Of a stretch of DNA of 64,000 bases, positions 1-64,000 are shown piece by piece (within the stretch, counting starts at the first letter, position 1; every line of letters begins with the position of its first letter). Source of the stretch: an uncultured virus (IMG/VR IMGVR_UViG_3300028173_000001) (lineage: Duplodnaviria; Heunggongvirae; Uroviricota; Caudoviricetes); IMG/VR virus record IMGVR_UViG_3300028173_000001. One strand, written 5' to 3'. The translations under genes and the position numbers were made by a program. The notes beneath the pieces were generated by a model. The model made no database searches. It saw only the letters and a list, made by a program, of their open reading frames with translations, and had not been told where the DNA came from.

Positions 1-1069
1 TCATATGCAGGTCATCGCAGCCCCATACCGGTACATTCGAAGGTATGATCCTGTTACGCAATTGACAACATTACGGTTCGGTTCAGGAAATGCCTCGACG
101 CTGGATGATGACATTGTGCCTGATCCGTCTGCATTGTCGTTGAGCCTGTTTGGAAAAGCAACTGTTGCGAAATTCAGTATTGACCCTCAGTCATTACTAC
201 AAACACAAACCTTGGGTATTTCTCCGAAAGACACAACGCTGACTGTAAGATATCGTCACGGCGGTGGTCTTGGCCACAATGTCGCATCAGAACAAGTGCA
301 ACAAATCGACGAATTGTCGCTATCGTTCAGGCGAAGCCCGTCAGCATCCAACAGTCTAACGGTTCGTCAATCGATACAGGTTATCAATCCAGAAAGTGCA
401 TCGGGAGGTGCTCCGGCACCATCGCTAAACGAACTGAAGCAACTGATTCCGTCGGCACGGAAATCTCAGCGCCGCGTCGTATCGAGAGAGGATTTGCTGG
501 CAAGAATTTACACAATGCCAAGCGAGTTCGGCAGGGTTTACCGGGCGTCTGTAACTGATAATCCTGTCAATCCTCTTTCGGCTCTGTTGTATGTAGTTTC
601 GCTCGATGAAGAAGGATCGCTCTCTGTTTCACCCGATTCGTTGAAGAAAAATATCAAAACATATCTAAACGAATTGCGACTAATCGGTGATGCGATTGAT
701 GTACTTGATGTCAAGGTCGTGAATTTTGGTGTCAAGTACAGTGTGTTTGTCTCACCAAACGCTAACAAAACGCAAGTAGTGCAAAACATAAACTCTCGAA
801 TCGCGACGAATCTCAATCGCAAGTTTTTCAACGTAGATCAACCAATCGTCGTTGATGACATCACAAACGTCATCATCAATACTGACTTCGTGGTTTCGAT
901 TGTGGATTTGCAGGTGTTTCCTAGGGTTGGTTGGGTTGAGGACAGAAGCTATAACACATCGACATTTGATTTCAAACAAAGCCAGACAATGGGTCTAATC
1001 CAGCCCGACCGTGGTTCTATTTTTGAGCTAAAGTACCCTGACTACGACATTATCGGAACAGCATTCTAA
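1..1069 (+). CDS. Baseplate wedge protein (T4 gp6/baseplate J-like), 5'-truncated by the window edge
   Basis: LRFGSG, SGGAPAPSLNELK, SQRRVVSREDLLARIYTMPSEFGRVYRA and C-terminal SIFELKYPDYDIIG are typical of the gp6-like wedge C-terminal half; frame is open at the window start. Confidence 0.8.
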   Translation, partial: HMQVIAAPYRYIRRYDPVTQLTTLRFGSGNASTLDDDIVPDPSALSLSLFGKATVAKFSIDPQSLLQTQTLGISPKDTTLTVRYRHGGGLGHNVASEQVQQIDELSLSFRRSPSASNSLTVRQSIQVINPESASGGAPAPSLNELKQLIPSARKSQRRVVSREDLLARIYTMPSEFGRVYRASVTDNPVNPLSALLYVVSLDEEGSLSVSPDSLKKNIKTYLNELRLIGDAIDVLDVKVVNFGVKYSVFVSPNANKTQVVQNINSRIATNLNRKFFNVDQPIVVDDITNVIINTDFVVSIVDLQVFPRVGWVEDRSYNTSTFDFKQSQTMGLIQPDRGSIFELKYPDYDIIGTAF

Positions 1070-1079
1070 GGTTGACACA

Positions 1080-2624
1080 ATGATTATAATTTGCACAGCA
1101 AGTGCCGACACATACATTACAGATAAAATTGTCAACGGCAATATTCGTGTGACCGATGCTAACGTCGGCCGAGCTTCGACATTGGATCTGTTTACACTTT
1201 ACAACGAAACGAAACTAGAAGGCACCGGAACCCAAACAGAGGTTTCCCGGGCACTGCTCAAGTTCGACCTATCACCGATTACTGAATTAACGTCGAGCAT
1301 TCTAAATCTGAATAGCGGTCGATTCTCGGCGACCCTAGAAATGAAGGACATCATGACAGGTCATGCTGTTCCTAGAAACTTTACATTGTCAGCATTTCCA
1401 TTGTCACAATCATTTGATGAAGGTGTTGGGATCGATACAGGAAGATTCAATGATGTAGACACAGCAAACTATGTCACCGCATCATACACAACTCAAAATA
1501 ACGTTTGGTTCACTAGTGGTGCTATGGCATCCGGCTTGTTGGGCTCGAATGACATCGACTACATTTCATCTGGAAATCTGTCCGATGGCAACGGCGTCGT
1601 TTCACTCGAGTATACACAAACATTTACGGAAGGAACTGAGGATCTTTCGATTGACGTAACAAAAATCGTCTCTGCGACTTTGGCAGGCATCATTCCGGAC
1701 AAAGGGCTACGCCTGTCCTTTACGGGTTCTGAGGAAAATGATTCTAAATCAAGGTTTGTCAAGCGATTTGCATCACGCCATGTGTCAAACCCACTCCTTC
1801 GTCCAAGATTGGTGGTAAGGTTCGACGATACGATTTATGACAATCATCAAAATTTCTATTTTGACACCTCAGGAACATTGTTTTTGCAGAATTACAACCA
1901 GTCATCTTTGTCTAATCTGGTGAGCGGTTCCGGGTTGACCGACGTTTCAGGTGCGAATTGCTTCGTACTAAAACTAGACTACGGCAGGTTCAATTTTTCA
2001 GTGACAGGAAGTCAACACACCCAGGGCTCGGCAGCTTCAAATGTTACGGGCTTATATTCAGCATCCTTTGCATTGGCATCTGTGAATGACGGACTGTATG
2101 ACAAATCAAAGAAAATCTCAGAGTTGATTGCGAAAAATGGTGAAGTAACATTCACGACGTATTGGCAGTCATCTGACTTCTCTGTTGCTTATCATACAGG
2201 CAGTTTGGTTATGAAACGTGCCGACCGAAGAGCCGGCAATTTTATCTCAAGGGAACCACAGATTGTTGTAACCAACGCGTCACCGGATTACAGTGTCCAC
2301 GACACGGTACGATTCAGGCTATTTGGAAGAGACCTTGAGGCTGAAGAAGATGCACCAAGAAAACGAAAATATTCACGGAAGTCTGTTATCTATGATAGAA
2401 TATACTACCAGGTTGTGGATCGTGTCACTGAGAAGGTCATACTGAAATATGACGACAAGAATGATTCAACCCGGGTTTCGACAGACTCGAACGGCATGTT
2501 TTTTGATTTCAAGATGCAGGCACTCCTTCCTGGTCGATCATACGCTTTTGATTTTTACATAATTGAAAGAGGTTCAAGTTATTTGACTCGAGACCGAGGC
2601 ACGGTTTTTACGGTAAGAGGATAA
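1080..2624 (+). CDS. Virion structural protein (DNRLRE-like N-terminal domain)
   Basis: ADTYIT...SRALLKFDL and PLLRPRLVVRFDD motifs; directly follows the baseplate wedge gene. Confidence 0.55.
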   Translation: MIIICTASADTYITDKIVNGNIRVTDANVGRASTLDLFTLYNETKLEGTGTQTEVSRALLKFDLSPITELTSSILNLNSGRFSATLEMKDIMTGHAVPRNFTLSAFPLSQSFDEGVGIDTGRFNDVDTANYVTASYTTQNNVWFTSGAMASGLLGSNDIDYISSGNLSDGNGVVSLEYTQTFTEGTEDLSIDVTKIVSATLAGIIPDKGLRLSFTGSEENDSKSRFVKRFASRHVSNPLLRPRLVVRFDDTIYDNHQNFYFDTSGTLFLQNYNQSSLSNLVSGSGLTDVSGANCFVLKLDYGRFNFSVTGSQHTQGSAASNVTGLYSASFALASVNDGLYDKSKKISELIAKNGEVTFTTYWQSSDFSVAYHTGSLVMKRADRRAGNFISREPQIVVTNASPDYSVHDTVRFRLFGRDLEAEEDAPRKRKYSRKSVIYDRIYYQVVDRVTEKVILKYDDKNDSTRVSTDSNGMFFDFKMQALLPGRSYAFDFYIIERGSSYLTRDRGTVFTVRG

Positions 2625-2625
2625 A

Positions 2626-5600
2626 ATGTCAAGAGATCGTAACATCCTAGCGGGAAACTTATTGTTTCGACCAGGAATTGTCCGAACTAAACGTCCGGCG
2701 GCTCCAGTTAGGTCGATGACGCTGAACGATGCCGGAAATACGAGATTGAGCCTAACCGGGTCATTCAGGTACGACTCACCGGGATCTGCATTGAAGAGCT
2801 CCCAACAATTATTCGTTGATTGGTCTGACTTCGCGAATCATACATTCTTCAATTCGGCTGAAGCCAAAGTTCAAAAAGCTTTCGACAAAATCATCAATAA
2901 GTTCCCATTTGATGGAACAAGAACTGAATTCAATGAGTTCGTGGATGGGTTGTCGGGCTTCGAAAAGTATGTGCTGGACGAATTTCCAAAACATACAGGT
3001 TATTTGGCATTCAGCGGTTCAAGCTCTCCGACATCACCGGGAACATATATCAACGTCCTTGATTTCAAGGGCACACATTCGCCGGTGCTTTCGAAAGACC
3101 CGACCGGCCGATCAGTGTTGGATCCCGGGACGAAGTCGTTTACGACTGAATTCTACGTTTATGTCCCAAGCGGTTCAACAAATGATTGTCAGGTCATAAC
3201 TCAAAAACTGAGCGGAAGCAATGGCATATCGCATGTTCTGTCATCCTCAGCAGCTATGACTAGCCCAAATGGAACCGTAAACATTCAAACAATGATCCGT
3301 TCAGGTTCAATGATGCTGTCTGCATCGATGGAAATCAACAAGGGAGAATTTGTTCACTGCGCGTCTGTTTTCGATAAGGTATCTTCACCGGGCCAGATTA
3401 GGTTGTATCGTAATGCCGAGCTAATTTCCTCAAGTACCGTGGCCGCTATCGGCGAAATAGACTTCAAGACGTCACCACTCACGATTGGTAGCGGCTCGGC
3501 ACACGATTTTGGATATTTTGAATTTGTTCCTGTTGAAACACTAAGCGGCGCATTGGATGAGGTAAGGGTTTGGAACACACCACGAACCCAAGACGAGCTG
3601 CAAAAATATCGATTTTTGGATGTGTTTGCACAGGACAACCTTCAATTGCTTTACAGGTTCAACGAGCCTTCCGGTTCATTTGCGGGAGGCGGTTCTGCCC
3701 TTGTTTTGGATCACAGCAGCAATGCTCTTCATTCGACTGTCCAGAACTTCTCAATTGGTTTACGAAACACCGGAACGTTTGGATCTGCCCCGGTATCGGG
3801 CGAAAATTCATTGGTTTCGACTGTTTTGTTTCCATCATTCGCCGGTGTTACTTCGTTGAATGCTGACTTATTGACATCAGCATCAAATTACGATTACAGC
3901 AACCCAAACCTTGTCACTCGACTGATTCCCCCACATTATCTTAGGGAGGCTGCAGAAGCGGAAGGCTACGAAACGGCGAAGGCTGATGTTGGCGACGCAA
4001 TTAGCTCAAGGTATGACCAGCCAGGCGGTGCTCGAGTAGGCCAGCCCCAAATTATTGCAGGACTCTTGTACACCTTCGCCGAGACATTCGATGAATTGAA
4101 AATGTTCATTGATGAGTTCAAACGACTACTAAAGGTCGACGTTTTGTCACAAGACGTAATATCAGACCAGCTCCTTCCGTGGCTGGGAAGCTATTATGGA
4201 ATTGCAATGCCAAACTTCTTCAGTGGGGCATCAATTGACCAGCTTCTTGACGGAAAAGACATCAGGAATGATCGACTAAACACAACTGCTTTGCAGGCGG
4301 TTCAAAATACACTCTGGCGAAGAATATTCTCTGATTTGCCATTCATTTTGTCAACAAGAGGAACCCACTCATCAATTCGTTCTCTTTTAGCCAACATGGG
4401 AATAAACCCAGATGGCCCAATTAGGATTAGGGAATTCGGTGGCTCAAAATATAGAAATCTAGGTGATTCGTACATCCGCCGACATGAAATTGCAGCGATG
4501 CTTGATATGAGTGGTTCACTCGGGGCTCCGGGAACATTGAGTGCCCAAGGGGTTGATTCCGCGAGACCACTGATTTCAGGCTCATATCTATCGGGTTCTA
4601 GAAGTGAACCAGGGTTGCCTCTAATGGCCGGAAGTCTCGTGGGTGGAGTATCCAACAACGAATCAGACGGGTTGTACACATCAGGGTCCTGGACCTTCGA
4701 GAGTACCTATAAATTCGATAACAAGTCAACACATTTTCCCACCCAGAGTTTGGCACGATTGCACACCACCGGAACTGATGCATCTGCGGCAAATCACGGC
4801 GTGCTATTCAATCTGGTTGCCTTCGAGCCGAGCGTAACTAGATCGACGACCGGCAGCTTAAGCTTCTATGGTCGCCCATCAAGCGGATCAACAGCTCCTA
4901 CACTTCATTTGCAGCTCACGGGTGTGAACGTTTTCGATGGACAAAAGTGGCAGGTTTCCTTTGGACGACACAGGAATGATTTCATTTCTTCCCATGTATC
5001 ATCTTCATATTTCCTTCGAGCGGGCAAGTTTACTCCCGCGGGCCTTGAAGAATTTATGACGACGGCGAGCTATTTTGACGAGGGTTCAAGCGACGCCCTC
5101 GAAAACATTGCGGAATACAACACAAGCGGTGCCTTTGCGGTGATCGGCAGCCAAAGCCTGAATGTTTCAACGAATAACTTCCTGAATACAACAACATCAC
5201 CGTCATTTTCGAGAGTGACCGATTTCTCAGGAAAAACGTCAGGTATTCGATTCTGGAGTAAAGGTTTGTCCCCTGCGGAATCGAAAACACATGCCAAGAA
5301 CTTCAAATCATTGGGTGTGACAGATCCAGAGACAAATTTCAACTTCGTGACAACATCGACAGGATCCTTTGCAAGAATTAGGCAGGACGTTTCGATGCAT
5401 CAAATCGTAACGAAGTCGGATGCCTCAGGAAATGTTGCGTTATTTGATTTCTCACAAAACAGTCTGACATTTGGAGCATCAGGCTTCCAGGCTAGCACCG
5501 AGGTCATAAAACCAGAACGTTTTGATTTCGATGTGTTGTCACCAAATTTCCAGGCTGGCGAAAACCCAAATAAGGTACGAATTAGAAGTTACCTGAATGA

Positions 5601-6096
5601 AGAAACGGCAGAGAAATTTGATGCTTCACTTGCTCCATTGCATGAGATAAACCAGTCAGAAGAACCTCATGATGATAAACGCGTCGCCATCGAGATTTCA
5701 CTCGTCCAGGCGCTGAATGAAGACATCATGAATATCTTTTCAACGTTGAATGCATTGGACAACCTGATAGGAAGTCCTGAGTTGGTATTTTCACAAGAGT
5801 ACCCGAACTTGAGGAACCTGCGAAGGGTGTATTTCAATAGACTCACCGAACGGATTCACATCCAGTCGTTCTTTGAGTTCTTCAAATGGTTTGACGATAC
5901 GGTTGGCACATTGTTGGAGCAAATGCTTCCGAGCGATTCAATCTTCTTGGGAACGAGCTATATCATTGAATCACATGCACTCGAGCGCCCGAAGTTCTCA
6001 TACAAGTACTACGATATGTATTTGGGGGTGAATGATAGAGGCGGAAAAGAAACAATCCTGATGCAGCAAATCGTCGGAACGATAAGGAAAATGTGA
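2626..6096 (+). CDS. Large baseplate/tail protein with LamG (concanavalin A-like) domains
   Basis: SFTTEFYV, SGALDEVRVWNTPRT, LLYRFNE LamG pattern; LPFILSTRGTHSSIRSLL resembles a wedge/tail protein I-like segment. Confidence 0.65.
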   Translation: MSRDRNILAGNLLFRPGIVRTKRPAAPVRSMTLNDAGNTRLSLTGSFRYDSPGSALKSSQQLFVDWSDFANHTFFNSAEAKVQKAFDKIINKFPFDGTRTEFNEFVDGLSGFEKYVLDEFPKHTGYLAFSGSSSPTSPGTYINVLDFKGTHSPVLSKDPTGRSVLDPGTKSFTTEFYVYVPSGSTNDCQVITQKLSGSNGISHVLSSSAAMTSPNGTVNIQTMIRSGSMMLSASMEINKGEFVHCASVFDKVSSPGQIRLYRNAELISSSTVAAIGEIDFKTSPLTIGSGSAHDFGYFEFVPVETLSGALDEVRVWNTPRTQDELQKYRFLDVFAQDNLQLLYRFNEPSGSFAGGGSALVLDHSSNALHSTVQNFSIGLRNTGTFGSAPVSGENSLVSTVLFPSFAGVTSLNADLLTSASNYDYSNPNLVTRLIPPHYLREAAEAEGYETAKADVGDAISSRYDQPGGARVGQPQIIAGLLYTFAETFDELKMFIDEFKRLLKVDVLSQDVISDQLLPWLGSYYGIAMPNFFSGASIDQLLDGKDIRNDRLNTTALQAVQNTLWRRIFSDLPFILSTRGTHSSIRSLLANMGINPDGPIRIREFGGSKYRNLGDSYIRRHEIAAMLDMSGSLGAPGTLSAQGVDSARPLISGSYLSGSRSEPGLPLMAGSLVGGVSNNESDGLYTSGSWTFESTYKFDNKSTHFPTQSLARLHTTGTDASAANHGVLFNLVAFEPSVTRSTTGSLSFYGRPSSGSTAPTLHLQLTGVNVFDGQKWQVSFGRHRNDFISSHVSSSYFLRAGKFTPAGLEEFMTTASYFDEGSSDALENIAEYNTSGAFAVIGSQSLNVSTNNFLNTTTSPSFSRVTDFSGKTSGIRFWSKGLSPAESKTHAKNFKSLGVTDPETNFNFVTTSTGSFARIRQDVSMHQIVTKSDASGNVALFDFSQNSLTFGASGFQASTEVIKPERFDFDVLSPNFQAGENPNKVRIRSYLNEETAEKFDASLAPLHEINQSEEPHDDKRVAIEISLVQALNEDIMNIFSTLNALDNLIGSPELVFSQEYPNLRNLRRVYFNRLTERIHIQSFFEFFKWFDDTVGTLLEQMLPSDSIFLGTSYIIESHALERPKFSYKYYDMYLGVNDRGGKETILMQQIVGTIRKM

Positions 6097-7022
6097 TGCC
6101 GAGCGAAAACAACGACAAAATAAATCAAGTCATCACCGGCGAATCACCGTGGTATTCGGCTTCATTTTCACCCTTTGTACAAGGTGTGGAAATCAGAAGC
6201 CCGCAACAGCTATTTTCGTTTACTTCTCCGAAGCTACGTGGCAACATATCATTTGGTAGAACGGTCGATGACGTCCTTCAATCCCAACAGTTTTTCAATG
6301 ACTCATATTCACCAGAAAACCTGGGTGAGGTGAACTCGGGTTCGCAGGTAAACCTTGATTCCCATGGCAAGCTTGGCATCGAGGTCATCCACGAGGTAGA
6401 AACCCGGGACTTCGGAACTACATCATTATTTGTGGGTAGCGAGCCGTTTGAAGAAGTCGACACACAAGATCCCGTATCAATTCTTTCGACACATCCTTTG
6501 GATCTTGTCCAGCCAATAGGATTGGTCCAGGTTTCAGCATTGTCATCATTCAATGGAACGATTGAACCATTTGAAATTAGAAAAGTAATCGACAGATCTT
6601 CAATCGAAATGCCCTTCATTTCTAGGAGCATAAAAGGTAGTATGTCGATCACCAACGAAAAACGTGAAAGTATTGTGGTTGGTGATAGTACAGATTTACG
6701 TGATGCAGGTACGGTTCCATTTTTGGATAGCGCTGGTACATTCGGAACAATCGACCAACCAGGGGCATTCTCGGATGCTGATAAACGGTTAGCACCATTC
6801 AACGACACGGATGATGCTGAGCTGCTTTACAAGAGCGACACCCTCGACACCGAGATGAGAAACACAATGATAAACGGATTTGTGTCGGCATCAATAACAT
6901 ACACCGCATCACCGGTCGAGGCACTACGAAGTTCGATTGTTGTGTCCGGTCATGGGTTCCAGTTTTCACAGAATGATAATTACGGATATGATTCAATTGC
7001 ATTCGGGGGCTTGTTGAAGTAA
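6093..7022 (+). CDS. Hypothetical virion structural protein
   Basis: 309-aa ORF overlapping the upstream stop within the structural operon. Confidence 0.5.
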   Translation: MMPSENNDKINQVITGESPWYSASFSPFVQGVEIRSPQQLFSFTSPKLRGNISFGRTVDDVLQSQQFFNDSYSPENLGEVNSGSQVNLDSHGKLGIEVIHEVETRDFGTTSLFVGSEPFEEVDTQDPVSILSTHPLDLVQPIGLVQVSALSSFNGTIEPFEIRKVIDRSSIEMPFISRSIKGSMSITNEKRESIVVGDSTDLRDAGTVPFLDSAGTFGTIDQPGAFSDADKRLAPFNDTDDAELLYKSDTLDTEMRNTMINGFVSASITYTASPVEALRSSIVVSGHGFQFSQNDNYGYDSIAFGGLLK

Positions 7023-9773
7023 ATGGCAAGAATTTTCATAACAGGATCGGGACAGAACCGTGGGTGGCACACTGGCAGTGGCGTACTTTCACTGCCAGTT
7101 CGTATACAATTACGTGATCAGGATGCCCGCCGAGGACAATATCCTACAATAATTCGCACCGGTGACTCGAATTATTTGGGCAACTCTCTAATCAAGTTTG
7201 ATGATACAAAAGCGGCAGCCTTCGGTAAGGGCGAAACGGTGTGGCCGAACAATATGCTTGTTGGCAGCAACAACATGTCAGGAAACGTCGCAACCCCGAG
7301 CGTATCATTTGGAATCACCGGCCCTGGAACAGGGAGTGTCGGTCTAACAGATTTAGGCATAACGTTCCAGCAACCCGCAGCGATTAGTCCGTTTGTCGAA
7401 AATCGATTATATATTGATGAGACGTCAGCGTTCTACGCAACTGGAACATCTGAATCTGTACTCCCAGGATTTTCACAAAAACTATCATCGAAAACGTCAT
7501 TTTCATTAGACATCAGCCCGGTCGTCACAACATCGGTATACTGGAGTACCGGAACCGGTGTTGATACGACATATGCAAGTTCTGCCGCAGCACTCGACGC
7601 CGGTGTCAATCCCGGTGTGGCGTATTATAATTGGAACTCAAAGAAATGGGAAATAATTGGCGACCTAACAACAGGGAGCAACGTTGATTACTTGAGTGAG
7701 TTTTATGAAACCGCGCGAGGATCTTATTTGTGTACGGTTCCATCGACGAAACCAAATTCAGCCGGCGGTGATTTGGATGTCCAGAATCCGTGGGGACTAC
7801 CAGTCAGCACATTTGGTTTTCCATTCGCATCAAAATTTGACGCTTCGGCCGGCCAAACAAAACAAATAACAGGATCAATCGCACATCCATTTTTGGTTGA
7901 AAAAGTTGTATTAGAATTCACTGGAACTGTCTCCGGCCCAGCGTTTGATGAGGTTTTTGGTTCGCCGACGGAGCCTGCAATCAAAACGTTTATGCTAATG
8001 AGACAGTCAAACCAGAATATTGCTAAAACTCATTACGTTGATGCAACATTCCGAGATTGGACCGCGGCTCCACCGACAACCATTGTAAACGTCGAGAACG
8101 AATACGCTCAAACGAAACATCGAGACATAGTGTGGTTCGGTAGAGTTGGAACATATGAAGAGTCAGCATTTTCATCACTTGCGGCGCTAACCGGCTCACA
8201 TATTCAAATTGCGAAGTCCGCTGATTTGTGGGTTCCGACCAGCGATTGGGGCGGCCCATCAACTGGATCGTTTAGAATTGCAGCACCATGCAGATCGATT
8301 GGAATCGGGAAAAATATAAGCCCAATGATCCCAAATCGGCGCCTCCAAGAATTGCTGGGCGACACCTATCCTGTGGGTAATATATTTGGCGGAACCAGTT
8401 TGTCATCACTTTCTGGCGGGCGGTCATACATTAGATCTGTCGTGGGAAATGAAACGTCAGGAACATTTCAATATGCAACAGGGTTTTCAACACCGACATA
8501 TACAGATCTATACCAAGATGCACCGTTTGTTTTGATGCCATCAGATCGTTTGGTTCTAGCGGTGGCAAATCAAATTGCACCGAATTTACTGTTTAGTGAT
8601 ACGTTCAATGAACATCATGTTTTCGAACGTGATAGACTAGAATTATCAGTCGGCGAATCAAAAATAACACTTTACGGTTCACTTTTGCGAAACACGAAGC
8701 CAATTGAGCCAATGACAAATCAGTTTCTGACGTCCAACGCAGTCCATGAGGACATCAAATGGGATATTCCAGTGATGGATCAGTTTGAGGTAGAACCGCG
8801 AGTTACGTTATCCGGTTCATATTCTGACAACATCATAACTGGCTCAATGCTTGTTTCACCCATGGGCAGCGACATTGCACAAAATGTAAGAAGGGTACAA
8901 AGCTCAGTTGCGAATGGAACAGCAGGAACAACAGGAAGTTTGCAGCGGTTCGTAAGATTGACCGATTCGTCCGGGCCATTATATGATAGTTTCGGACCTG
9001 ATATTACAAAAACATTCGTATCAACAGGTTTAGGATTACTTTCGACATCATCTTGGGGAGCTCCCGTCAACGTTGTTGCAATCGATGCACCAGACGATGG
9101 CATAACCTCTCAGGGCATTGATAATCATTGGTGGTTACGACCAGCATTTGAAAAGACCGCAATACGTTCTGTCGGAAACTTTATTCGTGGGAGTCACGCA
9201 ACATATAATACCGCGGGAACCCTGCAAGGAACATTTACGGCGGATCCAAGCGATGCATTATATATACCTGCAAACGCAGGGCTAGTTCCTTCGCCGAATT
9301 TTGTCCGAGACAACGATGGAAGTGTATCTAGCCCAGAAGCCGCGTATCGATCGTACAAGGCACTTTTTGGGTTTGGTAATGGCAAATTCAACACTCCAAG
9401 ATTTGTTCCAAATGATTTGACTGACGTCGTTAGTAAAGGGTACAACGTTGAAATTCGGGGCTACAAATATGGCCTTGCAGGCATTGGCGGGTCAACACCA
9501 GACGCTCGCTTTCGACGTTCTCGTTTTGGGCAGTTTAGAGATATGCTAGAGCAGCGAAAATACCCGGCGACAATTCGGAACGGAAGCGTTGAGTACCCGG
9601 TCGAAATTATTTTCAAGAGCAGGGAAGGTGTCACAGCATCACCCGAGAACACGCATTCACAGAACTTATCGACTCACGCATCATCGTCGTTCCCATACTA
9701 CGATGGGCTCACCGTTGACAGGGCTGATGATCCTGATACATCTCTCGTCGCCGTTGATATTGTTATTTCATAA
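7023..9773 (+). CDS. Hypothetical virion structural protein (Ser/Thr/Gly-rich)
   Basis: 916-aa ORF, beta-rich composition, abuts neighbours in the tail/baseplate operon. Confidence 0.55.
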   Translation: MARIFITGSGQNRGWHTGSGVLSLPVRIQLRDQDARRGQYPTIIRTGDSNYLGNSLIKFDDTKAAAFGKGETVWPNNMLVGSNNMSGNVATPSVSFGITGPGTGSVGLTDLGITFQQPAAISPFVENRLYIDETSAFYATGTSESVLPGFSQKLSSKTSFSLDISPVVTTSVYWSTGTGVDTTYASSAAALDAGVNPGVAYYNWNSKKWEIIGDLTTGSNVDYLSEFYETARGSYLCTVPSTKPNSAGGDLDVQNPWGLPVSTFGFPFASKFDASAGQTKQITGSIAHPFLVEKVVLEFTGTVSGPAFDEVFGSPTEPAIKTFMLMRQSNQNIAKTHYVDATFRDWTAAPPTTIVNVENEYAQTKHRDIVWFGRVGTYEESAFSSLAALTGSHIQIAKSADLWVPTSDWGGPSTGSFRIAAPCRSIGIGKNISPMIPNRRLQELLGDTYPVGNIFGGTSLSSLSGGRSYIRSVVGNETSGTFQYATGFSTPTYTDLYQDAPFVLMPSDRLVLAVANQIAPNLLFSDTFNEHHVFERDRLELSVGESKITLYGSLLRNTKPIEPMTNQFLTSNAVHEDIKWDIPVMDQFEVEPRVTLSGSYSDNIITGSMLVSPMGSDIAQNVRRVQSSVANGTAGTTGSLQRFVRLTDSSGPLYDSFGPDITKTFVSTGLGLLSTSSWGAPVNVVAIDAPDDGITSQGIDNHWWLRPAFEKTAIRSVGNFIRGSHATYNTAGTLQGTFTADPSDALYIPANAGLVPSPNFVRDNDGSVSSPEAAYRSYKALFGFGNGKFNTPRFVPNDLTDVVSKGYNVEIRGYKYGLAGIGGSTPDARFRRSRFGQFRDMLEQRKYPATIRNGSVEYPVEIIFKSREGVTASPENTHSQNLSTHASSSFPYYDGLTVDRADDPDTSLVAVDIVIS

Positions 9774-9789
9774 TTGGACATGGTGATTT

Positions 9790-10968
9790 ATGCCGAAAAT
9801 TGAACAAGGTGAACTACGAAAAAAGGACAAACTAATCGTTCGTTCTGGACAAAACGATGAGGTTCAAAAGGTAATATTTCCAAATGGGCTTCAAGTTGGT
9901 TTGCCGACACAGAATTTCAATCATGGAATTGGCCTGCAGAACCTGGACACTGCACCGAATAAAACGACAAATGCACTTTATGCAGTAGATGATGTGCTCT
10001 ACTTCAACGGATCGGCGGTTGACACCGGTGGAGGAGGTGGCGCAACCCCAGAAACCTTTTGGAGCTCTGAGGTAAGCCAATCAATATTCACAACAGGCTC
10101 CGCCGCAATCTCAGGAACACTCGACGTTGTGGAGGGCATTACGGGCTCATTGACCTTACTGAATGATGGAACATCATACTTGAAGGCAGGTTCGAATGTA
10201 ACGATTACATCGGGCACGAATGGTTCCGTGACAATTGCTTCAACGGGTGCAAGGTTCGAAAAATGGGATCCTTCGGCACCGCCAGAAACGGCAGGCGATC
10301 TCGACGATGAATTTAGATCGGCATTGGCCGGCTGGACGACATTCGATCCAGGTTCATCAGGAATGACGACCGTAATAACAAACCAGGGATTGTTGATCGA
10401 TCAACCAGTCATCGCCGGCGACAAGATTGCCGGTGTGTTTAAACAGTTCACAACACAATCAGCTGATTATGAACACACATTTTGGTCGAAGTGGAGTTGG
10501 TTGTCAGAGGACTTTTCAGACTATCCAGGGGTGTTTTTGTGGATTGGTGCTGCAGATATAGTTTCCGCGCCGTCAACATCGAAGATTTGGACGATAAACC
10601 TGCTTAGAGAAGCAAACGCATTTTATATTGACACACAAGAATTCAACAACTATTCTTCTTTTGCTAGCTCCACACCAAACGCTGCGGTCGCTGTTCTTGG
10701 CGCTACTGTATTCGGTAGGATCCGTGTGAGCTATGATTTAGGAACCGACACAACAACATTTTCATTTGATTATTCAGGCGATGGTGTCGGGTGGTTTAAG
10801 CAAAAAGTACGTACAATATCAGGACATCTTTCATGCATTGGCGTTGGCGTGAACAACACAGGCGGTTCATCAAAATTACATGGGACATTCGAGTTTTTTC
10901 GCTCTCGAGATGACGCTGACTTCTTTTACGTGCCGTCTGGATCAATGGTTACAAAAACGAAAGCATAA
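9790..10968 (+). CDS. Putative tail fibre/receptor-binding protein with C-terminal lectin-like beta-sandwich
   Basis: Fibre-like GITGSLT/AGSNVTITSG segment; C-terminal DDEF...W and FDYSGDGVGW pattern resembles a concanavalin-like domain. Confidence 0.45.
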   Translation: MPKIEQGELRKKDKLIVRSGQNDEVQKVIFPNGLQVGLPTQNFNHGIGLQNLDTAPNKTTNALYAVDDVLYFNGSAVDTGGGGGATPETFWSSEVSQSIFTTGSAAISGTLDVVEGITGSLTLLNDGTSYLKAGSNVTITSGTNGSVTIASTGARFEKWDPSAPPETAGDLDDEFRSALAGWTTFDPGSSGMTTVITNQGLLIDQPVIAGDKIAGVFKQFTTQSADYEHTFWSKWSWLSEDFSDYPGVFLWIGAADIVSAPSTSKIWTINLLREANAFYIDTQEFNNYSSFASSTPNAAVAVLGATVFGRIRVSYDLGTDTTTFSFDYSGDGVGWFKQKVRTISGHLSCIGVGVNNTGGSSKLHGTFEFFRSRDDADFFYVPSGSMVTKTKA

Positions 10969-11009
10969 CAGAATCATTTTGTGAATTTTAGGGTACAATA
11001 TTTATAAGC

Positions 11010-11963
11010 ATGGCAGGAATCCTCAACAATAAAGAACGAATGATTGATTTCATCGTGACACAAGAAGGCAAGCGCCAGGCAGGAACTGGTGAGCTTCGAA
11101 TTCGTTTTGCAACATTTACCGACTCACATACATTCTATGAGAAATCTGGAAGCTTGAGTTTACCGAATCTCGCCGGCGATGCTTCAAGCAGAATATTCTT
11201 CGAGGCACACAATCGATATCAGGACGTTATCGTCCCAGAATTGGAAGCCGGTGGCTATATGCGTTCCGTCCAGACTAAAAACATGGACATGGTTGGAAAC
11301 ACAATTGTGAGTGGCTCGCTACGATTGGCAGTATCAGGAAACCAGATATTGTCAGGAACCGCCCTCGAACCTGCATTGGTCACATTGTTGGATGGCATCA
11401 CTGAGAACTTCACCGATCAGAAAATAATAGGTTCAATTGACGAGTTCTCAGCTCATCAAAACATTGAAATCTCGCCTTCAACAGGCTCATTCTCAGTGGG
11501 CGATGAGACAATGTATTTACGCTCCGGTCAAAATGAAACTGTAAACATCGACAATGTCCCGAGTGTCTTTAGCGATGCAAGGTTTGGTGACTTCCCGAAC
11601 TTCAAATATTTGCCTCCTGAAAATGTCCCCCTCCCGGGAGCAGCGAATGGAACGCTACTTGGCAATTATCCAAGATTCAATGAACGTGAAATCTCAACGC
11701 TAGAGGATATGGTTCATTCATTGAAAGGCAAGCAAAAGCAAGCATTTTCTTTTTCGAAAACCAGCAGGGCAAACAACAACGTGATTCAGTTTTTCGAACA
11801 AGGCAAGTCAGGCGTAGAAAAATTGGCAGCGGTCGATTTTGGTATGTTCATTGACGATGAAACAGATACGAAGCAGTCGCGAGTTGTCTTTGTTGGAAAA
11901 ATGTTGCATGATGCCTTTGGATCAGAAACATTTATGTGTCTATTTACAGTCATATTCAGGTAG
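11010..11963 (+). CDS. Virion structural protein; N-terminus similar to the 21225 protein
   Basis: MAGILNNKERMIDFIVTQEGKRQ aligns with GFLDNSTNNIIIDAVLTDTGRRK; ATATTTA motif 5 nt upstream of ATG. Confidence 0.55.
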   Translation: MAGILNNKERMIDFIVTQEGKRQAGTGELRIRFATFTDSHTFYEKSGSLSLPNLAGDASSRIFFEAHNRYQDVIVPELEAGGYMRSVQTKNMDMVGNTIVSGSLRLAVSGNQILSGTALEPALVTLLDGITENFTDQKIIGSIDEFSAHQNIEISPSTGSFSVGDETMYLRSGQNETVNIDNVPSVFSDARFGDFPNFKYLPPENVPLPGAANGTLLGNYPRFNEREISTLEDMVHSLKGKQKQAFSFSKTSRANNNVIQFFEQGKSGVEKLAAVDFGMFIDDETDTKQSRVVFVGKMLHDAFGSETFMCLFTVIFR

Positions 11964-11969
11964 AACGAA

Positions 11970-14738
11970 ATGGTAAGATTAACAACAAGAAAGTTTTCCA
12001 TTGATAGCTTTTTCGAATTTGCGGAGGGTTCGGATCCGTTTGAATTGGTGGACATCATAAATGATCGTATGCAGCAGTCCGGCCTTGCGTTTGATGTTGC
12101 CCCCGGTGAGTATTCATATCGTACCCATTTTTTGCTTGATCAAACCATGGCCAAGAAGCTGGGAGTGATCGGTGTAAAACTTGACGTGTTCATCCGTGAT
12201 CCAGTAAATGAAACATTGCAGTCAGTTGATGCAATAAAGACGATGGAAATAAGGTTCCACGAAACGAAAAAGATCTTAGAAACAACGACCGGTCGCCAAC
12301 AAGGTTCTTGGCAAAATGATCAGCATGAGGTTTTTGTTTCGAAGCAACTACCGGCAGCACTTCCTGCTGGGATGATTTTGCCTGGAAGAACGCCACCGAG
12401 AGCAAACACATTGAGGCATACATCAAAGGCGGCCCGTGGTAACAATCGTGATCCCGCGGCGTTGGCTCGATCAGGAAACTTTTCTGCAGCAACATCGAGA
12501 GCGGCCACTTCACGAGACTCAACAAACCAACGAGCGGGCAACCGCCACGAGGATATCCGTTCGACTTCAACACGTATTGAGTCACGAGAGAGTCTGTCTG
12601 CGACAAGATCGGTCTCACGTCGGGCGACTCGGTCGAACCAAGACAACGAAGTAGCAGCGGCATTATCACCGCCTCGTCCAACACGAAGAGCTCCTGTAGC
12701 TTGCGTGACATTAATACCTGCGAAAAAAGAATATATTAGAAGCATCAACATCAAAAAAGATGAAATGCAAGGTGCTGAGAGGTTGTTTGTGGCGATTACC
12801 GCAATCACAAAAAGCGACTCAAGAAATACATTTGGAAAAAAGAACGTCGAGGTCAACCATGGACGGGAACTGTTTGAGTTCTTAGCAAACCCTGAGGCGC
12901 CAGATGTTTCTTTGTTGGGCGCGTCACAATCACATGTCTCGATTCGAATTCAAAAAGATGATCCAACGCTGAAAAACGTGAGAATCGTAAGGATTGTTAC
13001 AAACCCGAATATGAATCGCACACAGGTAACTGACGTTTCTGACGTTTCGTTTGGAAAAGAGTCTGTCATAAAATTCGACGACCGGGTTGACAACATCAAA
13101 CCAAACCATGTCGTGTATCGTGTTGTTGTCATAAACGGTGATGGATCAGTCGGTGACTTCTCGAGTATTGTGATCCCGTCATTCAAAAAAGTGTCTGACC
13201 CGCTGAATTCCGCCGGCACACCTGTTTCAATTCGTGCAATCAATACGCAAGACAGGATAAGCATCAACGTTGTCCCTCTGTCACGAGACATTTTGACGTT
13301 GCGTCTCCTGCGACAAGAATTAGAAAAAACAGGGAACTTTAGTGAAGGTATAGTTACTTTGCAATCAACAGACAACGAAACGACAACTGTGCTCAACGGT
13401 TCAAAAACAGAAATCGAGTTCCATGATGACACTACGATTTTAGGAAGAAAATACCGATACTTTACCGCACTCCGAATCGGTCAACCGGGCGATGCATCAA
13501 GATCCCAGGAAATAATATCTGATGAGGATGAAGTAATCATTCGTAAGTTTTTCTTGGGTGAGTTGCCCTTCGCGATTGATGTGACGTCTGACACCGTGGA
13601 AACTGATACTAACAATAACATATCTGTCTCGTTTGAGATTGTTGTCGAGGCAACTGCTGATTTATTTAGCACCGTGATTCACTCATTACGAGAAGCAGGA
13701 ATCGCTGATGAATTCATTTCAAAGCTTCAAAACGATGAAACAAAAACAAAACTATTCACAATGTTTCTCGTTGAACGTTTTGAAGTTGCGACGGGTATTC
13801 GGGCGTCATTCGGGTTAGTTCCACCAGGAAAGTTCGTAGATTCACCAAAGTCACGTTTACCTCGTGGGATTCCGTCTCCAATCGCAGGCAAAAGATACGA
13901 GTATATCATAAAAACGTGCTTGCAACAGCCATCTGTTTTTCTGCAGTCTTCAAATATTGGTGTTATCAATCGTGAAAATAAAGAGTTCTCGAAATCGGCA
14001 GCAAGATTCGGTAGGCTAATATATGATAAGTTGGGCATCTTACCACCAGAATCAGATATTTTGAATGGAAAATCGATCGAAAGTCTTGTGCTTGAGTCAC
14101 AAATCGGGCAGGAACAGGCAGTCAGGATAAGTTTGCCAGCGGCAAACCCAATTGTTGAGCACATAGACATAATTAATAAGGTGGCATACAATTTTTTGAC
14201 GTGGCGTGTCACCGGGAACACAGCAGAGGTCAGCTATTTTCTGGTATATTGCAACATCGATGGGCATGAGCAACTACTTGGTGCAACGGCGGCAACGGAG
14301 TCTGCATCAGTGTACAGGTTCCGTGACGACAGGTTTTTCGACGAAGTTGGTGAAAAGACGTACAGCGTGAAGGTCATAAACTTTGATGATGACGAGATTA
14401 TGACTTCGCCACTTGCGAAAACAAATAGGAATTTTTCTGTGCCAGAAAATATGTTCGATGGCGTTGTGCTATTAACGGTTGCCGGCAAACCAAAAATTAT
14501 GAATGTCGAACCTGCATCATTTTATTCTCGGCAAAAAAATGGAAGTTTTATTAAACCGCTGGACGTCGATGAGGCGGATTCACCGACGATCGGATCTCTC
14601 TTAGGTGAATATCGCACGACAAAAATTCAACCAAAACCGATACCGAAAAAATATGCTGGTGGGACAAGTCAAGATCGCCCACAAAAATATGGATCATTGA
14701 TTGCAAATATAAATGATTTAACGATGGACGGCAACTAA
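11970..14738 (+). CDS. Large structural protein with Ig/FN3-like repeats
   Basis: Repeated F-x-D...Y-x-(V/Y) strand patterns (KFDDRVD..VVYRVV, EFHDDTTILGRKYRY, RFRDD..TYSVKV). Confidence 0.45.
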   Translation: MVRLTTRKFSIDSFFEFAEGSDPFELVDIINDRMQQSGLAFDVAPGEYSYRTHFLLDQTMAKKLGVIGVKLDVFIRDPVNETLQSVDAIKTMEIRFHETKKILETTTGRQQGSWQNDQHEVFVSKQLPAALPAGMILPGRTPPRANTLRHTSKAARGNNRDPAALARSGNFSAATSRAATSRDSTNQRAGNRHEDIRSTSTRIESRESLSATRSVSRRATRSNQDNEVAAALSPPRPTRRAPVACVTLIPAKKEYIRSINIKKDEMQGAERLFVAITAITKSDSRNTFGKKNVEVNHGRELFEFLANPEAPDVSLLGASQSHVSIRIQKDDPTLKNVRIVRIVTNPNMNRTQVTDVSDVSFGKESVIKFDDRVDNIKPNHVVYRVVVINGDGSVGDFSSIVIPSFKKVSDPLNSAGTPVSIRAINTQDRISINVVPLSRDILTLRLLRQELEKTGNFSEGIVTLQSTDNETTTVLNGSKTEIEFHDDTTILGRKYRYFTALRIGQPGDASRSQEIISDEDEVIIRKFFLGELPFAIDVTSDTVETDTNNNISVSFEIVVEATADLFSTVIHSLREAGIADEFISKLQNDETKTKLFTMFLVERFEVATGIRASFGLVPPGKFVDSPKSRLPRGIPSPIAGKRYEYIIKTCLQQPSVFLQSSNIGVINRENKEFSKSAARFGRLIYDKLGILPPESDILNGKSIESLVLESQIGQEQAVRISLPAANPIVEHIDIINKVAYNFLTWRVTGNTAEVSYFLVYCNIDGHEQLLGATAATESASVYRFRDDRFFDEVGEKTYSVKVINFDDDEIMTSPLAKTNRNFSVPENMFDGVVLLTVAGKPKIMNVEPASFYSRQKNGSFIKPLDVDEADSPTIGSLLGEYRTTKIQPKPIPKKYAGGTSQDRPQKYGSLIANINDLTMDGN

Positions 14739-17700
14739 ATGATTAAGACACTAACAGCAACAATTTCATCGCAAGCAGTAAGTCCAATTTCAGCAGACAA
14801 TGGACTGGCTGTTGTTACGTCAAAAAAGACTCCTGCGCCTAGACAAGGTCCAACCAACGGCGGAAGGACCTCAAGCCCAGCGCCACGTGGGCGAGACGGC
14901 GGGGCACAGAAAAAGACTGAGTTTGAATCGAAATCAAATTCGAAAGGGACAGCCCCAGAATTCACATTACCAGGCGAGCCACCGTTATTGCTATCGGACC
15001 CGAAAAAGAAGGGAAACTCAGTCGGTGAGATGACCGGCGAAACACAGAAAATTGCAGCAATTTTGGTTCCTGTTTCGCCAAAGGCATCGATAAAGATCGC
15101 ACAGTTACATTTGCAAGCATACGTAAACGCAAACGCATCAATAAAAACAATCGCGTATGAAGACGATGACGATCAAGATGAAAATACGCCGTCGACAAAC
15201 AAAGATGTGGCAATCAACAAATCAAGAATCGAACCATTCGTTATTTCAAACATTAGAGCAATAGATTTCAAAGGTAAGCCGTATTCACCAATGCTTGCAG
15301 CGATCGAGCAGACATATCTTGAAGATAGAATTTCACAAAAATATCTGTCGACAACATTTTCAAAAATCAACGCCGGGGGTGATGACCTATCACAAATTGA
15401 GTCTCGAATAAACCAACAATTGGCATTGACTCAAAACTCGATAGACCAGTTATTTTTAGTGTTTGATTTACTGAAAGTCACAAATATGTCAATGGACGCG
15501 TCCCAGGGGCACGAAAGTATTTCATCGATTGCCCTGAAGACGGCTACAGCGCTGTGCAAACCTGAACAGCTACTGATAAAGAATCGATTATCAACTGGCC
15601 CGAAATCATTTTTGAATCGTTTCGGTTATCATTTGACTGCACAGAACCTTGATACAAAATCGAGGACTGCATTGGCGACCCAGGCCCTTCAAGTGGCTGC
15701 ACAATCCATAGGAAGAGGATACACACCAGCAATACTGAACGACGCAGTCGTGAATATCCCAAAAGGACAAATGCGGGTGGCACAAAATCTTTTCAAGAAG
15801 GGAACACATGATGAAAAATATCCGGTCAGTCTAAAGCTGTTGTCTGCACACAATTCACCAGCATCAAGCTTTGCATTCGGTTTCGGTTCACCGGGAATTA
15901 TGTATACGACTCATCCGTTCTACAAAAATCTGAAGGTTCCGGCCCATAGAAGAGCCCTGATGTTGTCAACGATGATAGCAAATGAATTTGCAGTGTCTGC
16001 CGGTTTAGGAAGATTATCAGGGACACCGTTGGGCAATCGTTTTGGATCCGATTCATCTGATTTCATTGCATCATTTTTGGGAACAGCCGGAATATCAAAC
16101 GCTTCAAAAGAGACAGCGCATGTCAACAGTTTGGTCGATAGTTTTGTGGTTGCAACCGACGGATCGGCATCGGCATACAAAAAACAGCGCGTCGTGCTTC
16201 TCGATGGTGACAACGTTAAAGGCAATCAGGCGATGCAAAATGCATTCAGCTCGTTTCTAAAATCTATTGCTAGGAGCCCGCAAAATAATAAGGTGAAAAG
16301 ATTTGATGATGCCCTCATTGCTGCGAACTCGTCGTTTGATGACGGCTTGCAGTTCTATAAGAAGCTTCATTTGCGAGATAAAGAACCAACACTTCTTACC
16401 CCACGTGGATTGTACACAAGGCTGCTCGACGAATTGTCAAAAGCGCTTGAGCAATGCGCGGCACCGAAAGGCTTAGGAGATTCGACGGTGATTATGGAGC
16501 TAACTGTTCTCCGTGATTTGGCTATACAGTCTAGAAACGTTGTTACGCCGTTCGGTCACACAACTGTAATTAAGCAGTTTTTTCTTGGTATGATAGCACA
16601 TAAGTCAATGCTTTCACTTTTAGAAAGTGATAAAAGCCAGCCTGAAACAAATGCTCAAGCTGAAAAGAAATCGCCATCGACTTCAACAACGGTGACAATA
16701 AAAAAGGGAAAAGCAAAGACCGGCGACACATTTACAATTGACACGACACAAAATGAAGCATCTTCACCAGCGGCAAAAAATGTTGAATTTCCTGATGACA
16801 TGATTCGTTTTTCGCCAACTGATTCTTATGCGGCAGGTTTAGTCTGGATTCCAAACAATTCTATTGTGTATAGTCATTTATATAAGCTCGGTGCCAAGGC
16901 CGGATTGCATGACCTGCCGAAAAATTTTGGTGTGTTCAACAGCTCAATGGCGAACCTCCTAAAGGACATTCAATCGTCAAATAAGTCACTTATAAGTCGC
17001 TTGGCAAGTGTCTTCATCGAATTGCATGATGAGGCAAAAGCGGCTGCAAAAACAGAAAATGATATGTCAACCTGGCTCGCACCCGGGCGACTTACAAGAA
17101 ATTCGCAACTCGACGGCTCACTGGCAATATCAATGCTATTTGAAGCAATGCTCGATTTGATTTCTATTTTTGTTGATGCCGAAATTCGAAAGGGCTCAAC
17201 GAAGTTTAAGCTGAAAGCTGTCATGCCGGTCGGCCCGGATAGCACGAATGAAAAATCAAGGAAAGCAATAAATATGCTAGTCGCAGCATCAAAAAATAAC
17301 AACTTTTCGAATGCAATATCCGCTGCGGGAACCATTCCTGACATTGACAATATTTCAAAGAATGATCCATTAACAACACCAAGTTACCAGCAACAATTGT
17401 CGTGGTTGTCATTCGAAGACATGTTTATTGATTTGGCAAAGGAAAGAGACATTCCGTTAGCTGCACTGGCAGGCGTTTCTGCAATGCTACAACACACATT
17501 CCAGCAAACAAGAAACATTTCGAACCTTGCTGCGGAATTACGCGGAGAAAAAGAACAATCGCAATTGTCGGCAGCTCTATCAGCGTTCTCAAAGACATTC
17601 CTAGGAAAAACATTCCTGCTATCTGTCACTGATTACTCGCTTGACATCTCGCAAGATCGTCTTAACGTTTTCAAGAACGGCATGGCAGGATCTAGCAAAA

Positions 17701-18710
17701 AGGTGCCCAAGATAACCCTTGGCGAGGTATTCTGTATGAAAAAGCTATTCAAGGAAATATCATCACTCCCGACAGACAATTTGGTTTTTGGGATGTTTGG
17801 GTTACCTGGTGACTTCTTATCAGGAAATTTGCTCCCAAAGTTCAGGCTCTCCACAGGGTTTGAGGCCAGCCCAATGGAAACTGTTCTGACATTAAATGTA
17901 TTGCAGGACGGTGTACTCGACGAAATCGATTATCAACCGCTCACCCGGGAATTCTCTGTTCTGCGACTTATTGATGAGAACAGTTTTTCACCGTTCGTCA
18001 AATCAAAGCCTACGACAATGGATGACATTGTTTCCAGGGTATTGCTGACATCAGGAGAAAACGGTAAGCAATTCATCAACAAATATGCTGTCCCGTCTCG
18101 GGCTCGGGTGCTGTTAAAAAATGAAGTGTATTCGTTTCTACTGAAAAAAGCTTTCTCAATTTTGTCCGTGTCTGACACATCTGAGAAGAATTTGGTGAAA
18201 TTCGATTTTTCTCGCCGCGGCCCTGGATCTTCGTCGCTGGCGAAGACTGTTGCAAAAACATTAGGGCATGACGAAAAGATATTCGAAGATGTATTTTTGA
18301 ATCAAGAATCTGATGTAACACAATTATCTGAGGACGCATTGCTGGCTCACACGACTTCGAAGGTCAAAAAAACAGCAACAGGACAAAAAATAAAACCGCA
18401 GTTACTCAATTTAGGTGATGCAGAACTTTTTTACGATATATTCGGTTCCGTCTATTTTTATGATGGAATCATCAATGAATATGTCTTTGCACCATCATAC
18501 TTCGATAAGACAATCGGTGTCCTTTTTTATGCAGGCGAATTTGCGACGCTTTCAACCGGACCAGAAACAAAGGTGAAGGGCGGGAAAACAATAGATGCGA
18601 ATGATAAAGCAAAACTAAGCTTGGCAGGTTCGGATGCATCACAATCAACAGTTTCTGTCATGACATATTCTTCAAATGCAGTTCCTGCTCCACCAATGGT
18701 GCTCAAATAA
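14739..18710 (+). CDS. Large hypothetical protein (1323 aa), probably virion-associated
   Basis: Long ORF abutting neighbours in the structural operon; no recognisable motif. Confidence 0.45.
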   Translation: MIKTLTATISSQAVSPISADNGLAVVTSKKTPAPRQGPTNGGRTSSPAPRGRDGGAQKKTEFESKSNSKGTAPEFTLPGEPPLLLSDPKKKGNSVGEMTGETQKIAAILVPVSPKASIKIAQLHLQAYVNANASIKTIAYEDDDDQDENTPSTNKDVAINKSRIEPFVISNIRAIDFKGKPYSPMLAAIEQTYLEDRISQKYLSTTFSKINAGGDDLSQIESRINQQLALTQNSIDQLFLVFDLLKVTNMSMDASQGHESISSIALKTATALCKPEQLLIKNRLSTGPKSFLNRFGYHLTAQNLDTKSRTALATQALQVAAQSIGRGYTPAILNDAVVNIPKGQMRVAQNLFKKGTHDEKYPVSLKLLSAHNSPASSFAFGFGSPGIMYTTHPFYKNLKVPAHRRALMLSTMIANEFAVSAGLGRLSGTPLGNRFGSDSSDFIASFLGTAGISNASKETAHVNSLVDSFVVATDGSASAYKKQRVVLLDGDNVKGNQAMQNAFSSFLKSIARSPQNNKVKRFDDALIAANSSFDDGLQFYKKLHLRDKEPTLLTPRGLYTRLLDELSKALEQCAAPKGLGDSTVIMELTVLRDLAIQSRNVVTPFGHTTVIKQFFLGMIAHKSMLSLLESDKSQPETNAQAEKKSPSTSTTVTIKKGKAKTGDTFTIDTTQNEASSPAAKNVEFPDDMIRFSPTDSYAAGLVWIPNNSIVYSHLYKLGAKAGLHDLPKNFGVFNSSMANLLKDIQSSNKSLISRLASVFIELHDEAKAAAKTENDMSTWLAPGRLTRNSQLDGSLAISMLFEAMLDLISIFVDAEIRKGSTKFKLKAVMPVGPDSTNEKSRKAINMLVAASKNNNFSNAISAAGTIPDIDNISKNDPLTTPSYQQQLSWLSFEDMFIDLAKERDIPLAALAGVSAMLQHTFQQTRNISNLAAELRGEKEQSQLSAALSAFSKTFLGKTFLLSVTDYSLDISQDRLNVFKNGMAGSSKKVPKITLGEVFCMKKLFKEISSLPTDNLVFGMFGLPGDFLSGNLLPKFRLSTGFEASPMETVLTLNVLQDGVLDEIDYQPLTREFSVLRLIDENSFSPFVKSKPTTMDDIVSRVLLTSGENGKQFINKYAVPSRARVLLKNEVYSFLLKKAFSILSVSDTSEKNLVKFDFSRRGPGSSSLAKTVAKTLGHDEKIFEDVFLNQESDVTQLSEDALLAHTTSKVKKTATGQKIKPQLLNLGDAELFYDIFGSVYFYDGIINEYVFAPSYFDKTIGVLFYAGEFATLSTGPETKVKGGKTIDANDKAKLSLAGSDASQSTVSVMTYSSNAVPAPPMVLK

Positions 18711-20488
18711 TGACAAAGCAAAGTAGACGATTCACGCTTGTAGACCTTCCAGATCCATTAGAAATAAAGGCAGAATTTGTTTACAATTTTTTTGTGCCAG
18801 ATGAGCGCCTGAATGATTCCGGTGATCTGCGTGTGCCTGGAGCGGCACATGCCGGTGCGACCCAAAGTATGATCAACAATGGGGTTTTGCGTTCTGAAAT
18901 TCCCAGGTATATCAACATAAACTTCAAGCCCCCAACGATCGTTGAGTTCGGGAATTTCGGTGATGCCAAGAACACCGTCAATCTCGAGGATAAGGAATAT
19001 AATGACATCTCCGGCGAGGAAGAAATCACCAATGCGGCGTTTGTTGCGGTTCGTGAAAGTGATCCAGTTGCAAGTTCCAGGATCGCTGAAAAAATGAAGG
19101 CGCTGTCGAACATAAGCGGGCTTGATTTCTCGGATCCGTTCCAGTCTGAAATCCTGTCTGATATGCTAGGTGTGTCAAAGGACAAAGTCCAGACGCTGAT
19201 TTCGCCGTATGGAGACAAATCGTCGATGGGTGTCAATACAAAGCCATTGGCATCAGTAGCAACGATGTATGACACCGCGACGCAACTTTCACTGAACTCA
19301 TTGGTAAGCAAACGATTTATTGGTATTTCGTCGCTCGGCGGCGATGATGTTTCGCCACTGAGCAGACTGAAGTTGCAAGCGGAGGCACAGAAAGTTTCGA
19401 AAGAATTCTTGGTGACAGCAAATGAATTTAGTTTGACAGAAGATGATATTGAGGCATCGATTCTTCCTAGGATAGCACCGATTGAGGTAATGCCGACTGA
19501 GGATTCGAAAATCCTAGGCGTAAACATTCTCGGGTACCGCATCATTCGTTATCAAATGTCACCTGACGGCAACATATTGAACCCGAGCTACTTTACGATT
19601 TCAGGTCGCGACAACACAAGATACCTCGACGACAACATCATATACGGATCGAAATATGCATATGCTGTGAAAGCGATATATCAACTCGACGCAATTGTTG
19701 CAGCCCCAGATGGCGATAAGACTAGAAAGTTTCGAATCTCAACATACATTGCATCCAGACCAACATCATTTGCGACTGTGAAAACCGAGGAATATGAGCC
19801 GCCATTGGCACCAGATGGATTGTTCTATCATTTCAATTATGGCGCTGCAAAAGGTCTTATTCTAAATTGGCAGATTCCACCGGGTTCCTCGAGGGATGTG
19901 AAATTCTTCCAGGTTTTCAAGCGTAGATCAATCTATGAACCGTTCAAGTGCATTGCCGAACTGAATTTCGATGATTCCGAGGTCCGAACCTTACGCCCGG
20001 AAATGGTACGCCCGGATATGGTAATCAGAACACCCGGCGCTGCCACATCATTTGAAGACATGTCCTTTTCACGAGAGAGCCCACCGGCGATTTATTCTGT
20101 TTGCGCAATTGATGCTCATGGCATGACATCAGGATATTCGGCACAAACGTTGGTCGGGTTCGACAAAACGAAGAACGTACTGACGTTGAAGAACATCTCG
20201 AAACCGGACGCCCCAAAACAATATCCCAACTTTTTCATTGATCCAGATTTGGATGACAACCTCGCGGTAGACAGTTTCTCACAGGACGCAATTTTTGACA
20301 GCGGCCATATGAAAATGGATGTGTATTTCACGCCGGATGCAAAGACAATTGAGACCACCGCCGGAAAAATTTCGAACATTGTCTCTACTGATAACGACCA
20401 GGGCAAATATAAAGTGCACGTTTTGAATCTCGACTTACAAAAATCGACGACTGTCGAGCTCAAGGTCGATGATTTACAAAATTTGTGA
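18710..20488 (+). CDS. Structural protein with FN3-like domains
   Basis: YLDDNIIYGSKYAYAVKA, LILNWQIP, YSVCAIDAHGMTS. Confidence 0.5.
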   Translation: MTKQSRRFTLVDLPDPLEIKAEFVYNFFVPDERLNDSGDLRVPGAAHAGATQSMINNGVLRSEIPRYININFKPPTIVEFGNFGDAKNTVNLEDKEYNDISGEEEITNAAFVAVRESDPVASSRIAEKMKALSNISGLDFSDPFQSEILSDMLGVSKDKVQTLISPYGDKSSMGVNTKPLASVATMYDTATQLSLNSLVSKRFIGISSLGGDDVSPLSRLKLQAEAQKVSKEFLVTANEFSLTEDDIEASILPRIAPIEVMPTEDSKILGVNILGYRIIRYQMSPDGNILNPSYFTISGRDNTRYLDDNIIYGSKYAYAVKAIYQLDAIVAAPDGDKTRKFRISTYIASRPTSFATVKTEEYEPPLAPDGLFYHFNYGAAKGLILNWQIPPGSSRDVKFFQVFKRRSIYEPFKCIAELNFDDSEVRTLRPEMVRPDMVIRTPGAATSFEDMSFSRESPPAIYSVCAIDAHGMTSGYSAQTLVGFDKTKNVLTLKNISKPDAPKQYPNFFIDPDLDDNLAVDSFSQDAIFDSGHMKMDVYFTPDAKTIETTAGKISNIVSTDNDQGKYKVHVLNLDLQKSTTVELKVDDLQNL

Positions 20489-20548
20489 GTATGTGATATT
20501 TAGTTATGTGCGGGACCTCATTATCCGGCAATCATTATAGGAGAAACC

Positions 20549-21223
20549 GTGGGAAACATCTACAAAATTACCAATTGCAAAAACAATCGGCAATATGTAG
20601 GGTTGACGACGATGACTATCGAAGACCGGTGGAAATTGCATATTGTAGCGTCACGAAGGAAGAAATCAACAGCGGTCTTATCAAAGGCAATCCGGAAATA
20701 CGGGGAAGCAAGTTTTGATGTTGAGTGCCTGGAGATTTGTGAAACAGCTCTTCTTCGCGAACGAGAGAAGTTTTGGATTGCAAAAGAAAAAACACACCTT
20801 GATCATGGTGGGTACAACATGACGCTGGCCGGCGACGGACTGCTTGGATATCGTCACACTGAAGAAACAAAAAAGAAGATGAGCGAATCGCGAATGGGGA
20901 AGAAACTATCAAAGGCACACTGCGCTGCAATTTCAAAAGGATTGTTTGCCGCAGACCTGCCTGGTAATGGTGGCCGACCATTTGGGACTCCGCAATCACA
21001 GGCTGCCCGAGCGAAGATATCGGCTGCATTACGAAAAAGAATAAGAAAGGTAACTCCGGTAACTCAACTCGATTTGGCCGGTAAAGAGATTCAAAGGTTT
21101 GAATCGGCACAACATGCTGCAAAACACGTTGGTGGTCAAGACCACAACATTTTAGCATGTTGTAAAGGTTACAGAGCAACGCATAAAAAGTGCATGTGGC
21201 GTTATACGTCACTGGAGGTGTGA
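20549..21223 (+). CDS. GIY-YIG homing endonuclease with NUMOD3/NUMOD1-like DNA-binding motifs
   Basis: NIYKITN..NNRQYVG, REKFWI, GYNMT, RHTEETKKKMSES, QRFESAQHAAK..ILACCKG; GTG start with GGAG RBS. Confidence 0.85.
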   Translation: MGNIYKITNCKNNRQYVGLTTMTIEDRWKLHIVASRRKKSTAVLSKAIRKYGEASFDVECLEICETALLREREKFWIAKEKTHLDHGGYNMTLAGDGLLGYRHTEETKKKMSESRMGKKLSKAHCAAISKGLFAADLPGNGGRPFGTPQSQAARAKISAALRKRIRKVTPVTQLDLAGKEIQRFESAQHAAKHVGGQDHNILACCKGYRATHKKCMWRYTSLEV

Positions 21224-21224
21224 T

Positions 21225-21923
21225 ATCGGTTTTTTGGACAATTCTACAAACAACATAATCATCGACGCGGTTCTAACGGACACGGGTCGCCGGAAATTAG
21301 CCGACAACAACGGCAGTTTCAAAATCGCTTTCTTTTCGCTAGCGGACGATGAAGTCGACTACACAGTCATTCAAAAGTTTGGAAGAACGGTGGGCAAAGA
21401 GAAAATCACCAAGAACACGCCTATCTTCGAAGCACAAACGCAAGGTAATTTGGCACTAAAAAATCGCCTACTGACACTTCCTGACCCAACGATTATCCGC
21501 CTTCCAACACTGTCGATTGCAGGTTCCACCGGACTAACAGACAATACGATTGCATTCACAAGAAACAACGACAAAACGAGAAACGTAAAGGTCGAACAAC
21601 GAATCGATTCTGAGACGAAGATTCCAGATGGAACATCGGACGTGACGTTCTCCGTCTTCGTGCCAGATCGGTTCCTGACTATACCAGGTTCGAGCCCGCT
21701 GCAGATTGAAGCAATCACAAGAATCGCAAGTTACAACCTTGTTAGGAAGTCAACGTCAAGTAAGAATGGCGCGCAAACAAGTTTCGACTTACAAACCCGG
21801 ACGTCACTGGATGACACAATGTTCAGTGTTTATGGCGACGGTACAACAATCAACACAGTCGTAGCGGTGGTCGGCGACCAATCAGGTCTTCGAAAAGAAT
21901 TTAGTGTTACGATTACCAAATAA
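21225..21923 (+). CDS. Virion structural protein with probable non-canonical ATC start
   Basis: ATC GGT TTT TTG GAC AAT (I-GFLDN) lies 4 nt after GGAGGTG; DAVLTDTGRRKLA and FSLADDEVDY motifs. Confidence 0.6.
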   Translation: MGFLDNSTNNIIIDAVLTDTGRRKLADNNGSFKIAFFSLADDEVDYTVIQKFGRTVGKEKITKNTPIFEAQTQGNLALKNRLLTLPDPTIIRLPTLSIAGSTGLTDNTIAFTRNNDKTRNVKVEQRIDSETKIPDGTSDVTFSVFVPDRFLTIPGSSPLQIEAITRIASYNLVRKSTSSKNGAQTSFDLQTRTSLDDTMFSVYGDGTTINTVVAVVGDQSGLRKEFSVTITK

Positions 21924-21938
21924 CGAGAGATATAAACC

Positions 21939-23228
21939 ATGGCAAAAGTAGTTGGCGGAAGCTTCAAAAGAATTTCACCTGAGGACATCAAGGTCTCTCG
22001 GTCTGTTTTGCATCAACTCGTTGATGTAATCCAGGAAGACGTATCAGGAAGCACCACTCGCCGTGCGTACCAGATTTTTGTAACGGGAGGCATCGGCCCG
22101 GGAGTGACAAGTTCGTTATTCCAAACAGTTTACGACCAAGACTTTACGTTGCAAACTGCCAACCCGGTTATGGACATGACCGTTGGTTTATGGTATAGCG
22201 GTTCTACAGTGCAGGACGCAAAAACCGGTGAGGATTCGGCTGGAAAGTTGCTGTTTCAATCACAAAGTTTGATGATGCGCGAGAAGGTGGACGTTTATAG
22301 GCAGTTTGCGGCGTCATTGCTCGGCGACGCCGACCAAGCATTCTTCTCGCCATTCCAAATCAAGACGACCCCGGGCACCGATACGACCGGCAATCGCATC
22401 GACAATGCACTATTCCTCAACTTCAAGCGACTCTTCACTCGAGATGGAATCAAGCGAGAAACCTTTGCGGTACGATTGTTCCAGAGTGCGTCGGTTGCTG
22501 ACCATGGCGAAGACACATCTCTGATCGGGTACGGCCGCGACAACATCAATCACACGTCAGTTTCAGGCTCCGGTATCTTCACCGACATTGGTGCTAGTAC
22601 AAACCAACGTCGAACATTCGGCGGTGGCGTCGGCGCTATCAAGAACGCAGCCAACACCAACATCAACGCCGGTTTGATCTTCTACGACGCAGGAATGATT
22701 GTACTGGACATGGCGAAGGTGTTCTCAGGCTCACAAAAAATGTCTGGCACAATTGACGCCATGTCCACAGCAGCGACAATCAACGGTGCATCCGTTGCCG
22801 CCGGTAAAATCGTCCTAGGAACGACAGGCTCAGGAGCTGGCAACGACTTGGCAAAGTTCATCCCGGACTTCCTTGTATCAGCCTCAATTGACGATATTGT
22901 TGATCACGTTGCCAACGCTCGTTTCCAATCCGGAACCCTGACGGCAGCAACGTTCCAGAATAGCACTAACATCAACAGCACACTGGTTTTCTGTCGTGCA
23001 ACCGCGGATGAGTTCAATTACTCAACGAACCCAACCTTCGCAGACTCAACCGGTCGAATCCGCGTTGTCGACAGTGGGCAGGAAGACGTCCAGCGAACAT
23101 TTACAATGCCGACGACGGTTGGTCTTCACGACGAGTTCGGTAATCTACTTGCCGTTGCGAAGGTTTCACGTCCCATCGAGAAGAATGATGAGAAAGACGT
23201 GACGTTCAGAATTCGTATGGACTTCTAG
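21939..23228 (+). CDS. Tail/baseplate structural protein with tail-collar-like C-terminus
   Basis: EFNYSTNPTF, TTVGLHDEFGNLLAVAKVSRPIEK..RIRMDF; C-terminus similar to the 27142 protein. Confidence 0.65.
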   Translation: MAKVVGGSFKRISPEDIKVSRSVLHQLVDVIQEDVSGSTTRRAYQIFVTGGIGPGVTSSLFQTVYDQDFTLQTANPVMDMTVGLWYSGSTVQDAKTGEDSAGKLLFQSQSLMMREKVDVYRQFAASLLGDADQAFFSPFQIKTTPGTDTTGNRIDNALFLNFKRLFTRDGIKRETFAVRLFQSASVADHGEDTSLIGYGRDNINHTSVSGSGIFTDIGASTNQRRTFGGGVGAIKNAANTNINAGLIFYDAGMIVLDMAKVFSGSQKMSGTIDAMSTAATINGASVAAGKIVLGTTGSGAGNDLAKFIPDFLVSASIDDIVDHVANARFQSGTLTAATFQNSTNINSTLVFCRATADEFNYSTNPTFADSTGRIRVVDSGQEDVQRTFTMPTTVGLHDEFGNLLAVAKVSRPIEKNDEKDVTFRIRMDF

Positions 23229-23237
23229 GGTATTTTC

Positions 23238-23266
23238 GTGTAATCTTCCTTCCGTCGTGATATAGT
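23238..23266 (+). promoter_or_regulatory. Sigma70-like promoter GTGTAA-N17-TATAGT with extended -10 TG
   Basis: One of five copies with an exact 17-nt spacer. Confidence 0.6.
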
Positions 23267-23277
23267 ACTATTGTACC

Positions 23278-23499
23278 ATGAATCGAAAGGTGAGCATGAA
23301 GAAGGGTGATTTGGTTGCTGTCATGACACGCAGCACCGCAGAGCATTGTGGGTTCGGCCTTTTCATTGCAGTTCATAAGACTGGGACAAGGCTGTCTAGT
23401 CATGGCGGGTACAGTTATGAAACAACCACGGCCCAGGTGCTATGCGACTCAGGATATGTTTGTTTCCCGTCTTGGAAATATGTCGTGTATAACGTGTAA
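23278..23499 (+). CDS. Small hypothetical protein (SH3/KOW-like pattern)
   Basis: MKKGDLVAV pattern; downstream of a promoter. Confidence 0.5.
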   Translation: MNRKVSMKKGDLVAVMTRSTAEHCGFGLFIAVHKTGTRLSSHGGYSYETTTAQVLCDSGYVCFPSWKYVVYNV

Positions 23500-23522
23500 G
23501 AGTCCGAAAAACGTGATATAAT
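23494..23522 (+). promoter_or_regulatory. Sigma70-like promoter GTGTAA-N17-TATAAT
   Basis: The -35 hexamer is the GTG-TAA end of the upstream gene. Confidence 0.65.
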
Positions 23523-23546
23523 TCTTATGTAACCAGGGGAAACCAG

Positions 23547-23666
23547 ATGCTTACGAATGAACATGAAGGACCCCAGAATGACCTGTGTACGCTCCGAATG
23601 ATTTCAATGCATACTAAGGTACCAGGCAGCACAACATACGACCAGGGACAACACCATGTTTCTTGA
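23547..23666 (+). CDS. Possible 39-aa ORF
   Basis: ATG preceded by AGGGG just after a promoter; overlaps the start of the next gene. Confidence 0.25.
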   Translation: MLTNEHEGPQNDLCTLRMISMHTKVPGSTTYDQGQHHVS

Positions 23667-23910
23667 AGAGATTAGCACACATACCATGAGCTGGCACTCA
23701 GCAGATAAGCTGTTGGTCGCTGAGGCATCTGATCTTCGTTGGCCAGGCAATTTCTACTCATGGACCAACGAGCCGATTGTTGTGAGTCATCACACTGGTG
23801 AAAAGAAGATGTTCCAATTCACCGGATATGTCGAGCACATGAATGAAATCCGCGGAACGAAATACAAGAACGAGGAAACTGGCATTTGCTTGCACGTTTT
23901 GAACGACTAG
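23656..23910 (+). CDS. Hypothetical protein
   Basis: 84-aa ORF with AGGGA upstream. Confidence 0.55.
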   Translation: MFLEEISTHTMSWHSADKLLVAEASDLRWPGNFYSWTNEPIVVSHHTGEKKMFQFTGYVEHMNEIRGTKYKNEETGICLHVLND

Positions 23911-23918
23911 AGGTGCCT

Positions 23919-24593
23919 ATGAAAACCATTGAACAGTTACCAGCATGTCATGAACCGTCAGAGATTGAGGTTCGTCATCGTAAGCAGCTTTCCACCATGC
24001 GAGGCTGGCTTGACGGTAAGGGTTATTACAAGGCACTCGAGGCGTTGGAGCTGGTCCGTGCCCTTGAATGCGGAACCCGTAAGGATGGACTGACTCCTAA
24101 GTTTCATCACCAGCTTTCGGTGACCCGGCTATTAACAACCCTCGAGGCGAATTTTATGTTCCCTGAGGATACGCTGGCAGCGGCGATTCTTCATGACGTG
24201 CTGGAAGATCACTCCGAACGTTTCACTCGAAACGATCTTGAGACAAAGTTCGGCGAGCGAGTTGCTACTGCAGTCTGGCACCTTTCGAAGAAATCAGCCG
24301 GTCTTGTCAAGACATACGATTCGTATTTCAGTGAGATGAGTGAGGATCCAATCGCCAGCCTGGTGAAATTGGCTGACCGTGCCCACAATCTCCAAACGAT
24401 GCAGGGCGTTTTCGACGTTCCCAAGCAGAAAAAGTACGTCGGTGAGCTGGACACGTGGTTCTTCCCAATGATTCGGCATGCCCGCCGAAAGTTCCCACGT
24501 CAATACCCGGCGTATGAGAACCTCAAAATCATCCTCCGCAACCAGCGCGGATTGCTTGATGTGTTAATTCACGTCCAGGAAGGTAAGAAATGA
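23919..24593 (+). CDS. HD-domain RelA/SpoT-type hydrolase (small alarmone hydrolase/Mesh1-like)
   Basis: RKDG.TP..HH...V, AAILHDVLED, LSK, LVKLADRAHNL; GAGGTG RBS before ATG 23919. Confidence 0.8.
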   Translation: MKTIEQLPACHEPSEIEVRHRKQLSTMRGWLDGKGYYKALEALELVRALECGTRKDGLTPKFHHQLSVTRLLTTLEANFMFPEDTLAAAILHDVLEDHSERFTRNDLETKFGERVATAVWHLSKKSAGLVKTYDSYFSEMSEDPIASLVKLADRAHNLQTMQGVFDVPKQKKYVGELDTWFFPMIRHARRKFPRQYPAYENLKIILRNQRGLLDVLIHVQEGKK

Positions 24594-24928
24594 AAGTTTT
24601 CGAGCTAAAGGCCGCCGCCGATTGTGAAGGGCGAAGCAGCAAAACAGTAGGTTATTTTCTAAACTACGAGGACGCCGATGTTATCCGCAAATCTGGCTGG
24701 AAGCATGAAGCGATGGGTGGCCCTTACGAAGCCTCTTTTGCGATTAGGGAAGTGAAGGTGTACAGCACTGCGATTCAGTGCATCACTGACCAAAACGTCC
24801 CGGCGACATATCTAAAAGGAGTCCTGGACTCGGGACAACTAAAACATGTTGCCTTGTCGCAAGCGCTGAAGAAACTGACGCCAGACGAGAAGGAACTTGT
24901 GTTCGCATATGTCAAGGAGAATGTGTAA
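24590..24928 (+). CDS. Hypothetical protein
   Basis: ATGA overlap with the upstream gene; C-terminal ALKKLTPDEKEL. Confidence 0.55.
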   Translation: MKVFELKAAADCEGRSSKTVGYFLNYEDADVIRKSGWKHEAMGGPYEASFAIREVKVYSTAIQCITDQNVPATYLKGVLDSGQLKHVALSQALKKLTPDEKELVFAYVKENV

Positions 24929-25404
24929 TGCACGGAAAGTATTCAAGTAATAGTCCGGATAGGCGTGAGCTCCCAATGCATCCCGCCGGGAGACTCTCAG
25001 GTGGCGGAAACCATAAGCGTAAAAAGGTTCACATCCGGCGAAAGAAACGAGATTGCTACGAAGAGGTCAAGGAAGTAGTACAAGCAAAAATTCGAGAATG
25101 GGTTGTCAAAAGCAAAACGAAGGATGACCCATTCGAAGTCCATCATTTTATGCCCCGTGTGACGAAAGAGGGGCTAGCGATCAAGCTTGAAGCATATGAA
25201 AAAGATGTTCACAAGGCATTGATGCGACTGAACCGTGAAGGTCTTGTTTATCAGCGTGCCAATGTAGCGCCGCATAATGCCAGGGCAGGATGGATGTGGT
25301 ACGGTCATGACGAGTCAGCATGGCAGGCATCAACATATAAGATTCGCATCCCAGGTTTCGAACCAGACAAAATGGAGACAAATAACTCCAGCCGAATCGT
25401 GTAA
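24928..25404 (+). CDS. Hypothetical protein, possible winged-helix DNA-binding domain
   Basis: VTKEGLAIKLEAYEKDVHKALMRLNREGLV resembles a wHTH. Confidence 0.45.
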   Translation: MHGKYSSNSPDRRELPMHPAGRLSGGGNHKRKKVHIRRKKRDCYEEVKEVVQAKIREWVVKSKTKDDPFEVHHFMPRVTKEGLAIKLEAYEKDVHKALMRLNREGLVYQRANVAPHNARAGWMWYGHDESAWQASTYKIRIPGFEPDKMETNNSSRIV

Positions 25405-25427
25405 GAGTCATCATATCGTGGTATAAT
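25399..25427 (+). promoter_or_regulatory. Sigma70-like promoter GTGTAA-N17-TATAAT
   Basis: The -35 hexamer is the GTG-TAA end of the upstream gene; extended -10. Confidence 0.65.
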
Positions 25428-25448
25428 TGATGTGTACGGGGGTGAAGC

Positions 25449-25715
25449 ATGACACACGAAGAAAAAACTTGGAAAACTGACGAGTACGGAATTTCCCGCT
25501 GGCATTGTCAGGGCTGGGAGATCACGATCCGGTCAGGTCAGCCTGGCTTCGACATTGAAGGACCAGAGAACATCGAAGTCTGGTGTGGTGACCTCGGCCT
25601 TAGCGCTTTAGGTGAGACGAGCGGACAAGGTTACGCCGGATTCCAGGCGGTAACAGCAGAAATCCCGTGGGCTGTGCTCAAGGAAATCATTGGGTGCCAG
25701 GGAGGGTTAGGATGA
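25449..25715 (+). CDS. Hypothetical protein
   Basis: GGGGTG RBS; follows a promoter. Confidence 0.5.
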   Translation: MTHEEKTWKTDEYGISRWHCQGWEITIRSGQPGFDIEGPENIEVWCGDLGLSALGETSGQGYAGFQAVTAEIPWAVLKEIIGCQGGLG

Positions 25716-26572
25716 AAAACGCACAACGAAACTGGAGTAAGGTTACAAGGGTCACATCCCGCAACATTGAATTTCTGCCTCTTCCAGACAACGATCTGGG
25801 TTTCGTTGTGTGTCGAATGGCATCACGAGCCGAAGATGAATCTCTGGTGAACCTACAGGATGAATCCCAGCGCAAGAAGTATGATGTTGAAATGTCAGAA
25901 GGGATCTGTTTGAAATCAGAGCTCGATGCAATCCTGCGAGGTCAAGGTCAGCTCCGAATGTCGCGCAGCTACTTCACCACGCGTGACGGTAACCATACTA
26001 TTTTCAAGCTTGTCACCCAGGAATATCTCGATATCGTTCAGTCAGTCGGCTATGGGTACATGGACGTTTATGACAAATTGAGTGCTTGTGAGTGTGAGAA
26101 ACCGTTTGCTGCGATTGAGAAAGGCAAAAAGTTGATTTTGATCGAGGAATACAATTACAATCACCTCATTTTTGATGCAAAGGGTTTACCATTACCGGCA
26201 GGTCGTCACTACGACTACATGAATGGTTCATTCACCGAAGGTCGATATGATCTCAAGAAAGCAGCGGAGATTTTGGCTGCCCATCCTGACATCATTTTGG
26301 ATGATCCTGATGATCCGATCCAGCGAGTGCCGTATTACAATGCAGGCGAGCACTGCACCACACACATTCCGTTCAAATGGGTTCCTCCGGTTGACATTTA
26401 TCGCAAGGTCGCCGACTATGAGAAAGGGAAGCCTGGCCAGTTTTCCATGACAAAGGGAAAGGCTGAGTTCGATCTGGACGTATTTGGGTTGGTCGCCGGT
26501 GGCGCCACATTGTACAAGAATTTCGCTGATGACCCGCGATACATGTGGGATGAGGATCAGCATGAAAGATAA
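25712..26572 (+). CDS. Hypothetical protein
   Basis: GGAGG RBS and ATGA overlap place the start at 25712 (MKNAQRNW). Confidence 0.6.
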   Translation: MKNAQRNWSKVTRVTSRNIEFLPLPDNDLGFVVCRMASRAEDESLVNLQDESQRKKYDVEMSEGICLKSELDAILRGQGQLRMSRSYFTTRDGNHTIFKLVTQEYLDIVQSVGYGYMDVYDKLSACECEKPFAAIEKGKKLILIEEYNYNHLIFDAKGLPLPAGRHYDYMNGSFTEGRYDLKKAAEILAAHPDIILDDPDDPIQRVPYYNAGEHCTTHIPFKWVPPVDIYRKVADYEKGKPGQFSMTKGKAEFDLDVFGLVAGGATLYKNFADDPRYMWDEDQHER

Positions 26573-26843
26573 AATGGAAGCTCTTGAAACCCGCGATCTC
26601 GGAAGACGTGAGTATCTAGACGGCATGACCTGGGCAGCGTTAGCTGAAGAGAAATGGGTCGGTGCCAGGAATTTCCGCATCTCCGCAGGACCGACGCCGC
26701 CTCATGTTATGCGTGTACCCGACGGTTGGACTGTCGCTATTGGGCAGGTCGTTTACCACGTACCCGATCCAGGCTATAATTGGTGGCCAGCAGTTGTTGT
26801 ATGGAACAAGAAAGTGTCGGAGTTCCTCGATGAACGAAAATAA
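26562..26843 (+). CDS. Hypothetical protein
   Basis: GAGG RBS before ATG 26562. Confidence 0.45.
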   Translation: MKDKMEALETRDLGRREYLDGMTWAALAEEKWVGARNFRISAGPTPPHVMRVPDGWTVAIGQVVYHVPDPGYNWWPAVVVWNKKVSEFLDERK

Positions 26844-27075
26844 GCTTGTAATTGATCACAAAATATATGCCGGCGTTGAAGCTGCATACAACCGTAACGC
26901 TGCCGGGTGTTGCTTACATATCGTCTTAGATGACTTCAATGTCAACGACGACGACATCATGCACTGCATTACATTCGCCCTAGGCGAGGGTTGCACCGAG
27001 TGCTATATTCTAGCAAATCGGATTCTTTTCTTGTCACATGCACAACGAAAACAATTGGTTGGTGATGTAGATTGA
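26830..27075 (+). CDS. Small Cys/His-containing hypothetical protein
   Basis: GGAG RBS; GCCLHIVLDDFN motif. Confidence 0.5.
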   Translation: MNENKLVIDHKIYAGVEAAYNRNAAGCCLHIVLDDFNVNDDDIMHCITFALGEGCTECYILANRILFLSHAQRKQLVGDVD

Positions 27076-27141
27076 GTTTACTTTGCGCCCGTCGATAATT
27101 AGGATTACACGTTGTAGTGTGCCTGACCGACGGAACTGTAT

Positions 27142-29637
27142 ATGTCAATTATCAAGATCACGAAAGAAAATGTAGAAAGGTATTCGTTACGAGCCGAACC
27201 TGCGCGCACCTACAAATCTGCGTCGCTGGCAATGGTACATGTCACCCCTTCTGGAATCACCGGTGCCCTTCCTTTATTCGCCGATGGCTCATCTGCGTTC
27301 AAGGATGTGTTTTCTGACGTTGGGTTGAATGCTGATCCAGCAAATGATGAACAAGTAGAAAACCTGAGAGCTGCCGCAGTCGAGGCTGCTTCTAACTCTA
27401 TAAACGCTTTCGGCGCTATCGATGCATATATTTCCAAGGTACACGGACTTGTAAGTTCATCACAATTCGACAAGAAGCAAAATGTCATACGATTTGAGCC
27501 TGGAATCAAGATTGATAAGAATTTCCAGCGCAAACGAGTAACGAAGACATCATTGTTTCCATTCTACAGGCATGCATACCCAACTTTGCAATGGGCATAT
27601 TCAAACTATCATTCGCTGAATTTCGTGACATCCTCATACCTTCCCGAGAACACATGCCTGATTTACCCGGCAGGAACTGGAACGGTCGCGCTTGAGGATA
27701 CAAATGTTTACGCCCCAAGTTCCAGTTTCACATTTGATTTCTATGTCAACCCGAGATACACAACTGAGAACGTAGGGGATGAGTACCGACCCGGCACGAT
27801 TTTCCATATGTCGTCGTCATACGCGATTAGTTTGGTGACCGGTTCATCTATTTCATCGAAGACGGCGAAGCCTGATGGTTTCCGTTTGTTGCTCCAATTG
27901 AGCCAGTCGGCAGAAATCAAACCCAGCGAAATAACAATCTCAGGCGATTCAGTTACTGCACCAGGAGCGACTGCTGACCCGGGCTTCTTATTCATGTCAG
28001 ACGACAACTCATTATCCTTCAACAAGTGGCACCATATTGCTGTCCGTTGGGGAGGTGAGAATGTTGCTCGTGGCACCGGATCGTTTGTAATCGACGGCCA
28101 GGAAAAGGGAACATTCCCAATCACAAGCGCTTCAGTCATGCAACCGATTGTAACATCGAATGAGTACCATGATGCTGATGCTTTGTTCATCGGCAACTTC
28201 TATGATGGAAGCAACTACGACACAAAACCGATCGCAGGATATTTCAACCCAACAGCTCACAGGCAATTCGGAGTTCTGAACTTCAACGACGATGATGGTG
28301 CTACAGACCCGACGGATTCATCGTTCAGTCACCCGTTGAATGCTGAGGTTCACGATCTCAAGATTTACGACAATTACCGAAGCAACCAACAAATACTGAC
28401 ATCATCGATGAAAGGTGCCGAATTTAGTGATTACTACATTCATGGTAATGTGACCGGCACGGATCAAAAATTGTCTGGAAGCTCTGCGAATGATGGGTTG
28501 TTATTCTATGTGCCACCATTCTTCGTCAAAGCAGTCCAACCTCGATATGTGAATCAAACTCCATTCTTCTATACGACTGGAACGACAAACGATCCATTCA
28601 ACGTAGCGATGTCATTTGGTGTTGGAGGTCATGAGCTAAACATTCAAAACTTCACTCGTGAGTTTGTTCGTGGAACCACACCGCGGCACCTCGGTCTTGA
28701 AACATCACAAATTGATTCGACGACGATCACACCGAAATCTGCAAACTACTGGATCTACGAATCCGGCAGCCATAGAAAACGAAACTTGTCGATTCTTCCA
28801 TGCGATAACGGAAGGTTCACACCGAATTTCAAAATGTTGCTTTCAGGAAACTTGGACAAAGCTACCAGCGGTTCGATTCTGGACAAATTTAGAAATGATT
28901 TTGGAAATATTGACCTGTCATTGATTACGTTGGAAAATCTGGTCAGCACAGAATTTCTTCCAAAATTTGATGACCAGCAAGGGACGGCAAAACTTATCTC
29001 TGGATCTATTGTTGCTCCGCTAATCGGTCCGACCCCTGAGGATCCTGCTGTTTCTCCCGCGAACATTCTGACAATTCTCCAGCGAACAAAGGACCCGAGT
29101 TCGAATGAAGTTGTGTTCTTTGATGTGTCAAACATGTTCTATGGCGACCAATTGAAACCAAAATCGATTGTGTTGAAGGATTTGGCTGTAACAGGGTCGA
29201 ACGGGAGGGTCCAGATAACCCTGAAAGACGATGGGTATGGTAACCTGTACCGAGCTGATTCGGAGGGCTCACATGCAACCTGGGCGTCGGTTGGAAATGT
29301 GATTTATGAAGAGGGAATCCTCGTTGTCAAATCTCCGAATCTTCCTATGTTTGGTTCTGATGCCTGGGAAATCTCATTTGAAGGCCAGCGAAATATCCAC
29401 GTCCTTGAAGTCAACGTCCCTGTCGACAAGGGTTTCGTCAACTCATCGCCGAACCCGACATACCAGGACATGGTTCCAAGTGATTACCCCAATGAAACGG
29501 CGAAGTCATTTGTATACCTGACGGGAATGCAATTCCATGATGAGAACCTAAACGTTGTAGGTCGTGCCAACTTCGCACAACCTGCAATTAAGCGAGACGG
29601 CGACCGATACGTGGTAAGAGTCCGCCTCGATTATTAA
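27142..29637 (+). CDS. Tail/baseplate structural protein with LamG domain and tail-collar-like C-terminus
   Basis: SFTFDFYVNP, NKWHHIAVRW, LKDDGYGNLY, VGNVIYEEG, HDENLNVVGRANFAQP..RVRLDY. Confidence 0.65.
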   Translation: MSIIKITKENVERYSLRAEPARTYKSASLAMVHVTPSGITGALPLFADGSSAFKDVFSDVGLNADPANDEQVENLRAAAVEAASNSINAFGAIDAYISKVHGLVSSSQFDKKQNVIRFEPGIKIDKNFQRKRVTKTSLFPFYRHAYPTLQWAYSNYHSLNFVTSSYLPENTCLIYPAGTGTVALEDTNVYAPSSSFTFDFYVNPRYTTENVGDEYRPGTIFHMSSSYAISLVTGSSISSKTAKPDGFRLLLQLSQSAEIKPSEITISGDSVTAPGATADPGFLFMSDDNSLSFNKWHHIAVRWGGENVARGTGSFVIDGQEKGTFPITSASVMQPIVTSNEYHDADALFIGNFYDGSNYDTKPIAGYFNPTAHRQFGVLNFNDDDGATDPTDSSFSHPLNAEVHDLKIYDNYRSNQQILTSSMKGAEFSDYYIHGNVTGTDQKLSGSSANDGLLFYVPPFFVKAVQPRYVNQTPFFYTTGTTNDPFNVAMSFGVGGHELNIQNFTREFVRGTTPRHLGLETSQIDSTTITPKSANYWIYESGSHRKRNLSILPCDNGRFTPNFKMLLSGNLDKATSGSILDKFRNDFGNIDLSLITLENLVSTEFLPKFDDQQGTAKLISGSIVAPLIGPTPEDPAVSPANILTILQRTKDPSSNEVVFFDVSNMFYGDQLKPKSIVLKDLAVTGSNGRVQITLKDDGYGNLYRADSEGSHATWASVGNVIYEEGILVVKSPNLPMFGSDAWEISFEGQRNIHVLEVNVPVDKGFVNSSPNPTYQDMVPSDYPNETAKSFVYLTGMQFHDENLNVVGRANFAQPAIKRDGDRYVVRVRLDY

Positions 29638-29677
29638 TTTCCTATACATTTTCTGAGATGACGCTATACTTAGAAAC

Positions 29678-30676
29678 ATGATCATAGAAATAAAACAACT
29701 TCCAAGAAAAAGACCGGGCGCTCCTGGTAATCCACCAACGGTTGTAGTCATCAAATGTGATATTTGTGGTTCGACGTTTGAGCGTGCTGGAAAATATAGA
29801 ACTGCATACGTAAGAGCAAAAATACATCGATGTTCAAAAAAATGTACATACGGTCATCGTAAGTCTGACGGCTTCGGCGGTCACGGTGCAGCAATAACAA
29901 AAGCAAACTGCAGAGATTGCGGAAAACTAATTGAGCGATGGACGTCTCAGGCTGCCCCAAATGAAATTCATGGAAGCTTTTGCAAACCTCAATGTTACGG
30001 ATCATGGAAATCAAAAAACCCAGAAACTTATGCGATTTGGCATGAGAAAAGTATGACGCCAGAAGCCCGTGCAAATATTAGTCGTACAATTCGTAAAAAG
30101 CAAAAAGAAGGGACATATGTTCACCCATGGACAGGTCGAAAGCATAGCGAAGAATCAAAAAAGAAAATGAGCGCCGAGCAACGTAATTCAAATCGCTCGA
30201 AGGGAAAAAACAATCCGATGTATGGAAAGTGCCATACTGTTGAATCTAAGGCAATTATGTCGCTAAAACGTGCAGAAATGATGTTAGCTGGCAAAATAAA
30301 GCCGTACGGAAAAAATCGCCAAGCCGGTGAACACGTTTCACCAAAAACAGGCAAGAAAATGTTCTATCGTTCCGGTTGGGAACTAATAACAATGAACTTT
30401 CTCGACAATGATGATAATGTAGCATCATATGGATATGAAACAATTAAAATTCCATATCGTTACAATGGGGAAAAAAGGTGGTATATTCCTGATTTTTTGG
30501 TTGAATTTAGTGACGGAACAAGACAAATATGGGAAGTGAAACCGTCAATGTTTATAAACACAGAAAAAGTTCAACAAAAAGCATTAGCATCCCGAAAATT
30601 CTGTGAGTCTGAAGGGATCAACGAATATCGATTCATAACAGAACACGATTTACGCGAACTAAAAATTATGTCATAA
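29678..30676 (+). CDS. Homing-type endonuclease (TnsA-like PD-(D/E)xK C-terminal domain, Zn fingers, NUMOD3)
   Basis: CxxC motifs, KHSEESKKKMS, NPMYGK, YRSGWE, WYIPDFLV, WEVKP; AT-rich relative to its neighbours. Confidence 0.75.
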   Translation: MIIEIKQLPRKRPGAPGNPPTVVVIKCDICGSTFERAGKYRTAYVRAKIHRCSKKCTYGHRKSDGFGGHGAAITKANCRDCGKLIERWTSQAAPNEIHGSFCKPQCYGSWKSKNPETYAIWHEKSMTPEARANISRTIRKKQKEGTYVHPWTGRKHSEESKKKMSAEQRNSNRSKGKNNPMYGKCHTVESKAIMSLKRAEMMLAGKIKPYGKNRQAGEHVSPKTGKKMFYRSGWELITMNFLDNDDNVASYGYETIKIPYRYNGEKRWYIPDFLVEFSDGTRQIWEVKPSMFINTEKVQQKALASRKFCESEGINEYRFITEHDLRELKIMS

Positions 30677-30683
30677 TACGTGT

Positions 30684-31274
30684 ATGAAAGTTTTAGGATT
30701 GGACGTTTCAACGTCAAACGTGGGTGTTTGTGTAATTGACACATCGTTACCAATGGAAGATCGTGTTGTCATTGCCGACGGTATTTCGATGACAAAAACA
30801 AAAGGTCTCTATACGAAGTCGTGCATGTTGAGGGAACATCTTTCCGATGTGGCGTACGATCACGAGATTGACGTGATTGTTGTTGAGGAGGCTCTCCAGG
30901 CGTTTAGAAGCAGGATGTCTTCTGCTGGGACGTTGGCGAAGCTAAACCGGTTCAACGGTATTGCTAGTTACCTCGCTCGTTCAATTTTTGATTGCCCATT
31001 ATACCTGGCCAATGTGATTTCCACGAGGAAAGCCGTCGGGTGCTTCGTCAACAGGAAACTACCCCTCAACACGAAAGACCAAGTTTTTGAGTGGGTGAAG
31101 GTTCAACCAGACATGATTTCATACCCATGGCCCACAAAAGTACTCAAAAGCGGGAAGAATAAGGGTATCACACGTAATGAGGCAGTTTGTTTTGACATCG
31201 CCGATGCATATGTTGTTGCTCGTTTTGGCGCCGATGTTTTGAAAACCACAGACATTAGTGATACAAATGTATAG
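30684..31274 (+). CDS. RuvC-like Holliday junction resolvase
   Basis: VLGLDVSTSNVG, IVVEE, DIADAYVVA. Confidence 0.75.
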   Translation: MKVLGLDVSTSNVGVCVIDTSLPMEDRVVIADGISMTKTKGLYTKSCMLREHLSDVAYDHEIDVIVVEEALQAFRSRMSSAGTLAKLNRFNGIASYLARSIFDCPLYLANVISTRKAVGCFVNRKLPLNTKDQVFEWVKVQPDMISYPWPTKVLKSGKNKGITRNEAVCFDIADAYVVARFGADVLKTTDISDTNV

Positions 31275-32233
31275 TGGGCTTAGAAATATCAAAAAAGACT
31301 GCTTTATTTGAAGCTGCGTTTGGATCTGGTTACATGGAAACTGGGAAGGTAAACTTCCACGTTTCCTGTCCAAGTTGCAAAGATGGCCGAAAAAATAAGA
31401 AAAAGCTATATATTGAGCTGGCAACCGGCTGGTATCATTGTTGGGTATGCGGCACCTCTGGCAAAAACATCAACTTTTTGTTTCGCAAGTTCGCTAAAAA
31501 TTATGCCCCTCGATGCGCACAATTATTTCATGAAGACCGGTCATATACAGACCAGCAGGCTCTCGAAGAGATCATTCTGCCGCCGGAACTGCCGGAAGAT
31601 TCAGTTTTGTTAATGTCCGCGAAAAATGATCCCGACGCAAATGATGTAAAAAGATACCTAAAAGCCCGTGGCCTGACGAAAATGGATATGTATAGATGGC
31701 GCATATGTGTGTCAAATGAGTTCAAGTTTCGCCGCAAGGCAATCTTCCCGTCATTTACAGCCTCAGGCCAGCTCAACTACTACACGGCGAGGTGCATCGA
31801 TGAAACAAAATTCAAATACAAAAATGCTGACGTGCCGAAACGAACGGTCATTTTTAACGAGTTCGACATCAACTGGGATGAACCGATCATTCTTGTGGAA
31901 GGTGTGTTCGATGCAGTAAAATGTCCGGAGAATACAGTTCCTGTGTTAGGTTCTTCGCTAGCATCAGGCAGTAATTTATTTATGAGGTTGAAGCAACATG
32001 AAAGTACGGTTATCGTGGCGTTTGATGAAGATGCAGAAAGCAGAATTCATGACGTATGTCGCCGTTTATCTCTTGCCGGTTGTTCCGTTTATAACTTAAC
32101 GATCAAGGGTAACGACCTAGGCAGCAGAACGAAAAGCGATGTTCGTGACATTTTGGCGACGACGGCACGGTGGACTCCAGTTTCTTTTCTCAATCACAAG
32201 ATTTCAAAAATCAAGAGCGGTTCTATACTATGA
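31274..32233 (+). CDS. DNA primase (Zn finger + TOPRIM)
   Basis: CPSC, HCWVCG, YLKARG, LVEGVFDA, VAFDEDA. Confidence 0.85.
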   Translation: MGLEISKKTALFEAAFGSGYMETGKVNFHVSCPSCKDGRKNKKKLYIELATGWYHCWVCGTSGKNINFLFRKFAKNYAPRCAQLFHEDRSYTDQQALEEIILPPELPEDSVLLMSAKNDPDANDVKRYLKARGLTKMDMYRWRICVSNEFKFRRKAIFPSFTASGQLNYYTARCIDETKFKYKNADVPKRTVIFNEFDINWDEPIILVEGVFDAVKCPENTVPVLGSSLASGSNLFMRLKQHESTVIVAFDEDAESRIHDVCRRLSLAGCSVYNLTIKGNDLGSRTKSDVRDILATTARWTPVSFLNHKISKIKSGSIL

Positions 32234-32292
32234 CAAAAATTTGCCACATGGCCGATGTCAAGATACTTATATCTGCGAGGTATCTAAAATGA
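32230..32292 (+). pseudogene. Orphaned original 5' end of the Mre11-Rad50 gene (MTKICHMADV + 10 extra aa)
   Basis: ATGA-coupled to the primase stop; first ten codons match the N-terminus found again at 33091. Confidence 0.7.
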
Positions 32293-33098
32293 TAGAATGT
32301 CAGCTATGCCACAAAAAATTTGGAATTATTTCTCCTTCTCACTTGAAGTTTAAACATAATATGGGGGTTGCCGAATATCGGCGATTGTATGGTGATGTCA
32401 TGACAAGTGAAAAGAAGAAAGAAGTGAGCAAAAAAATTAAAGAAAATCACTGGTCAAAAAAACCAAAAGAAGAAACTAAGAAAATTCGAAAAGCTATTTC
32501 GAGTAATGGCAGTCGGGTCATGAAACAAATCAATGAAACCGGTAAGGCGTTTAGGTGGACAAAAAAACACGCAAAAGAGTACTGGACTGACGACAGAAAA
32601 GACAAGCATAGCAGTGCCTGCACCGGGAAAACAGTTTCGAATAAAACAAGGCAACTAATAAAAGAAAACCATTGGTCAAAAAAGAGCGAAAAAGAATTTG
32701 ATGAAATAATTGAGAAGATTTTTATAAAATCCGGTCAAATGAAAAACACAGCAAGAGGCTGGTTTTATTCGAAGAAAGCTGGTGAACGAATGTATTATAT
32801 GTCGTCATACGAACTGCGCAGATTGCGATTTCTTGAATCATGTGATGAAGTTGTTAAGTTTACAACGTCGCACGGCATAAAAATAAAATATAGTCATGAC
32901 GGATCCGAACATATATACATACCGGATATACTAGTAGAAAGCTGTTCCGGAAGTACATGCATTGAAGAAATCAAAGGGTTTATAAGGGACCCAGAAAAAG
33001 TAGATGCAAAAAAAAGAGCTGCAATAGGTTTTTGTAATAACAAGAATTGGACGTATGTTATGATTTTTGAAAATAACCTCGAGGTGTCACATTACTAA
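32289..33098 (+). CDS. Homing-type endonuclease (TnsA-like PD-(D/E)xK domain, N-terminal Zn finger)
   Basis: CQLC..HLKFKH, YMSSYE, IYIPDILV, EEIKG; internal repeat IKENHWSKK twice; AT-rich. Confidence 0.75.
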   Translation: MIECQLCHKKFGIISPSHLKFKHNMGVAEYRRLYGDVMTSEKKKEVSKKIKENHWSKKPKEETKKIRKAISSNGSRVMKQINETGKAFRWTKKHAKEYWTDDRKDKHSSACTGKTVSNKTRQLIKENHWSKKSEKEFDEIIEKIFIKSGQMKNTARGWFYSKKAGERMYYMSSYELRRLRFLESCDEVVKFTTSHGIKIKYSHDGSEHIYIPDILVESCSGSTCIEEIKGFIRDPEKVDAKKRAAIGFCNNKNWTYVMIFENNLEVSHY

Positions 33099-36000
33099 GA
33101 TCTGTCATTTAAGCGATATACACTGGCGCTCTCTTTCTAGGCACGATGAATATCGCACAGCGTTTGAAGACGCATTTTCAAAGTTGCATACTTTGAAACC
33201 AGACATTATTTTCATCGCCGGTGACATCGTTCACTCAAAAACCCAAGGCATTTCCCCTGAACTGATTTCAAATTTGACATGGTGGTTCAACGGTTTGGCT
33301 GAAATAGCAGAGGTCCACGTGACCCTTGGCAACCATGACGGCCTTATTTTGAATCCAGACAGAGAGGATGCAATCTCACCGATCCTCGCTGCAATCGACA
33401 ATCCCAGAATCAAGCTATACAAAAAGTCCGGCACATATCCTATGAATGATGAGTGCAACATTTGTGTTTTTTCATGTTTCGATGAAGCCGGATGGCCGGA
33501 TGTGAAGCCTGAAGAAGGAAAGATCAACATTGCGACGTTCCATGGCGTCGTCCACAATTCGGAAACAGATGCCGCCTGGGCTCTTGAAAGTGATGTCAAT
33601 TTGAAGTTCTTTGAAGGGTATGATTTCGTCATGCTAGGTGACATTCACAAGCAACAGATTCTTGACAAGGCCGGTCGGATCAGATTTAGCGGCAGCGCAA
33701 TTCAACAAAACTACGCCGAGACCCCTGGAAAGGGTTTCCTAATGTGGGACATCAAATCGAAAGATGATTTTGATGTGAAGCATGTCGAGATCAAACATGA
33801 GCATCCATTCGTGACTTTGGATTACGACGATGATCTAGACAAGCTGCAATCTGAAATGGAAGACTATCCATCGTCAGCGCACGTGAGAGTCAAGATTCAG
33901 AGTGCCGCAACCCAAGCCGACATGTCACAAATTCGCGCAGCAATAAAAAGCGTCTCCGGTCCAACCGAAATTGTTTTCAAACGAGAGGTAGATGCTGCAA
34001 CATTAGAACTTTCAGATGAACTCCTTGATGAAACAATAAAACTCGACAGCTTCGACGCGGTAAACAATCTAATCAAAGAGTTCTATGCCAACGCAAAATT
34101 GGACGATGAAACAATAAATGAGATGGCGAAGACCTTATCAGGCGTTTGGAAGTCTGCAAAACTCGCTGATAACTCAACGTCCGGTCGGTGGTCTCTCCGT
34201 CGAATGGAGTTTGATAATATATTCGGGTACGGTGAAGGAAACATTGTAAACTTTGAGTCCGCAAGCGGTATTACGGGCATTTTTGGTAAGAATCGGTCAG
34301 GAAAATCATCTTTGTGTGGTGCAGCAACTTACGCATTATTCAACGGTACAGATCGTGGCGCAATGAAGAACATGCACATTGTGAATGCAAGAAAAGGATA
34401 TTGTGTTGCCAAGGCTCTCATCTCAAAGAAGGGAAAAAACTACCTTGTAGAGCGTCAGACTGTAAAAAAGACGACGAAAAAAGGAGATCACCATGCAGTG
34501 ACCCACCTGAACCTTTTTGAATCCGATGAAACAGGAACACCCCTGAAGGATATTTCTGAGGAGCAACGCAGAGAAACCGAAAAGATATTGCGTGGGCTGG
34601 TTGGAACCTTGGACGACTTCCTTTTGACGACGTTGGCATCCCAAGGCGACATCAATCGTTTTGTGGACCAAGGTTCTGCAACAAGAAAATCAATCCTGGC
34701 TAAATTCCTGAGGCTCGATATCCTTGACACGCTATTTGAATTGGTCAAGCAAGATTTGTCCATCGCAAAGAAAATGCTCAAATCTGCACCTGAACAACAG
34801 TTCGATGCAAAGATTGTTGATAAGACGGCAAAGGTAAAAGCGAGAATCGCGGAGCGTACTGCCGAATCTGACTCCCTTGGAAAGATCACGAGGATTTTGA
34901 ACAACATAAACTCTGCATTGGACTCACAAACAAAAGAAATGTATGTCCAGACTGAAATTGACGATCAGGCTGAGAAAATCAGAAAGGCAAATGAAGATCG
35001 TGACGAGTTTATGGAAACCATGTCTGTCGCTTCACTCGAGCGTGACGTAATCAATGCCACAATTACTGAGATGAAAACCAAGATTCAGGACATCGATTTT
35101 GCCAAACTCAAAAAGAAAAAGGTTGCGATTGTTGATTCTGAGCACGGGATCATTGTGGCAACAGGCGAAATTGAAACAAAGTCGTCCAAGCTTCGGGCAG
35201 ACAAACGAGCTGTAAAAAAGCTAAGCGATGTGCCCTGTGCTGACACTTTTCCGCAATGCAAGTACATAATCAGCGCCAAGAAAGCCGAAAAGAACATGCT
35301 CGAGAAAAAAGATGATTTGCTAGCATCGAAGAAACGAGTCGCCGCATTGAAGTCATCTCTAAAGAAATTACTCAAAGAAAACGTCGATGAGAAATTGGCC
35401 CAGAAACAAGAGCATGATGAAAAACTGTTCTTATTGGCACAAAGCAAGTCAAAACTGAGCATGAAAATACTCGGGTTGGAGAGTCGTATTTCAAACGTCG
35501 AGCGAGATTTAGCCGTTGACAATTCAATGTTGTCACGAATGAAAATCAATCTATGCTCAACTGAAAGTGCCAAGGAACGCAAGATTCTGGTGGCTAAGAA
35601 GAAGCTTGCAACTGAAAAACTGCAAGAGGCAAAGTTACGAATCCAAACCCTGAGTGAACGAATCGGCCTGTTGACATCAGAGGTGAAGCGCCTTCGAACA
35701 GATAAAATCCAATTCGAGAAAAACAACCAACAGGTTCAAATATTGACGCTCTTGGGCAAGGCACTGAGTCGTAATGGAATCCCGCTCCAGATTGTCAAGC
35801 GTAAGTTGCCGGTAATCAATGTCGAGATTGCAAACATCCTCCAGGGGATTACCGGTTTCACTGTTGAGCTGACCGTGGACGATTCGGCAGGTATGGACAT
35901 CATCCTAAACTACGGCGACTCCAAACGAGTGATCGAGTGCTGTAGCGGCATGGAAAAAATGATGTCATCCTTGGCAATTCGTACGGCTTTGGTTCGAGTT

Positions 36001-36219
36001 TCGAGTCTTCCAAAAGCTGATGTCCTGATTATTGATGAAGGGTTTGGTGCTCTCGACGCGACAAATGTAGAAGCCTGTACAACTCTGCTCAGGAGTTTAA
36101 CAAAGACGTTCAGGCTGATTTTAATAATATCACACGTCGACACGGTGAAAGACGTCGTCGACAACATCATTGAGATTTCAACAACCAAGGGCCATGATGC
36201 CCAGGTCAAATTTTTATAG
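33091..36219 (+). CDS. Fused Mre11/SbcD nuclease - Rad50/SbcC ATPase (gp47-gp46-like), probable ATT start
   Basis: SDIH, AGDIVH, GNHD, LGDIH; Walker A GKNRSGKSS, signature CSGMEK, IIDEGFGALD, IISH; long coiled coil. Confidence 0.9.
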   Translation: MTKICHLSDIHWRSLSRHDEYRTAFEDAFSKLHTLKPDIIFIAGDIVHSKTQGISPELISNLTWWFNGLAEIAEVHVTLGNHDGLILNPDREDAISPILAAIDNPRIKLYKKSGTYPMNDECNICVFSCFDEAGWPDVKPEEGKINIATFHGVVHNSETDAAWALESDVNLKFFEGYDFVMLGDIHKQQILDKAGRIRFSGSAIQQNYAETPGKGFLMWDIKSKDDFDVKHVEIKHEHPFVTLDYDDDLDKLQSEMEDYPSSAHVRVKIQSAATQADMSQIRAAIKSVSGPTEIVFKREVDAATLELSDELLDETIKLDSFDAVNNLIKEFYANAKLDDETINEMAKTLSGVWKSAKLADNSTSGRWSLRRMEFDNIFGYGEGNIVNFESASGITGIFGKNRSGKSSLCGAATYALFNGTDRGAMKNMHIVNARKGYCVAKALISKKGKNYLVERQTVKKTTKKGDHHAVTHLNLFESDETGTPLKDISEEQRRETEKILRGLVGTLDDFLLTTLASQGDINRFVDQGSATRKSILAKFLRLDILDTLFELVKQDLSIAKKMLKSAPEQQFDAKIVDKTAKVKARIAERTAESDSLGKITRILNNINSALDSQTKEMYVQTEIDDQAEKIRKANEDRDEFMETMSVASLERDVINATITEMKTKIQDIDFAKLKKKKVAIVDSEHGIIVATGEIETKSSKLRADKRAVKKLSDVPCADTFPQCKYIISAKKAEKNMLEKKDDLLASKKRVAALKSSLKKLLKENVDEKLAQKQEHDEKLFLLAQSKSKLSMKILGLESRISNVERDLAVDNSMLSRMKINLCSTESAKERKILVAKKKLATEKLQEAKLRIQTLSERIGLLTSEVKRLRTDKIQFEKNNQQVQILTLLGKALSRNGIPLQIVKRKLPVINVEIANILQGITGFTVELTVDDSAGMDIILNYGDSKRVIECCSGMEKMMSSLAIRTALVRVSSLPKADVLIIDEGFGALDATNVEACTTLLRSLTKTFRLILIISHVDTVKDVVDNIIEISTTKGHDAQVKFL

Positions 36220-36226
36220 GAAAATA

Positions 36227-37069
36227 ATGCAACAAAATCTAGCAAACAAAAAAGAAGCAATCACCGACATCATTACAGCACCACTTGAGTTTGATGAAGG
36301 GGTTGCATTCTACAACGCCGGGCTGATGAAGCACAGCGTTGCCAAACGACAGGCAGATCAGGAAGGAATCTATGATGGGTTGTTCGGGGCATTTGAGCGT
36401 ACCTGGGGAGCGCTACATAGTTTCAACGCCATGGAAGATCATAAGAATGATGTGATTCTAGAAATGGGCTGCGCGGAAATTCCAATCTAAAACGCATACA
36501 AAATGCAGCGAACATACCCGAACTACATCGGAGTGGACATTAGGCGAGACTATCTCATTTCATCTAAGTTCAAAAACAGAAAAAATGTGTTGGCACTTTG
36601 TGCAGACATCACCAAGCCACTTCCAATCAAGGCAGGAACAATTTCCGCAGTCGTCCTGAGCGAGACTGTGGAACATCTTTCATACGAACAAAACCTGCTA
36701 TTCTTCAAAGAGGCGTTTCGTTTGTTGAAGCCAGGTGGGAAGGTTCTGATCTCGTCGCCTATGAACACAGAAGATCGTGAATTCCACAACGTCGAGAAGG
36801 AAAAGAATCTCGGTCATGTTTTCTTCTGGGCAGCAGAAAAATTTGAAGAAGAGATGCTAAAGCTCGGGTTCAGCGATGTAGATAAGCAATGGGGTTATTC
36901 AATCTCAACGAAGATAAGGGTATCGGAAATCAAGAAAGCCCTTCCACCGGCGGTGGGTAAGTTCATCGAGGATATTAGTAGGATGTACGGTTCTAGAGTC
37001 GCAAGGGCGGTTGCTTTGTCAGCACCAGGTGTTACAAACGGCGGATGTCGTTTTACACTTACAAAATGA
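36227..37069 (+). pseudogene. Class I SAM-dependent methyltransferase interrupted by an in-frame TAA at 36488-36490
   Basis: VILEMGCAE before the stop; YIGVDI, CADIT, ETVEHL, RLLKPGG after it, all in one frame. Confidence 0.7.
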
Positions 37070-37299
37070 AAAAGCAGAATGTGTTCCGTGGCAGTTATCG
37101 TTTAGTCCTGCCAGACATTGTTAGAGTTTATGTTTGTCCCGTTTGCGACCACCTACTTCGCGATGATAAAGATTTCGAATCATATCATGATAAAGACGCA
37201 TGTACCAATTGCGTAGATACTTATTACTACATCAATGCCAAACGGTGGAAAACCGGGTGGCGTCCATGCAGAAATGAGGTAAGAAAAAATGAACTTTAA
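37066..37299 (+). CDS. Small zinc-finger protein
   Basis: CPVC...CTNC, WKTGWRP; ATGA overlap with the upstream gene. Confidence 0.55.
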   Translation: MKKQNVFRGSYRLVLPDIVRVYVCPVCDHLLRDDKDFESYHDKDACTNCVDTYYYINAKRWKTGWRPCRNEVRKNEL

Positions 37300-37663
37300 T
37301 GACGTGAACGTCCTGGGCAATTTGATTGATACGACATTTGGAAAGTCATCTTCACGAGATGGTTCGTATTCTATCAAATGCAAACAGGCCGGCGAGAACT
37401 TAGTGCTAAATTACACGATGATAGTGCACTTTGCAACCGAGAATGCTCTTCGCGAGCAGGTCATTCGATGTACAGATGAGGCAACACAAAGGCTCACCGA
37501 GTACATGACCTTGCTAAAAAAAGAGTTCAAGGCCGAAGCCGGAAGCACCCTAAGTACGACGAAAAGTTCGACGTCAGACAATGTCGAACTGATTTCAGCG
37601 ACATCAAATTCACCCAGAAAAATTGCGTATTACAGAATGACCTGGGTATTGAAGGTTGCATAA
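37289..37663 (+). CDS. Hypothetical protein upstream of terminase
   Basis: GAGG RBS; abuts terminase. Confidence 0.55.
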   Translation: MNFNDVNVLGNLIDTTFGKSSSRDGSYSIKCKQAGENLVLNYTMIVHFATENALREQVIRCTDEATQRLTEYMTLLKKEFKAEAGSTLSTTKSSTSDNVELISATSNSPRKIAYYRMTWVLKVA

Positions 37664-39262
37664 ATGGCTCGCGCCACTGCAACACACGCAAAGGAGATTG
37701 TTCTTTGTGGCCAGGATCCTGTTCATTTCATAAATAAGTATGCGATGATCCAGACGCCTATGAAAGGCACGATCAAGTTTGATACATACGAATTTCAGGA
37801 TGATTGTGTCCAGTCATTCATCGACCATCGATTTAACATCATCGTCAAGGCTCGACAGCTAGGCCTTTCAACGGTCACTGCAATTTATGCAGTTTGGCTG
37901 GCTATTTTTTATCGAGACAAGAACATTCTTGTTATTGCTACGAAGTTAGCAACTGCGCAGAACTTTATCAAAAAGGTGAAGGTTGCCCTCAATGCACTGC
38001 CAAAATGGCTTGTTCTGCCGTCTGTGACAGAAAGAACAAAACAGCTCGTAGCATTCAGTAATGGCTCGCAAATCAAAGCAATTCCAACATCTGAAGATGC
38101 GGGTCGTTCTGAGGCACTGTCGTTACTAATTGTCGACGAAGCTGCATTCATTCGTGATTTTGATACATTGTGGACTGGTCTGTATTTTACGCTGGCAGAA
38201 GGTGGTCGTGCTATTATTATTAGCACTCCGAATGGTACTGGAGGAATGTATCATAAACTAGTCGAAGATGCTGAAGCAGGCACTAGTGAGTTCAATCTTA
38301 CAAAGCTAATGTGGCATGCTCACCCGAAAAGAGACGATGTGTGGCTGGAAAAAGAAGTCAAGAACATGACACCACATGCAATTGCACAGGAACTGATGTG
38401 TGACTTTGCAGGTTCAGGTAACACGTTCGTCACGGCCGACATTATTGAAAGGCTACGGCTGCAAATCGAGCCACCGATCGAAAGATGGGGCGCCAAGAAT
38501 GAAATTTGGCAATGGGCATATCCACAAGTCGGAGAAGAATTCGTAGTGTCGGCTGACGTTTCACGTGGCGACGCAAATGACTATTCATCATTCCAAGTTA
38601 TAAACAAGAACACCGCTGAGCAGGTTTGCGAATATCGAGGGAAAATAAGGCCCGATCAGTTTGGTGTCCTGCTAGACGAGGTCGGTAAGAAGTTCAATAA
38701 CGCTTTAATTTGTCCTGAAAATAACACGTATGGGCAAGGGACAATTCTAAAGCTCGTTGAGCTTGGATATAAGAATCTTCATTTCAAATCGCTAAAAGAC
38801 AAATTCGATTTGATGTACGGTGACCCAACTGAAGTTAGTTTAGGAAAAGTCGGGTTTGTGACGAGTGTCAAGACACGTGGACCAATCCTTAGATTGCTTG
38901 AAGAACGGTTAAGGAATAACACGATCAAGGTTCGTTCATCAAGGCTTGTCGATGAGCTAAAAACATTCGTAATGAAGGGTGATAAGCCCGTCGCGAAGAA
39001 GGGTTCATTCGATGATGTCGTGATGGCTATGGCGATCGGAAACTCGCTTGTAGAGCCTGGCACCGGAAGTGCTGTTAAAAGTCAAGACTCGGCAAAGGGC
39101 ATGCTTGCAGGGTTTGGCGTGAACAAAAGGCATAAAGACACTCAACGTGAGGTTACAAACGTCAATAACGTGAACCCATATATGAATATGCCGAATGGAT
39201 CATATGGCAGCAGAGGTCGACCCGAACATGTCCCAAGCGAATTTTCGTGGGTGCTCGGATAA
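37664..39262 (+). CDS. terL: Terminase large subunit (T4 gp17-like)
   Basis: KARQLGLST Walker A, LLIVDEAAF Walker B, ISTPNG, ADVSRG..DYS, DDVVMA. Confidence 0.93.
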   Translation: MARATATHAKEIVLCGQDPVHFINKYAMIQTPMKGTIKFDTYEFQDDCVQSFIDHRFNIIVKARQLGLSTVTAIYAVWLAIFYRDKNILVIATKLATAQNFIKKVKVALNALPKWLVLPSVTERTKQLVAFSNGSQIKAIPTSEDAGRSEALSLLIVDEAAFIRDFDTLWTGLYFTLAEGGRAIIISTPNGTGGMYHKLVEDAEAGTSEFNLTKLMWHAHPKRDDVWLEKEVKNMTPHAIAQELMCDFAGSGNTFVTADIIERLRLQIEPPIERWGAKNEIWQWAYPQVGEEFVVSADVSRGDANDYSSFQVINKNTAEQVCEYRGKIRPDQFGVLLDEVGKKFNNALICPENNTYGQGTILKLVELGYKNLHFKSLKDKFDLMYGDPTEVSLGKVGFVTSVKTRGPILRLLEERLRNNTIKVRSSRLVDELKTFVMKGDKPVAKKGSFDDVVMAMAIGNSLVEPGTGSAVKSQDSAKGMLAGFGVNKRHKDTQREVTNVNNVNPYMNMPNGSYGSRGRPEHVPSEFSWVLG

Positions 39263-39314
39263 CAAAAGCGAACTTTGTCATATTATATGATGATATTCAT
39301 ACGAACGGAGAAAA

Positions 39315-41246
39315 ATGAGTGAAATCAAAGGGTCGTTATTTACCCGACTAACAAAATTGTTCAGATCAGGTCCGGTCGTTAGACGCCGCGTAAAGAACGT
39401 ATCAGGTCCGAGTTCATCGACATCGCTAGAAACTTTCCGCAAAGTACACAGCAACGTTTATAACAGCACGTTGTCGGCATACGGTTCCTACGACAGAATG
39501 AGCAGATACAGCGATTTCTCAGAAATGGAGGCAACACCAGAGATTGGCTCCGCGCTCGACATCTATGCTGAAGAAACCGCGAGCTGTGACGACAAGGGAA
39601 AGGTCCTCCACATCTATTCTGAGAACAACAGGATTCAGGAAATCCTTGGCGAGCTCTTCTACGATATTCTGAACGTGGATTTCAACTTGACAATGTGGGT
39701 CCGCAATCTCTGCAAGTACGGCGACTTTTTCATTTTCAACGACATTTCTCCAGAATTCGGCATTGTAAATGCATACCCAATTGCAATCAGCGAAATTGAA
39801 AGAGAGGAAGGCTTTGATCCTGAAGATCCAATGGCTGTCCGGTTCCGCTGGATTACACAAGGGAATCAAATCCTCGAAAAATGGCAGGTCTCTCACTTTA
39901 GATTGCTTGGTAATGATGCATTCTTGCCGTACGGTTCGTCTGTCCTAGAGTCAGCGCGTCGTATTTGGCGTCAACTGATTCTCATGGAAGACGCCATGCT
40001 TGTCTACAGGATCATTCGTGCTCCTGAACGCCGAGTTTTCTACATTGATGTGGGTAACATTCCACCGAATGAAATCGAGAACTTCATGGAAGGCGCCGTC
40101 TCGAGCCTGAAGCGCCAGCCTGCAATCGATAAGAATAACGGCAAGATGGATTACCGCTACAACCCATACAGCGTTGATGAGGATTATTTCCTGCCAGTTC
40201 GAGGCCAAGAATCAGGAACAAGGATCGACACCTTAGCCGGAGGTTCCAACGCAGCAGCAATTGAGGATGTTGAATACATCCAGAAGAAACTGTTTTCCGC
40301 ACTGAAAATCCCGAGAGCATATCTTGGATATGATGAGGATGTGGGCTCCAAAGCGACACTGGCAATGGAAGACATCAGGTTTAGTCGTACAATTGCAAAA
40401 ATCCAGAAGACTATCATTGCCGAATTCAATACCCTGGCAATGATTCACCTTTACTGTCACGGGTTTGCCGAGGAAGATTTGGCCGACTTCGATTTGAAAT
40501 TGACAAACCCAAGCTCGGTTGCTCAACAACAGAAGTTAGAGCTGATTCGAACTCGATTTGATATCGCCAATAGCGCTCCAGAAAGTGTTGTTGATAGGAA
40601 TTACGTCAGGCGTGATGTGTTCGGCTTGACACCAACACAAATTGCAGAAATCAAAGCGGGCCGGATTGCAGATAAACTTGAGGATATGGAGGTCGAAGCA
40701 GCTGGCGAACCAGCCGATGATGCACCCGCCGCCGGCGGTGATGAGATGATGGATGACGGTCCGGCAGACAGCGCTGACGACCTATTCGCTGGTGATAAGC
40801 CAGGCGGTTCATTATTAACTGCACTTCCCGGGACGGGAAACGAGTTTGAGCTTGAAAGTGATGAAGACGATGACCGACTGAATTTATCAATTGATGACAT
40901 CGACGCCCCTGAAAAGGCCGCAAAGAAAATCAAAAATGCTTTTGGTGGACCGATCAAGCCAAACAGAAAAGTCAAAGGTGGTGCTGAGCAGACACACATG
41001 CCCGATTTTGGAAAGATGGTGAGTGTAGGTAAAGCAGGGCGTTCACAGGATTCGCTAAATAAACCATTCGATGCAGAGTCGTTGTTCAACCTAGGCGAGT
41101 CCGAAGGAAGAAATTCAATTATGGCACCAAAAATGACACGAAGTTTAGAAAGAATGTTCACGTCAATGGGAAACTCGATAAGTAGTAATAGGACGGAACT
41201 TTTATCTGAAGATCTGTTGAATGAGAATTTGAACACAGGGGATTGA
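39315..41246 (+). CDS. Portal protein (T4 gp20-like)
   Basis: MEDAMLVYRIIRAPERRVFYIDVGN, EDYFLPVRG, IDTLAGG, IEDVEYIQKKLFSALKIP. Confidence 0.93.
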   Translation: MSEIKGSLFTRLTKLFRSGPVVRRRVKNVSGPSSSTSLETFRKVHSNVYNSTLSAYGSYDRMSRYSDFSEMEATPEIGSALDIYAEETASCDDKGKVLHIYSENNRIQEILGELFYDILNVDFNLTMWVRNLCKYGDFFIFNDISPEFGIVNAYPIAISEIEREEGFDPEDPMAVRFRWITQGNQILEKWQVSHFRLLGNDAFLPYGSSVLESARRIWRQLILMEDAMLVYRIIRAPERRVFYIDVGNIPPNEIENFMEGAVSSLKRQPAIDKNNGKMDYRYNPYSVDEDYFLPVRGQESGTRIDTLAGGSNAAAIEDVEYIQKKLFSALKIPRAYLGYDEDVGSKATLAMEDIRFSRTIAKIQKTIIAEFNTLAMIHLYCHGFAEEDLADFDLKLTNPSSVAQQQKLELIRTRFDIANSAPESVVDRNYVRRDVFGLTPTQIAEIKAGRIADKLEDMEVEAAGEPADDAPAAGGDEMMDDGPADSADDLFAGDKPGGSLLTALPGTGNEFELESDEDDDRLNLSIDDIDAPEKAAKKIKNAFGGPIKPNRKVKGGAEQTHMPDFGKMVSVGKAGRSQDSLNKPFDAESLFNLGESEGRNSIMAPKMTRSLERMFTSMGNSISSNRTELLSEDLLNENLNTGD

Positions 41247-42085
41247 TCATAATGACAAAGCACAACAAAAAACGCAATGTCGGTCTAATACACGAGCAGC
41301 TGATTAGATACGTTGCCAGCTCGCTAATAGCGCGCGACAAGAAATCAGCAGAGAAAGCAATTGCGATTATTACGAAGCATTTTAAGCAAGACTCTGAGCT
41401 CTTCCGAGAGTTTAGGCTCTTCAATGCGTTGGTGAACCTCCCTGTCGGCTCTCGGAGCTTGGCTGAACGTATTTTGCTCGAGAGCAAGAAATCAGCAATA
41501 ACTCACAGCTCGCAAAAACTTCGGAAAGAGAAATCAAATCTGATCAAGGACATAAACCACGGCCTTTCACAATCAGCACGATTTTACGACATTAAGATCG
41601 AAAGTTATAGATTGTATGCAACAGTCCAGACGATGCTCAATGAGTGGCGAGGCATGGATTCTCTTTCATTGACGAATAAGGCAAAATACGAAGAACAAAT
41701 TGTTGAGCACCTGGCACGCACGTCGACTGCTGTTTTGAAAGAAACATTCGAAGCAGACCCGCTTGTTCGTAAGCTGATGTTCCAGAAATTCGAAGAAAAA
41801 TATAAAGAGCACCTGAGCACACAACAGCAGGCCGTTTTGGAATCAGCGATCCTTGGCGACGAAAACAATTTCAGTACAATCATTTGCGAGATTAAGAAGA
41901 AAGCTCTCATAACTGTCAATGAGTTCAAAAAAACGTGTGACAATAACGTCCTACTCGAAAAAATCGATAACGTAAAAACTAGAATCGAAAGGCTGTCAGA
42001 GGCAAAATCTGATGATACGGTGGCGAAAACACTACACTTGGTTCACCTACTCGAGGAAATGGAGATTAAAAATGAGCAAAAGTAG
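41243..42085 (+). CDS. Hypothetical head-morphogenesis protein
   Basis: Lies between portal and protease; KHNKKRNVGLIHEQL N-terminus. Confidence 0.55.
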   Translation: MIIMTKHNKKRNVGLIHEQLIRYVASSLIARDKKSAEKAIAIITKHFKQDSELFREFRLFNALVNLPVGSRSLAERILLESKKSAITHSSQKLRKEKSNLIKDINHGLSQSARFYDIKIESYRLYATVQTMLNEWRGMDSLSLTNKAKYEEQIVEHLARTSTAVLKETFEADPLVRKLMFQKFEEKYKEHLSTQQQAVLESAILGDENNFSTIICEIKKKALITVNEFKKTCDNNVLLEKIDNVKTRIERLSEAKSDDTVAKTLHLVHLLEEMEIKNEQK

Positions 42086-42677
42086 AAACCTGTTAACAGA
42101 ATGGCTGAAGTTCGATTATACAGCAGATCAAATCAAGGAAAGCCGTGAACAGCACGGCGGTAAGATTGTGATGAAGGGTATTCTGCAAAAAGCAGACACC
42201 TTGAACCAAAACGGCCGCGTGTACCCAGAGTCAATTCTTTCCCGTGAGGTGAGAAACTATCAGAAGTTTATTAAAGAGAACCGTGCCCTCGGCGAATGCG
42301 ATCATCCTGATTCATCTGTTGTAGAGCTAAAAAATTCGTCGCATATCATTCGTAAGGCGTGGATGGACGGCAAAACATGTTTCGGTCTAGTCGAATTGCT
42401 AGACACGCCAAGCGGAAAGATCCTGCAAAGTCTTGTAGAATCGGGTGTAACATTAGGCATCTCTTCACGCGGCGTTGGATCAACAAGTAGAGAGGGTGAT
42501 TATGATGTTGTCCAGGACGACTTCCAACTAATTTGTTGGGACTTCGTTAGTGAGCCCTCAACACCGGGCGCATTTATGATGAAAGAAGGCCGCGACTTTA
42601 CAAGGGCGGATCTAAACCGTCACTTTACGAAATCAGACCGAATCGATAGAGTCTTCAATGACATTTTGGAGTGGTAA
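42072..42677 (+). CDS. Prohead protease (T4 gp21-like)
   Basis: NQNGRVYP, ALGECDHP, TPSGKIL, GISSRGVGS, DFVSEPSTPGA. Confidence 0.92.
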   Translation: MSKSRNLLTEWLKFDYTADQIKESREQHGGKIVMKGILQKADTLNQNGRVYPESILSREVRNYQKFIKENRALGECDHPDSSVVELKNSSHIIRKAWMDGKTCFGLVELLDTPSGKILQSLVESGVTLGISSRGVGSTSREGDYDVVQDDFQLICWDFVSEPSTPGAFMMKEGRDFTRADLNRHFTKSDRIDRVFNDILEW

Positions 42678-43082
42678 ATGAGTCAACAATATGCACCGCC
42701 TGGCCACGGAATGGTCAGCGAATATCAGGCAGCCGGAGTACCGTTTGTCAGCTCATCAGCATCTATGGTGGACACAGCTCCACAAAAGTTCACGTTTCCA
42801 TACGTGGCAAGGCACGTCACGATTTTCAATTCGGGTTCAACACCCGTTCGTGTTGGGTTTACTGAAAACGGTGTCAATGCAAACCCAACTGAATCAAACT
42901 ATTTTTTGGTCTTGGCGATGAGTAACACACCACGTCTTGAATTAAAGTGCGATGAAGTCTTCGTAAGAAAAGACGCCGGAACAGACCCAAACATTGTGTC
43001 AATTGTCGCCGGTTTAACAACAATACCCCGCAAGAACTTCTTTACAATGTCAGGTTCAAACGGTGTCGTAGGAGTAGGATAA
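42678..43082 (+). CDS. Hypothetical head-associated protein
   Basis: 134-aa beta-rich ORF abutting the protease gene. Confidence 0.5.
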   Translation: MSQQYAPPGHGMVSEYQAAGVPFVSSSASMVDTAPQKFTFPYVARHVTIFNSGSTPVRVGFTENGVNANPTESNYFLVLAMSNTPRLELKCDEVFVRKDAGTDPNIVSIVAGLTTIPRKNFFTMSGSNGVVGVG

Positions 43083-43654
43083 TGGCAAAAATGACAAAGG
43101 CGTCGTTGAAGGGTCTCATCAAGGAATGCCTCGTTGAACTTCTAAGTGAGGGGCTCGGCGTTCCGCAGCAAAGTCTAACTGAGGGCTCACGTCGCCGAGA
43201 ACCTGTGCAAGAATTGCGACGCCCACAACGCCAACAGCGGCGTCAACCAAAACGTCAGCAGAAAAGAACATCCATTTTTGATCAAATGGACGAGTCTTTC
43301 CAGCAACGTTTTGGTGGAAATGATACCACATCAAACTTGGCAACGATGGCAACCGATGATGTGATGCTTCAAAGTATTTTGAATGAGACGGCGAATACAA
43401 CGTACCGCGAACGAATGAAACACGAAACAAATGTGCCGTCGGTCCCTCGGATGTCAGCACCATCTTTGCCGGGCCCTCGAGATGCATATGGCATGGTCCA
43501 GGAAAACATGCCGGAGGCAGCGTATACAAGGCGGCCTCAACCTCCTGTTCAACACCAGGCTGCCGCCGGTCTTGACATCAATGCGTTGTTTGGTGATGCC
43601 GCGGCGAATTGGAGCGAAGTTTTAGAGCGTTCGACGACTAAAAAACTTCCATAA
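43082..43654 (+). CDS. Hypothetical protein with leader MTKASLKGLIKECLVELLSE
   Basis: Leader resembles the MKITE family; low-complexity body. Confidence 0.5.
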   Translation: MAKMTKASLKGLIKECLVELLSEGLGVPQQSLTEGSRRREPVQELRRPQRQQRRQPKRQQKRTSIFDQMDESFQQRFGGNDTTSNLATMATDDVMLQSILNETANTTYRERMKHETNVPSVPRMSAPSLPGPRDAYGMVQENMPEAAYTRRPQPPVQHQAAAGLDINALFGDAAANWSEVLERSTTKKLP

Positions 43655-43694
43655 GCATATTTAGACAAGAGCCCACAAGGCGAAGGAGAATTTT

Positions 43695-43973
43695 ATGGCA
43701 AAGAGAGTACGACGAATTACACCTGGCTTCCTGAAGAAGATTATCATTCAAGAGGCTAGGAAACTAAAACTAGAAACGATCGAGCAGGGCAAGAAGGAAG
43801 CAGAAGATGTCAATGCTGACGAAGTTGATGCTGACGCACTGGCCGGTACGCTTGAGCAGGATCTTGACTTTATCAAGGCACTGAAGATCAAGGAAGCAAA
43901 GATGGTTCGCGGTCTCAAGCGATTGCGCGAGCAGAAATCAAAGTTGCGTCGTCGAATTGGTCGCCGAATCTAA
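43695..43973 (+). CDS. Small head-core-like protein
   Basis: AAGGAG RBS, late motif at 43657; LKKIIIQEARK leader. Confidence 0.55.
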   Translation: MAKRVRRITPGFLKKIIIQEARKLKLETIEQGKKEAEDVNADEVDADALAGTLEQDLDFIKALKIKEAKMVRGLKRLREQKSKLRRRIGRRI

Positions 43974-44002
43974 GAACTTGGTTAAGCTAGAAGGGGAATA
44001 TC

Positions 44003-44578
44003 ATGGCGATTGAAGTCATTAAAAAATCAGAGCAGGTTACTATCGAGCCCGACAAGAAGTTGGGATATCGTGGAAACCTAAACACGGAAGGTGCAATGGG
44101 CAAAGCAAACGCTACAGCTCTAACATCTATTTTTAAGGGCTCTCCACTTCCAGGTTACTCCCCAACGAAAATCAAGGTCGGCGGCGAGAAGGATGATATT
44201 GATACTTCGGATGCTGCGGCATACCGAAAGTGGTTCATCAACAACGTCGTGAAAGGAAATGTCAACGATGAGGCTTACGGTCTCGGACAATTCCATCTTG
44301 ACTATAATGATAAGACAACAAACCTTCCTGACATGAATGGCGTAAAGACGGGTGCCGCTGGTCTTCCGGCAACACCTTTCGTTCCCAACCCTGTTTCTCC
44401 TGGTGAAGGAAGTGTCAACCCATCTACAATGGCCGCAGCCCCAGAAGGATTCGTTAACAAGCAGACACCAAGTGCACCATTCTCCGGTGCTAGCGTTTCG
44501 CTACCATCTGATGGAACGAAAGCTGAGCCTGCACGAAACCCAACCAACACCGCTAAGCAGATAAAAGATCGTCTATAG
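44003..44578 (+). CDS. Hypothetical protein
   Basis: AGGGG RBS; in the head operon. Confidence 0.55.
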   Translation: MAIEVIKKSEQVTIEPDKKLGYRGNLNTEGAMGKANATALTSIFKGSPLPGYSPTKIKVGGEKDDIDTSDAAAYRKWFINNVVKGNVNDEAYGLGQFHLDYNDKTTNLPDMNGVKTGAAGLPATPFVPNPVSPGEGSVNPSTMAAAPEGFVNKQTPSAPFSGASVSLPSDGTKAEPARNPTNTAKQIKDRL

Positions 44579-44591
44579 ACAATCGGAATAG

Positions 44592-45110
44592 TTGATAAAA
44601 ATGATTATTGACAAACTCCACGAAGCAATGTCGAAACCCGACGCCAGAACCGGCTTGGGCTTCGGCATGCTTGAACCCCAATTTCATGACGAGAAAGAAT
44701 CTGGCTCATCATTTCCATACGTTGAAGATGATCCTTACAAAGACGCACCTGACGCAGACGAATTAGACGTCGACGCTGTTACAAATAAGGGTGCCGGGTT
44801 TATCCCATCAGACAGTTTTCACATCAGCTCCCGCCCGAATCCATACTATTTTTCTGAAGGCACAGATAGCTTGTGTGGCTGCTTCTGGGATTGTGAACAG
44901 GTTATCATTGAGATGGCAAACTATGATGCTGGCGTGAGTGCTAGTGGCGGTGTGGCTGGTTCTAATTACAAACGGACAGGGTCATTGAGGGGTTGGGCAT
45001 CAGCTCCACCGGAATCATTTCCTGCAGCAGAAGAAAATTCTGATGATTTTGAAAATGAAGAGCATATTTATTCAGTGCAAGATTTGGTAAAAAATGAAGA
45101 CGAAAGTTAG
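44592..45110 (+). CDS. Acidic hypothetical protein
   Basis: 172-aa ORF in the head operon. Confidence 0.5.
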   Translation: MIKMIIDKLHEAMSKPDARTGLGFGMLEPQFHDEKESGSSFPYVEDDPYKDAPDADELDVDAVTNKGAGFIPSDSFHISSRPNPYYFSEGTDSLCGCFWDCEQVIIEMANYDAGVSASGGVAGSNYKRTGSLRGWASAPPESFPAAEENSDDFENEEHIYSVQDLVKNEDES

Positions 45111-45151
45111 TTTTCCAAAGTTACCGAATACTTAGTTGCAAGAGGTTATGG

Positions 45152-46894
45152 ATGTCAACAGTATATGACGAAGCATTGCTAGACGCGCGAAAGATTCGAG
45201 ACGCAGCCGAACAGGCTGCACAGGCTCGAATTATGGAAACGATAACTCCGCAAATCAGGGAAATGATCAACAACAGAATCTTGTTCGAACAAGACGAAGT
45301 TGATGATGATGATTCTGATGAAGACGGCGACGGCGCGATGGGCGGAATGGAAGACGATTACGATCTAGAATCCATGCTCGACGGAATGCCAGATGTCGGA
45401 GTTGATTTCGAAGATGCTGCGTCGCAAGAGGCAGTCACGCAGGCAGGTTCTGTTTCAGTTCACGCCGCAGGCGACGTAAACATTAACGTATCAGAGTCAC
45501 ACGACGAAATGATGCTAGGTGAAGCCGGCGCAAACGTTCTTGCTTCCCTTATTAATAAGGACTTCGTCGCCCCACGCCGTCTTGAAGAAAAAATCGACGC
45601 CCTATCGAAGCGAGTTAAGAAACTCGGCGATGTGGTGAGCGTGCTCCGAGAGAGCAAACTATCAACCGTTAAAAGAAAACGATTAGAACTGGGTTTTATG
45701 TCATGTGTTAAGGACGCTGTGTCCTTGCAGAATGAAGTAAAATTGAGTGGAACGGGTCATCGGCGCCTTCATGCAAAGCTGAATTCTACCATTAAGGAGA
45801 TGAGAGAAATGTCAAGTAAATACAAAAAGAACATTTTCGACTTTCTTTTCGAGGGCGATGCCGCTGAATCGAAGAAGAAAGATGCGGACGACGCCGTGAA
45901 CGAGCAGGAAGAAACTGGAGAGGACGTTGAGGTTCTTGATGGTGGGCTCGAGGATTCGGGCGAAGAGCTTGATTTGGATGTCGAAGAAGAAGGCGTCCCA
46001 ACAGGCGATGTTGACGTCGACGCTGCAACTGCTGCGCTACAGAGTCTAGGCTCTGCTCTTGGTCTTGACCTTGAGATTGCTGGCGAAGGTGGTGACGAAA
46101 TGGACTATGAGGAAGGTGGCGAAGAAGGGTTCGACGATGTCGAAGAATTGGACGTTGACCTTGAGGAGTCTGCATGGAGCGGACTGAAAGAGTCTGACGA
46201 CTTGGATGAAGTATACGAAATCGATGAGTCGGTTCTTCGTAAGGAGCTTTCACGCATGAGAAATGGTAATGGTCGCAAGATCCGAGAGTCACGTGGTCGT
46301 TCAAAACTACGCCGAATGGTTCGCGAAGCCGCTGAAGATGAGGCCGACCAGTTTGGTGATGGCAAGATTCTCGGTGACGTGATTGAAATCGATGAAGACA
46401 CACTGATCAACGTCCTAGCGGATGAGCTTGGTAGTGTTGCTGAAAGTCGTCGACGACGAGCTGGTCGTCGTCGAGTTGCTGAAGGTCGAGGGCGACGTCC
46501 AGCTCGCCCATCGCGAGGCCACTCACGTGCTATGAAAGAAGCAAAGACATACAAAACAGCGGCAACCAAGTTGAAGAAACAACTGGTTGAAATGAACATG
46601 TTCAACGCGAAGCTCTTGTTTGCTAACAAGTTGCTCCAGAACAAGGGTCTAACCGTAAAACAACAGCGAGCAATTGTTGAGGCGATCGATAATGCCAAGA
46701 CGCTCCGTGAGGCAAAACTGCTTTACAAATCACTCTCCGAGTCACTCACTCGTAGGGGCCAAGGTGGCAACATGCTGAGTGAAGGAAAAAGGACTCTCGG
46801 GTCGTCTTCCAGATCAACCCGGTCAGGACAACCTGCCAAAAGTGGCGTTGATGCAGGTCGATGGGCAGTCCTAGCAGGTCTTCCCGGCAAATAA
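45152..46894 (+). CDS. Prohead core/scaffolding protein
   Basis: Directly upstream of MCP; acidic middle; EMNMFNAKLLFANKL, LREAKLLYKSL, C-terminal RWAVLAG. Confidence 0.8.
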   Translation: MSTVYDEALLDARKIRDAAEQAAQARIMETITPQIREMINNRILFEQDEVDDDDSDEDGDGAMGGMEDDYDLESMLDGMPDVGVDFEDAASQEAVTQAGSVSVHAAGDVNINVSESHDEMMLGEAGANVLASLINKDFVAPRRLEEKIDALSKRVKKLGDVVSVLRESKLSTVKRKRLELGFMSCVKDAVSLQNEVKLSGTGHRRLHAKLNSTIKEMREMSSKYKKNIFDFLFEGDAAESKKKDADDAVNEQEETGEDVEVLDGGLEDSGEELDLDVEEEGVPTGDVDVDAATAALQSLGSALGLDLEIAGEGGDEMDYEEGGEEGFDDVEELDVDLEESAWSGLKESDDLDEVYEIDESVLRKELSRMRNGNGRKIRESRGRSKLRRMVREAAEDEADQFGDGKILGDVIEIDEDTLINVLADELGSVAESRRRRAGRRRVAEGRGRRPARPSRGHSRAMKEAKTYKTAATKLKKQLVEMNMFNAKLLFANKLLQNKGLTVKQQRAIVEAIDNAKTLREAKLLYKSLSESLTRRGQGGNMLSEGKRTLGSSSRSTRSGQPAKSGVDAGRWAVLAGLPGK

Positions 46895-46918
46895 TTTTGC
46901 CGAAAGTCATAGACAACA

Positions 46919-46925
46919 ATACTTA
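46919..46925 (+). promoter_or_regulatory. ATAHTTA putative late promoter motif (copy upstream of MCP)
   Basis: Same heptamer found just upstream of genes at 10998, 20496, 27095, 29666, 32263, 43657, 45128, 48948, 49959, 50363, 54071, 57386, 57858, 58468, 61645 and on the minus strand at 57360-57366. Confidence 0.7.
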
Positions 46926-46945
46926 AGTTCAAAGGAGAACATATA

Positions 46946-48844
46946 ATGTCTACATTTAATCTAGAAATGCTAACCGAGGGGATTCAAAAACGTCACGTCG
47001 GCTCGCAAAACAAACTACTCATCGAGAAGTGGAACCGTACTGGTCTTCTTCGCGGCCTTGACGGCACGAAACGAGAGAACATGGCGCGCTTGCTCGAAAG
47101 TCAGGCTGGCCAGGTTATCAAGGAAGCATCATCGATTTCGACCGGTGGCGCTAACGGAACCTCGTCTGGTGACCTTCGTGGTTTCACAAACATCGCATTC
47201 CCATTGGTTCGCCGAGTCTTCGGTGGATTGATTGCGAACGACCTTGTTTCGATCCAGCCAATGAGCCTTCCTTCCGGACTGCTCTTCTACATGGACTACA
47301 CCTACGGTGGAAACATGGCAGGTTCGGTCGGCGCGGCGACACCTTATTCTTCAGGTTCGTCAATTTACAACAGCCCAGCGGGTAAAGGCGTTCAGTCTGG
47401 TTCGCAGGGCGTTGGTGGTCAGTACGACCTTGCTGGCTCGGGTTACTCTCGAGTTTACGGTGTGACTGCTGCAGTTTCATTGTCGGCATCAGGTGCTTTC
47501 GGTTCCGGAACAGTGTTCAGCAATGCTAAAACATTGGCTGCAACAGGTTCTGACGGCAAGTTGCTTCAGTACGACCCGCAAATCACAAACGCAATCGAGA
47601 ACAACGCGGCACCAGTTGGTGGCGGACCGGGTGCTCTTACAGGTTCTGCTGTATATCACGCACTCGTGGTTTCGTTGGCTTCAGGTGGTACGCTCTTCGG
47701 TGATGCTGACCTTACGTTGTCTAAGGACTTCTCGTTGGCTCCAGTGGCCCCATACAAGGTTGTTGGAAACGACACCAATGGTAACGCAATCCAGGGTGGT
47801 AGCACAGCTAACATCCGTCGATTGAACCAGATGGGAACCTGGGACGGCACAAACTTCACGCCTAACGGCTTGGTCAAGGCAGGCGATGCTAACGCAGCGC
47901 TCTTGATGATTGTGTCTGGTGCTAACCAGGGCGGCCTCGCTGCTCCTGCAACCGTGCTTGCTAAGCCATTGGCTGCTGCACTCGATTCGGCTGCAAACAC
48001 TGGTGATACGTTGGTCATTCCTTCGTTCGAGTCTGACTTCGCGGTCGACCCATCACCTGCAATCCCAGAAATCGACATCAAGATCGAGTCAATCGCTGTT
48101 GTGGCTGAGACTCGTAAGTTGCGTGCCCGCTGGTCGCCAGAAATGGCACAGGACCTGAACGCTTACCACAGCCTTGACGCTGAGGTTGAGCTGACACACA
48201 TCCTGTCCGAGCAGATCGCAATGGAGCTTGACCGAGAGATCTTGAATGACTTGCTGACACAGGCTGGAGCTGCGCGCTTCTACTGGTCACGTAGCCCAGG
48301 TAAGTTCCTCAACAAGCAGACTGGTATCGAAGTCAACCGTACAAACTCGTTGACACCTGGCCCGGCATTCACCGGTACAGTTCGAGAGTGGTACGAGACT
48401 CTTATCGAGACCATCATCGACGTTGCTAACGAGATTCATCGTAAGACGCTACGTGGTTCGGCTAACTTCATCGTTGTCGGCCCGGATGTTGCAACAATCT
48501 TCGAGTCTTCAATCCTGTACAAGCCAAGCTTCTCGCTTGACGCTGACGGACAGGTTGGCCCGATGGTTATCGGTGCTGAGAAGGTTGGTACCCTGTCGAA
48601 TCGATTCTCGGTTTACAAGGACCCTTACTTCCCACGCAACCAGATTCTGGTTGGATACAAGGGCGGAAGCTACCTGGAGACAGGATACGTCTACGCTCCT
48701 TACGTCCCGCTGATCGTGACTCCTACCATCTTCGCACCGGAAGACTTCACTCCTCGAAAGGGCGTGATGACTCGGTACGGTAAGAAAATGGTCCGTAACG
48801 ATTTCTACGGAACTGTGACATGTCTTGACATGAACGTTATCTAG
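46946..48844 (+). CDS. Major capsid protein (T4 gp23-like)
   Basis: FPLVRRVFG, IQPMSLPSGLLFY, TRKLRARWSPEMAQDLNAYH, YAPYVPL, PRKGVMTRYG. Confidence 0.95.
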   Translation: MSTFNLEMLTEGIQKRHVGSQNKLLIEKWNRTGLLRGLDGTKRENMARLLESQAGQVIKEASSISTGGANGTSSGDLRGFTNIAFPLVRRVFGGLIANDLVSIQPMSLPSGLLFYMDYTYGGNMAGSVGAATPYSSGSSIYNSPAGKGVQSGSQGVGGQYDLAGSGYSRVYGVTAAVSLSASGAFGSGTVFSNAKTLAATGSDGKLLQYDPQITNAIENNAAPVGGGPGALTGSAVYHALVVSLASGGTLFGDADLTLSKDFSLAPVAPYKVVGNDTNGNAIQGGSTANIRRLNQMGTWDGTNFTPNGLVKAGDANAALLMIVSGANQGGLAAPATVLAKPLAAALDSAANTGDTLVIPSFESDFAVDPSPAIPEIDIKIESIAVVAETRKLRARWSPEMAQDLNAYHSLDAEVELTHILSEQIAMELDREILNDLLTQAGAARFYWSRSPGKFLNKQTGIEVNRTNSLTPGPAFTGTVREWYETLIETIIDVANEIHRKTLRGSANFIVVGPDVATIFESSILYKPSFSLDADGQVGPMVIGAEKVGTLSNRFSVYKDPYFPRNQILVGYKGGSYLETGYVYAPYVPLIVTPTIFAPEDFTPRKGVMTRYGKKMVRNDFYGTVTCLDMNVI

Positions 48845-48850
48845 GTTGAC

Positions 48851-48910
48851 CATCTAGTTACCACTAGATGATTGGAAAGGCGCCCCCACAAAGGGCGCCT
48901 TTTCCTTTTT
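48851..48910 (+). terminator. Small hairpin plus intrinsic terminator after MCP
   Basis: CATCTAGT/ACTAGATG hairpin, then AAAGGCGCCC/GGGCGCCTTT stem followed by a T-rich tract. Confidence 0.8.
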
Positions 48911-48958
48911 AACCATCTTTTTCCTATACAATTCATTCATTTCCTATATATTTATTGT

Positions 48959-49954
48959 ATGATGGAAAAACAAATAGAAAAAGTAAAGTGCAAGTACTGC
49001 GACAAGATGTTGAGAAATACGCCGAGATCCGTCGGTGCTCATGTTGGTTATTGGCATAAGGATATCGCAAAAGAGATTTATGCAAAACCTGTCGTCGAGT
49101 TCACAATAAAGTGTAAGATTTGCGACGAGCTTGTTGCAAATTCAAACAATGTTCTTGCTCGTCACGTAAGAAAAGAGCATAAAATTGAATGGCCGGCATA
49201 TCAAGTTCGTACAGAACATAACAACATCTGGCCGGTATGCAAGTGCGGCTGCAATACGAAACTCAAATGGGCGAAGGGCGGGTTTCCTGAATATCTTCGT
49301 GGACACAGTAACAAAGGCAAAAATAATGGAATGTATGGAAAACGAGGAGCCGACAGTCCAAACTTTGGAAAGGTAAGAACATCTGAGCAAAAAGAGCGTT
49401 ACAGTAAGGCGGCTCAAAAAAGGTGGGACGAGGATTATGATAAAAGGGTTGAGGTGCTAAGAACTGACGAGTACCGTGAGAAGCAAAGACTTGCCGGCCA
49501 TAAAACCGCCGCAAGGCAGGATGTAAAGAAGAAGAAATCAGTTGCATCAAAACGTTGGTGGCAAAACAATCCAGAAATGAAAAAAGTATACAGCGAACGT
49601 GCCATCCAGTTGCTAGAGGACGGCGTCATCGGGCCGCAGGCGCCATTCAAGACCGAGTGGAAGTTCAACCCGTTCACACAGCAAGAAGAATACATGCACT
49701 CCGGGTGGGAGTCCCGTTTCCTGGACGAATGTGTATCTCGGGGCGAGCCAGTCACCAAGAAACACGACATCCGCATCCCATACAAAGACCCAAACGGCGT
49801 CGAGCGAACCTATGTCCCAGACTTCCTATCACTCTCAGGTTCAATGCTTTACGAAGTCAAAGGTCAGGAAAATGACAACGACCCATTGAAATATCAAGCG
49901 GCAATCGATTGGAGCTTTCAGAACGATAAGGAATTTTGTGTGATTCGATTCTAA
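48959..49954 (+). CDS. Homing-type endonuclease (TnsA-like PD-(D/E)xK domain, C2H2-type Zn fingers)
   Basis: CKYC..H...H, CKIC..HVRKEH, CKCGC, MHSGWE, TYVPDF, YEVKG. Confidence 0.75.
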   Translation: MMEKQIEKVKCKYCDKMLRNTPRSVGAHVGYWHKDIAKEIYAKPVVEFTIKCKICDELVANSNNVLARHVRKEHKIEWPAYQVRTEHNNIWPVCKCGCNTKLKWAKGGFPEYLRGHSNKGKNNGMYGKRGADSPNFGKVRTSEQKERYSKAAQKRWDEDYDKRVEVLRTDEYREKQRLAGHKTAARQDVKKKKSVASKRWWQNNPEMKKVYSERAIQLLEDGVIGPQAPFKTEWKFNPFTQQEEYMHSGWESRFLDECVSRGEPVTKKHDIRIPYKDPNGVERTYVPDFLSLSGSMLYEVKGQENDNDPLKYQAAIDWSFQNDKEFCVIRF

Positions 49955-49986
49955 GCAGATAATTAGAAATACAATAGGGGACATCA

Positions 49987-50238
49987 ATGAAAATCACAAA
50001 ATCAAATCTCAGGAAACTCATCAGAGAGCAAAAACATTCGCGTCGTGATCTCTGGATAACGCTCCACAATCTCGCGCCATCACCAGGCATAATCCCATGG
50101 GCCGAAGCGGAACATGAAACAGGTCATAGCAAGGATGAGATAATGAACTACATTCAGTCTGAGGCCGACGATTCTGATTTGTACTGGATGGACTACAATG
50201 CTGAGGGTCTCGATCTTGATGACCCAATGTCTGTGTGA
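49987..50238 (+). CDS. MKIT-leader protein 1
   Basis: MKITKSNLRKLIREQ; AGGGG RBS. Confidence 0.7.
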   Translation: MKITKSNLRKLIREQKHSRRDLWITLHNLAPSPGIIPWAEAEHETGHSKDEIMNYIQSEADDSDLYWMDYNAEGLDLDDPMSV

Positions 50239-50239
50239 C

Positions 50240-50304
50240 TGGCTAGCTTCGGTTAGCTAAACGTTTGAAGGGCTCCTGGAGAAATCTGGGAGCCCTTCGT
50301 CTTT
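50240..50304 (+). terminator. cUUCGg hairpin plus GC-rich stem-loop, probable terminator
   Basis: TGGCTAGC-TTCG-GTTAGCTA, then GAAGGGCTCC/GGAGCCCTTC followed by GTCTTT. Confidence 0.6.
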
Positions 50305-50307
50305 GGC

Positions 50308-50336
50308 ATGTAATATTCGTGTATGTGTGGTATAAT
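50308..50336 (+). promoter_or_regulatory. Sigma70-like promoter ATGTAA-N17-TATAAT
   Basis: Matches the GTGTAA-N17-TATAAT family with extended -10. Confidence 0.55.
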
Positions 50337-50391
50337 ATTTATGTAATTTCGGGTGCAATTAGATATTTAGTGATACATATACGAGGCACAA

Positions 50392-50607
50392 ATGAAAATC
50401 ACAGAATCAGAACTCAGAAAACTGATAAAAGAATCGCACGTCTCAGACTGGGGCCAAAATGAAACATCAGATTTCACTTGGGATCATGAGATGGACAGGG
50501 CACTGGAGTTCCTAAAGCGCGCCGAGGTTATTCTGGCTTCCATCGGTCATGAAATCGGAGCCGATGCTGTTCGTAGTGCGATCGACACCGCGGTGGAGAA
50601 CCAATGA
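50392..50607 (+). CDS. MKIT-leader protein 2
   Basis: MKITESELRKLIKES. Confidence 0.7.
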   Translation: MKITESELRKLIKESHVSDWGQNETSDFTWDHEMDRALEFLKRAEVILASIGHEIGADAVRSAIDTAVENQ

Positions 50608-50846
50608 AAATCACAGAAACACAGCTCAGGAAACTAATCCGAGAGCAAGCTGAAGGCAAAACCGATCGGGCAGAACAGCTATTCAATCAGTTAGGCCCAG
50701 ACGAACAAAAAGCCATCGAAAGCCTGTTGGGAAAGAAAGAGTTTTGTCAAGCAATTGCGAAAGAGCTCGCGACACACGGTGAACAAGTTGGGAAGCTGCC
50801 TGTCATTCGGGCGATTGCCCTGACCCTGATAGGAAGGTCACAATGA
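50604..50846 (+). CDS. MKIT-leader protein 3
   Basis: MKITETQLRKLIREQ; ATGA overlap. Confidence 0.7.
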   Translation: MKITETQLRKLIREQAEGKTDRAEQLFNQLGPDEQKAIESLLGKKEFCQAIAKELATHGEQVGKLPVIRAIALTLIGRSQ

Positions 50847-51322
50847 AAATCACCGAATCACAACTAAAAATTGTCGTGAAGAAGCTGCTATCTGAGCAAT
50901 CATCGCGAAAGAGGTACATCACTGTTTCTGACAGTTTTAATAGTCGTACGCGTTTGGAAGTAACGGAAAAACAGCTCGCTGCGATCAAAGCGGGAATCCC
51001 TGGAGGAAACGGACGATCGACTGATGTTGATGACACTGTTCCTGGAATGGCGACCCGTGTTTCATGGTCGAAGACACTGCGGAATTTCTTTGACTGGCAA
51101 CTGGTGGAAGCGATGGAGGCGTTAGGTTTCAAACACTCAGGTGCTTCGGATGACCATCATCCCGCCGGAAACTGGACTAAATCGAAACATACATGGACGG
51201 ATTCCTCCGGCAATTCTTGGTCATTGGCTCGCTTTTCTGGGAATAGAACGACGTATGAGACAGTCCTTACATTTGCAGAACCGGTTGTAGCGACAAGAAA
51301 ATACAAAGGTAGGCATCAATGA
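50843..51322 (+). CDS. MKIT-leader protein 4
   Basis: MKITESQLKIVVKKLLSEQ; ATGA overlap. Confidence 0.7.
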   Translation: MKITESQLKIVVKKLLSEQSSRKRYITVSDSFNSRTRLEVTEKQLAAIKAGIPGGNGRSTDVDDTVPGMATRVSWSKTLRNFFDWQLVEAMEALGFKHSGASDDHHPAGNWTKSKHTWTDSSGNSWSLARFSGNRTTYETVLTFAEPVVATRKYKGRHQ

Positions 51323-51561
51323 AAATCACAGAATCTCAACTCAGGAAGCTGGTAAAAGAAACCTCCTCAAACGAAAAAGCTCGACTAGTTAGTGAGGCGA
51401 TACAAAGTCTCGGCAGTGCAATATGGAAACTAGAAGAAGCAGGACACTATCAGGCCGCGACGATTGTTGATAAATGTATTCAAGCAGTTCGTCGATCTGT
51501 GGCCGGCAGACGAAGAGACGGCCAACAAAGCCAAAACACGGTGTACCAGGATTACGAATGA
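51319..51561 (+). CDS. MKIT-leader protein 5
   Basis: MKITESQLRKLVKET; ATGA overlap. Confidence 0.7.
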   Translation: MKITESQLRKLVKETSSNEKARLVSEAIQSLGSAIWKLEEAGHYQAATIVDKCIQAVRRSVAGRRRDGQQSQNTVYQDYE

Positions 51562-51911
51562 AAATCACAGAATCCAAACTCAGGCATCTCATTCGGGAAT
51601 CCTTAGGTGGAAACAAAACGGAGGCCTGGCTCAGGTTTATGTCTGGTGAACTCTGGATGGAAACGCTGACACCGGAAGATTTGAAGACGATGGGCTACAA
51701 ACCATACAAGTCATATGTAAGGGTTTCCCCGCCGGCCCGTTTCCCATCAGAAGATTACGCTGATGAAAGCTTAATGAACATCGATTTTAGCCACAATGAC
51801 AGCCCGGGAACGAAAGAAGAATTCGTTCAGTTCATGGCAGCAAACGCAGGTAAGGGGATGCTAAATAAGCGTGCACCCAGGAAATACACCCACTTAGATT
51901 TCGTAACATAA
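51558..51911 (+). CDS. MKIT-leader protein 6
   Basis: MKITESKLRHLIRESL; ATGA overlap places the start at 51558. Confidence 0.7.
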   Translation: MKITESKLRHLIRESLGGNKTEAWLRFMSGELWMETLTPEDLKTMGYKPYKSYVRVSPPARFPSEDYADESLMNIDFSHNDSPGTKEEFVQFMAANAGKGMLNKRAPRKYTHLDFVT

Positions 51912-51952
51912 TACATCCAGCTCATTCATCATATAATCTCTAAACGGAGGTT

Positions 51953-52642
51953 GTGATGAGTAAGCCCATGTTTTTGTTGACGCTTCGCGTTGTAGGTACG
52001 GATATTGCGTTCTCGACGAAGTTACGCCCGGTGATTAGCAATGTCAAAGCAATCGCTGAAGAAATCCGCAATATGAATTTGGAAGGGTTTATCCAAGGCG
52101 CTTTGGACCACGGTGGTGGTGCCGACGAGTGCGTCAAAGAATGGAACACACAATACGCAAAAGCTTTCGGAGGCAATAATCACTGGCCGGTGGGTCATTC
52201 CTGGCCTTCTCAATGCGATATGTCCAAGACACGCGCAGAAGTATATGCTAGCGAAATATCGTACCAAGATGCGGCCGCATCCACAGGCAATTTTTTCGTT
52301 GTTTCACGAGACATGCCTCGCTGGGAAATGAATCCAGAGTGGGATTTGCGCGCAGCCGTTTGGGAGTTTGGTCATATTTTAGGTGCGGGTTATGCGACAA
52401 GCGATGAAGCGTACGAAGCCACAAAATATTGTAGGCTCAATGCACCCGGCGTTGTTATAGAAAGAAAAGACTTAAAACCATACACCGAATGCAAAACGCA
52501 TCAAGAATTTCACAGCCTTTTATATCAAGAATTTCACATCCCAGCGATTCCAATCGAAGAGGGTGCCGACGAACTTATAGACAGCATGATGGAACGTCTC
52601 GGGATGAACAAAATAGAGTACATTGACGAGGACGACGAATGA
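51953..52642 (+). CDS. Hypothetical protein
   Basis: GGAGG RBS; TATAAT at 51932. Confidence 0.55.
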   Translation: MMSKPMFLLTLRVVGTDIAFSTKLRPVISNVKAIAEEIRNMNLEGFIQGALDHGGGADECVKEWNTQYAKAFGGNNHWPVGHSWPSQCDMSKTRAEVYASEISYQDAAASTGNFFVVSRDMPRWEMNPEWDLRAAVWEFGHILGAGYATSDEAYEATKYCRLNAPGVVIERKDLKPYTECKTHQEFHSLLYQEFHIPAIPIEEGADELIDSMMERLGMNKIEYIDEDDE

Positions 52643-52914
52643 ACCGCCTAACAAAATTCGCCCTGGCTCCTTTTCACATCGTACGCAAAGTAGCATCGTA
52701 CCAGCCCCTAACCAATGCAACAAAGTTCGCGGCGTATATTGACATTACACCAAATATCATCATTGCTGAGCATTCACCCAGCATTTTGAAACCAATCGCA
52801 TTCTTTCGGGCTGATGTACATCGAAAATGCTGGGATCAGGTTCTTTGGTTCGCTGAGTTTGCCGACACAGCCGTAGAGTTATTGGCAGCAGAACAAATCG
52901 AACCAAGACTATAA
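52639..52914 (+). CDS. Hypothetical protein
   Basis: ATGA overlap, GAGG RBS. Confidence 0.45.
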   Translation: MNRLTKFALAPFHIVRKVASYQPLTNATKFAAYIDITPNIIIAEHSPSILKPIAFFRADVHRKCWDQVLWFAEFADTAVELLAAEQIEPRL

Positions 52915-52926
52915 CAGGAGAACGAA

Positions 52927-53352
52927 ATGACAGCAAGAGATTTTGCATACTGGCTCCAGGGATTCTTTGAAATCTCTGATACGGACGACGTAAAACCAGA
53001 ACAGGTACGAATGATAAAGGCACACCTAGCGTTGGTCTTGACAAAGGTAACACCGACAATGGAGGAGCTCAAAGGGGAGCCCAAAGTCGATTACCCACCA
53101 TGGCAACCAGCAAGAAAAGTAATCGACCCAATGCCATACCCATTCAAAGATGAGCGCGTGGTTTGCTCATCTGTCGGTGGACCACCCGGACTAAAGCTAA
53201 CGAAAGCAGGCACATTACCGATAGGAGAGGTCGCGTCGGCATATGGTGAAGCACTTGCAAACAAGACGCTTGCAGATCTTCATACGCAGCTCAAAACCCC
53301 GATCGGGAAATACGATGTCGACCCAGGAATAAAATGTCAGCTAACATGCTAA
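52927..53352 (+). CDS. Phage hypothetical protein (FxYWLQGFFE-type N-terminus)
   Basis: MTARDFAYWLQGFFEIS...IKAHLALV; AGGAG RBS. Confidence 0.6.
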   Translation: MTARDFAYWLQGFFEISDTDDVKPEQVRMIKAHLALVLTKVTPTMEELKGEPKVDYPPWQPARKVIDPMPYPFKDERVVCSSVGGPPGLKLTKAGTLPIGEVASAYGEALANKTLADLHTQLKTPIGKYDVDPGIKCQLTC

Positions 53353-54023
53353 ATGAATCTAACAATGACGATGTTACTGTGACACCCGCCGTGTTAAGTC
53401 AGCATCACCAGCATCTCATCAGTAAGTGGAGTCACACCCAAATCCTGGACAACCTGTCTCAGGAAAAAGCTCTCAATTACGCAATCCTTTTTGAGAATCA
53501 ATCGAAACTAATTCTGCGCGAAATTGAAGATATGCATTCCCGACATCGTTCGTGTCCAAGAACGTGGAATCAGGAAGCGTTCAACCTGGCCCAACAAAAT
53601 GTGTTTCCGCTTATCAGGCGAGTTTTTGACGGCGTCGATTTTGAATGGAAAGCAATGGAGACCCCATATGAAGAAGGTGTGGGCTGCGCAGAAACATCAA
53701 GGTTGAGGACAAAATTCTCTCTGACTGATTATGAGCACCGAGTTCAATCTGAAGAATTCAGTCGCATGGACGGGCTTACTGTTTGGTTTGACATCATGGT
53801 TGGCCAATTCATCGAAGAGTTCAACAACATCGTGCTTGTTGATAAAGCATCGATGGCACAATACAAGAATTATGATGGGCCGGTGGTGAGGCATATTCAC
53901 ACCCCATTCCTGGCTGCAAGCAACTCTTATGGCGACCGTATCCCACCGAACAGGCGCAACAAAACCTACGGCACCATGTGGCGCGGAAAAACTGTTCCTG
54001 CAAAGAAAGTTGGGCCCGTGTAA
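53334..54023 (+). CDS. MCP-derived protein (N-terminal/spine-helix part, large insertion absent)
   Basis: LISKW, LFENQ, VFPLIRRVFDG, AETSRLRTKFS align colinearly with MCP LIEKW, LLESQ, AFPLVRRVFGG, AETRKLRARWS. Confidence 0.75.
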   Translation: MSANMLNESNNDDVTVTPAVLSQHHQHLISKWSHTQILDNLSQEKALNYAILFENQSKLILREIEDMHSRHRSCPRTWNQEAFNLAQQNVFPLIRRVFDGVDFEWKAMETPYEEGVGCAETSRLRTKFSLTDYEHRVQSEEFSRMDGLTVWFDIMVGQFIEEFNNIVLVDKASMAQYKNYDGPVVRHIHTPFLAASNSYGDRIPPNRRNKTYGTMWRGKTVPAKKVGPV

Positions 54024-54046
54024 GTTTCGTGCTGGTGTGATAAAAT
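54018..54046 (+). promoter_or_regulatory. Sigma70-like promoter GTGTAA-N17-TAAAAT
   Basis: The -35 hexamer is the GTG-TAA end of the upstream gene. Confidence 0.55.
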
Positions 54047-54098
54047 ATATTCATAAAGCGACCCGACATGATATTTATGATCGTAACGGAGCATCAGA

Positions 54099-54338
54099 AT
54101 GAAGATTACAGAAAACCAGCTACGTAATGTTATCCGCCACGAAAAATCAAAACTGGCAGAAATGAAAAGTCCAGATGGTCGTTTTCAAACAAGCAACTTC
54201 TTTGCGGAAGATCTAAAAACATTGATTACGGGCGGACTGTCGACCGGTCTGTCATATTCCGACATAGAAGAAGAATTCAGATACGCCCTGCAGCAAGTTC
54301 GGGATGATGGATACGAGCAATCACACGATGCATACTAG
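54099..54338 (+). CDS. MKIT-leader protein 7
   Basis: MKITENQLRNVIRHEKSKLAE; GGAG RBS. Confidence 0.7.
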   Translation: MKITENQLRNVIRHEKSKLAEMKSPDGRFQTSNFFAEDLKTLITGGLSTGLSYSDIEEEFRYALQQVRDDGYEQSHDAY

Positions 54339-54412
54339 GCAGCTTCTTTACATTACGCTTAGGTAACCTACCAATGGCGTGTTTAGGGCGTACAGGAAAG
54401 GACACAGGTATC

Positions 54413-54727
54413 ATGAAAATAACAGAAAACCAATTACGGAAAGCAATCCGTAAAGAAAAATCAAAAATGAGCGAAGGACGCGTCGGCAAACGAGCGCTAG
54501 CCATGCACACCCCCATTGAAACACGATCTGCACTTGAATATCAGGTTGAGAATTTTCTTGAAATTGTAATGGCCGATGCGGCTGATGAGTTGGGTGATGA
54601 TGAGGGTGGCGAATTCGCTGAACTTGCCTTGCTAGAAGTAGTCGCGGGGCCAGCAGATACGCTAGGTTATCTTACCCTTGCCAGGGAGCTAAGGGCAATT
54701 GAAACAAAACGGTACTCGCATTACTAA
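54413..54727 (+). CDS. MKIT-leader protein 8
   Basis: MKITENQLRKAIRKEKSKMSE. Confidence 0.7.
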   Translation: MKITENQLRKAIRKEKSKMSEGRVGKRALAMHTPIETRSALEYQVENFLEIVMADAADELGDDEGGEFAELALLEVVAGPADTLGYLTLARELRAIETKRYSHY

Positions 54728-55698
54728 TGGCATATCGTTATCCAAAACTTGTTGATGTCCTTTTTGAGGATGTGACTGACGATATTGCCAAGGCTGCCAA
54801 GGGTGGACCCGGTGCAGTACGATCGTTCGTAGACAACCATCCTGACCCGGATGAGTTGAAGGCTGCCCTTCATGGCACTCACGACAATGTCAAAGCGGAC
54901 GACACGACGAAAGTGTCAAAACCAGCAATGAGACAAATTCGGGATTTCAAACCTACACAGAAAGAAATTGACATGATGAAGTCGGCGGCGTTTCCATTGG
55001 GAAGTGCAAAGGCTCTTGCAAAAGCAATCTCCTCAAACACAACAGACGCTCCCGGCTCAATTACCGTATCAGGCGATGATGTGATCGATGGGCACCATAG
55101 ATGGTCAGGTGTATGGGCAATCAGTGGACCGGATGGTGTAATCAGCGCCGAAGATTTAGAGCTTCCTGGAGACACAACCCAGAAACTCGCCGCAGCTCAA
55201 CTTGCCATCGCAGCACACAAAGATCCAAACCAGGATATGCCAACAGCATCAGGAAAGATCGCAAACAACATTCTGGGCAAGTCATCGAGCGAAATTGAAA
55301 AGATGATGGCAGCAAATGTGGGACGCCAGGTAGACCGTCGAGCCCCCGGCCCAATGCTAAACGATGAAATGGTTTCGAACTCATCAAAAGATAAGACCAT
55401 TGCAAAATGGGCAGGCTTCAAACCAGGTGCTGATCCTAAAGAAGTGATCGTGAAAATCATCAAGAAGATTTCGGCAAACCTGGCAACTGTGCCAAGCAAC
55501 ACGAAAGCGCCCGCCCGAGAGGATATGCCCCAACTTGACGACAAATCAATTGGCGGTAAAGCTGGAAAGGCAGCGATTTATGACAAGCTGCAGAACGCTG
55601 AAATCAATATCAAAAGCCCATTAAGCCCACAGAAAGAATCTGCTGAGCGTGATGGGAATCTATTGACAGAGCGTTGGTGCCAATTGGCTAAATGCTAA
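54727..55698 (+). CDS. ParB/Srx-like domain protein
   Basis: FKPTQKEID and ITVSGDDVIDGHHRW. Confidence 0.65.
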   Translation: MAYRYPKLVDVLFEDVTDDIAKAAKGGPGAVRSFVDNHPDPDELKAALHGTHDNVKADDTTKVSKPAMRQIRDFKPTQKEIDMMKSAAFPLGSAKALAKAISSNTTDAPGSITVSGDDVIDGHHRWSGVWAISGPDGVISAEDLELPGDTTQKLAAAQLAIAAHKDPNQDMPTASGKIANNILGKSSSEIEKMMAANVGRQVDRRAPGPMLNDEMVSNSSKDKTIAKWAGFKPGADPKEVIVKIIKKISANLATVPSNTKAPAREDMPQLDDKSIGGKAGKAAIYDKLQNAEINIKSPLSPQKESAERDGNLLTERWCQLAKC

Positions 55699-56077
55699 AG
55701 TCTCTGTAGACAGGGACTTTCTTGAATCGATAACATTTACTTGGATCCACGATCGGGGCACCACGCGGGCTGAACGTTGCGCTAGGAACCCTGTTTTTAT
55801 ACACAACGTAAAAATCATCATCGTTCTGTCTTTCAACAAGCTCTTCAAGCGATAGCATTTCGTCTTTGTGCGATGAAACGCTTACGGCAACACTTTGCAC
55901 GGAATCACCAGCAACATAAAAAACAAGACAGGACGGCAACTCAGATTGCATGATATGTGTCCCCAGCATCGGTGTTTTGCCCAGGAAGTCATTCATATCA
56001 GTGTACAGTTCACCCATTTCTTCGTAATCAGGAAGATCCGCCGGCGTGATTATCTTATGTTTTGTTTTGTGTTTCAT
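55688..56077 (-). CDS. Hypothetical protein
   Basis: AGAGGA RBS before MKHKTKH at 56077. Confidence 0.5.
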   Translation of the reverse strand: MKHKTKHKIITPADLPDYEEMGELYTDMNDFLGKTPMLGTHIMQSELPSCLVFYVAGDSVQSVAVSVSSHKDEMLSLEELVERQNDDDFYVVYKNRVPSATFSPRGAPIVDPSKCYRFKKVPVYRDFSI

Positions 56078-56131
56078 AATTTTATTTCCTCTTGAATCAT
56101 AGTATAATATTTTCATACAGAGGTAAAATAA

Positions 56132-56638
56132 ATGATAAAACCATATCCGACACCAGACCCAGCAGTTATGCGCAAAATTCTTGATGGAAGCCGACCGCCT
56201 GACTACGTGACATATTGGCATCGAATGCCGGGAAGGTATGTCTTAAAAGAGACAGGTGAGGATTGCGCCGACGAGGAGGCACGCCCATTGTTTTATGGAA
56301 CTGTGACAGAGTGGTATTCGATTTTGGCCGAGGCTGTCCACGACGCATGGCGGAAAATAACAGACAACGGTATAACAGGGATGACATCGGGAATCATTGT
56401 TTCACGTGATATTCAAAATGTCCTTGAGGCAACGCATTGGTTTCGCGGAATATACCATCATTGCAGTTGCTGCACGGCGAAAACAGAATGGCCAGTGATC
56501 GGGACTTTAGACGGGATTCCTGTTTATGCCAGCGATGAAGTGGGAAACAAGGTTGTTGTGTTTATGACGGGTTGCGATAAATGCGATCTTGAAGCCACTG
56601 CGGAGATTAGAATTAAAGGAATGGACAGGATCATCTAA
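56132..56638 (+). CDS. MCP-derived protein (A-domain-like region)
   Basis: YWHRMPGRYVLKETG, FYGTVTEWYSIL, IIVSRDIQNVLE, IGTL align with MCP YWSRSPGKFLNKQTG, FTGTVREWYETL, IVVGPDVATIFE, VGTL. Confidence 0.75.
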   Translation: MIKPYPTPDPAVMRKILDGSRPPDYVTYWHRMPGRYVLKETGEDCADEEARPLFYGTVTEWYSILAEAVHDAWRKITDNGITGMTSGIIVSRDIQNVLEATHWFRGIYHHCSCCTAKTEWPVIGTLDGIPVYASDEVGNKVVVFMTGCDKCDLEATAEIRIKGMDRII

Positions 56639-57354
56639 GAATCTTCAGCGATTGAATCTCGAAGTATGTCCCGTAATGTTTTCCATGCCGGCAACTCTGT
56701 TGGTATAATGAATCGGTGATCCGTTTTGATCGCCTGATTGACAATCGAAAAGCGATGCCTCCTGTCACGCAACGATAACATCTGGACGCCTAGCAGGCTA
56801 TGCTCCGGATCTTGGTGTGCAGCCTTTGCAGAACCCAACATGCGCCGTAACTCTACCTCAAATTTTACGGCAGGATCTTTGTTCTGTCTTCTTCTGAAAT
56901 CATCAGCTTCCCTTCTTTCCCATGCTGAACCATCACCATACCAAGCATCCATGTCAAGTTTATCGTCTGACATTGATTTACCCAAAAATTTGAGTTCCCC
57001 GGTGTGTTTGATTTTTTCCCAGATGTCATTTTTGATAAGAACCTCAGTTCCCCAGTCGAAACGATGTAAGCCACCGCTCTTAGCGATAGCCCACTCAGGA
57101 ACGCGATAAGCATAAACGTGACCAACAATGTGATGGTTGGCTCGAATACCTCGCGGATTGGTCGACATAAAGATTCCGCCGTCTTCCCGACCTGCTAACC
57201 AGTCTCTGCTCCATCCCTCACCTCGACGCTCAGGCCTAACCTGGACAGGTCGTTTATCAATGCGATAGAGCACACGACTTCCTTTTCTTTCATCCCGGAT
57301 CTCTTTGAGGACTGACCGGACGAATGTTTCAAATTGTTGATCGCTACGTGACAT
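56635..57354 (-). CDS. Putative ADP-ribosyltransferase-fold protein
   Basis: VLYR...IFMSTN...VYAY...TEVLI (R-S-E order); late motif 5 nt before ATG. Confidence 0.45.
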   Translation of the reverse strand: MSRSDQQFETFVRSVLKEIRDERKGSRVLYRIDKRPVQVRPERRGEGWSRDWLAGREDGGIFMSTNPRGIRANHHIVGHVYAYRVPEWAIAKSGGLHRFDWGTEVLIKNDIWEKIKHTGELKFLGKSMSDDKLDMDAWYGDGSAWERREADDFRRRQNKDPAVKFEVELRRMLGSAKAAHQDPEHSLLGVQMLSLRDRRHRFSIVNQAIKTDHRFIIPTELPAWKTLRDILRDSIAEDS

Positions 57355-57420
57355 GCATATAAATATACGTTTCGCTCTCAGCAAGATATTTATTTTTGAA
57401 CTTCAATGGAGAAGAAACAC

Positions 57421-57813
57421 ATGGCTAAAGATACAAAACCAAAATCAACAACAACGACAAAGACAACGCCCAAAGCAGTTGCTCCGAAGCCAGCAGCTCC
57501 GAAGCCTGTCGTAGTAAAAGCGGAAACACCAAAACCTGTTGTTGTCGCTCCTAAAGTTGTGACTCCCAAGGTCGTAACCCCAGCAGCACCAGATCCGAAA
57601 GTCCGCAACAAGAAAATTCATGAGGTCTGCGAAGATATTATGGCAAACGAGTTTTTCGTTCTTTCACATGCGGAAGCACACCCAATCGCTATAAAAATGG
57701 TCGATGAGAATGCTGAGCACCTCCGAACTGTCGTGAAATACTTTTCATACCACGAACGAGAAAAACTATGCAATGAGCTAGCACAAAAGCATAATCTCAC
57801 TCGCTCAAAATAG
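57421..57813 (+). CDS. Pro/Lys/Val-rich low-complexity protein
   Basis: PKAVA/PKPAA/PKPVV/PKVVT repeats; GGAG RBS. Confidence 0.55.
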   Translation: MAKDTKPKSTTTTKTTPKAVAPKPAAPKPVVVKAETPKPVVVAPKVVTPKVVTPAAPDPKVRNKKIHEVCEDIMANEFFVLSHAEAHPIAIKMVDENAEHLRTVVKYFSYHEREKLCNELAQKHNLTRSK

Positions 57814-57870
57814 ATACCACCACCGGATACGGTTTTGACTATTTTACGAATTCCTCAATACTTATAGTTA

Positions 57871-58116
57871 ATGCTGAAAGAAAACACAAGAGTCAATTCA
57901 ATGCAAGAAAAAATAGTCAAACCCAGGTGTGAGTTCAAAGCAGCACGACAGTTCACTCACCTTCGCAAAATGATTGATACGATCACGGAACTTGAAAATC
58001 AATATCTGCAAAAAGCGAAGCTATACGATAGGATCATGGACGTTTTAGTGCTTGCTGAAACAGCAACAGAGAAAATAGACAGAATAGAACAGATCACAAC
58101 ACAACAGGTTGTGTAA
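57871..58116 (+). CDS. Small coiled-coil hypothetical protein
   Basis: ATACTTA motif 6 nt upstream of ATG. Confidence 0.45.
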   Translation: MLKENTRVNSMQEKIVKPRCEFKAARQFTHLRKMIDTITELENQYLQKAKLYDRIMDVLVLAETATEKIDRIEQITTQQVV

Positions 58117-58117
58117 C

Positions 58118-58447
58118 ATGGCCGAAGAAAAAGACCAAAGTAACTGGAACGAATATTCTAAGCTTGTGCTAAAGGAATTAGAAACTTTAGCGACTGGAAT
58201 CGACGGGCTGTCTGAGGAAATGAAAGCGCTAAAACTGAGTTTTGCGACACTGTCGGCCAGAGAATCGAAAATCGATGAACTCAAGGCATGGAAAGACAAG
58301 ATCGACGAAGTCGCGTCGCCAGCTCAACTCAAGACACTCGTCGAAAAAGTAAATAAGCACGAAATATTCATGGTCAGAGCAGTTACTGCCTTCGCAGTCA
58401 TACAAGTTATAATGGCAGGAGCCATGGCAGTAATGAAGCTTTTTTAG
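58118..58447 (+). CDS. Coiled-coil protein with C-terminal transmembrane helix (holin/XhlA-like candidate)
   Basis: Heptad region followed by hydrophobic AVTAFAVIQVIMAGAMAVM. Confidence 0.45.
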   Translation: MAEEKDQSNWNEYSKLVLKELETLATGIDGLSEEMKALKLSFATLSARESKIDELKAWKDKIDEVASPAQLKTLVEKVNKHEIFMVRAVTAFAVIQVIMAGAMAVMKLF

Positions 58448-58490
58448 CTCGCCGTCTCCCCTCACTGATATTTATAGGTGAGGTCGAATT

Positions 58491-59660
58491 ATGGCGAGTT
58501 TTCTAAATACACTAAACCCAACACCGTATGGCATTTTTGATTCTGACTTAGCATTTCAAAGTGAAGCAGACAGTCTCGTTCTGTTTGTCAAGCGAAAGCT
58601 CGGCGATGATGTTCTTAGCGTCGAGTTAACGAAAAAGATGATTTGGATGTGCCTTGAAGAGTCGCTCTTCGAATACGGAAAAATTGTAAATGAGTACCAA
58701 GCCAAGAGCCAACTGGCAAACTTCTTGGGCGTCGCTACAGGATCGCTAGAAGGCCAAGAGCAGAAATATTCACGCGAGACTCTAGAGTTCTTTCTCAGGA
58801 AAGCAGAGCCGTATGCGATGCAGGCGGGTTTGGGTGGCTCATACAATGCAGCCTCAGGCTCAATCACATTAGTGAAAGGCCAACAAGACTACAACATCTA
58901 TGAAACGCTAAACGATGCCGCCGGCGACCCACTCGTCGATTCTAGCCTCAATAAAACTGGAGGCAAAATGAAAATCATGGAAGTGTTTCATTTCAATCCT
59001 CACGCTGCATATCGTTTTTTCAACCAGTCATCTGCAACGAATTATCTTGCAAACGAGTTCTCGTTCGAGTCTTTCACACCAGAAACAGTTTTTTACGTGC
59101 TACCTGTATTTGAGGACATCTTGCGTGGCGGAATGCTTGATTTGTCGAACAGGGTTAGGCGGTCAAACTACACGTACAAAATTGTTGGCCAAAACATTCG
59201 AATATTTCCAGTGCCATCGTCATACGATCCACAGAAGTTGTGGATGAGGGTAATGTTTGAGCCTGATCCGACGGATCCAGACATTAATGATCCGTCAATT
59301 TACGGCGTTTCAAACCTGTCAAACATTCCGTTTGGAAACATTCAATTCTCGAAAATCAACTCCATCGGCCGTCAGTGGGTCAGACAATATGCCATGGCAC
59401 TTGCGATGGAGCTACTCGGTTGGATTCGAACAAAGTTCGCATCTGTCCCAATTCCAGGCGGCGATCTTAGTCTCAATGGGCAGGAATTGCTGACGCATGG
59501 CCGAGAAGACAAAGAGAAATTGGTGACATCATTGCGAGAAATGCTAGAGTCAACTACATACGAGAAACTTGTCGAAGTAGAAGCTGCTGCGGTCGAGAGT
59601 CTACAAAAAATATTACGAAGCATCCCAACTCCAAATGGGCGCGCGATTTTCATAGGATAA
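58491..59660 (+). CDS. Neck protein (T4 gp13-like)
   Basis: RKLG...VEL, WVRQYAMALAMELLG..RTKF...PGG..LNG. Confidence 0.8.
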   Translation: MASFLNTLNPTPYGIFDSDLAFQSEADSLVLFVKRKLGDDVLSVELTKKMIWMCLEESLFEYGKIVNEYQAKSQLANFLGVATGSLEGQEQKYSRETLEFFLRKAEPYAMQAGLGGSYNAASGSITLVKGQQDYNIYETLNDAAGDPLVDSSLNKTGGKMKIMEVFHFNPHAAYRFFNQSSATNYLANEFSFESFTPETVFYVLPVFEDILRGGMLDLSNRVRRSNYTYKIVGQNIRIFPVPSSYDPQKLWMRVMFEPDPTDPDINDPSIYGVSNLSNIPFGNIQFSKINSIGRQWVRQYAMALAMELLGWIRTKFASVPIPGGDLSLNGQELLTHGREDKEKLVTSLREMLESTTYEKLVEVEAAAVESLQKILRSIPTPNGRAIFIG

Positions 59661-59664
59661 CATC

Positions 59665-60330
59665 ATGGCAAGGTTATTTTTATCGCCGCGAGAAATAGAT
59701 TACATCAACGATGTGAACAAAGAGCTTATCAAGGATGTTGTAGGGCAGAAGATTTATTATTATCCTGTCAGACCTGACATCATGAAAATCCATGATGTGT
59801 ATGAAGAATCTCCAAGCAAAGTATTCGATCCGCCAATTGAGATCGAGGCGCGAGTCGACTACAAACCTGATGAGAACAGAATCAACCGCTACGGAATCGA
59901 AGAGTTTTATACGATTGAGGTATATCTGCATTACAGGGACTTACTAGATCGTGGGATTGAAACGAAAATTGGCGATTACTTTTCATACGATGTGACGTTC
60001 TTTGAGGTAATACAGCACCAGTACGATAACTCAATTTATGGGCAAATTGAACATGTCATGGGCGTGAAATTGATGGGTCGTCAGGCAAGAAAAGGCCAGA
60101 TGTCACAGACACCGCACGGCCCAACGTTCGAAGAGTACACCGATCCGGATGCAGTGCAGGATACATTTGTCCAGCAACGAGGTTTCGAGGAGAACAGACT
60201 CGGGGCGACAGATGATATTCGATCGCTGCAACAAAAAGGTGTTCTAACAGCGCCAATTTCAGGACCAGCCGAGGTTTCATCGAAGGGCGATGAAACAGAC
60301 GCAGGATCTTCATTTTACGACGAAAGTTAA
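59665..60330 (+). CDS. Neck/head-closure protein (gp14-like)
   Basis: GQKIYYY, HDVYEES..K.F..PIEI, GDYF; follows the gp13-like gene. Confidence 0.65.
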   Translation: MARLFLSPREIDYINDVNKELIKDVVGQKIYYYPVRPDIMKIHDVYEESPSKVFDPPIEIEARVDYKPDENRINRYGIEEFYTIEVYLHYRDLLDRGIETKIGDYFSYDVTFFEVIQHQYDNSIYGQIEHVMGVKLMGRQARKGQMSQTPHGPTFEEYTDPDAVQDTFVQQRGFEENRLGATDDIRSLQQKGVLTAPISGPAEVSSKGDETDAGSSFYDES

Positions 60331-60332
60331 CT

Positions 60333-61610
60333 ATGTCAACACGCGAACAACTCGAAGCCAACAGAGGTGGTAATCCACCTGCAGCCGGCGACAATACGTC
60401 AGGCATCAACCTAGAGCTCCCAAGCAGCACGATTGAGGACATCGATCGTGCGTTGTTCAATTTGTTCGATAAAGATCTTCCACTAACATATTCATATAAA
60501 AAAGAACCGAAAAAAATACCGATTGTGTTTGCATCTGGCGAGAGGTTTGCATTAATAGCCAGAAAGAAGCCCCTCCGCGACAAAGCTGGCGCCCTGATAT
60601 TGCCCATCATTTCAATAATGCGTACAAACGTAACGCAAGATAATGAAATGGGTATGGCATCAAATACCACAGTTCCGCATATCATTAAGAAACGCCTATC
60701 GAAAAAAGATCCCAGGTATCAGCGTTTACTAAACAAGACAGGTCTCAAGAACTCTGATGATTTGGCAACCGGCGAAGCATTCATGAACGATGGAACAGAA
60801 GCTCCACTAAAAGGCGCGAGCCCGGGTCGTGTTGCTTCTCGCCGGGGCGAATACGAGCTATCAGACAACGTAAGATCTGGAAACCTGCTCACCCCGAAAC
60901 TAGACAACAATATTTTTGAAGTGATTGAGATGCCACCTCCTACTTTTATCACTGCAACATATGATATTACAATTTGGGCGCAATATGTGATACAGATGAA
61001 TGACATTGTAATGGCAATCATGACAAATGCACAAAATTATGCGCAAAGGACGTTCAGAATTGAATCAGCAAAGGGATATTCATACGTCGCCTACATGGAT
61101 TCATCATTCGATCCAGCAAACAATTTTGATGATTTCACAGATGACGAACGGATTGTTCGCACGTCGTTCACAATGAAAGTGCCAGGTTTTTTGCTAGGGG
61201 AAACATACCCCGGCGCCCCGAATCGTCTTCGGTCGATTCTGTCGCAGCCTCAAATATCATTTGAAATGGACATGACATCCGTACAGATCGTTGATGATGT
61301 TGTTGTTGGTTCACCAAGTGGTGATCCCGGTGACTATGTGCTGGATGACTCGCGGCAATTGTTTGCGCCATTGCCAGGTGGGGCTGTTGCCGGCCAAGAG
61401 TCGGTGACGTACAATAATTCGAAAAACCTGAATGCAAAGTCACATGACAGAGATGAATCTGCGATGATCGGCGGTGCCGTGAACGATGTGAACGTGCGTA
61501 CTGTTGAGTCATTTGTTGATCCGTTCACCGGGAAAACAACCCGCCGGTACAATGTTGTCAAAACGAGGACAAATAGAAGTGGCGAAACTATTTATCGCGA
61601 GATTTTTTAG
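60333..61610 (+). CDS. Tail completion/sheath stabiliser protein (gp15-like)
   Basis: IPIVFASGER, LPIISI.R, PTFITATYDITIW..Y..QMNDIV. Confidence 0.65.
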   Translation: MSTREQLEANRGGNPPAAGDNTSGINLELPSSTIEDIDRALFNLFDKDLPLTYSYKKEPKKIPIVFASGERFALIARKKPLRDKAGALILPIISIMRTNVTQDNEMGMASNTTVPHIIKKRLSKKDPRYQRLLNKTGLKNSDDLATGEAFMNDGTEAPLKGASPGRVASRRGEYELSDNVRSGNLLTPKLDNNIFEVIEMPPPTFITATYDITIWAQYVIQMNDIVMAIMTNAQNYAQRTFRIESAKGYSYVAYMDSSFDPANNFDDFTDDERIVRTSFTMKVPGFLLGETYPGAPNRLRSILSQPQISFEMDMTSVQIVDDVVVGSPSGDPGDYVLDDSRQLFAPLPGGAVAGQESVTYNNSKNLNAKSHDRDESAMIGGAVNDVNVRTVESFVDPFTGKTTRRYNVVKTRTNRSGETIYREIF

Positions 61611-61691
61611 TTGCATGAAATATTTGATTTTTGCATTCTCGAGGATACTTACAATGGACGCTTCTTGAACATTTGAAGCTAAGGAGAAAAC

Positions 61692-64000
61692 ATGGCTGAG
61701 CAAACATTTCGATCTCCTGGATTTTTCGACCAGGAAATAGACCTATCAGGTCAGCAGGTTGCGCCAACGGGTGTGCCAGCCGGTGTTGTCGGCACATCTG
61801 AGAAAGGACCGGCATTCGTTCCGGTTACTGTCGGATCTTTCGCTGATTTCGAAACAAAATTTGGAACACTCAACGCAAAGCGGTTTGGTCCATATGCTGT
61901 TAAGCAGTGGCTTGACAATAGGACAGCACTTACATATGTGAGATTACTCGGTGCCGGTGCAAATGAGACTGCGACCGATATTTCAAACACCCGCGGGTCA
62001 GGAATTGTCAAGAATGCAGGATTTAGAATTACAGGCAGCGATTCGTTGAATACTGATTTGCCTGGCAGTCAAGGGCTTGTCCAGTTCATCGTCGCGCGGC
62101 ATGATGCTGTTGCAAACGATGAAACAAATGGCTACCCGATGTTTACTGACAATAGCAGCATCAACAATGCATCGTCTATGAACCTCGTCCGGGGCGCAGT
62201 TTTGCTCGCCACTGGCACAAGAATGATGGCGCTAGACAATACAGGAACCTACGCTGATCAGTCTGCGCCCGGGTACAACTCGGCACTCGTCGGTTCAATT
62301 CCATCCAGCCCATTGACACAAAACAAATATTTCAAACTGATTCTTAGCTCTTCGTCTGGAAAAGACTGGGCGTATGATGAAGGCTATGACGGAATCAAAA
62401 TTCTGACCGCCTCACTCGATCCCCACGACGCGAACTACATCGGCAAGGTCCTGAACACAGATCCACTCAAGTTCCAAGAGGAAGAGCATCTGCTTTACCT
62501 CGATTTCGCAGTCGAGCATGCACTTGCTCCTGTGATTTCAAGTGTTGTACCAACTGTCGCGTTGGTTTCAGGTTCAGCGAACAAAAGCACATCCGCCGGA
62601 ACTCCGGTCGGGTTTATGCAGCTATTCGGTCGATATGATACACGATACCAGACTCCACGAACAACGAATTTCATCTCACAGCCATATGGTGATGCTGAGT
62701 ATGACTTGTTCAGTTTTGAAACAATTGACGATGGTGTTTACGCCAACGAAAAATTCAAGGTTTCGATTGCAGGTCTGCGAGCAAGCACAAACGAAAAACA
62801 ACCATACGGTTTGTTCGAGGTGCAAATCAGATCATTCGAGGACAGCGACGGCAATTCAGCAATTCTGGAAAGGTACCCGAACTGCTCACTTGGCCCGAAC
62901 TCTGAGCGATACGTTGCACGCCTCATTGGCGACAAAAAGGTTCGATTTGATTGGGACCAGGAATCACCAGATGAGCGCCGCCTAGTTGTAACAGGAAAAT
63001 ACCCGAACGTTTCGCAGCGTGTTCGGATCGTAATGAATGAGCAGGTTGAGTTGGAGAAGGTTCCAAAAACTTCGTTGCCATTCGGTTTCCGGGGAGTTCC
63101 GGTCATCAAGACGACTGATACGCTGACTGATAGCTCAACGGCACTTACAGGTCTCAACGGAGAAACAATTGGTGATGTAACAAGGCGTCGCCTTGGTGTT
63201 TACCATACATCAGGCACATCAGTTATGGCCACCACCGGTTCTATCGTACCTCCTCTTCCTTTCCGAGTGAAAGTGACGAAGGGTGCAGTCCAGGGTATAA
63301 GCCCAACATTCCTAGGCGATCCTGGCAGCACAGAACGTGTTGACGGTCGACTATACTGGGGCGTCAAAACTGATCCGCTGCCTGTTTCATCAAGCAACGA
63401 TTCGACACTCGGTATCACTGATGCGGTCCTTCGTTCAAATGAAGGTGCAGGAATCAACCCACTTGTTAGAACATACACGAAGTTCCAGGGTATCTCGAAG
63501 ATGGACAGTTTGGTAACCGGTTCCGGTGCAGACTTCTTCAACGATAACAAATTCACCTTGGCACGAGTGGCCCTATATAATGCCGCAACACAGCTTTCTG
63601 ATGTCACGACGCAAGTCACCGGCACAGCCCGAGAGCACATGCTCCAAGCTGCATACGTACGAAATGGTCGTCCGAACCCATCCACATACACCGTTACTGA
63701 CGGTGCACGGACAGGACGAATCACCATGGCGTCGTTGATCGCAACATCATCGGCACTGTTCAATCGCTTCACCGAGTACCACAAGTTCACAAACGTGTTC
63801 TACGGTGGATTTGACGGAACGAACATCCTTGATGAAGACCAAGGATACTTCCGTGACAAAGCATTGTCATCTGACACAGGCGGTAAAGCACAACCAACAC
63901 CCGGAGCCGCAGACAGAATTGGTCTTGCACTAATCGGAACTGCTAACCAGGCGGGCGGCGGACGACTCAACAACAATGTTGCATCGATTCGAACCGCTGT
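61692..64000 (+). CDS. Tail sheath protein, 3'-truncated by the window edge
   Basis: AAGGAG RBS; MAEQTFRSPGFFDQEIDLS...GVVGTSEKGPAFVPVTV is a typical sheath N-terminus; absent from the ORF track, consistent with no stop in the window. Confidence 0.88.
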   Translation, partial: MAEQTFRSPGFFDQEIDLSGQQVAPTGVPAGVVGTSEKGPAFVPVTVGSFADFETKFGTLNAKRFGPYAVKQWLDNRTALTYVRLLGAGANETATDISNTRGSGIVKNAGFRITGSDSLNTDLPGSQGLVQFIVARHDAVANDETNGYPMFTDNSSINNASSMNLVRGAVLLATGTRMMALDNTGTYADQSAPGYNSALVGSIPSSPLTQNKYFKLILSSSSGKDWAYDEGYDGIKILTASLDPHDANYIGKVLNTDPLKFQEEEHLLYLDFAVEHALAPVISSVVPTVALVSGSANKSTSAGTPVGFMQLFGRYDTRYQTPRTTNFISQPYGDAEYDLFSFETIDDGVYANEKFKVSIAGLRASTNEKQPYGLFEVQIRSFEDSDGNSAILERYPNCSLGPNSERYVARLIGDKKVRFDWDQESPDERRLVVTGKYPNVSQRVRIVMNEQVELEKVPKTSLPFGFRGVPVIKTTDTLTDSSTALTGLNGETIGDVTRRRLGVYHTSGTSVMATTGSIVPPLPFRVKVTKGAVQGISPTFLGDPGSTERVDGRLYWGVKTDPLPVSSSNDSTLGITDAVLRSNEGAGINPLVRTYTKFQGISKMDSLVTGSGADFFNDNKFTLARVALYNAATQLSDVTTQVTGTAREHMLQAAYVRNGRPNPSTYTVTDGARTGRITMASLIATSSALFNRFTEYHKFTNVFYGGFDGTNILDEDQGYFRDKALSSDTGGKAQPTPGAADRIGLALIGTANQAGGGRLNNNVASIRTA

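Follow-up and report, generated by a model that had tools for sequence, protein, structure and literature searches.

The atp6 hybrid gene of Allomyces belongs to the fungal mitochondrial cases in which a duplicated gene end accompanies a mobile endonuclease ORF. In the mitochondria of Endoconidiophora resinifera, C-terminal duplications of atp6 and cob lie beside GIY-YIG and LAGLIDADG ORFs (PMC6279837), and in those of Tremella fuciformis, N-terminal duplications occur with mobile endonuclease ORFs (PMC7315562). Torulaspora and Lachancea yeasts have WHO elements at FBA1 (Coughlan et al. 2020, PMC7282813). In phages, free-standing endonucleases have produced genes in pieces, as with mobE in nrdA of Aeh1, mobA in the topoisomerase of T4 and seg in gene 43 (Edgell et al. 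2010, PMC2988022); the word stem 'duplicat' has 0 occurrences in that review. Here we describe a locus of an uncultured marine jumbo phage at which a homing-endonuclease cassette with neither intron nor intein very probably rescues mre11-rad50 by rebuilding its start. The design is already known from the yeast WHO elements, from fungal mitochondria and, in part, from T4 MobA.

The window analyzed here is one strand of a 64,000-nt stretch of this phage, whose genome (318 kb) was searched whole; all features below are on the plus strand. A DNA primase gene (31274..32233; PHROG 47 DNA primase, E = 1.2e-35) lies upstream, and tblastn found primase directly 5′ of mre11-rad50 in 7 of 7 relatives. 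Its stop overlaps the ATG of a 20-codon ORF (32230..32292) in the form ATGA. Codons 1–10 of this ORF (32230-32259) are the original gene start, MTKICHMADV, which we call the stub. Beyond codon 10, the stub frame is the cassette leader read as KILISARYLK, and it closes at TGA 32290-32292, which overlaps the endonuclease ATG in a second ATGA. The inserted cassette (32260..33120, 861 bp) comprises the leader, the endonuclease gene and replacement codons 1–10; the 30-nt duplication lets its boundaries slide by as much as 30 nt. The leader is 29 nt long and has its own ribosome-binding site, with a GAGG Shine-Dalgarno core (32277..32280) 8 nt 5′ of the endonuclease ATG. The homing endonuclease gene (32289..33098, 269 codons, stop TAA 33096-33098) overlaps at its 3′ end the cassette-borne replacement codons (33091..33120, ITKICHLSDI), which have ATT where homologues have Met1. 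The ATT is in the frame of the stub; from it the frame continues into HWR and is open for 1042 codons, giving a fused Mre11-Rad50 (SbcD-SbcC-like) nuclease-ATPase gene (33091..36219), whose protein matched Pfam Metallophos (E = 2.6e-11), SMC_N, SbcC Walker B and PHROG 77 (E = 5e-47). The cassette is positioned between codons 10 and 11 of the fused gene, within the codons for nuclease motif I (D-x-H).

All the letters quoted in the initial annotation were present in the window, base for base. Its description of a stub that is coupled to the primase stop and then dead-ends, and of an ATT copy in frame with the whole nuclease-ATPase, agreed with the layout above, and the GAGGTG that it placed 4 nt 5′ of the ATT was located at 33081..33086, a Shine-Dalgarno match formed by the L-E-V codons of the endonuclease. 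The coordinates were made exact: the start that it had given for the whole finding, 32230, is the stub ATG, and the endonuclease ATG is at 32289. The third base indeed differed between stub and replacement copy in all of codons 1–6, and 19 of 36 nt were identical across 12 codons. The resemblance exceeds chance: when six frames of the whole 318-kb genome were compared with ITKICHLSDI, the stub was the only 10-mer besides itself that scored at least 36 (it scored 44, BLOSUM62).

The closest endonuclease-free relative, L003 (80% nucleotide and 89% amino acid identity), has a single uninterrupted gene with an ATG start directly after the primase. As had been predicted for relatives without the endonuclease, the gene start was contiguous: the first 21 nt of L003 are identical to the stub, and the following 18 nt to the downstream copy of the window. 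In blastn, L003 1594-1620 aligned alike to window 32230-32256 and 33091-33117, and L003 had no match in between. L003, which is the only close relative and is 20% diverged, carries the stub spelling in codons 1–7, unlike the recoded copy. A stub at 32230-32259, a replacement at 33091-33120 and an empty allele spelled like the stub together characterize an end-replacing element. The endonuclease was absent from the primase/mre11-rad50 junction in L003 and 14 further relatives; a metagenome scan added no further close empty alleles. None of the 25 endonuclease-free alleles examined started with ATT; 24 had ATG and one had TTG, all of them 4–7 codons before the motif-I His. A second pair of filled and empty alleles was also found. 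L088/89 (71% amino acid identity to L037) lack the endonuclease, share the upstream gene and start with MKIAH like the L037 stub; the working copy of L037 starts with MRICH. The insert is present or absent at one site among collinear relatives, both in the window compared with L003 and in L037 compared with L088/89.

We found 26 related viral loci for mre11-rad50 and 31 viral loci with the endonuclease profile. In 11 of the latter, which represent 8 lineages (that of the window and seven further phage lineages with distant homologues at the same place), the endonuclease lies directly 5′ of the mre11-rad50 start and its stop overlaps that start. Clear stubs were observed in four of the eight lineages (the window, L037/38, L039 and L058/59). 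In L035 a stub is probably present in decayed form (14 of 2000 shuffles scored as well), and L036 may have one, at the offset seen in L037 and L039. The L036 stub has lost its ATG and contains a stop, and that of L039 stops at codon 10, with mre11-rad50 whole in both. No stub was found in L034 and L064/65; thus, the endonuclease can sit at the site without one. L091, like the variant P0001 described below, is a relic of the cassette life cycle; it retains no more of the endonuclease than its final ~35 nt, together with cassette-type start codons. The order of stub, endonuclease and full gene recurs in distant lineages. Along with the empty allele of L003 and the absence of an intron match (see below), this recurrence supports the core of the initial proposal, that of a non-splicing element that rebuilds the start of its host gene.

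The endonuclease has an N-terminal CxxC...HxxxxH zinc finger (Ros-type) and NUMOD3-like repeats (NHWSKK), and its C-terminal nuclease domain is probably of the TnsA-like PD-(D/E)xK kind. The window protein matched Pfam PF08722 at E = 1.4e-4 with 22.8 bits, under the curated (gathering) cut-off of 26.5. All 29 of the 29 family members matched PF08722 at E values up to 1e-3 (best 3.1e-11), and NUMOD3 and ROS_MUCR matches were obtained in 7 and 6 of them. E175, D213, E227 and K229 are invariant in the 29 sequences, including the window protein. In the PDB, the endonuclease profile hit chains of the TnsA N-terminal domain, with E = 0.0095 and 0.041. The gene combines DNA-binding modules with a nuclease domain whose catalytic residues are intact, as homing endonuclease genes do. 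From these sequence features, we infer that the insert is a free-standing homing endonuclease gene whose product would cut the empty allele. The same family also occurs at a second site, around residue 195, where it sits within the mre11-rad50 coding region (L061, L072, L076, L081 and L082).

Under the proposed mechanism, full-length Mre11-Rad50 would come from the new start supplied by the cassette, and the old first ten codons would be left upstream as a stub, still coupled to the primase stop and feeding ribosomes into the endonuclease ORF. During mixed infection, the uninterrupted allele would be cleaved by the enzyme close to codons 10/11, and the break would then be repaired from the cassette-bearing genome, with primase and stub as the left homology and codon 11 onward as the right homology. 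Such repair would copy the cassette in and strand the recipient's own start as a new stub. The split site and the different spelling of the rebuilt copy would spare the cassette-bearing allele itself from cutting.

As in the WHO elements described in PMC7282813, an endonuclease gene here lies beside a full-length essential gene, the element supplies a gene end (an enzyme-resistant one in WHO), and the previous end is left as a fragment across the endonuclease gene. In both, neither RNA nor protein is spliced, the endonuclease genes and the gene fragments decay, and the target gene becomes a chimera. The phage cassette is a mirror image, replacing the 5′ rather than the 3′ end, and ten codons rather than ~400 bp, and it must also bring a ribosome-binding site and a start codon. 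Its enzyme is probably TnsA-like PD-(D/E)xK, whereas that of WHO is an intein-derived LAGLIDADG protein; the WHO setting is the yeast nucleus, and tandem clusters were not seen in the phages. The fungal mitochondrial cases, as far as PMC6279837 and PMC7315562 describe them, likewise have a partial duplicate of a host gene end adjoining endonuclease ORFs, which is read there as an exchange of foreign gene fragments during element mobility. They differ in their organellar setting, in duplicates that are mostly much longer, and in requiring no new prokaryotic translation start (PMC6279837, PMC7315562); several Tremella cases are annotated as introns (PMC7315562).

In the T4-like MobA/gene 60 system, as presented in bioRxiv 10.1101/2022.08.31.505936, the endonuclease is likewise inserted, with neither intron nor intein, where an essential DNA enzyme has a catalytic metal-binding motif. 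The insert there has a region, HomR, that is homologous to the host codons but differently spelled (67–81% DNA identity). The endonuclease ORF and the new N-terminal coding part overlap in different frames (by 8–32 nt there and 8 nt here), and relics without the endonuclease occur. However, the same preprint describes an HNH enzyme, a gene split into two working polypeptides with added tails, a 50-nt translational bypass, and parental codons that are deleted and not left as a stub. We rejected a cassette of the MobA/gene 60 type for the window, where the upstream piece is ten useless codons, a single ORF runs for 1042 codons, and there is no coding gap or bypass. The genes in pieces covered in PMC2988022 likewise have a free-standing endonuclease within the coding sequence of a phage gene for replication or repair; the codon-10/11 site differs in leaving no two functional parts, the gene being restarted with a duplicated N-terminus.

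The initial annotation attributed the recoding to protection from self-cleavage and from excision by recombination between the duplicates. The logic is plausible and the recoding itself is evident, and it may have such an effect, but heavy recoding is not a rule because in L037 the two copies share 18 identical bases adjoining the junction, with codons 2 and 4 as their only differences. With a probability just short of even, the differently spelled codons are instead cargo that was inherited with the cassette from another lineage: in the first invasion, illegitimate repair would have linked the broken gene of a recipient to an endonuclease and gene start of foreign origin, and immunity would come mainly from the insertion splitting the site. 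The retention of those 18 bases in L037 is consistent with cargo. Moreover, cassette-type spellings go with the 3′ end of the endonuclease. L039 and the relic L091 share the choices ATC/CTY/GAC/CAG, which are missing from the stub and the empty relatives, and I-C-H is common to L037 and L036, with I-A-H in all nine empty relatives and in relic L091. The same origin has been proposed for the WHO elements (in the account of PMC7282813) and for the MobA HomR region, 67–81% identical to its parent (in that of bioRxiv 10.1101/2022.08.31.505936). Against an origin as mere cargo, the longest run of third-base differences in the window falls exactly at the replacement codons. Compared with L003, the replacement copy has 8 mismatches in its first 21 nt, and its 7 consecutive third-base differences form the single such run in 1042 codons, although the excess divergence is modest, as 4.9% of the 21-nt windows of the gene have at least 8 mismatches. 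Some spelling difference must be maintained, because the empty-allele spelling would recreate a complete target at the right junction. Inheritance as cargo and selected protection are compatible and do not exclude each other.

ATT is a rare start codon and TTG a canonical one. On the position of the codon and its Shine-Dalgarno match, we lean slightly towards ATT 33091 as the main start of Mre11-Rad50, as the initial annotation had it. The ATT aligns with Met1 of homologues and stands 5 codons before the motif-I His, the same distance as in the seven closest endonuclease-free relatives (L003-L008 and L010). The spacing between GAGG and the ATT is 6 nt, and that between GAGG and ATG across the genome peaks at 5–6 nt; a Shine-Dalgarno core at −18 to −4 was present at 84 of 180 long ORFs compared with 17 of 180 control windows in the whole genome. 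The start region is unstructured (z = +1.14). Translation would begin at this ATT with the aid of the GAGG, and initiation would also be helped by ribosomes that finish the endonuclease at its stop, 5 nt 3′ of the ATT. The Met1 alignment and the GAGG are what the claim of an ATT start rests on, and the in-frame TTG at 33067..33069 is a live rival. In a less likely version of the same cassette, Mre11-Rad50 begins at this standard start codon, from which the ORF is open, gaining an 8-residue extension (MKITSRCH) and making the ATT an internal Ile codon. Two other filled lineages, L058 and L064, seem to have N-terminal extensions of ~12 residues: L058 is without a canonical start at the Met1 position, but a TTG stands 17 codons ahead of the His, and L064 starts 16 codons ahead of it. 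However, the 18 nt 5′ of TTG 33067 contain no GGAG, GAGG or AGGA core, whereas the ATT has its GAGG at the modal 6-nt spacing, and in none of the 25 endonuclease-free alleles does the start lie more than 7 codons before the His. In addition, the start in L034 and L035 is precisely the codon homologous to Met1 (ATG and TTG, respectively), behind an endonuclease-encoded Shine-Dalgarno at the same place (GAGGT and TGAGGA).

We considered it very improbable that the endonuclease lies in a self-splicing intron behind a stub acting as a short first exon, with an mRNA joining ~32259 to ~33121. Excising 861 bp would keep the frame, and a short N-terminal exon beside a homing endonuclease was at first missed by annotation in the ICP1 terminase, according to PMC10448857. 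However, the entire N-terminus is already encoded by the downstream copy, which has a Shine-Dalgarno of its own. Furthermore, the stub is not an exon, because stubs are decayed or gone in L036, L039 and L034 while the gene stays intact. Rfam group I/II intron models had no match in the window at E up to 10, and Rfam intron models had none at E up to 1 in 7 further filled loci. With this lack of a covariance-model match and only 29 nt of the cassette outside ORFs, a group I/II intron carrying the endonuclease ORF was rejected. An intein was also rejected, as the endonuclease is in another frame and the stub frame stops at 32290-32292. That the duplication is an assembly artefact or chimera has a negligible chance: the record is a metagenome assembly, but L002, an independent contig in IMG/VR, shows 100% identity across both the mre11-rad50 protein match and the preceding 90 nt, contigs (not reads; depth 2–5) from 2012 and 2016 runs span both junctions with 0 differences (the ATT junction in contigs of three other runs, X5 record 12, X6 record 15 and X13 record 5; the stub junction in X13 record 1 and X6 record 14), and the same layout occurs in unrelated contigs.

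If the cassette rebuilds the gene start and translation begins at the ATT, a speculative and rather doubtful consequence is that this weak start may tie Mre11-Rad50 synthesis to ribosomes that have just left the endonuclease ORF (termination-reinitiation). The gene would then be hostage to that open frame; frameshifts, nonsense mutations and clean deletions of the endonuclease would be selected against, and its usual decay would be slowed. Two hints, neither of them decisive, point in this direction. Non-ATG starts are commoner in cassette-bearing lineages: the rebuilt start has no ATG in three of the eight, compared with one of 25 empty alleles (one-sided Fisher test, P = 0.036, or P = 0.048 once near-duplicates were dropped, both without phylogenetic correction). 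The only degenerate variant seen, P0001, is the same endonuclease with a 31-residue in-frame deletion of the catalytic core and keeps its ORF open to the same stop, a biased hint because a frameshifted variant would have escaped retrieval. If the dependence is real, the reading frame of a selfish gene would be protected by the reliance of an essential host gene upon it.

The window is taken from the minus strand of a virus record of 318 kb (93% complete by CheckV), and the phage is present in many seawater metagenome runs. Its primase gene (31274-32233, + strand) ends in a TGA that overlaps an ATG at 32230. This ATG opens a 20-codon ORF on the same strand (32230-32292), whose first ten codons, MTKICHMADV (32230-32259), we call the stub; its TGA overlaps the ATG of a 269-codon endonuclease ORF (32289-33098, + strand). 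A 1042-codon ORF then runs from an ATT at 33091 to 36219 (+ strand) in the frame of the stub ORF and opens ITKICHLSDI-HWR, with GAGGTG (33081-33086, + strand) upstream of the ATT. It encodes a fused Mre11-Rad50 protein of the SbcD-SbcC type (Metallophos, E = 2.6e-11; SMC_N; SbcC Walker B; PHROG 77, E = 5e-47). Mre11-Rad50 resects DNA breaks for the phage itself; T4 requires an enzyme of this type for recombinational repair. All the sequence details quoted in the initial annotation, namely the stub, the ATT copy and GAGGTG, are present in the window.

The endonuclease comprises a CxxC...HxxxxH finger, NHWSKK repeats and a C-terminal TnsA-like PD-(D/E)xK domain. Taken alone, the window's protein scored 22.8 bits against Pfam PF08722, for which the cut-off is 26.5. 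PF08722 was matched by 29/29 aligned relatives, NUMOD3 by seven and a Ros/MucR finger by six. Four residues, E175, D213, E227 and K229, are invariant across the family alignment, and the family profile found chains of the TnsA N-terminal domain in the PDB at E = 0.0095. Judged from these sequence comparisons, the TnsA-like assignment appears solid at the family level. The closest homologues (P0002-P0009) are 39-50% identical to the window's endonuclease.

A six-frame scan of the whole genome for 10-mers scoring at least 36 against ITKICHLSDI returned, besides the query itself, the stub alone (44, where the self-score is 53). The viral contig L002, which is independent of the window's record, matches the window at 100% identity along the aligned part of Mre11-Rad50 and the 90 nt ahead of it. 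Contigs of other sequencing runs, from 2012 and 2016 and of low depth, bridge the ATT junction (X5, X6 and X13) and the stub junction (X13 and X6) with 0 differences. As independent contigs carry the identical ATT junction, a single assembly error does not account for the ATT. No joint without the cassette, i.e. the 861 bp at 32260-33120, was found in the contigs of four runs (20 DNA runs and no RNA run are listed with the phage), a result with no bearing on expression or on whether empty alleles are absent.

We collected 26 viral loci related to Mre11-Rad50, 16 of which include the N-terminus: one twin of the window and 15 without the endonuclease. In seven relatives, the gene order by tblastn is structural gene, RuvC, primase and mre11-rad50, with the primase end coinciding with the mre11-rad50 start. 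The closest endonuclease-free relative, L003, shares 80% DNA identity and 89% protein identity with the window, and its mre11-rad50 is one uninterrupted gene. This contiguous start is what the initial annotation had predicted for phages lacking the endonuclease. By blastn, L003 1594-1620 aligns twice, to window 32230-32256 and 33091-33117, and the intervening 861 bp is unmatched in L003. The stub equals the first 21 nt of the L003 gene exactly, and the following 18 nt of L003 equal the window's downstream copy exactly. The ~60 nt upstream of the stub contain one mismatch to L003; the primase gene overall is ~82% identical. ATG is the start codon in 24 of 25 endonuclease-free alleles and TTG in the other, all at 4-7 codons ahead of the motif-I His, and neither the ATT nor the recoded spelling, which would have counted against the earlier proposal, was seen in any of them.

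We also compared the spelling of the two copies. Over the whole mre11-rad50 gene, 45% of third positions differ from L003. Seven third-base differences in succession occur once in the 1042 codons, at codons 1-7, and at least 8 mismatches are present in 4.9% of the 21-nt windows along the gene. The excess divergence of the replacement codons from L003 is suggestive; the stub's 21/21 identity to L003, in contrast to the replacement copy, is the stronger signal. By eye, the replacement copy is also more distant from the endonuclease-free relative L010 than the stub is. The 21-nt stub pattern matched a window-like contig and L003 and no others among viral contigs. No further close allele was found among metagenome contigs, where a pattern of 18 nt shared by the window and L003 gave 11 matches, the relevant ones being the records of those two. 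A blastn search with distant settings left window 31274-34500 unmatched in the phage GenBank collection.

A profile search with the endonuclease family revealed 31 viral loci. The endonuclease lies directly upstream of mre11-rad50 in 11 of them (eight lineages including the window), its stop overlapping the gene start as ATGA or TTGA. In another five it interrupts mre11-rad50 around residues 191-199 and divides the gene into two parts, and the other 15 represent other contexts or fragments. The upstream endonucleases of the other lineages are 33-39% identical to the window's, and the insertion point is conserved to about one codon from the D-x-H/Q codons of motif I. A profile scan of genome contigs gave 158 pattern matches, with no relative among them.

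Besides the window, stubs were evident in several lineages. L037/38 have the stub MKIAHLADIQ, 93 nt upstream of the endonuclease, and the working copy MRICHLADIQ. In L039, the stub MKIAHLADI is followed by a stop, and the working copy MKIAHLADIQ shows six synonymous differences; L058/59 pair VIFHIADIH with QIVHIADIH. L035 carries a probable decayed stub directly after the primase stop (14/2000 shuffles were as good). A possible stub in L036, at the offset seen in L037 and L039, has lost its ATG and contains an internal stop; alone it is not significant (1908/2000 shuffles were as good). We did not find a stub in L034 or in L064/65, and testing for one at the DNA level gave no significant result in L034 or L064. 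A second pair of filled and empty alleles is that of L037 and L088/89. The latter lack the endonuclease, share 71% identity with the Mre11-Rad50 of L037 and have the same upstream gene as L037. They start MKIAH, matching the stub of L037, and this pair confirms the one formed by the window and L003. The recurrence across lineages is our main new result, and it extends the reading to a family of endonucleases tied to mre11-rad50.

Some of these loci showed further peculiarities. In L064 (2811-2880) and L065, the mre11-rad50 ORF after the endonuclease opens MITILKSDIQ-KYKW-IVHCGDIH. Its initial ten residues resemble a degenerate second copy of the N-terminus, fused in frame before the real one, and the cassette may have landed at the start codon instead of codon 10. 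In L036, L037 and L039, ~62-70 nt ahead of the endonuclease ATG, there is a conserved leader that starts directly after stub codon 10 and includes a TATAAATA-like box (L036); the window's leader is just 29 nt. The box looks similar to a T4-type late promoter. Motif I reads A-D-I/V-Q in the clade comprising L036-L039 and L085-L094, where Gln replaces the metal-binding His of the window and most relatives (A-D-x-H).

On sequence grounds we lean slightly towards ATT 33091 as the start of Mre11-Rad50. Met1 lies at this position, five codons ahead of the His, in L003-L008 and L010, the seven relatives closest to the window among those lacking the endonuclease. GAGG ends 6 nt before it, and GAGG-to-ATG spacing in this genome peaks at 5-6 nt; a Shine-Dalgarno core precedes 84/180 long ORFs vs 17/180 control windows. 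The region is unstructured (RNA fold of 33050-33140, z = +1.14, no stable structure). In the filled loci L034 and L035, the same Shine-Dalgarno, encoded by the endonuclease, precedes ATG and TTG. The endonuclease stop, 5 nt past the ATT, would permit reinitiation. A start at the in-frame TTG 33067, which would add eight residues, is possible and less probable: TTG is a canonical start codon, and L058 and L064 appear to have N-terminal extensions, but no Shine-Dalgarno precedes it and no empty allele examined has a comparable extension. Use of both starts, or of another, takes the small remaining probability. Non-ATG starts occur in 3/8 filled lineages vs 1/25 empty alleles (one-sided Fisher test, P = 0.036, or 0.048 without near-duplicates, uncorrected for relatedness). 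A promoter and terminator scan of 31200-33400 gave nothing usable above shuffles.

A self-splicing intron is very improbable. No Rfam intron family matched in the window (E up to 10) or in seven other filled loci (E up to 1), only 29 nt of the insert lie outside ORFs, and stubs decay or vanish while the downstream gene remains whole, so that the stub cannot be a first exon. An intein was rejected because the endonuclease is in a different frame from the stub and mre11-rad50, with stops in between. The core reading of the initial annotation, a non-splicing element that rebuilds the gene start, was thus borne out by the empty alleles, the recurrence and the lack of an intron match. In the ICP1 terminase, a short first exon next to an endonuclease had gone unannotated (PMC10448857), a precedent that keeps the case against an intron just short of complete.

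We infer that the endonuclease cleaves the intact allele close to codons 10/11. During break repair, primase and stub would provide the left homology and codon 11 onward the right homology, both reaching the break. With homology on both sides up to the break, the cassette would be copied in as an intron would be, and the recipient's first ten codons would be left behind as the new stub. An allele that carries the cassette would be spared, its target site being split and the rebuilt copy spelled differently. This proposed mechanism mirrors the one put forward for WHO elements in yeast (PMC7282813). The spelling differences may have been selected or may be mere inherited cargo. Eighteen bases are identical in the two copies of L037, and the cassette-type spellings in L039 and L091 travel with the endonuclease end.

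Signs of decay and loss were also found. P0001, a cluster representative on a 1110-nt contig, is a natural variant identical to the window's endonuclease apart from the in-frame loss of 31 residues, among them the catalytic D and E of the PD...ExK core; it is a decaying copy in the population. In L091 (2381-2536), the endonuclease is gone; its final ~35 nt at the 3′ end and L039-like cassette-type start codons remain as a hit-and-run footprint. The endonuclease is scattered among relatives in a way that does not follow host-gene similarity. This distribution and the relics make up the cycle of gain, decay and loss expected of homing endonuclease genes.

Related endonucleases occur in other settings. 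A second, paralogous TnsA-like/NUMOD3 endonuclease gene of 332 codons (29678-30676, + strand; NUMOD3, E = 7e-13; PF08722, E = 2.7e-12) lies between an 831-codon structural gene and a RuvC-like gene; 7/7 relatives lack it, and in them these two genes abut. We rejected it as a second cassette of the stub type, since it is a plain intergenic insertion with no duplicated gene end. In L061, L072, L076, L081 and L082, a family endonuclease sits inside mre11-rad50 just past the GDIH motif (e.g. L061 1636-2289, 2321-3241 and 3238-5721), leaving pieces of ~217-228 and ~820-830 codons, each with extra tails. The tails seem conserved between lineages (ID..DL..Y ends piece 1 and a basic M.KK.K.. opens piece 2) and are reminiscent of those of the MobA-split topoisomerase. 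Outside the window, genome C1 has TnsA-like paralogues at 76859-77431 and 89267-89827 (tblastn, E = 7e-15 and 5e-11); the former ORF extends 14 nt into the downstream gene, which opens MKVNRKRAMITGGLGFIGSHL. Another presence/absence difference is window 36213-37065, absent in L003, which separates mre11-rad50 from the next gene that both phages have, with ORFs of 106 codons (36170-36490) and 188 codons (36503-37069).

Homing endonucleases in essential genes are usually said to need an intron or intein; otherwise they are intergenic or split the gene into two working halves. Replacement gene ends brought by an endonuclease, with the old end stranded, are described in reports on yeast WHO elements (PMC7282813) and, as the same design, on fungal mitochondria (PMC6279837; PMC7315562). 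The phage MobA / gene 60 cassette encodes a differently spelled host-homologous stretch, and its new N-terminal part overlaps the endonuclease ORF; unlike the cassette here, it splits the gene and requires bypass (bioRxiv 10.1101/2022.08.31.505936). The accessible text of a 2010 review on T4-type mobile elements treats split genes alone and lacks the stem 'duplicat' (PMC2988022). A literature search that covered few subscription journals turned up neither a homing endonuclease in phage mre11, rad50 or sbcCD nor a start-replacing phage cassette with a stub.

The cassette shows a further phage solution, in which the endonuclease occupies the most conserved catalytic codons near the gene start and brings a spare start. 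For annotation, gene callers would mis-set the start or miss a non-ATG one, and the stub would be called a tiny hypothetical gene. For tool discovery, it offers an uncharacterised TnsA-like endonuclease family, whose predicted target is the Mre11 motif I codons, and a second site of the same family at about residue 195 of mre11-rad50. For evolution, it means that the first codons of an essential gene turn horizontally mobile and chimeric.

Follow-up and report, generated by a model that had tools for sequence, protein, structure and literature searches.

To our knowledge, the full-size vertex protein gp24 is the only paralogue of the major capsid protein (MCP) known in T4-type phages. What, then, is a 229-residue protein made of parts of the MCP doing in the genome of a T4-like phage? 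The question is raised by an open reading frame at positions 53334–54023 (+ strand) of the window, the 64,000-nucleotide stretch of DNA analysed here. The ORF list, BLASTP, hhalign, AF2 modelling and dN/dS together confirmed that it is an intact paralogue of the MCP gene at 46946–48844 of the same 318-kb uncultured marine T4-like phage. We refer to its product as mini-gp23. The gene starts with an ATG, with AGGA 5 nt upstream, and this start overlaps by 19 nt the stop of the preceding ORF (52927–53352, + strand, 141 residues; ORF list, PHROG 28500), to which mini-gp23 is translationally coupled. No cultured phage carries mini-gp23, and the gene is known here from sequence computation alone.

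Sequence relation to the major capsid protein

The parent gene (46946–48844, + strand) encodes a gp23-type MCP of 632 residues (Pfam Gp23, 1.3e-77; PHROG 138; T4 gp23 chains, E = 1e-29) with a large insertion at about residues 115–365. BLASTP against this MCP aligns residues 21–101 of mini-gp23 with MCP residues 18–95 (30% identity, E = 3e-10). A profile match to gp23-type MCPs, on which the preliminary description had staked its proposal, was found with hhalign (34-member family profile against an 18-MCP profile, probability 99.3%, E = 2.3e-20); it spans residues 23–112 of mini-gp23 and 20–114 of the MCP, AMETP/PMSLP included. A profile restricted to the family residues that follow P111 matches every one of the 18 MCPs (search set of about 2,600 sequences, E = 1.4e-11 to 4.3e-5) at MCP 381–434, where the spine helix and CAETSRLRTKFS/VAETRKLRARWS are located. 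This post-P111 profile gives a second, weak match at MCP 585–614, colinear in all 18 MCPs, with individually non-significant values (i-E 16–250). When the MCP is aligned to the family model with hmmalign, the N-terminal part only is covered, where 21 of the 69 residues aligned are the same as in the MCP, and the segments beyond it rest on the post-P111 profile search. Taken together, BLASTP, hhalign and the post-P111 profile establish that the six colinear matches to the MCP originally put forward are all real and above chance.

Mini-gp23 has diverged from the MCP. The mini-gp23 ORF has no Pfam match at E ≤ 0.01 and does not reach the gathering score of the Gp23 model (PF07068), which weakly matches one of the 34 family members (E = 0.005); a PHROG search likewise gave no match for the ORF itself. 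Where mini-gp23 and the MCP have a residue in common, the third codon positions have been randomised (for example, 1/8 and 4/7 identical), and the copy is therefore old rather than a recent DNA duplication. The most conserved positions of the two families coincide: K31, W32, T35, L38, E54 and N55 are nearly invariant in the mini-gp23 family, and they fall on K28, W29, L35, E51 and Q53, which are invariant in the MCPs.

The two families also differ at the site where the MCP is expected to be processed. A T4-type prohead protease (Peptidase_S77; Pfam, PHROG) is encoded at 42012–42677 (+ strand) and is expected to cut at [LI]xE sites, and the predicted maturation site of the MCP, from motif counts, is QVIKE↓A, after E60. 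An [LIVM]xE motif is present at this site in 15/18 MCPs, compared with 4/34 mini-gp23 family members. The mini-gp23 studied here has LRE (residues 60–62) at the equivalent offset, but its 75%-identical orthologue P0003 does not.

Retained and missing parts of the HK97 fold

Mini-gp23 is a conserved, selectively maintained paralogue of the MCP reduced to propeptide-like helices, an N-arm, a spine helix and a four-stranded P-domain sheet. The propeptide-like module and N-arm (53400–53669, + strand; residues 23–112, equivalent to MCP 20–114) consist of three helices (residues 23–33, 43–69 and 80–100) and the first strand, and have the motifs KW..T..L, L[LF]ENQ, FPLIRRVF and WKAMETP in common with the MCP. 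They are followed by CAETSRLRTKFS, which forms a strand, and by a short helix and then the long spine helix (53685–53864, + strand; residues 118–177, equivalent to MCP 381–434), and then by two long strands (53883–53999, + strand; residues 184–222) that correspond to the last P-domain strands of the MCP (585–614), as indicated by the weak colinear match in 18/18 MCPs, the family motifs VxFYxP and GLATRY, and the strands of the predicted model.

Two large parts of the MCP are missing. As first described, the MCP segment that follows PMSLP is replaced by a few residues: the E-loop tip and insertion domain (MCP ~115–380, about 265 residues) give way to about five residues between positions 112 and 118 of mini-gp23. 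The C-terminal region, on the other hand, had wrongly been reported as absent. Its last P-domain strands are kept, and the missing part is the A domain (MCP ~435–584, about 145 residues), replaced by 15 residues (169–183) that lead from the spine helix to the next strand. The A domain is needed for the centres of capsomers in the HK97 fold. As mini-gp23 has neither an A domain nor an E-loop/insertion domain, it should, judging from this fold, be unable to form capsomers, which upholds the assembly incompetence suggested at the outset; without hexamers or pentamers, it is presumably not a shell subunit.

The structure prediction and HK97 superposition that had been suggested agree with this partition. 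An AF2 model computed from 34 sequences is confident (pLDDT 87, pTM 0.83, with pLDDT 96–97 for the N-terminal helices), whereas one computed from four sequences was poor (pLDDT 52). The confident model shows an HK97 P-domain-like core made of a 31-residue helix and four strands. A VIA-align search of 48,161 chains returned T4 gp24 (PDB entry 1YUE) as the best match (Z = 7.2, r.m.s.d. 3.8, 134 aligned residues), and the best 37 matches listed (Z = 3.3–7.2) are all, by title, HK97-fold capsid or encapsulin entries. These matches were recovered by VIA-align only, at middling Z; Foldseek against the PDB and BFVD gave nothing at E ≤ 1e-3 for the model, and the ESM Atlas search gave no usable match.

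Compared with T4-type gp23 (PF07068; PDB entries 5VF3, 6UZC and 7VRT), mini-gp23 is thus colinear in the N-terminal module, the N-arm, the base strand of the E-loop, the spine helix and the last P-domain strands, and its model matches the P-domain fold, but it is without the E-loop tip, the insertion domain and the A domain and has 229 residues against the 632 of the MCP in the window. T4 gp24 is also a gp23 paralogue without an insertion domain, and the mini-gp23 family profile matches it weakly (E = 0.029). Unlike mini-gp23, however, gp24 keeps the A domain; according to the T4 annotation it forms pentamers in the shell and is cut by gp21.

Distribution and selection

In metagenomes, a further 31 cluster representatives (50% identity) of 160–220 residues have the same architecture as mini-gp23. 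Neither Pfam nor PHROG has an entry dedicated to this family; tblastn with three of its members found none in 50,697 GenBank phage records, a search of prokaryote genome contigs found nothing, and a full-text literature search found no published description. A four-sequence alignment of the C-terminal part retrieved nothing from viral contigs and a single 1.5-kb metagenome contig. Among 12 T4-like viral records searched, three carry mini-gp23, two of which are sister phages; the nine records without it are 30–89% complete. L010, at 100% identity, is the same phage and was not counted as independent.

The preliminary description of the ORF as diverged but intact holds good: the frame is full, and comparison with the sister phage gives a dN/dS of 0.11 (pN 0.148, pS 0.646, with saturated synonymous sites), indicating purifying selection. 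The neighbouring genes give similar values (0.07–0.16). Mini-gp23 evolves faster than the true structural proteins, with 75% identity between the sister phages, compared with 92–98%. Its sequence is identical in contigs of four runs from different studies.

Genomic neighbourhood

On one side of mini-gp23 is the head module (protease, MCP) and on the other are the neck/tail-sheath genes, all on the same strand; candidates for the scaffold are encoded at 43082–46894. A strong terminator is predicted 3′ of the MCP gene, and co-transcription of mini-gp23 with the MCP is therefore not implied. We considered the PHROG-28500-like ORF immediately upstream as a specific partner and rejected it, because the related proteins are hypothetical ones, found here and there in Pseudomonas and Caulobacter phages; a homologue of this ORF adjoins a different MCP-piece gene in another phage.

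Eight small genes sharing an N-terminal tag flank mini-gp23, and a ninth is found further upstream. Six of them stand in tandem (49987–51911, + strand; starting at 49987, 50392, 50604, 50843, 51319 and 51558) and begin with MKIT[EK]..L[RK]..[IV][RK]E; two more with the same tag are directly downstream of mini-gp23 (54099–54727, + strand; genes 54099–54338 and 54413–54727). The tag ends in [LIV]xE and matches the predicted cleavage site of the MCP, and it is also borne by ORF 43082 of the head module. Mini-gp23 itself starts with MSANMLNES, without the MKIT[EK]..LR..I[KR]E tag of its neighbours.

The genome contains other pieces of the MCP. An A-domain-only paralogue of 168 residues is encoded 2.1 kb downstream of mini-gp23 (56132–56638, + strand; phmmer match to MCP 445–524, E = 5.2e-9) and covers the MCP part that mini-gp23 is missing; it is 85% identical to its counterpart in the sister phage, with a dN/dS of 0.09. 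There are two mini-gp23 genes and two A-domain-only genes in this genome, the second A-domain-only copy being elsewhere and the second mini-gp23/A-domain pair about 94 kb apart. Besides the mini-gp23 studied here, the genome has six genes derived from other MCP pieces. One of these pieces is the stretch equivalent to T4 Gol, whose homologue in another phage (G006; 176 kb, 97% complete) has a RecA/UvsX-like gene on one side and an RNase H-type (5′–3′ exonuclease family) gene on the other.

The genomic context of mini-gp23 is drawn from three genomes only, namely G000, its sister phage and G006. The G006 member is 90 kb from the MCP gene, among small ORFs and cell-wall-enzyme-like genes. There is no tag-gene cluster near this copy, which rules out the cluster as a general companion of mini-gp23.

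Possible functions of mini-gp23

We may wonder at this stage what a capsid protein that should not build a capsid could be for. Our leading explanation, held tentatively, is that mini-gp23 may be a non-shell head-assembly accessory that docks through its MCP-type N-terminal module. Docking through this module is proposed because the residues most strictly common with the MCPs fall within it (KW..TGLL / LLENQ). In T4 gp23 the same module is part of the propeptide, which head maturation cleaves off, and it faces the scaffolding core. Mini-gp23 would use it to dock onto the partner of the nascent MCP, either the scaffold core or the prohead protease. From there it would become part of the prohead under assembly, or influence it, in the role of a minor head protein outside the lattice or of an assembly modulator. 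Since most family members do not have the protease motif of the MCP, it would remain whole rather than be trimmed as the MCP is. A T4 precedent is described in PMC5694885: short N-terminal capsid-targeting sequences send internal head proteins to the core and are removed by the prohead protease. The T4 internal head proteins and Alt could thus be functional analogues, entering the prohead via an N-terminal docking element, but they have no sequence relation to mini-gp23, which would dock by the N-terminal module of the MCP itself; the CTS-like tag is found on the genes that flank mini-gp23 and not on mini-gp23 itself.

Among the structural matches to mini-gp23 is PDB entry 7RWZ (Z = 4.3), which from its title we take to be the capsid-size-redirecting MCP homologue Ccm of SaPIbov5 and hence a precedent for an assembly-modulating relative of an MCP. 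Ccm, however, has a full HK97 fold and is satellite-encoded, whereas mini-gp23 is domain-deleted and encoded by the phage itself. T4 Inh and the gp68 core protein were also considered as relatives and were discarded (hhalign of the family profile, E = 0.28 and E = 0.27, respectively). In weighing the head-accessory role, we counted in its favour the MCP homology, the fold, the shared invariant residues, selection, the local context, the tag genes and the T4 precedent, and against it the G006 location, the patchiness, the motif loss, the faster evolution and the terminator after the MCP gene.

Nearly as likely, although doubtful in itself, is that mini-gp23 acts as a soluble look-alike of the MCP, staying in the cytoplasm, competing for binders of newly made MCP and never entering the head. 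Its target would be a host defence protein that senses capsids, for instance Lit or CapRel, for which it would serve as a sponge or as the decoy proposed in the preliminary description, or else EF-Tu, a chaperonin or a similar host factor, and it would protect or tune MCP production. Several of the observations above suit this role: the patchy, accessory-like distribution (3/12 records), the non-structural location of the G006 member, the loss of the protease motif in 30/34 family members, the evolution faster than that of structural genes, and the six further MCP-piece genes, including the Gol-equivalent one with its G006 homologue. The T4 Gol residues, presumably gp23 93–122, have an equivalent in mini-gp23 of which half is conserved: FPLIRRVF is kept, but the second half reads FEWKAMETPYE in place of VSIQPMSLPSG. 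A mimic that retains the trigger motif would moreover be expected to trigger the sensor rather than block it. In T4, the first quarter of gp23, of which mini-gp23 holds a homologue, is reported to bind EF-Tu, and the Gol region to trigger the Lit protease (PMC3014915); around mini-gp23, however, no Lit-like context and no defence or anti-defence genes are seen. A dN/dS of 0.11 without sign of an arms race also speaks against this role, as does the head–neck position among putative head-targeted genes in this genome.

A broader and rather unlikely version of this idea is that the genomes of large marine T4-like phages supply a whole set of domain-sized MCP look-alikes acting as soluble mimics of the nascent MCP. 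The set would consist of mini-gp23, the A-domain-only proteins and small proteins whose final part is the Gol-equivalent stretch or other strands of the MCP. Such mimics would either intercept host immune systems that sense capsids or hijack a host factor that binds the first quarter of the MCP (EF-Tu in T4). If true, this would be an undescribed strategy of counter-defence or host takeover through self-mimicry of a structural protein.

It is improbable that mini-gp23 and the A-domain protein at 56132–56638 pair non-covalently into an insertion-less HK97-fold subunit, for example a specialised vertex or portal-proximal one. The A-domain ORF does supply MCP 445–524, absent from mini-gp23; the genome has two genes of each kind, one A-domain gene is only 2.1 kb downstream, and both genes are kept under purifying selection in the sister phage. 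Yet the members of the second pair are far apart, and mini-gp23 modelled alone folds as a compact unit (pTM 0.83). In addition, searches of G006 with the MCP and the MCP profile gave no A-domain-only ORF at E ≤ 1, although this phage does carry a mini-gp23; the family therefore does without a partner of that kind.

Equally little credence can be given to a dominant-negative inhibitor of co-infecting T4-like phages, which would spoil the lattice of a foreign MCP by co-assembling with that MCP or capping it. In favour of this role, mini-gp23 keeps the N-arm and P-domain elements that make inter-subunit contacts in HK97-fold shells, and its distribution is accessory-like. But its identity to the MCP of its own phage is only about 30%, and it is no closer to other MCPs, which leaves selectivity for foreign MCPs unexplained. 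Finally, a functionless, decaying remnant of an MCP duplication, which the internal deletions and the absence of Pfam and PHROG matches for the ORF might evoke and which had been named beforehand as the outcome that would undo the proposal, is hardly credible, because the dN/dS of 0.11, with saturated synonymous sites, and the architecture shared by 31 further representatives contradict neutral decay, and the frame is intact, the predicted fold confident and the sequence identical in contigs of four runs.

Whichever reading applies, the family offers a handle on what the conserved N-terminus of gp23 binds and on how capsid-derived modules are reused. Of the HK97 fold it comprises the half made of N-arm and P domain, joined to what is putatively the MCP's N-terminal docking module, and the other half is present as a separate gene, with several smaller MCP-piece genes, in the same genome. 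Mini-gp23 may belong to a new class of minor factors of the head or its assembly, it may be one part of a split capsid subunit, or it may mimic the phage's own MCP so as to engage host sensors or EF-Tu.

Lastly, a scan for promoter-like sites found 12, compared with 14.8 expected, which is not above chance, and TATAAATA was counted three times, compared with 0.9 expected.

Genomic setting

The window corresponds to the minus strand of positions 137686–201685 of a 318,267 bp IMG/VR virus record (estimated completeness 93%), from a phage whose DNA is present in 20 seawater/marine metagenome runs from 15 studies, four of these runs being possible sources of the record. According to Pfam and PHROG, the plus strand of the window carries a T4-type head module: the large terminase (37664–39262), the portal (39315–41246; Portal_T4, 8.5e-75), the prohead protease (42012–42677; Peptidase_S77) and the major capsid protein (MCP; 632 residues, 46946–48844), with neck and tail-sheath genes from 58491 onwards. 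The Pfam Gp23 match to the MCP (1.3e-77) falls in two stretches, which points to a large insertion. This insertion (residues 115–365, approximately) is unusually long, at about 250 residues, is rich in Gly, Ala and Ser, and is not part of the consensus of 18 MCPs. The closest MCPs of GenBank phages are less than 50% identical (an uncultured 484 kb phage, Flavobacterium phage immuto, Microcystis phage Mel-JY01 and Rhodothermus phage RM378). The MCP gene is directly followed by an endonuclease-like ORF with zinc-finger motifs (48872–49954; PHROG 15427/655), which is 49% identical to a counterpart of unequal length in a sister phage; in T4, segD likewise comes after gene 23. A terminator with a 12 bp stem (48874–48904), immediately 3′ of the MCP stop codon, lies within the listed TTG start region of this ORF, the true start of which is therefore probably further downstream.

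A shortened paralogue of the MCP

The mini-gp23 ORF (53334–54023, plus strand) encodes 229 residues. A plausible ribosome-binding site precedes it, and its 5′ end shares 19 nt with the upstream ORF; neither Pfam nor PHROG gives a match for it. As the preliminary description had proposed, it is intact and colinear with the MCP of the same phage: residues 21–101 align with MCP 18–95 (30% identity, BLASTP E = 3e-10) and residues 23–112 with MCP 20–114 (profile comparison, E = 2.3e-20). A profile of the family part after P111 matches all 18 MCPs tested (E = 1.4e-11 to 4.3e-5) at MCP 381–434, namely the strand AETRKLRARWS and the spine helix, and is also colinear in all 18 with MCP 585–614, each of these latter matches being non-significant when taken singly. 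From these three colinear matches, mini-gp23 can be written as MCP(20–114) + MCP(381–434) + MCP(about 585–614). The loss of a long MCP segment is thereby borne out, the E-loop tip and insertion domain (roughly 265 residues) being reduced to about five residues. On the other hand, the C-terminal region had wrongly been described as missing: the terminal P-domain strands are kept, and it is the A domain (roughly 145 residues) that is absent, replaced by 15 residues. Third-codon positions are random at the residues common to mini-gp23 and the MCP, so the copy is ancient.

The AlphaFold2 model of mini-gp23, built with the 34-row family alignment A2, has a pLDDT of 87 and a pTM of 0.83. It comprises helices 23–33, 43–69 and 80–100, strands 104–107 and 120–129, a short helix, a 31-residue helix (147–177) and strands 184–195 and 211–222. 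Foldseek gave no significant match for this model. In a VIA-align search (all against representatives) the best match is T4 gp24 (1yue_A; r.m.s.d. 3.8, 134 aligned, model residues 57–229), with a Z of 7.2, middling by the tool's own note, as are the values of 3.6–5.1 for the following 29 rows, all capsid or encapsulin entries. A second comparison placed the T4 unexpanded head on top (7vrt, Z 5.4), ranks 1–37 being capsids and encapsulins. These structural matches and the sequence homology together suggest that mini-gp23 has an HK97 P-domain core.

Family and selection

When 1.84 billion cluster representatives were searched with a profile, 80 matched at E ≤ 1e-3. We took as family the 31 with 160–220 residues and a match reaching well past the N-terminal module; the other 49 were MCP-sized, very short or matched over about the first 80 profile positions only (the match spans about 110–120 positions in the excluded short P0039 and P0060). 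A2 contains these 31 representatives, the window ORF, its orthologue P0003 (75% identical) and a second paralogue encoded elsewhere by the window phage (genome 303567–304097, 176 residues). The family shares the motifs KWxxTGLLxxL, LLENQA, FPxIRRVF, WDVxxxP, TxKLxTRF, LDAEVExT...ELN, VxFYxP and GLATRY, and occurs in marine metagenomes (Tara samples among them), on contigs of at most 196 kb. Neither Pfam nor PHROG has a model dedicated to it (Pfam Gp23 touches one of the 34 rows and PHROG 138 four), and no copy was found in 50,697 GenBank phage records (tblastn with three members as queries) or in the prokaryote genome contigs scanned. Directly 3′ of the family member P0011, a 46-residue ORF (L048:1046–1186) repeats LKWGKLLGGL...LLENQ and then stops; it represents either a broken or frameshifted second copy or else a variant of very small size.

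The sister phage (L009) has a 92% identical MCP and is syntenic from protease to sheath. Compared with it, dN/dS (Nei–Gojobori) is 0.11 for mini-gp23 (pN 0.148, pS 0.646, with a dS of 1.48 that is near saturation), 0.09 for an A-domain ORF (56132–56638), 0.13 for the MCP and 0.015 for the neck gene. L010 is the window phage itself (100% identity) and adds no independent data. Between the two phages mini-gp23 is 75% identical, as against 92–98% for the structural proteins. Mini-gp23 is an old, conserved MCP paralogue under purifying selection, cut to the N-terminal module, N-arm and P domain. A decaying remnant of an MCP duplicate is excluded for practical purposes by this conservation.

Protease motif and tag genes

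Prohead proteases of the T4 type follow the cleavage rule [LI]xE. The MCP motif fits this rule: [LIVM]xE occurs at +5 to +7 after LLENQ in 15 of 18 MCPs, mostly as LISE↓A (QVIKE↓A in the window MCP), and at the same offset in four of the 34 mini-gp23 family members. The window protein has LRE there; P0003 does not have the motif. Most of the family thus appears to have lost the predicted MCP maturation site, and the N-terminal helices would then probably be a permanent part of the mini-gp23 fold, in agreement with their modelled pLDDT of 96–97. T4 cleavage sites are mentioned in PMC5694885.

Mini-gp23 is located within the largest cluster of a tag-gene family. The tag MK[IV]T[EK]xxL[RK]xL[IV][RK]E opens at least 16 ORFs genome-wide; nine tag ORFs flank mini-gp23 on both sides (49987–51911 and 54099–54727), one further is 2.3 kb away from the second paralogue, and the head-module ORF 43082–43654 begins with MAKMTKASLKGLIKE, similar to the tag. 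In the genome-wide list, 15 of 17 tag-bearing ORFs have [LIV]xE within their first 18 residues, like the predicted MCP cleavage site. By analogy with the T4 capsid-targeting sequences described in PMC5694885, the tag is a putative head-targeting propeptide.

Possible functions

The strictest residues common to the family and the MCPs fall in the N-terminal module. In T4 gp23 the corresponding module faces the scaffold and is cut off during head maturation, a location that favours docking to the MCP's own partner. We tentatively favour a role in which mini-gp23, presumably unable to form capsomers, would dock onto this partner during head assembly and act as a minor or internal head protein or as a modulator.

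Nearly as likely is a soluble MCP look-alike, of which the immune decoy suggested in the preliminary description is one form. The loss of the protease motif in most members and the other MCP-piece genes of the genome would agree with it, as would a patchy distribution, mini-gp23 being found in three of 12 T4-like viral records. Among ten other such records searched with the family profile, it is present in that of the sister phage (G011); the remaining nine (30–89% complete) have the MCP only. The context in a second, separate phage, G006 (176 kb, 97% complete), points the same way: its member P0009 (about 27.3–27.9 kb) is 90 kb from the MCP (117969–119804), surrounded by small ORFs and by genes of peptidoglycan-binding and L,D-transpeptidase-like types, with no tag-gene cluster nearby. 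G006 also has a 113-residue ORF (L061:1318–1659), flanked by a RecA/UvsX-like gene and a gene of the RNase H type (5′–3′ exonuclease family); the end of this ORF is equivalent to MCP 82–121 (Pfam Gp23, 31 bits) and corresponds to the Gol-region stretch of T4 gp23 (residues 93–122). Next comes a PHROG-28500-like ORF, a relative of which lies directly upstream of mini-gp23 in the window. According to PMC3014915 (section 37), the first quarter of T4 gp23 binds EF-Tu and its Gol region triggers Lit. Mini-gp23, however, keeps the Gol-equivalent stretch in its first half only. That mini-gp23 and the product of the A-domain ORF 56132–56638 form a two-piece capsid subunit is improbable, if conceivable in the window phage, and is not general, since G006, which carries a mini-gp23, gave no ORF of the A-domain-only type at E ≤ 1.

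Additional MCP-piece ORFs

All 2,608 ORFs of at least 40 residues were searched with phmmer and the MCP profile; besides the two mini-gp23 genes, the following ORFs emerged. Two A-domain-only paralogues, window 56132–56638 (168 residues; MCP 445–524, E = 5e-9; 85% identical to its sister-phage counterpart) and genome 209348–209836 (L049:2001–2489; 162 residues; MCP 432–530, E = 1e-10), are 27% identical to each other and share a GCxxC motif. Genome ORF 86383–86721 (L050; 112 residues) ends with MCP 570–595 (E = 9e-6); 14 of its last 23 residues are identical to this stretch and the remainder is unrelated to the MCP. The last 28 residues of ORF 103223–103549 (108 residues) correspond to MCP 94–121 (profile E = 3e-6), and ORF 101899–102357 (152 residues) is a borderline match (E = 9e-3) to a strand, the spine helix and the PRKG strand. 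Synonymous sites in the MCP-piece ORFs are randomised relative to the MCP. Between the last two ORFs (G000:C1:101899–103549, L006) lies a gene for a ClpP-like protease (Pfam CLP_protease, 1.9e-24); together, these two ORFs resemble a mini-gp23 interrupted by inserted genes.
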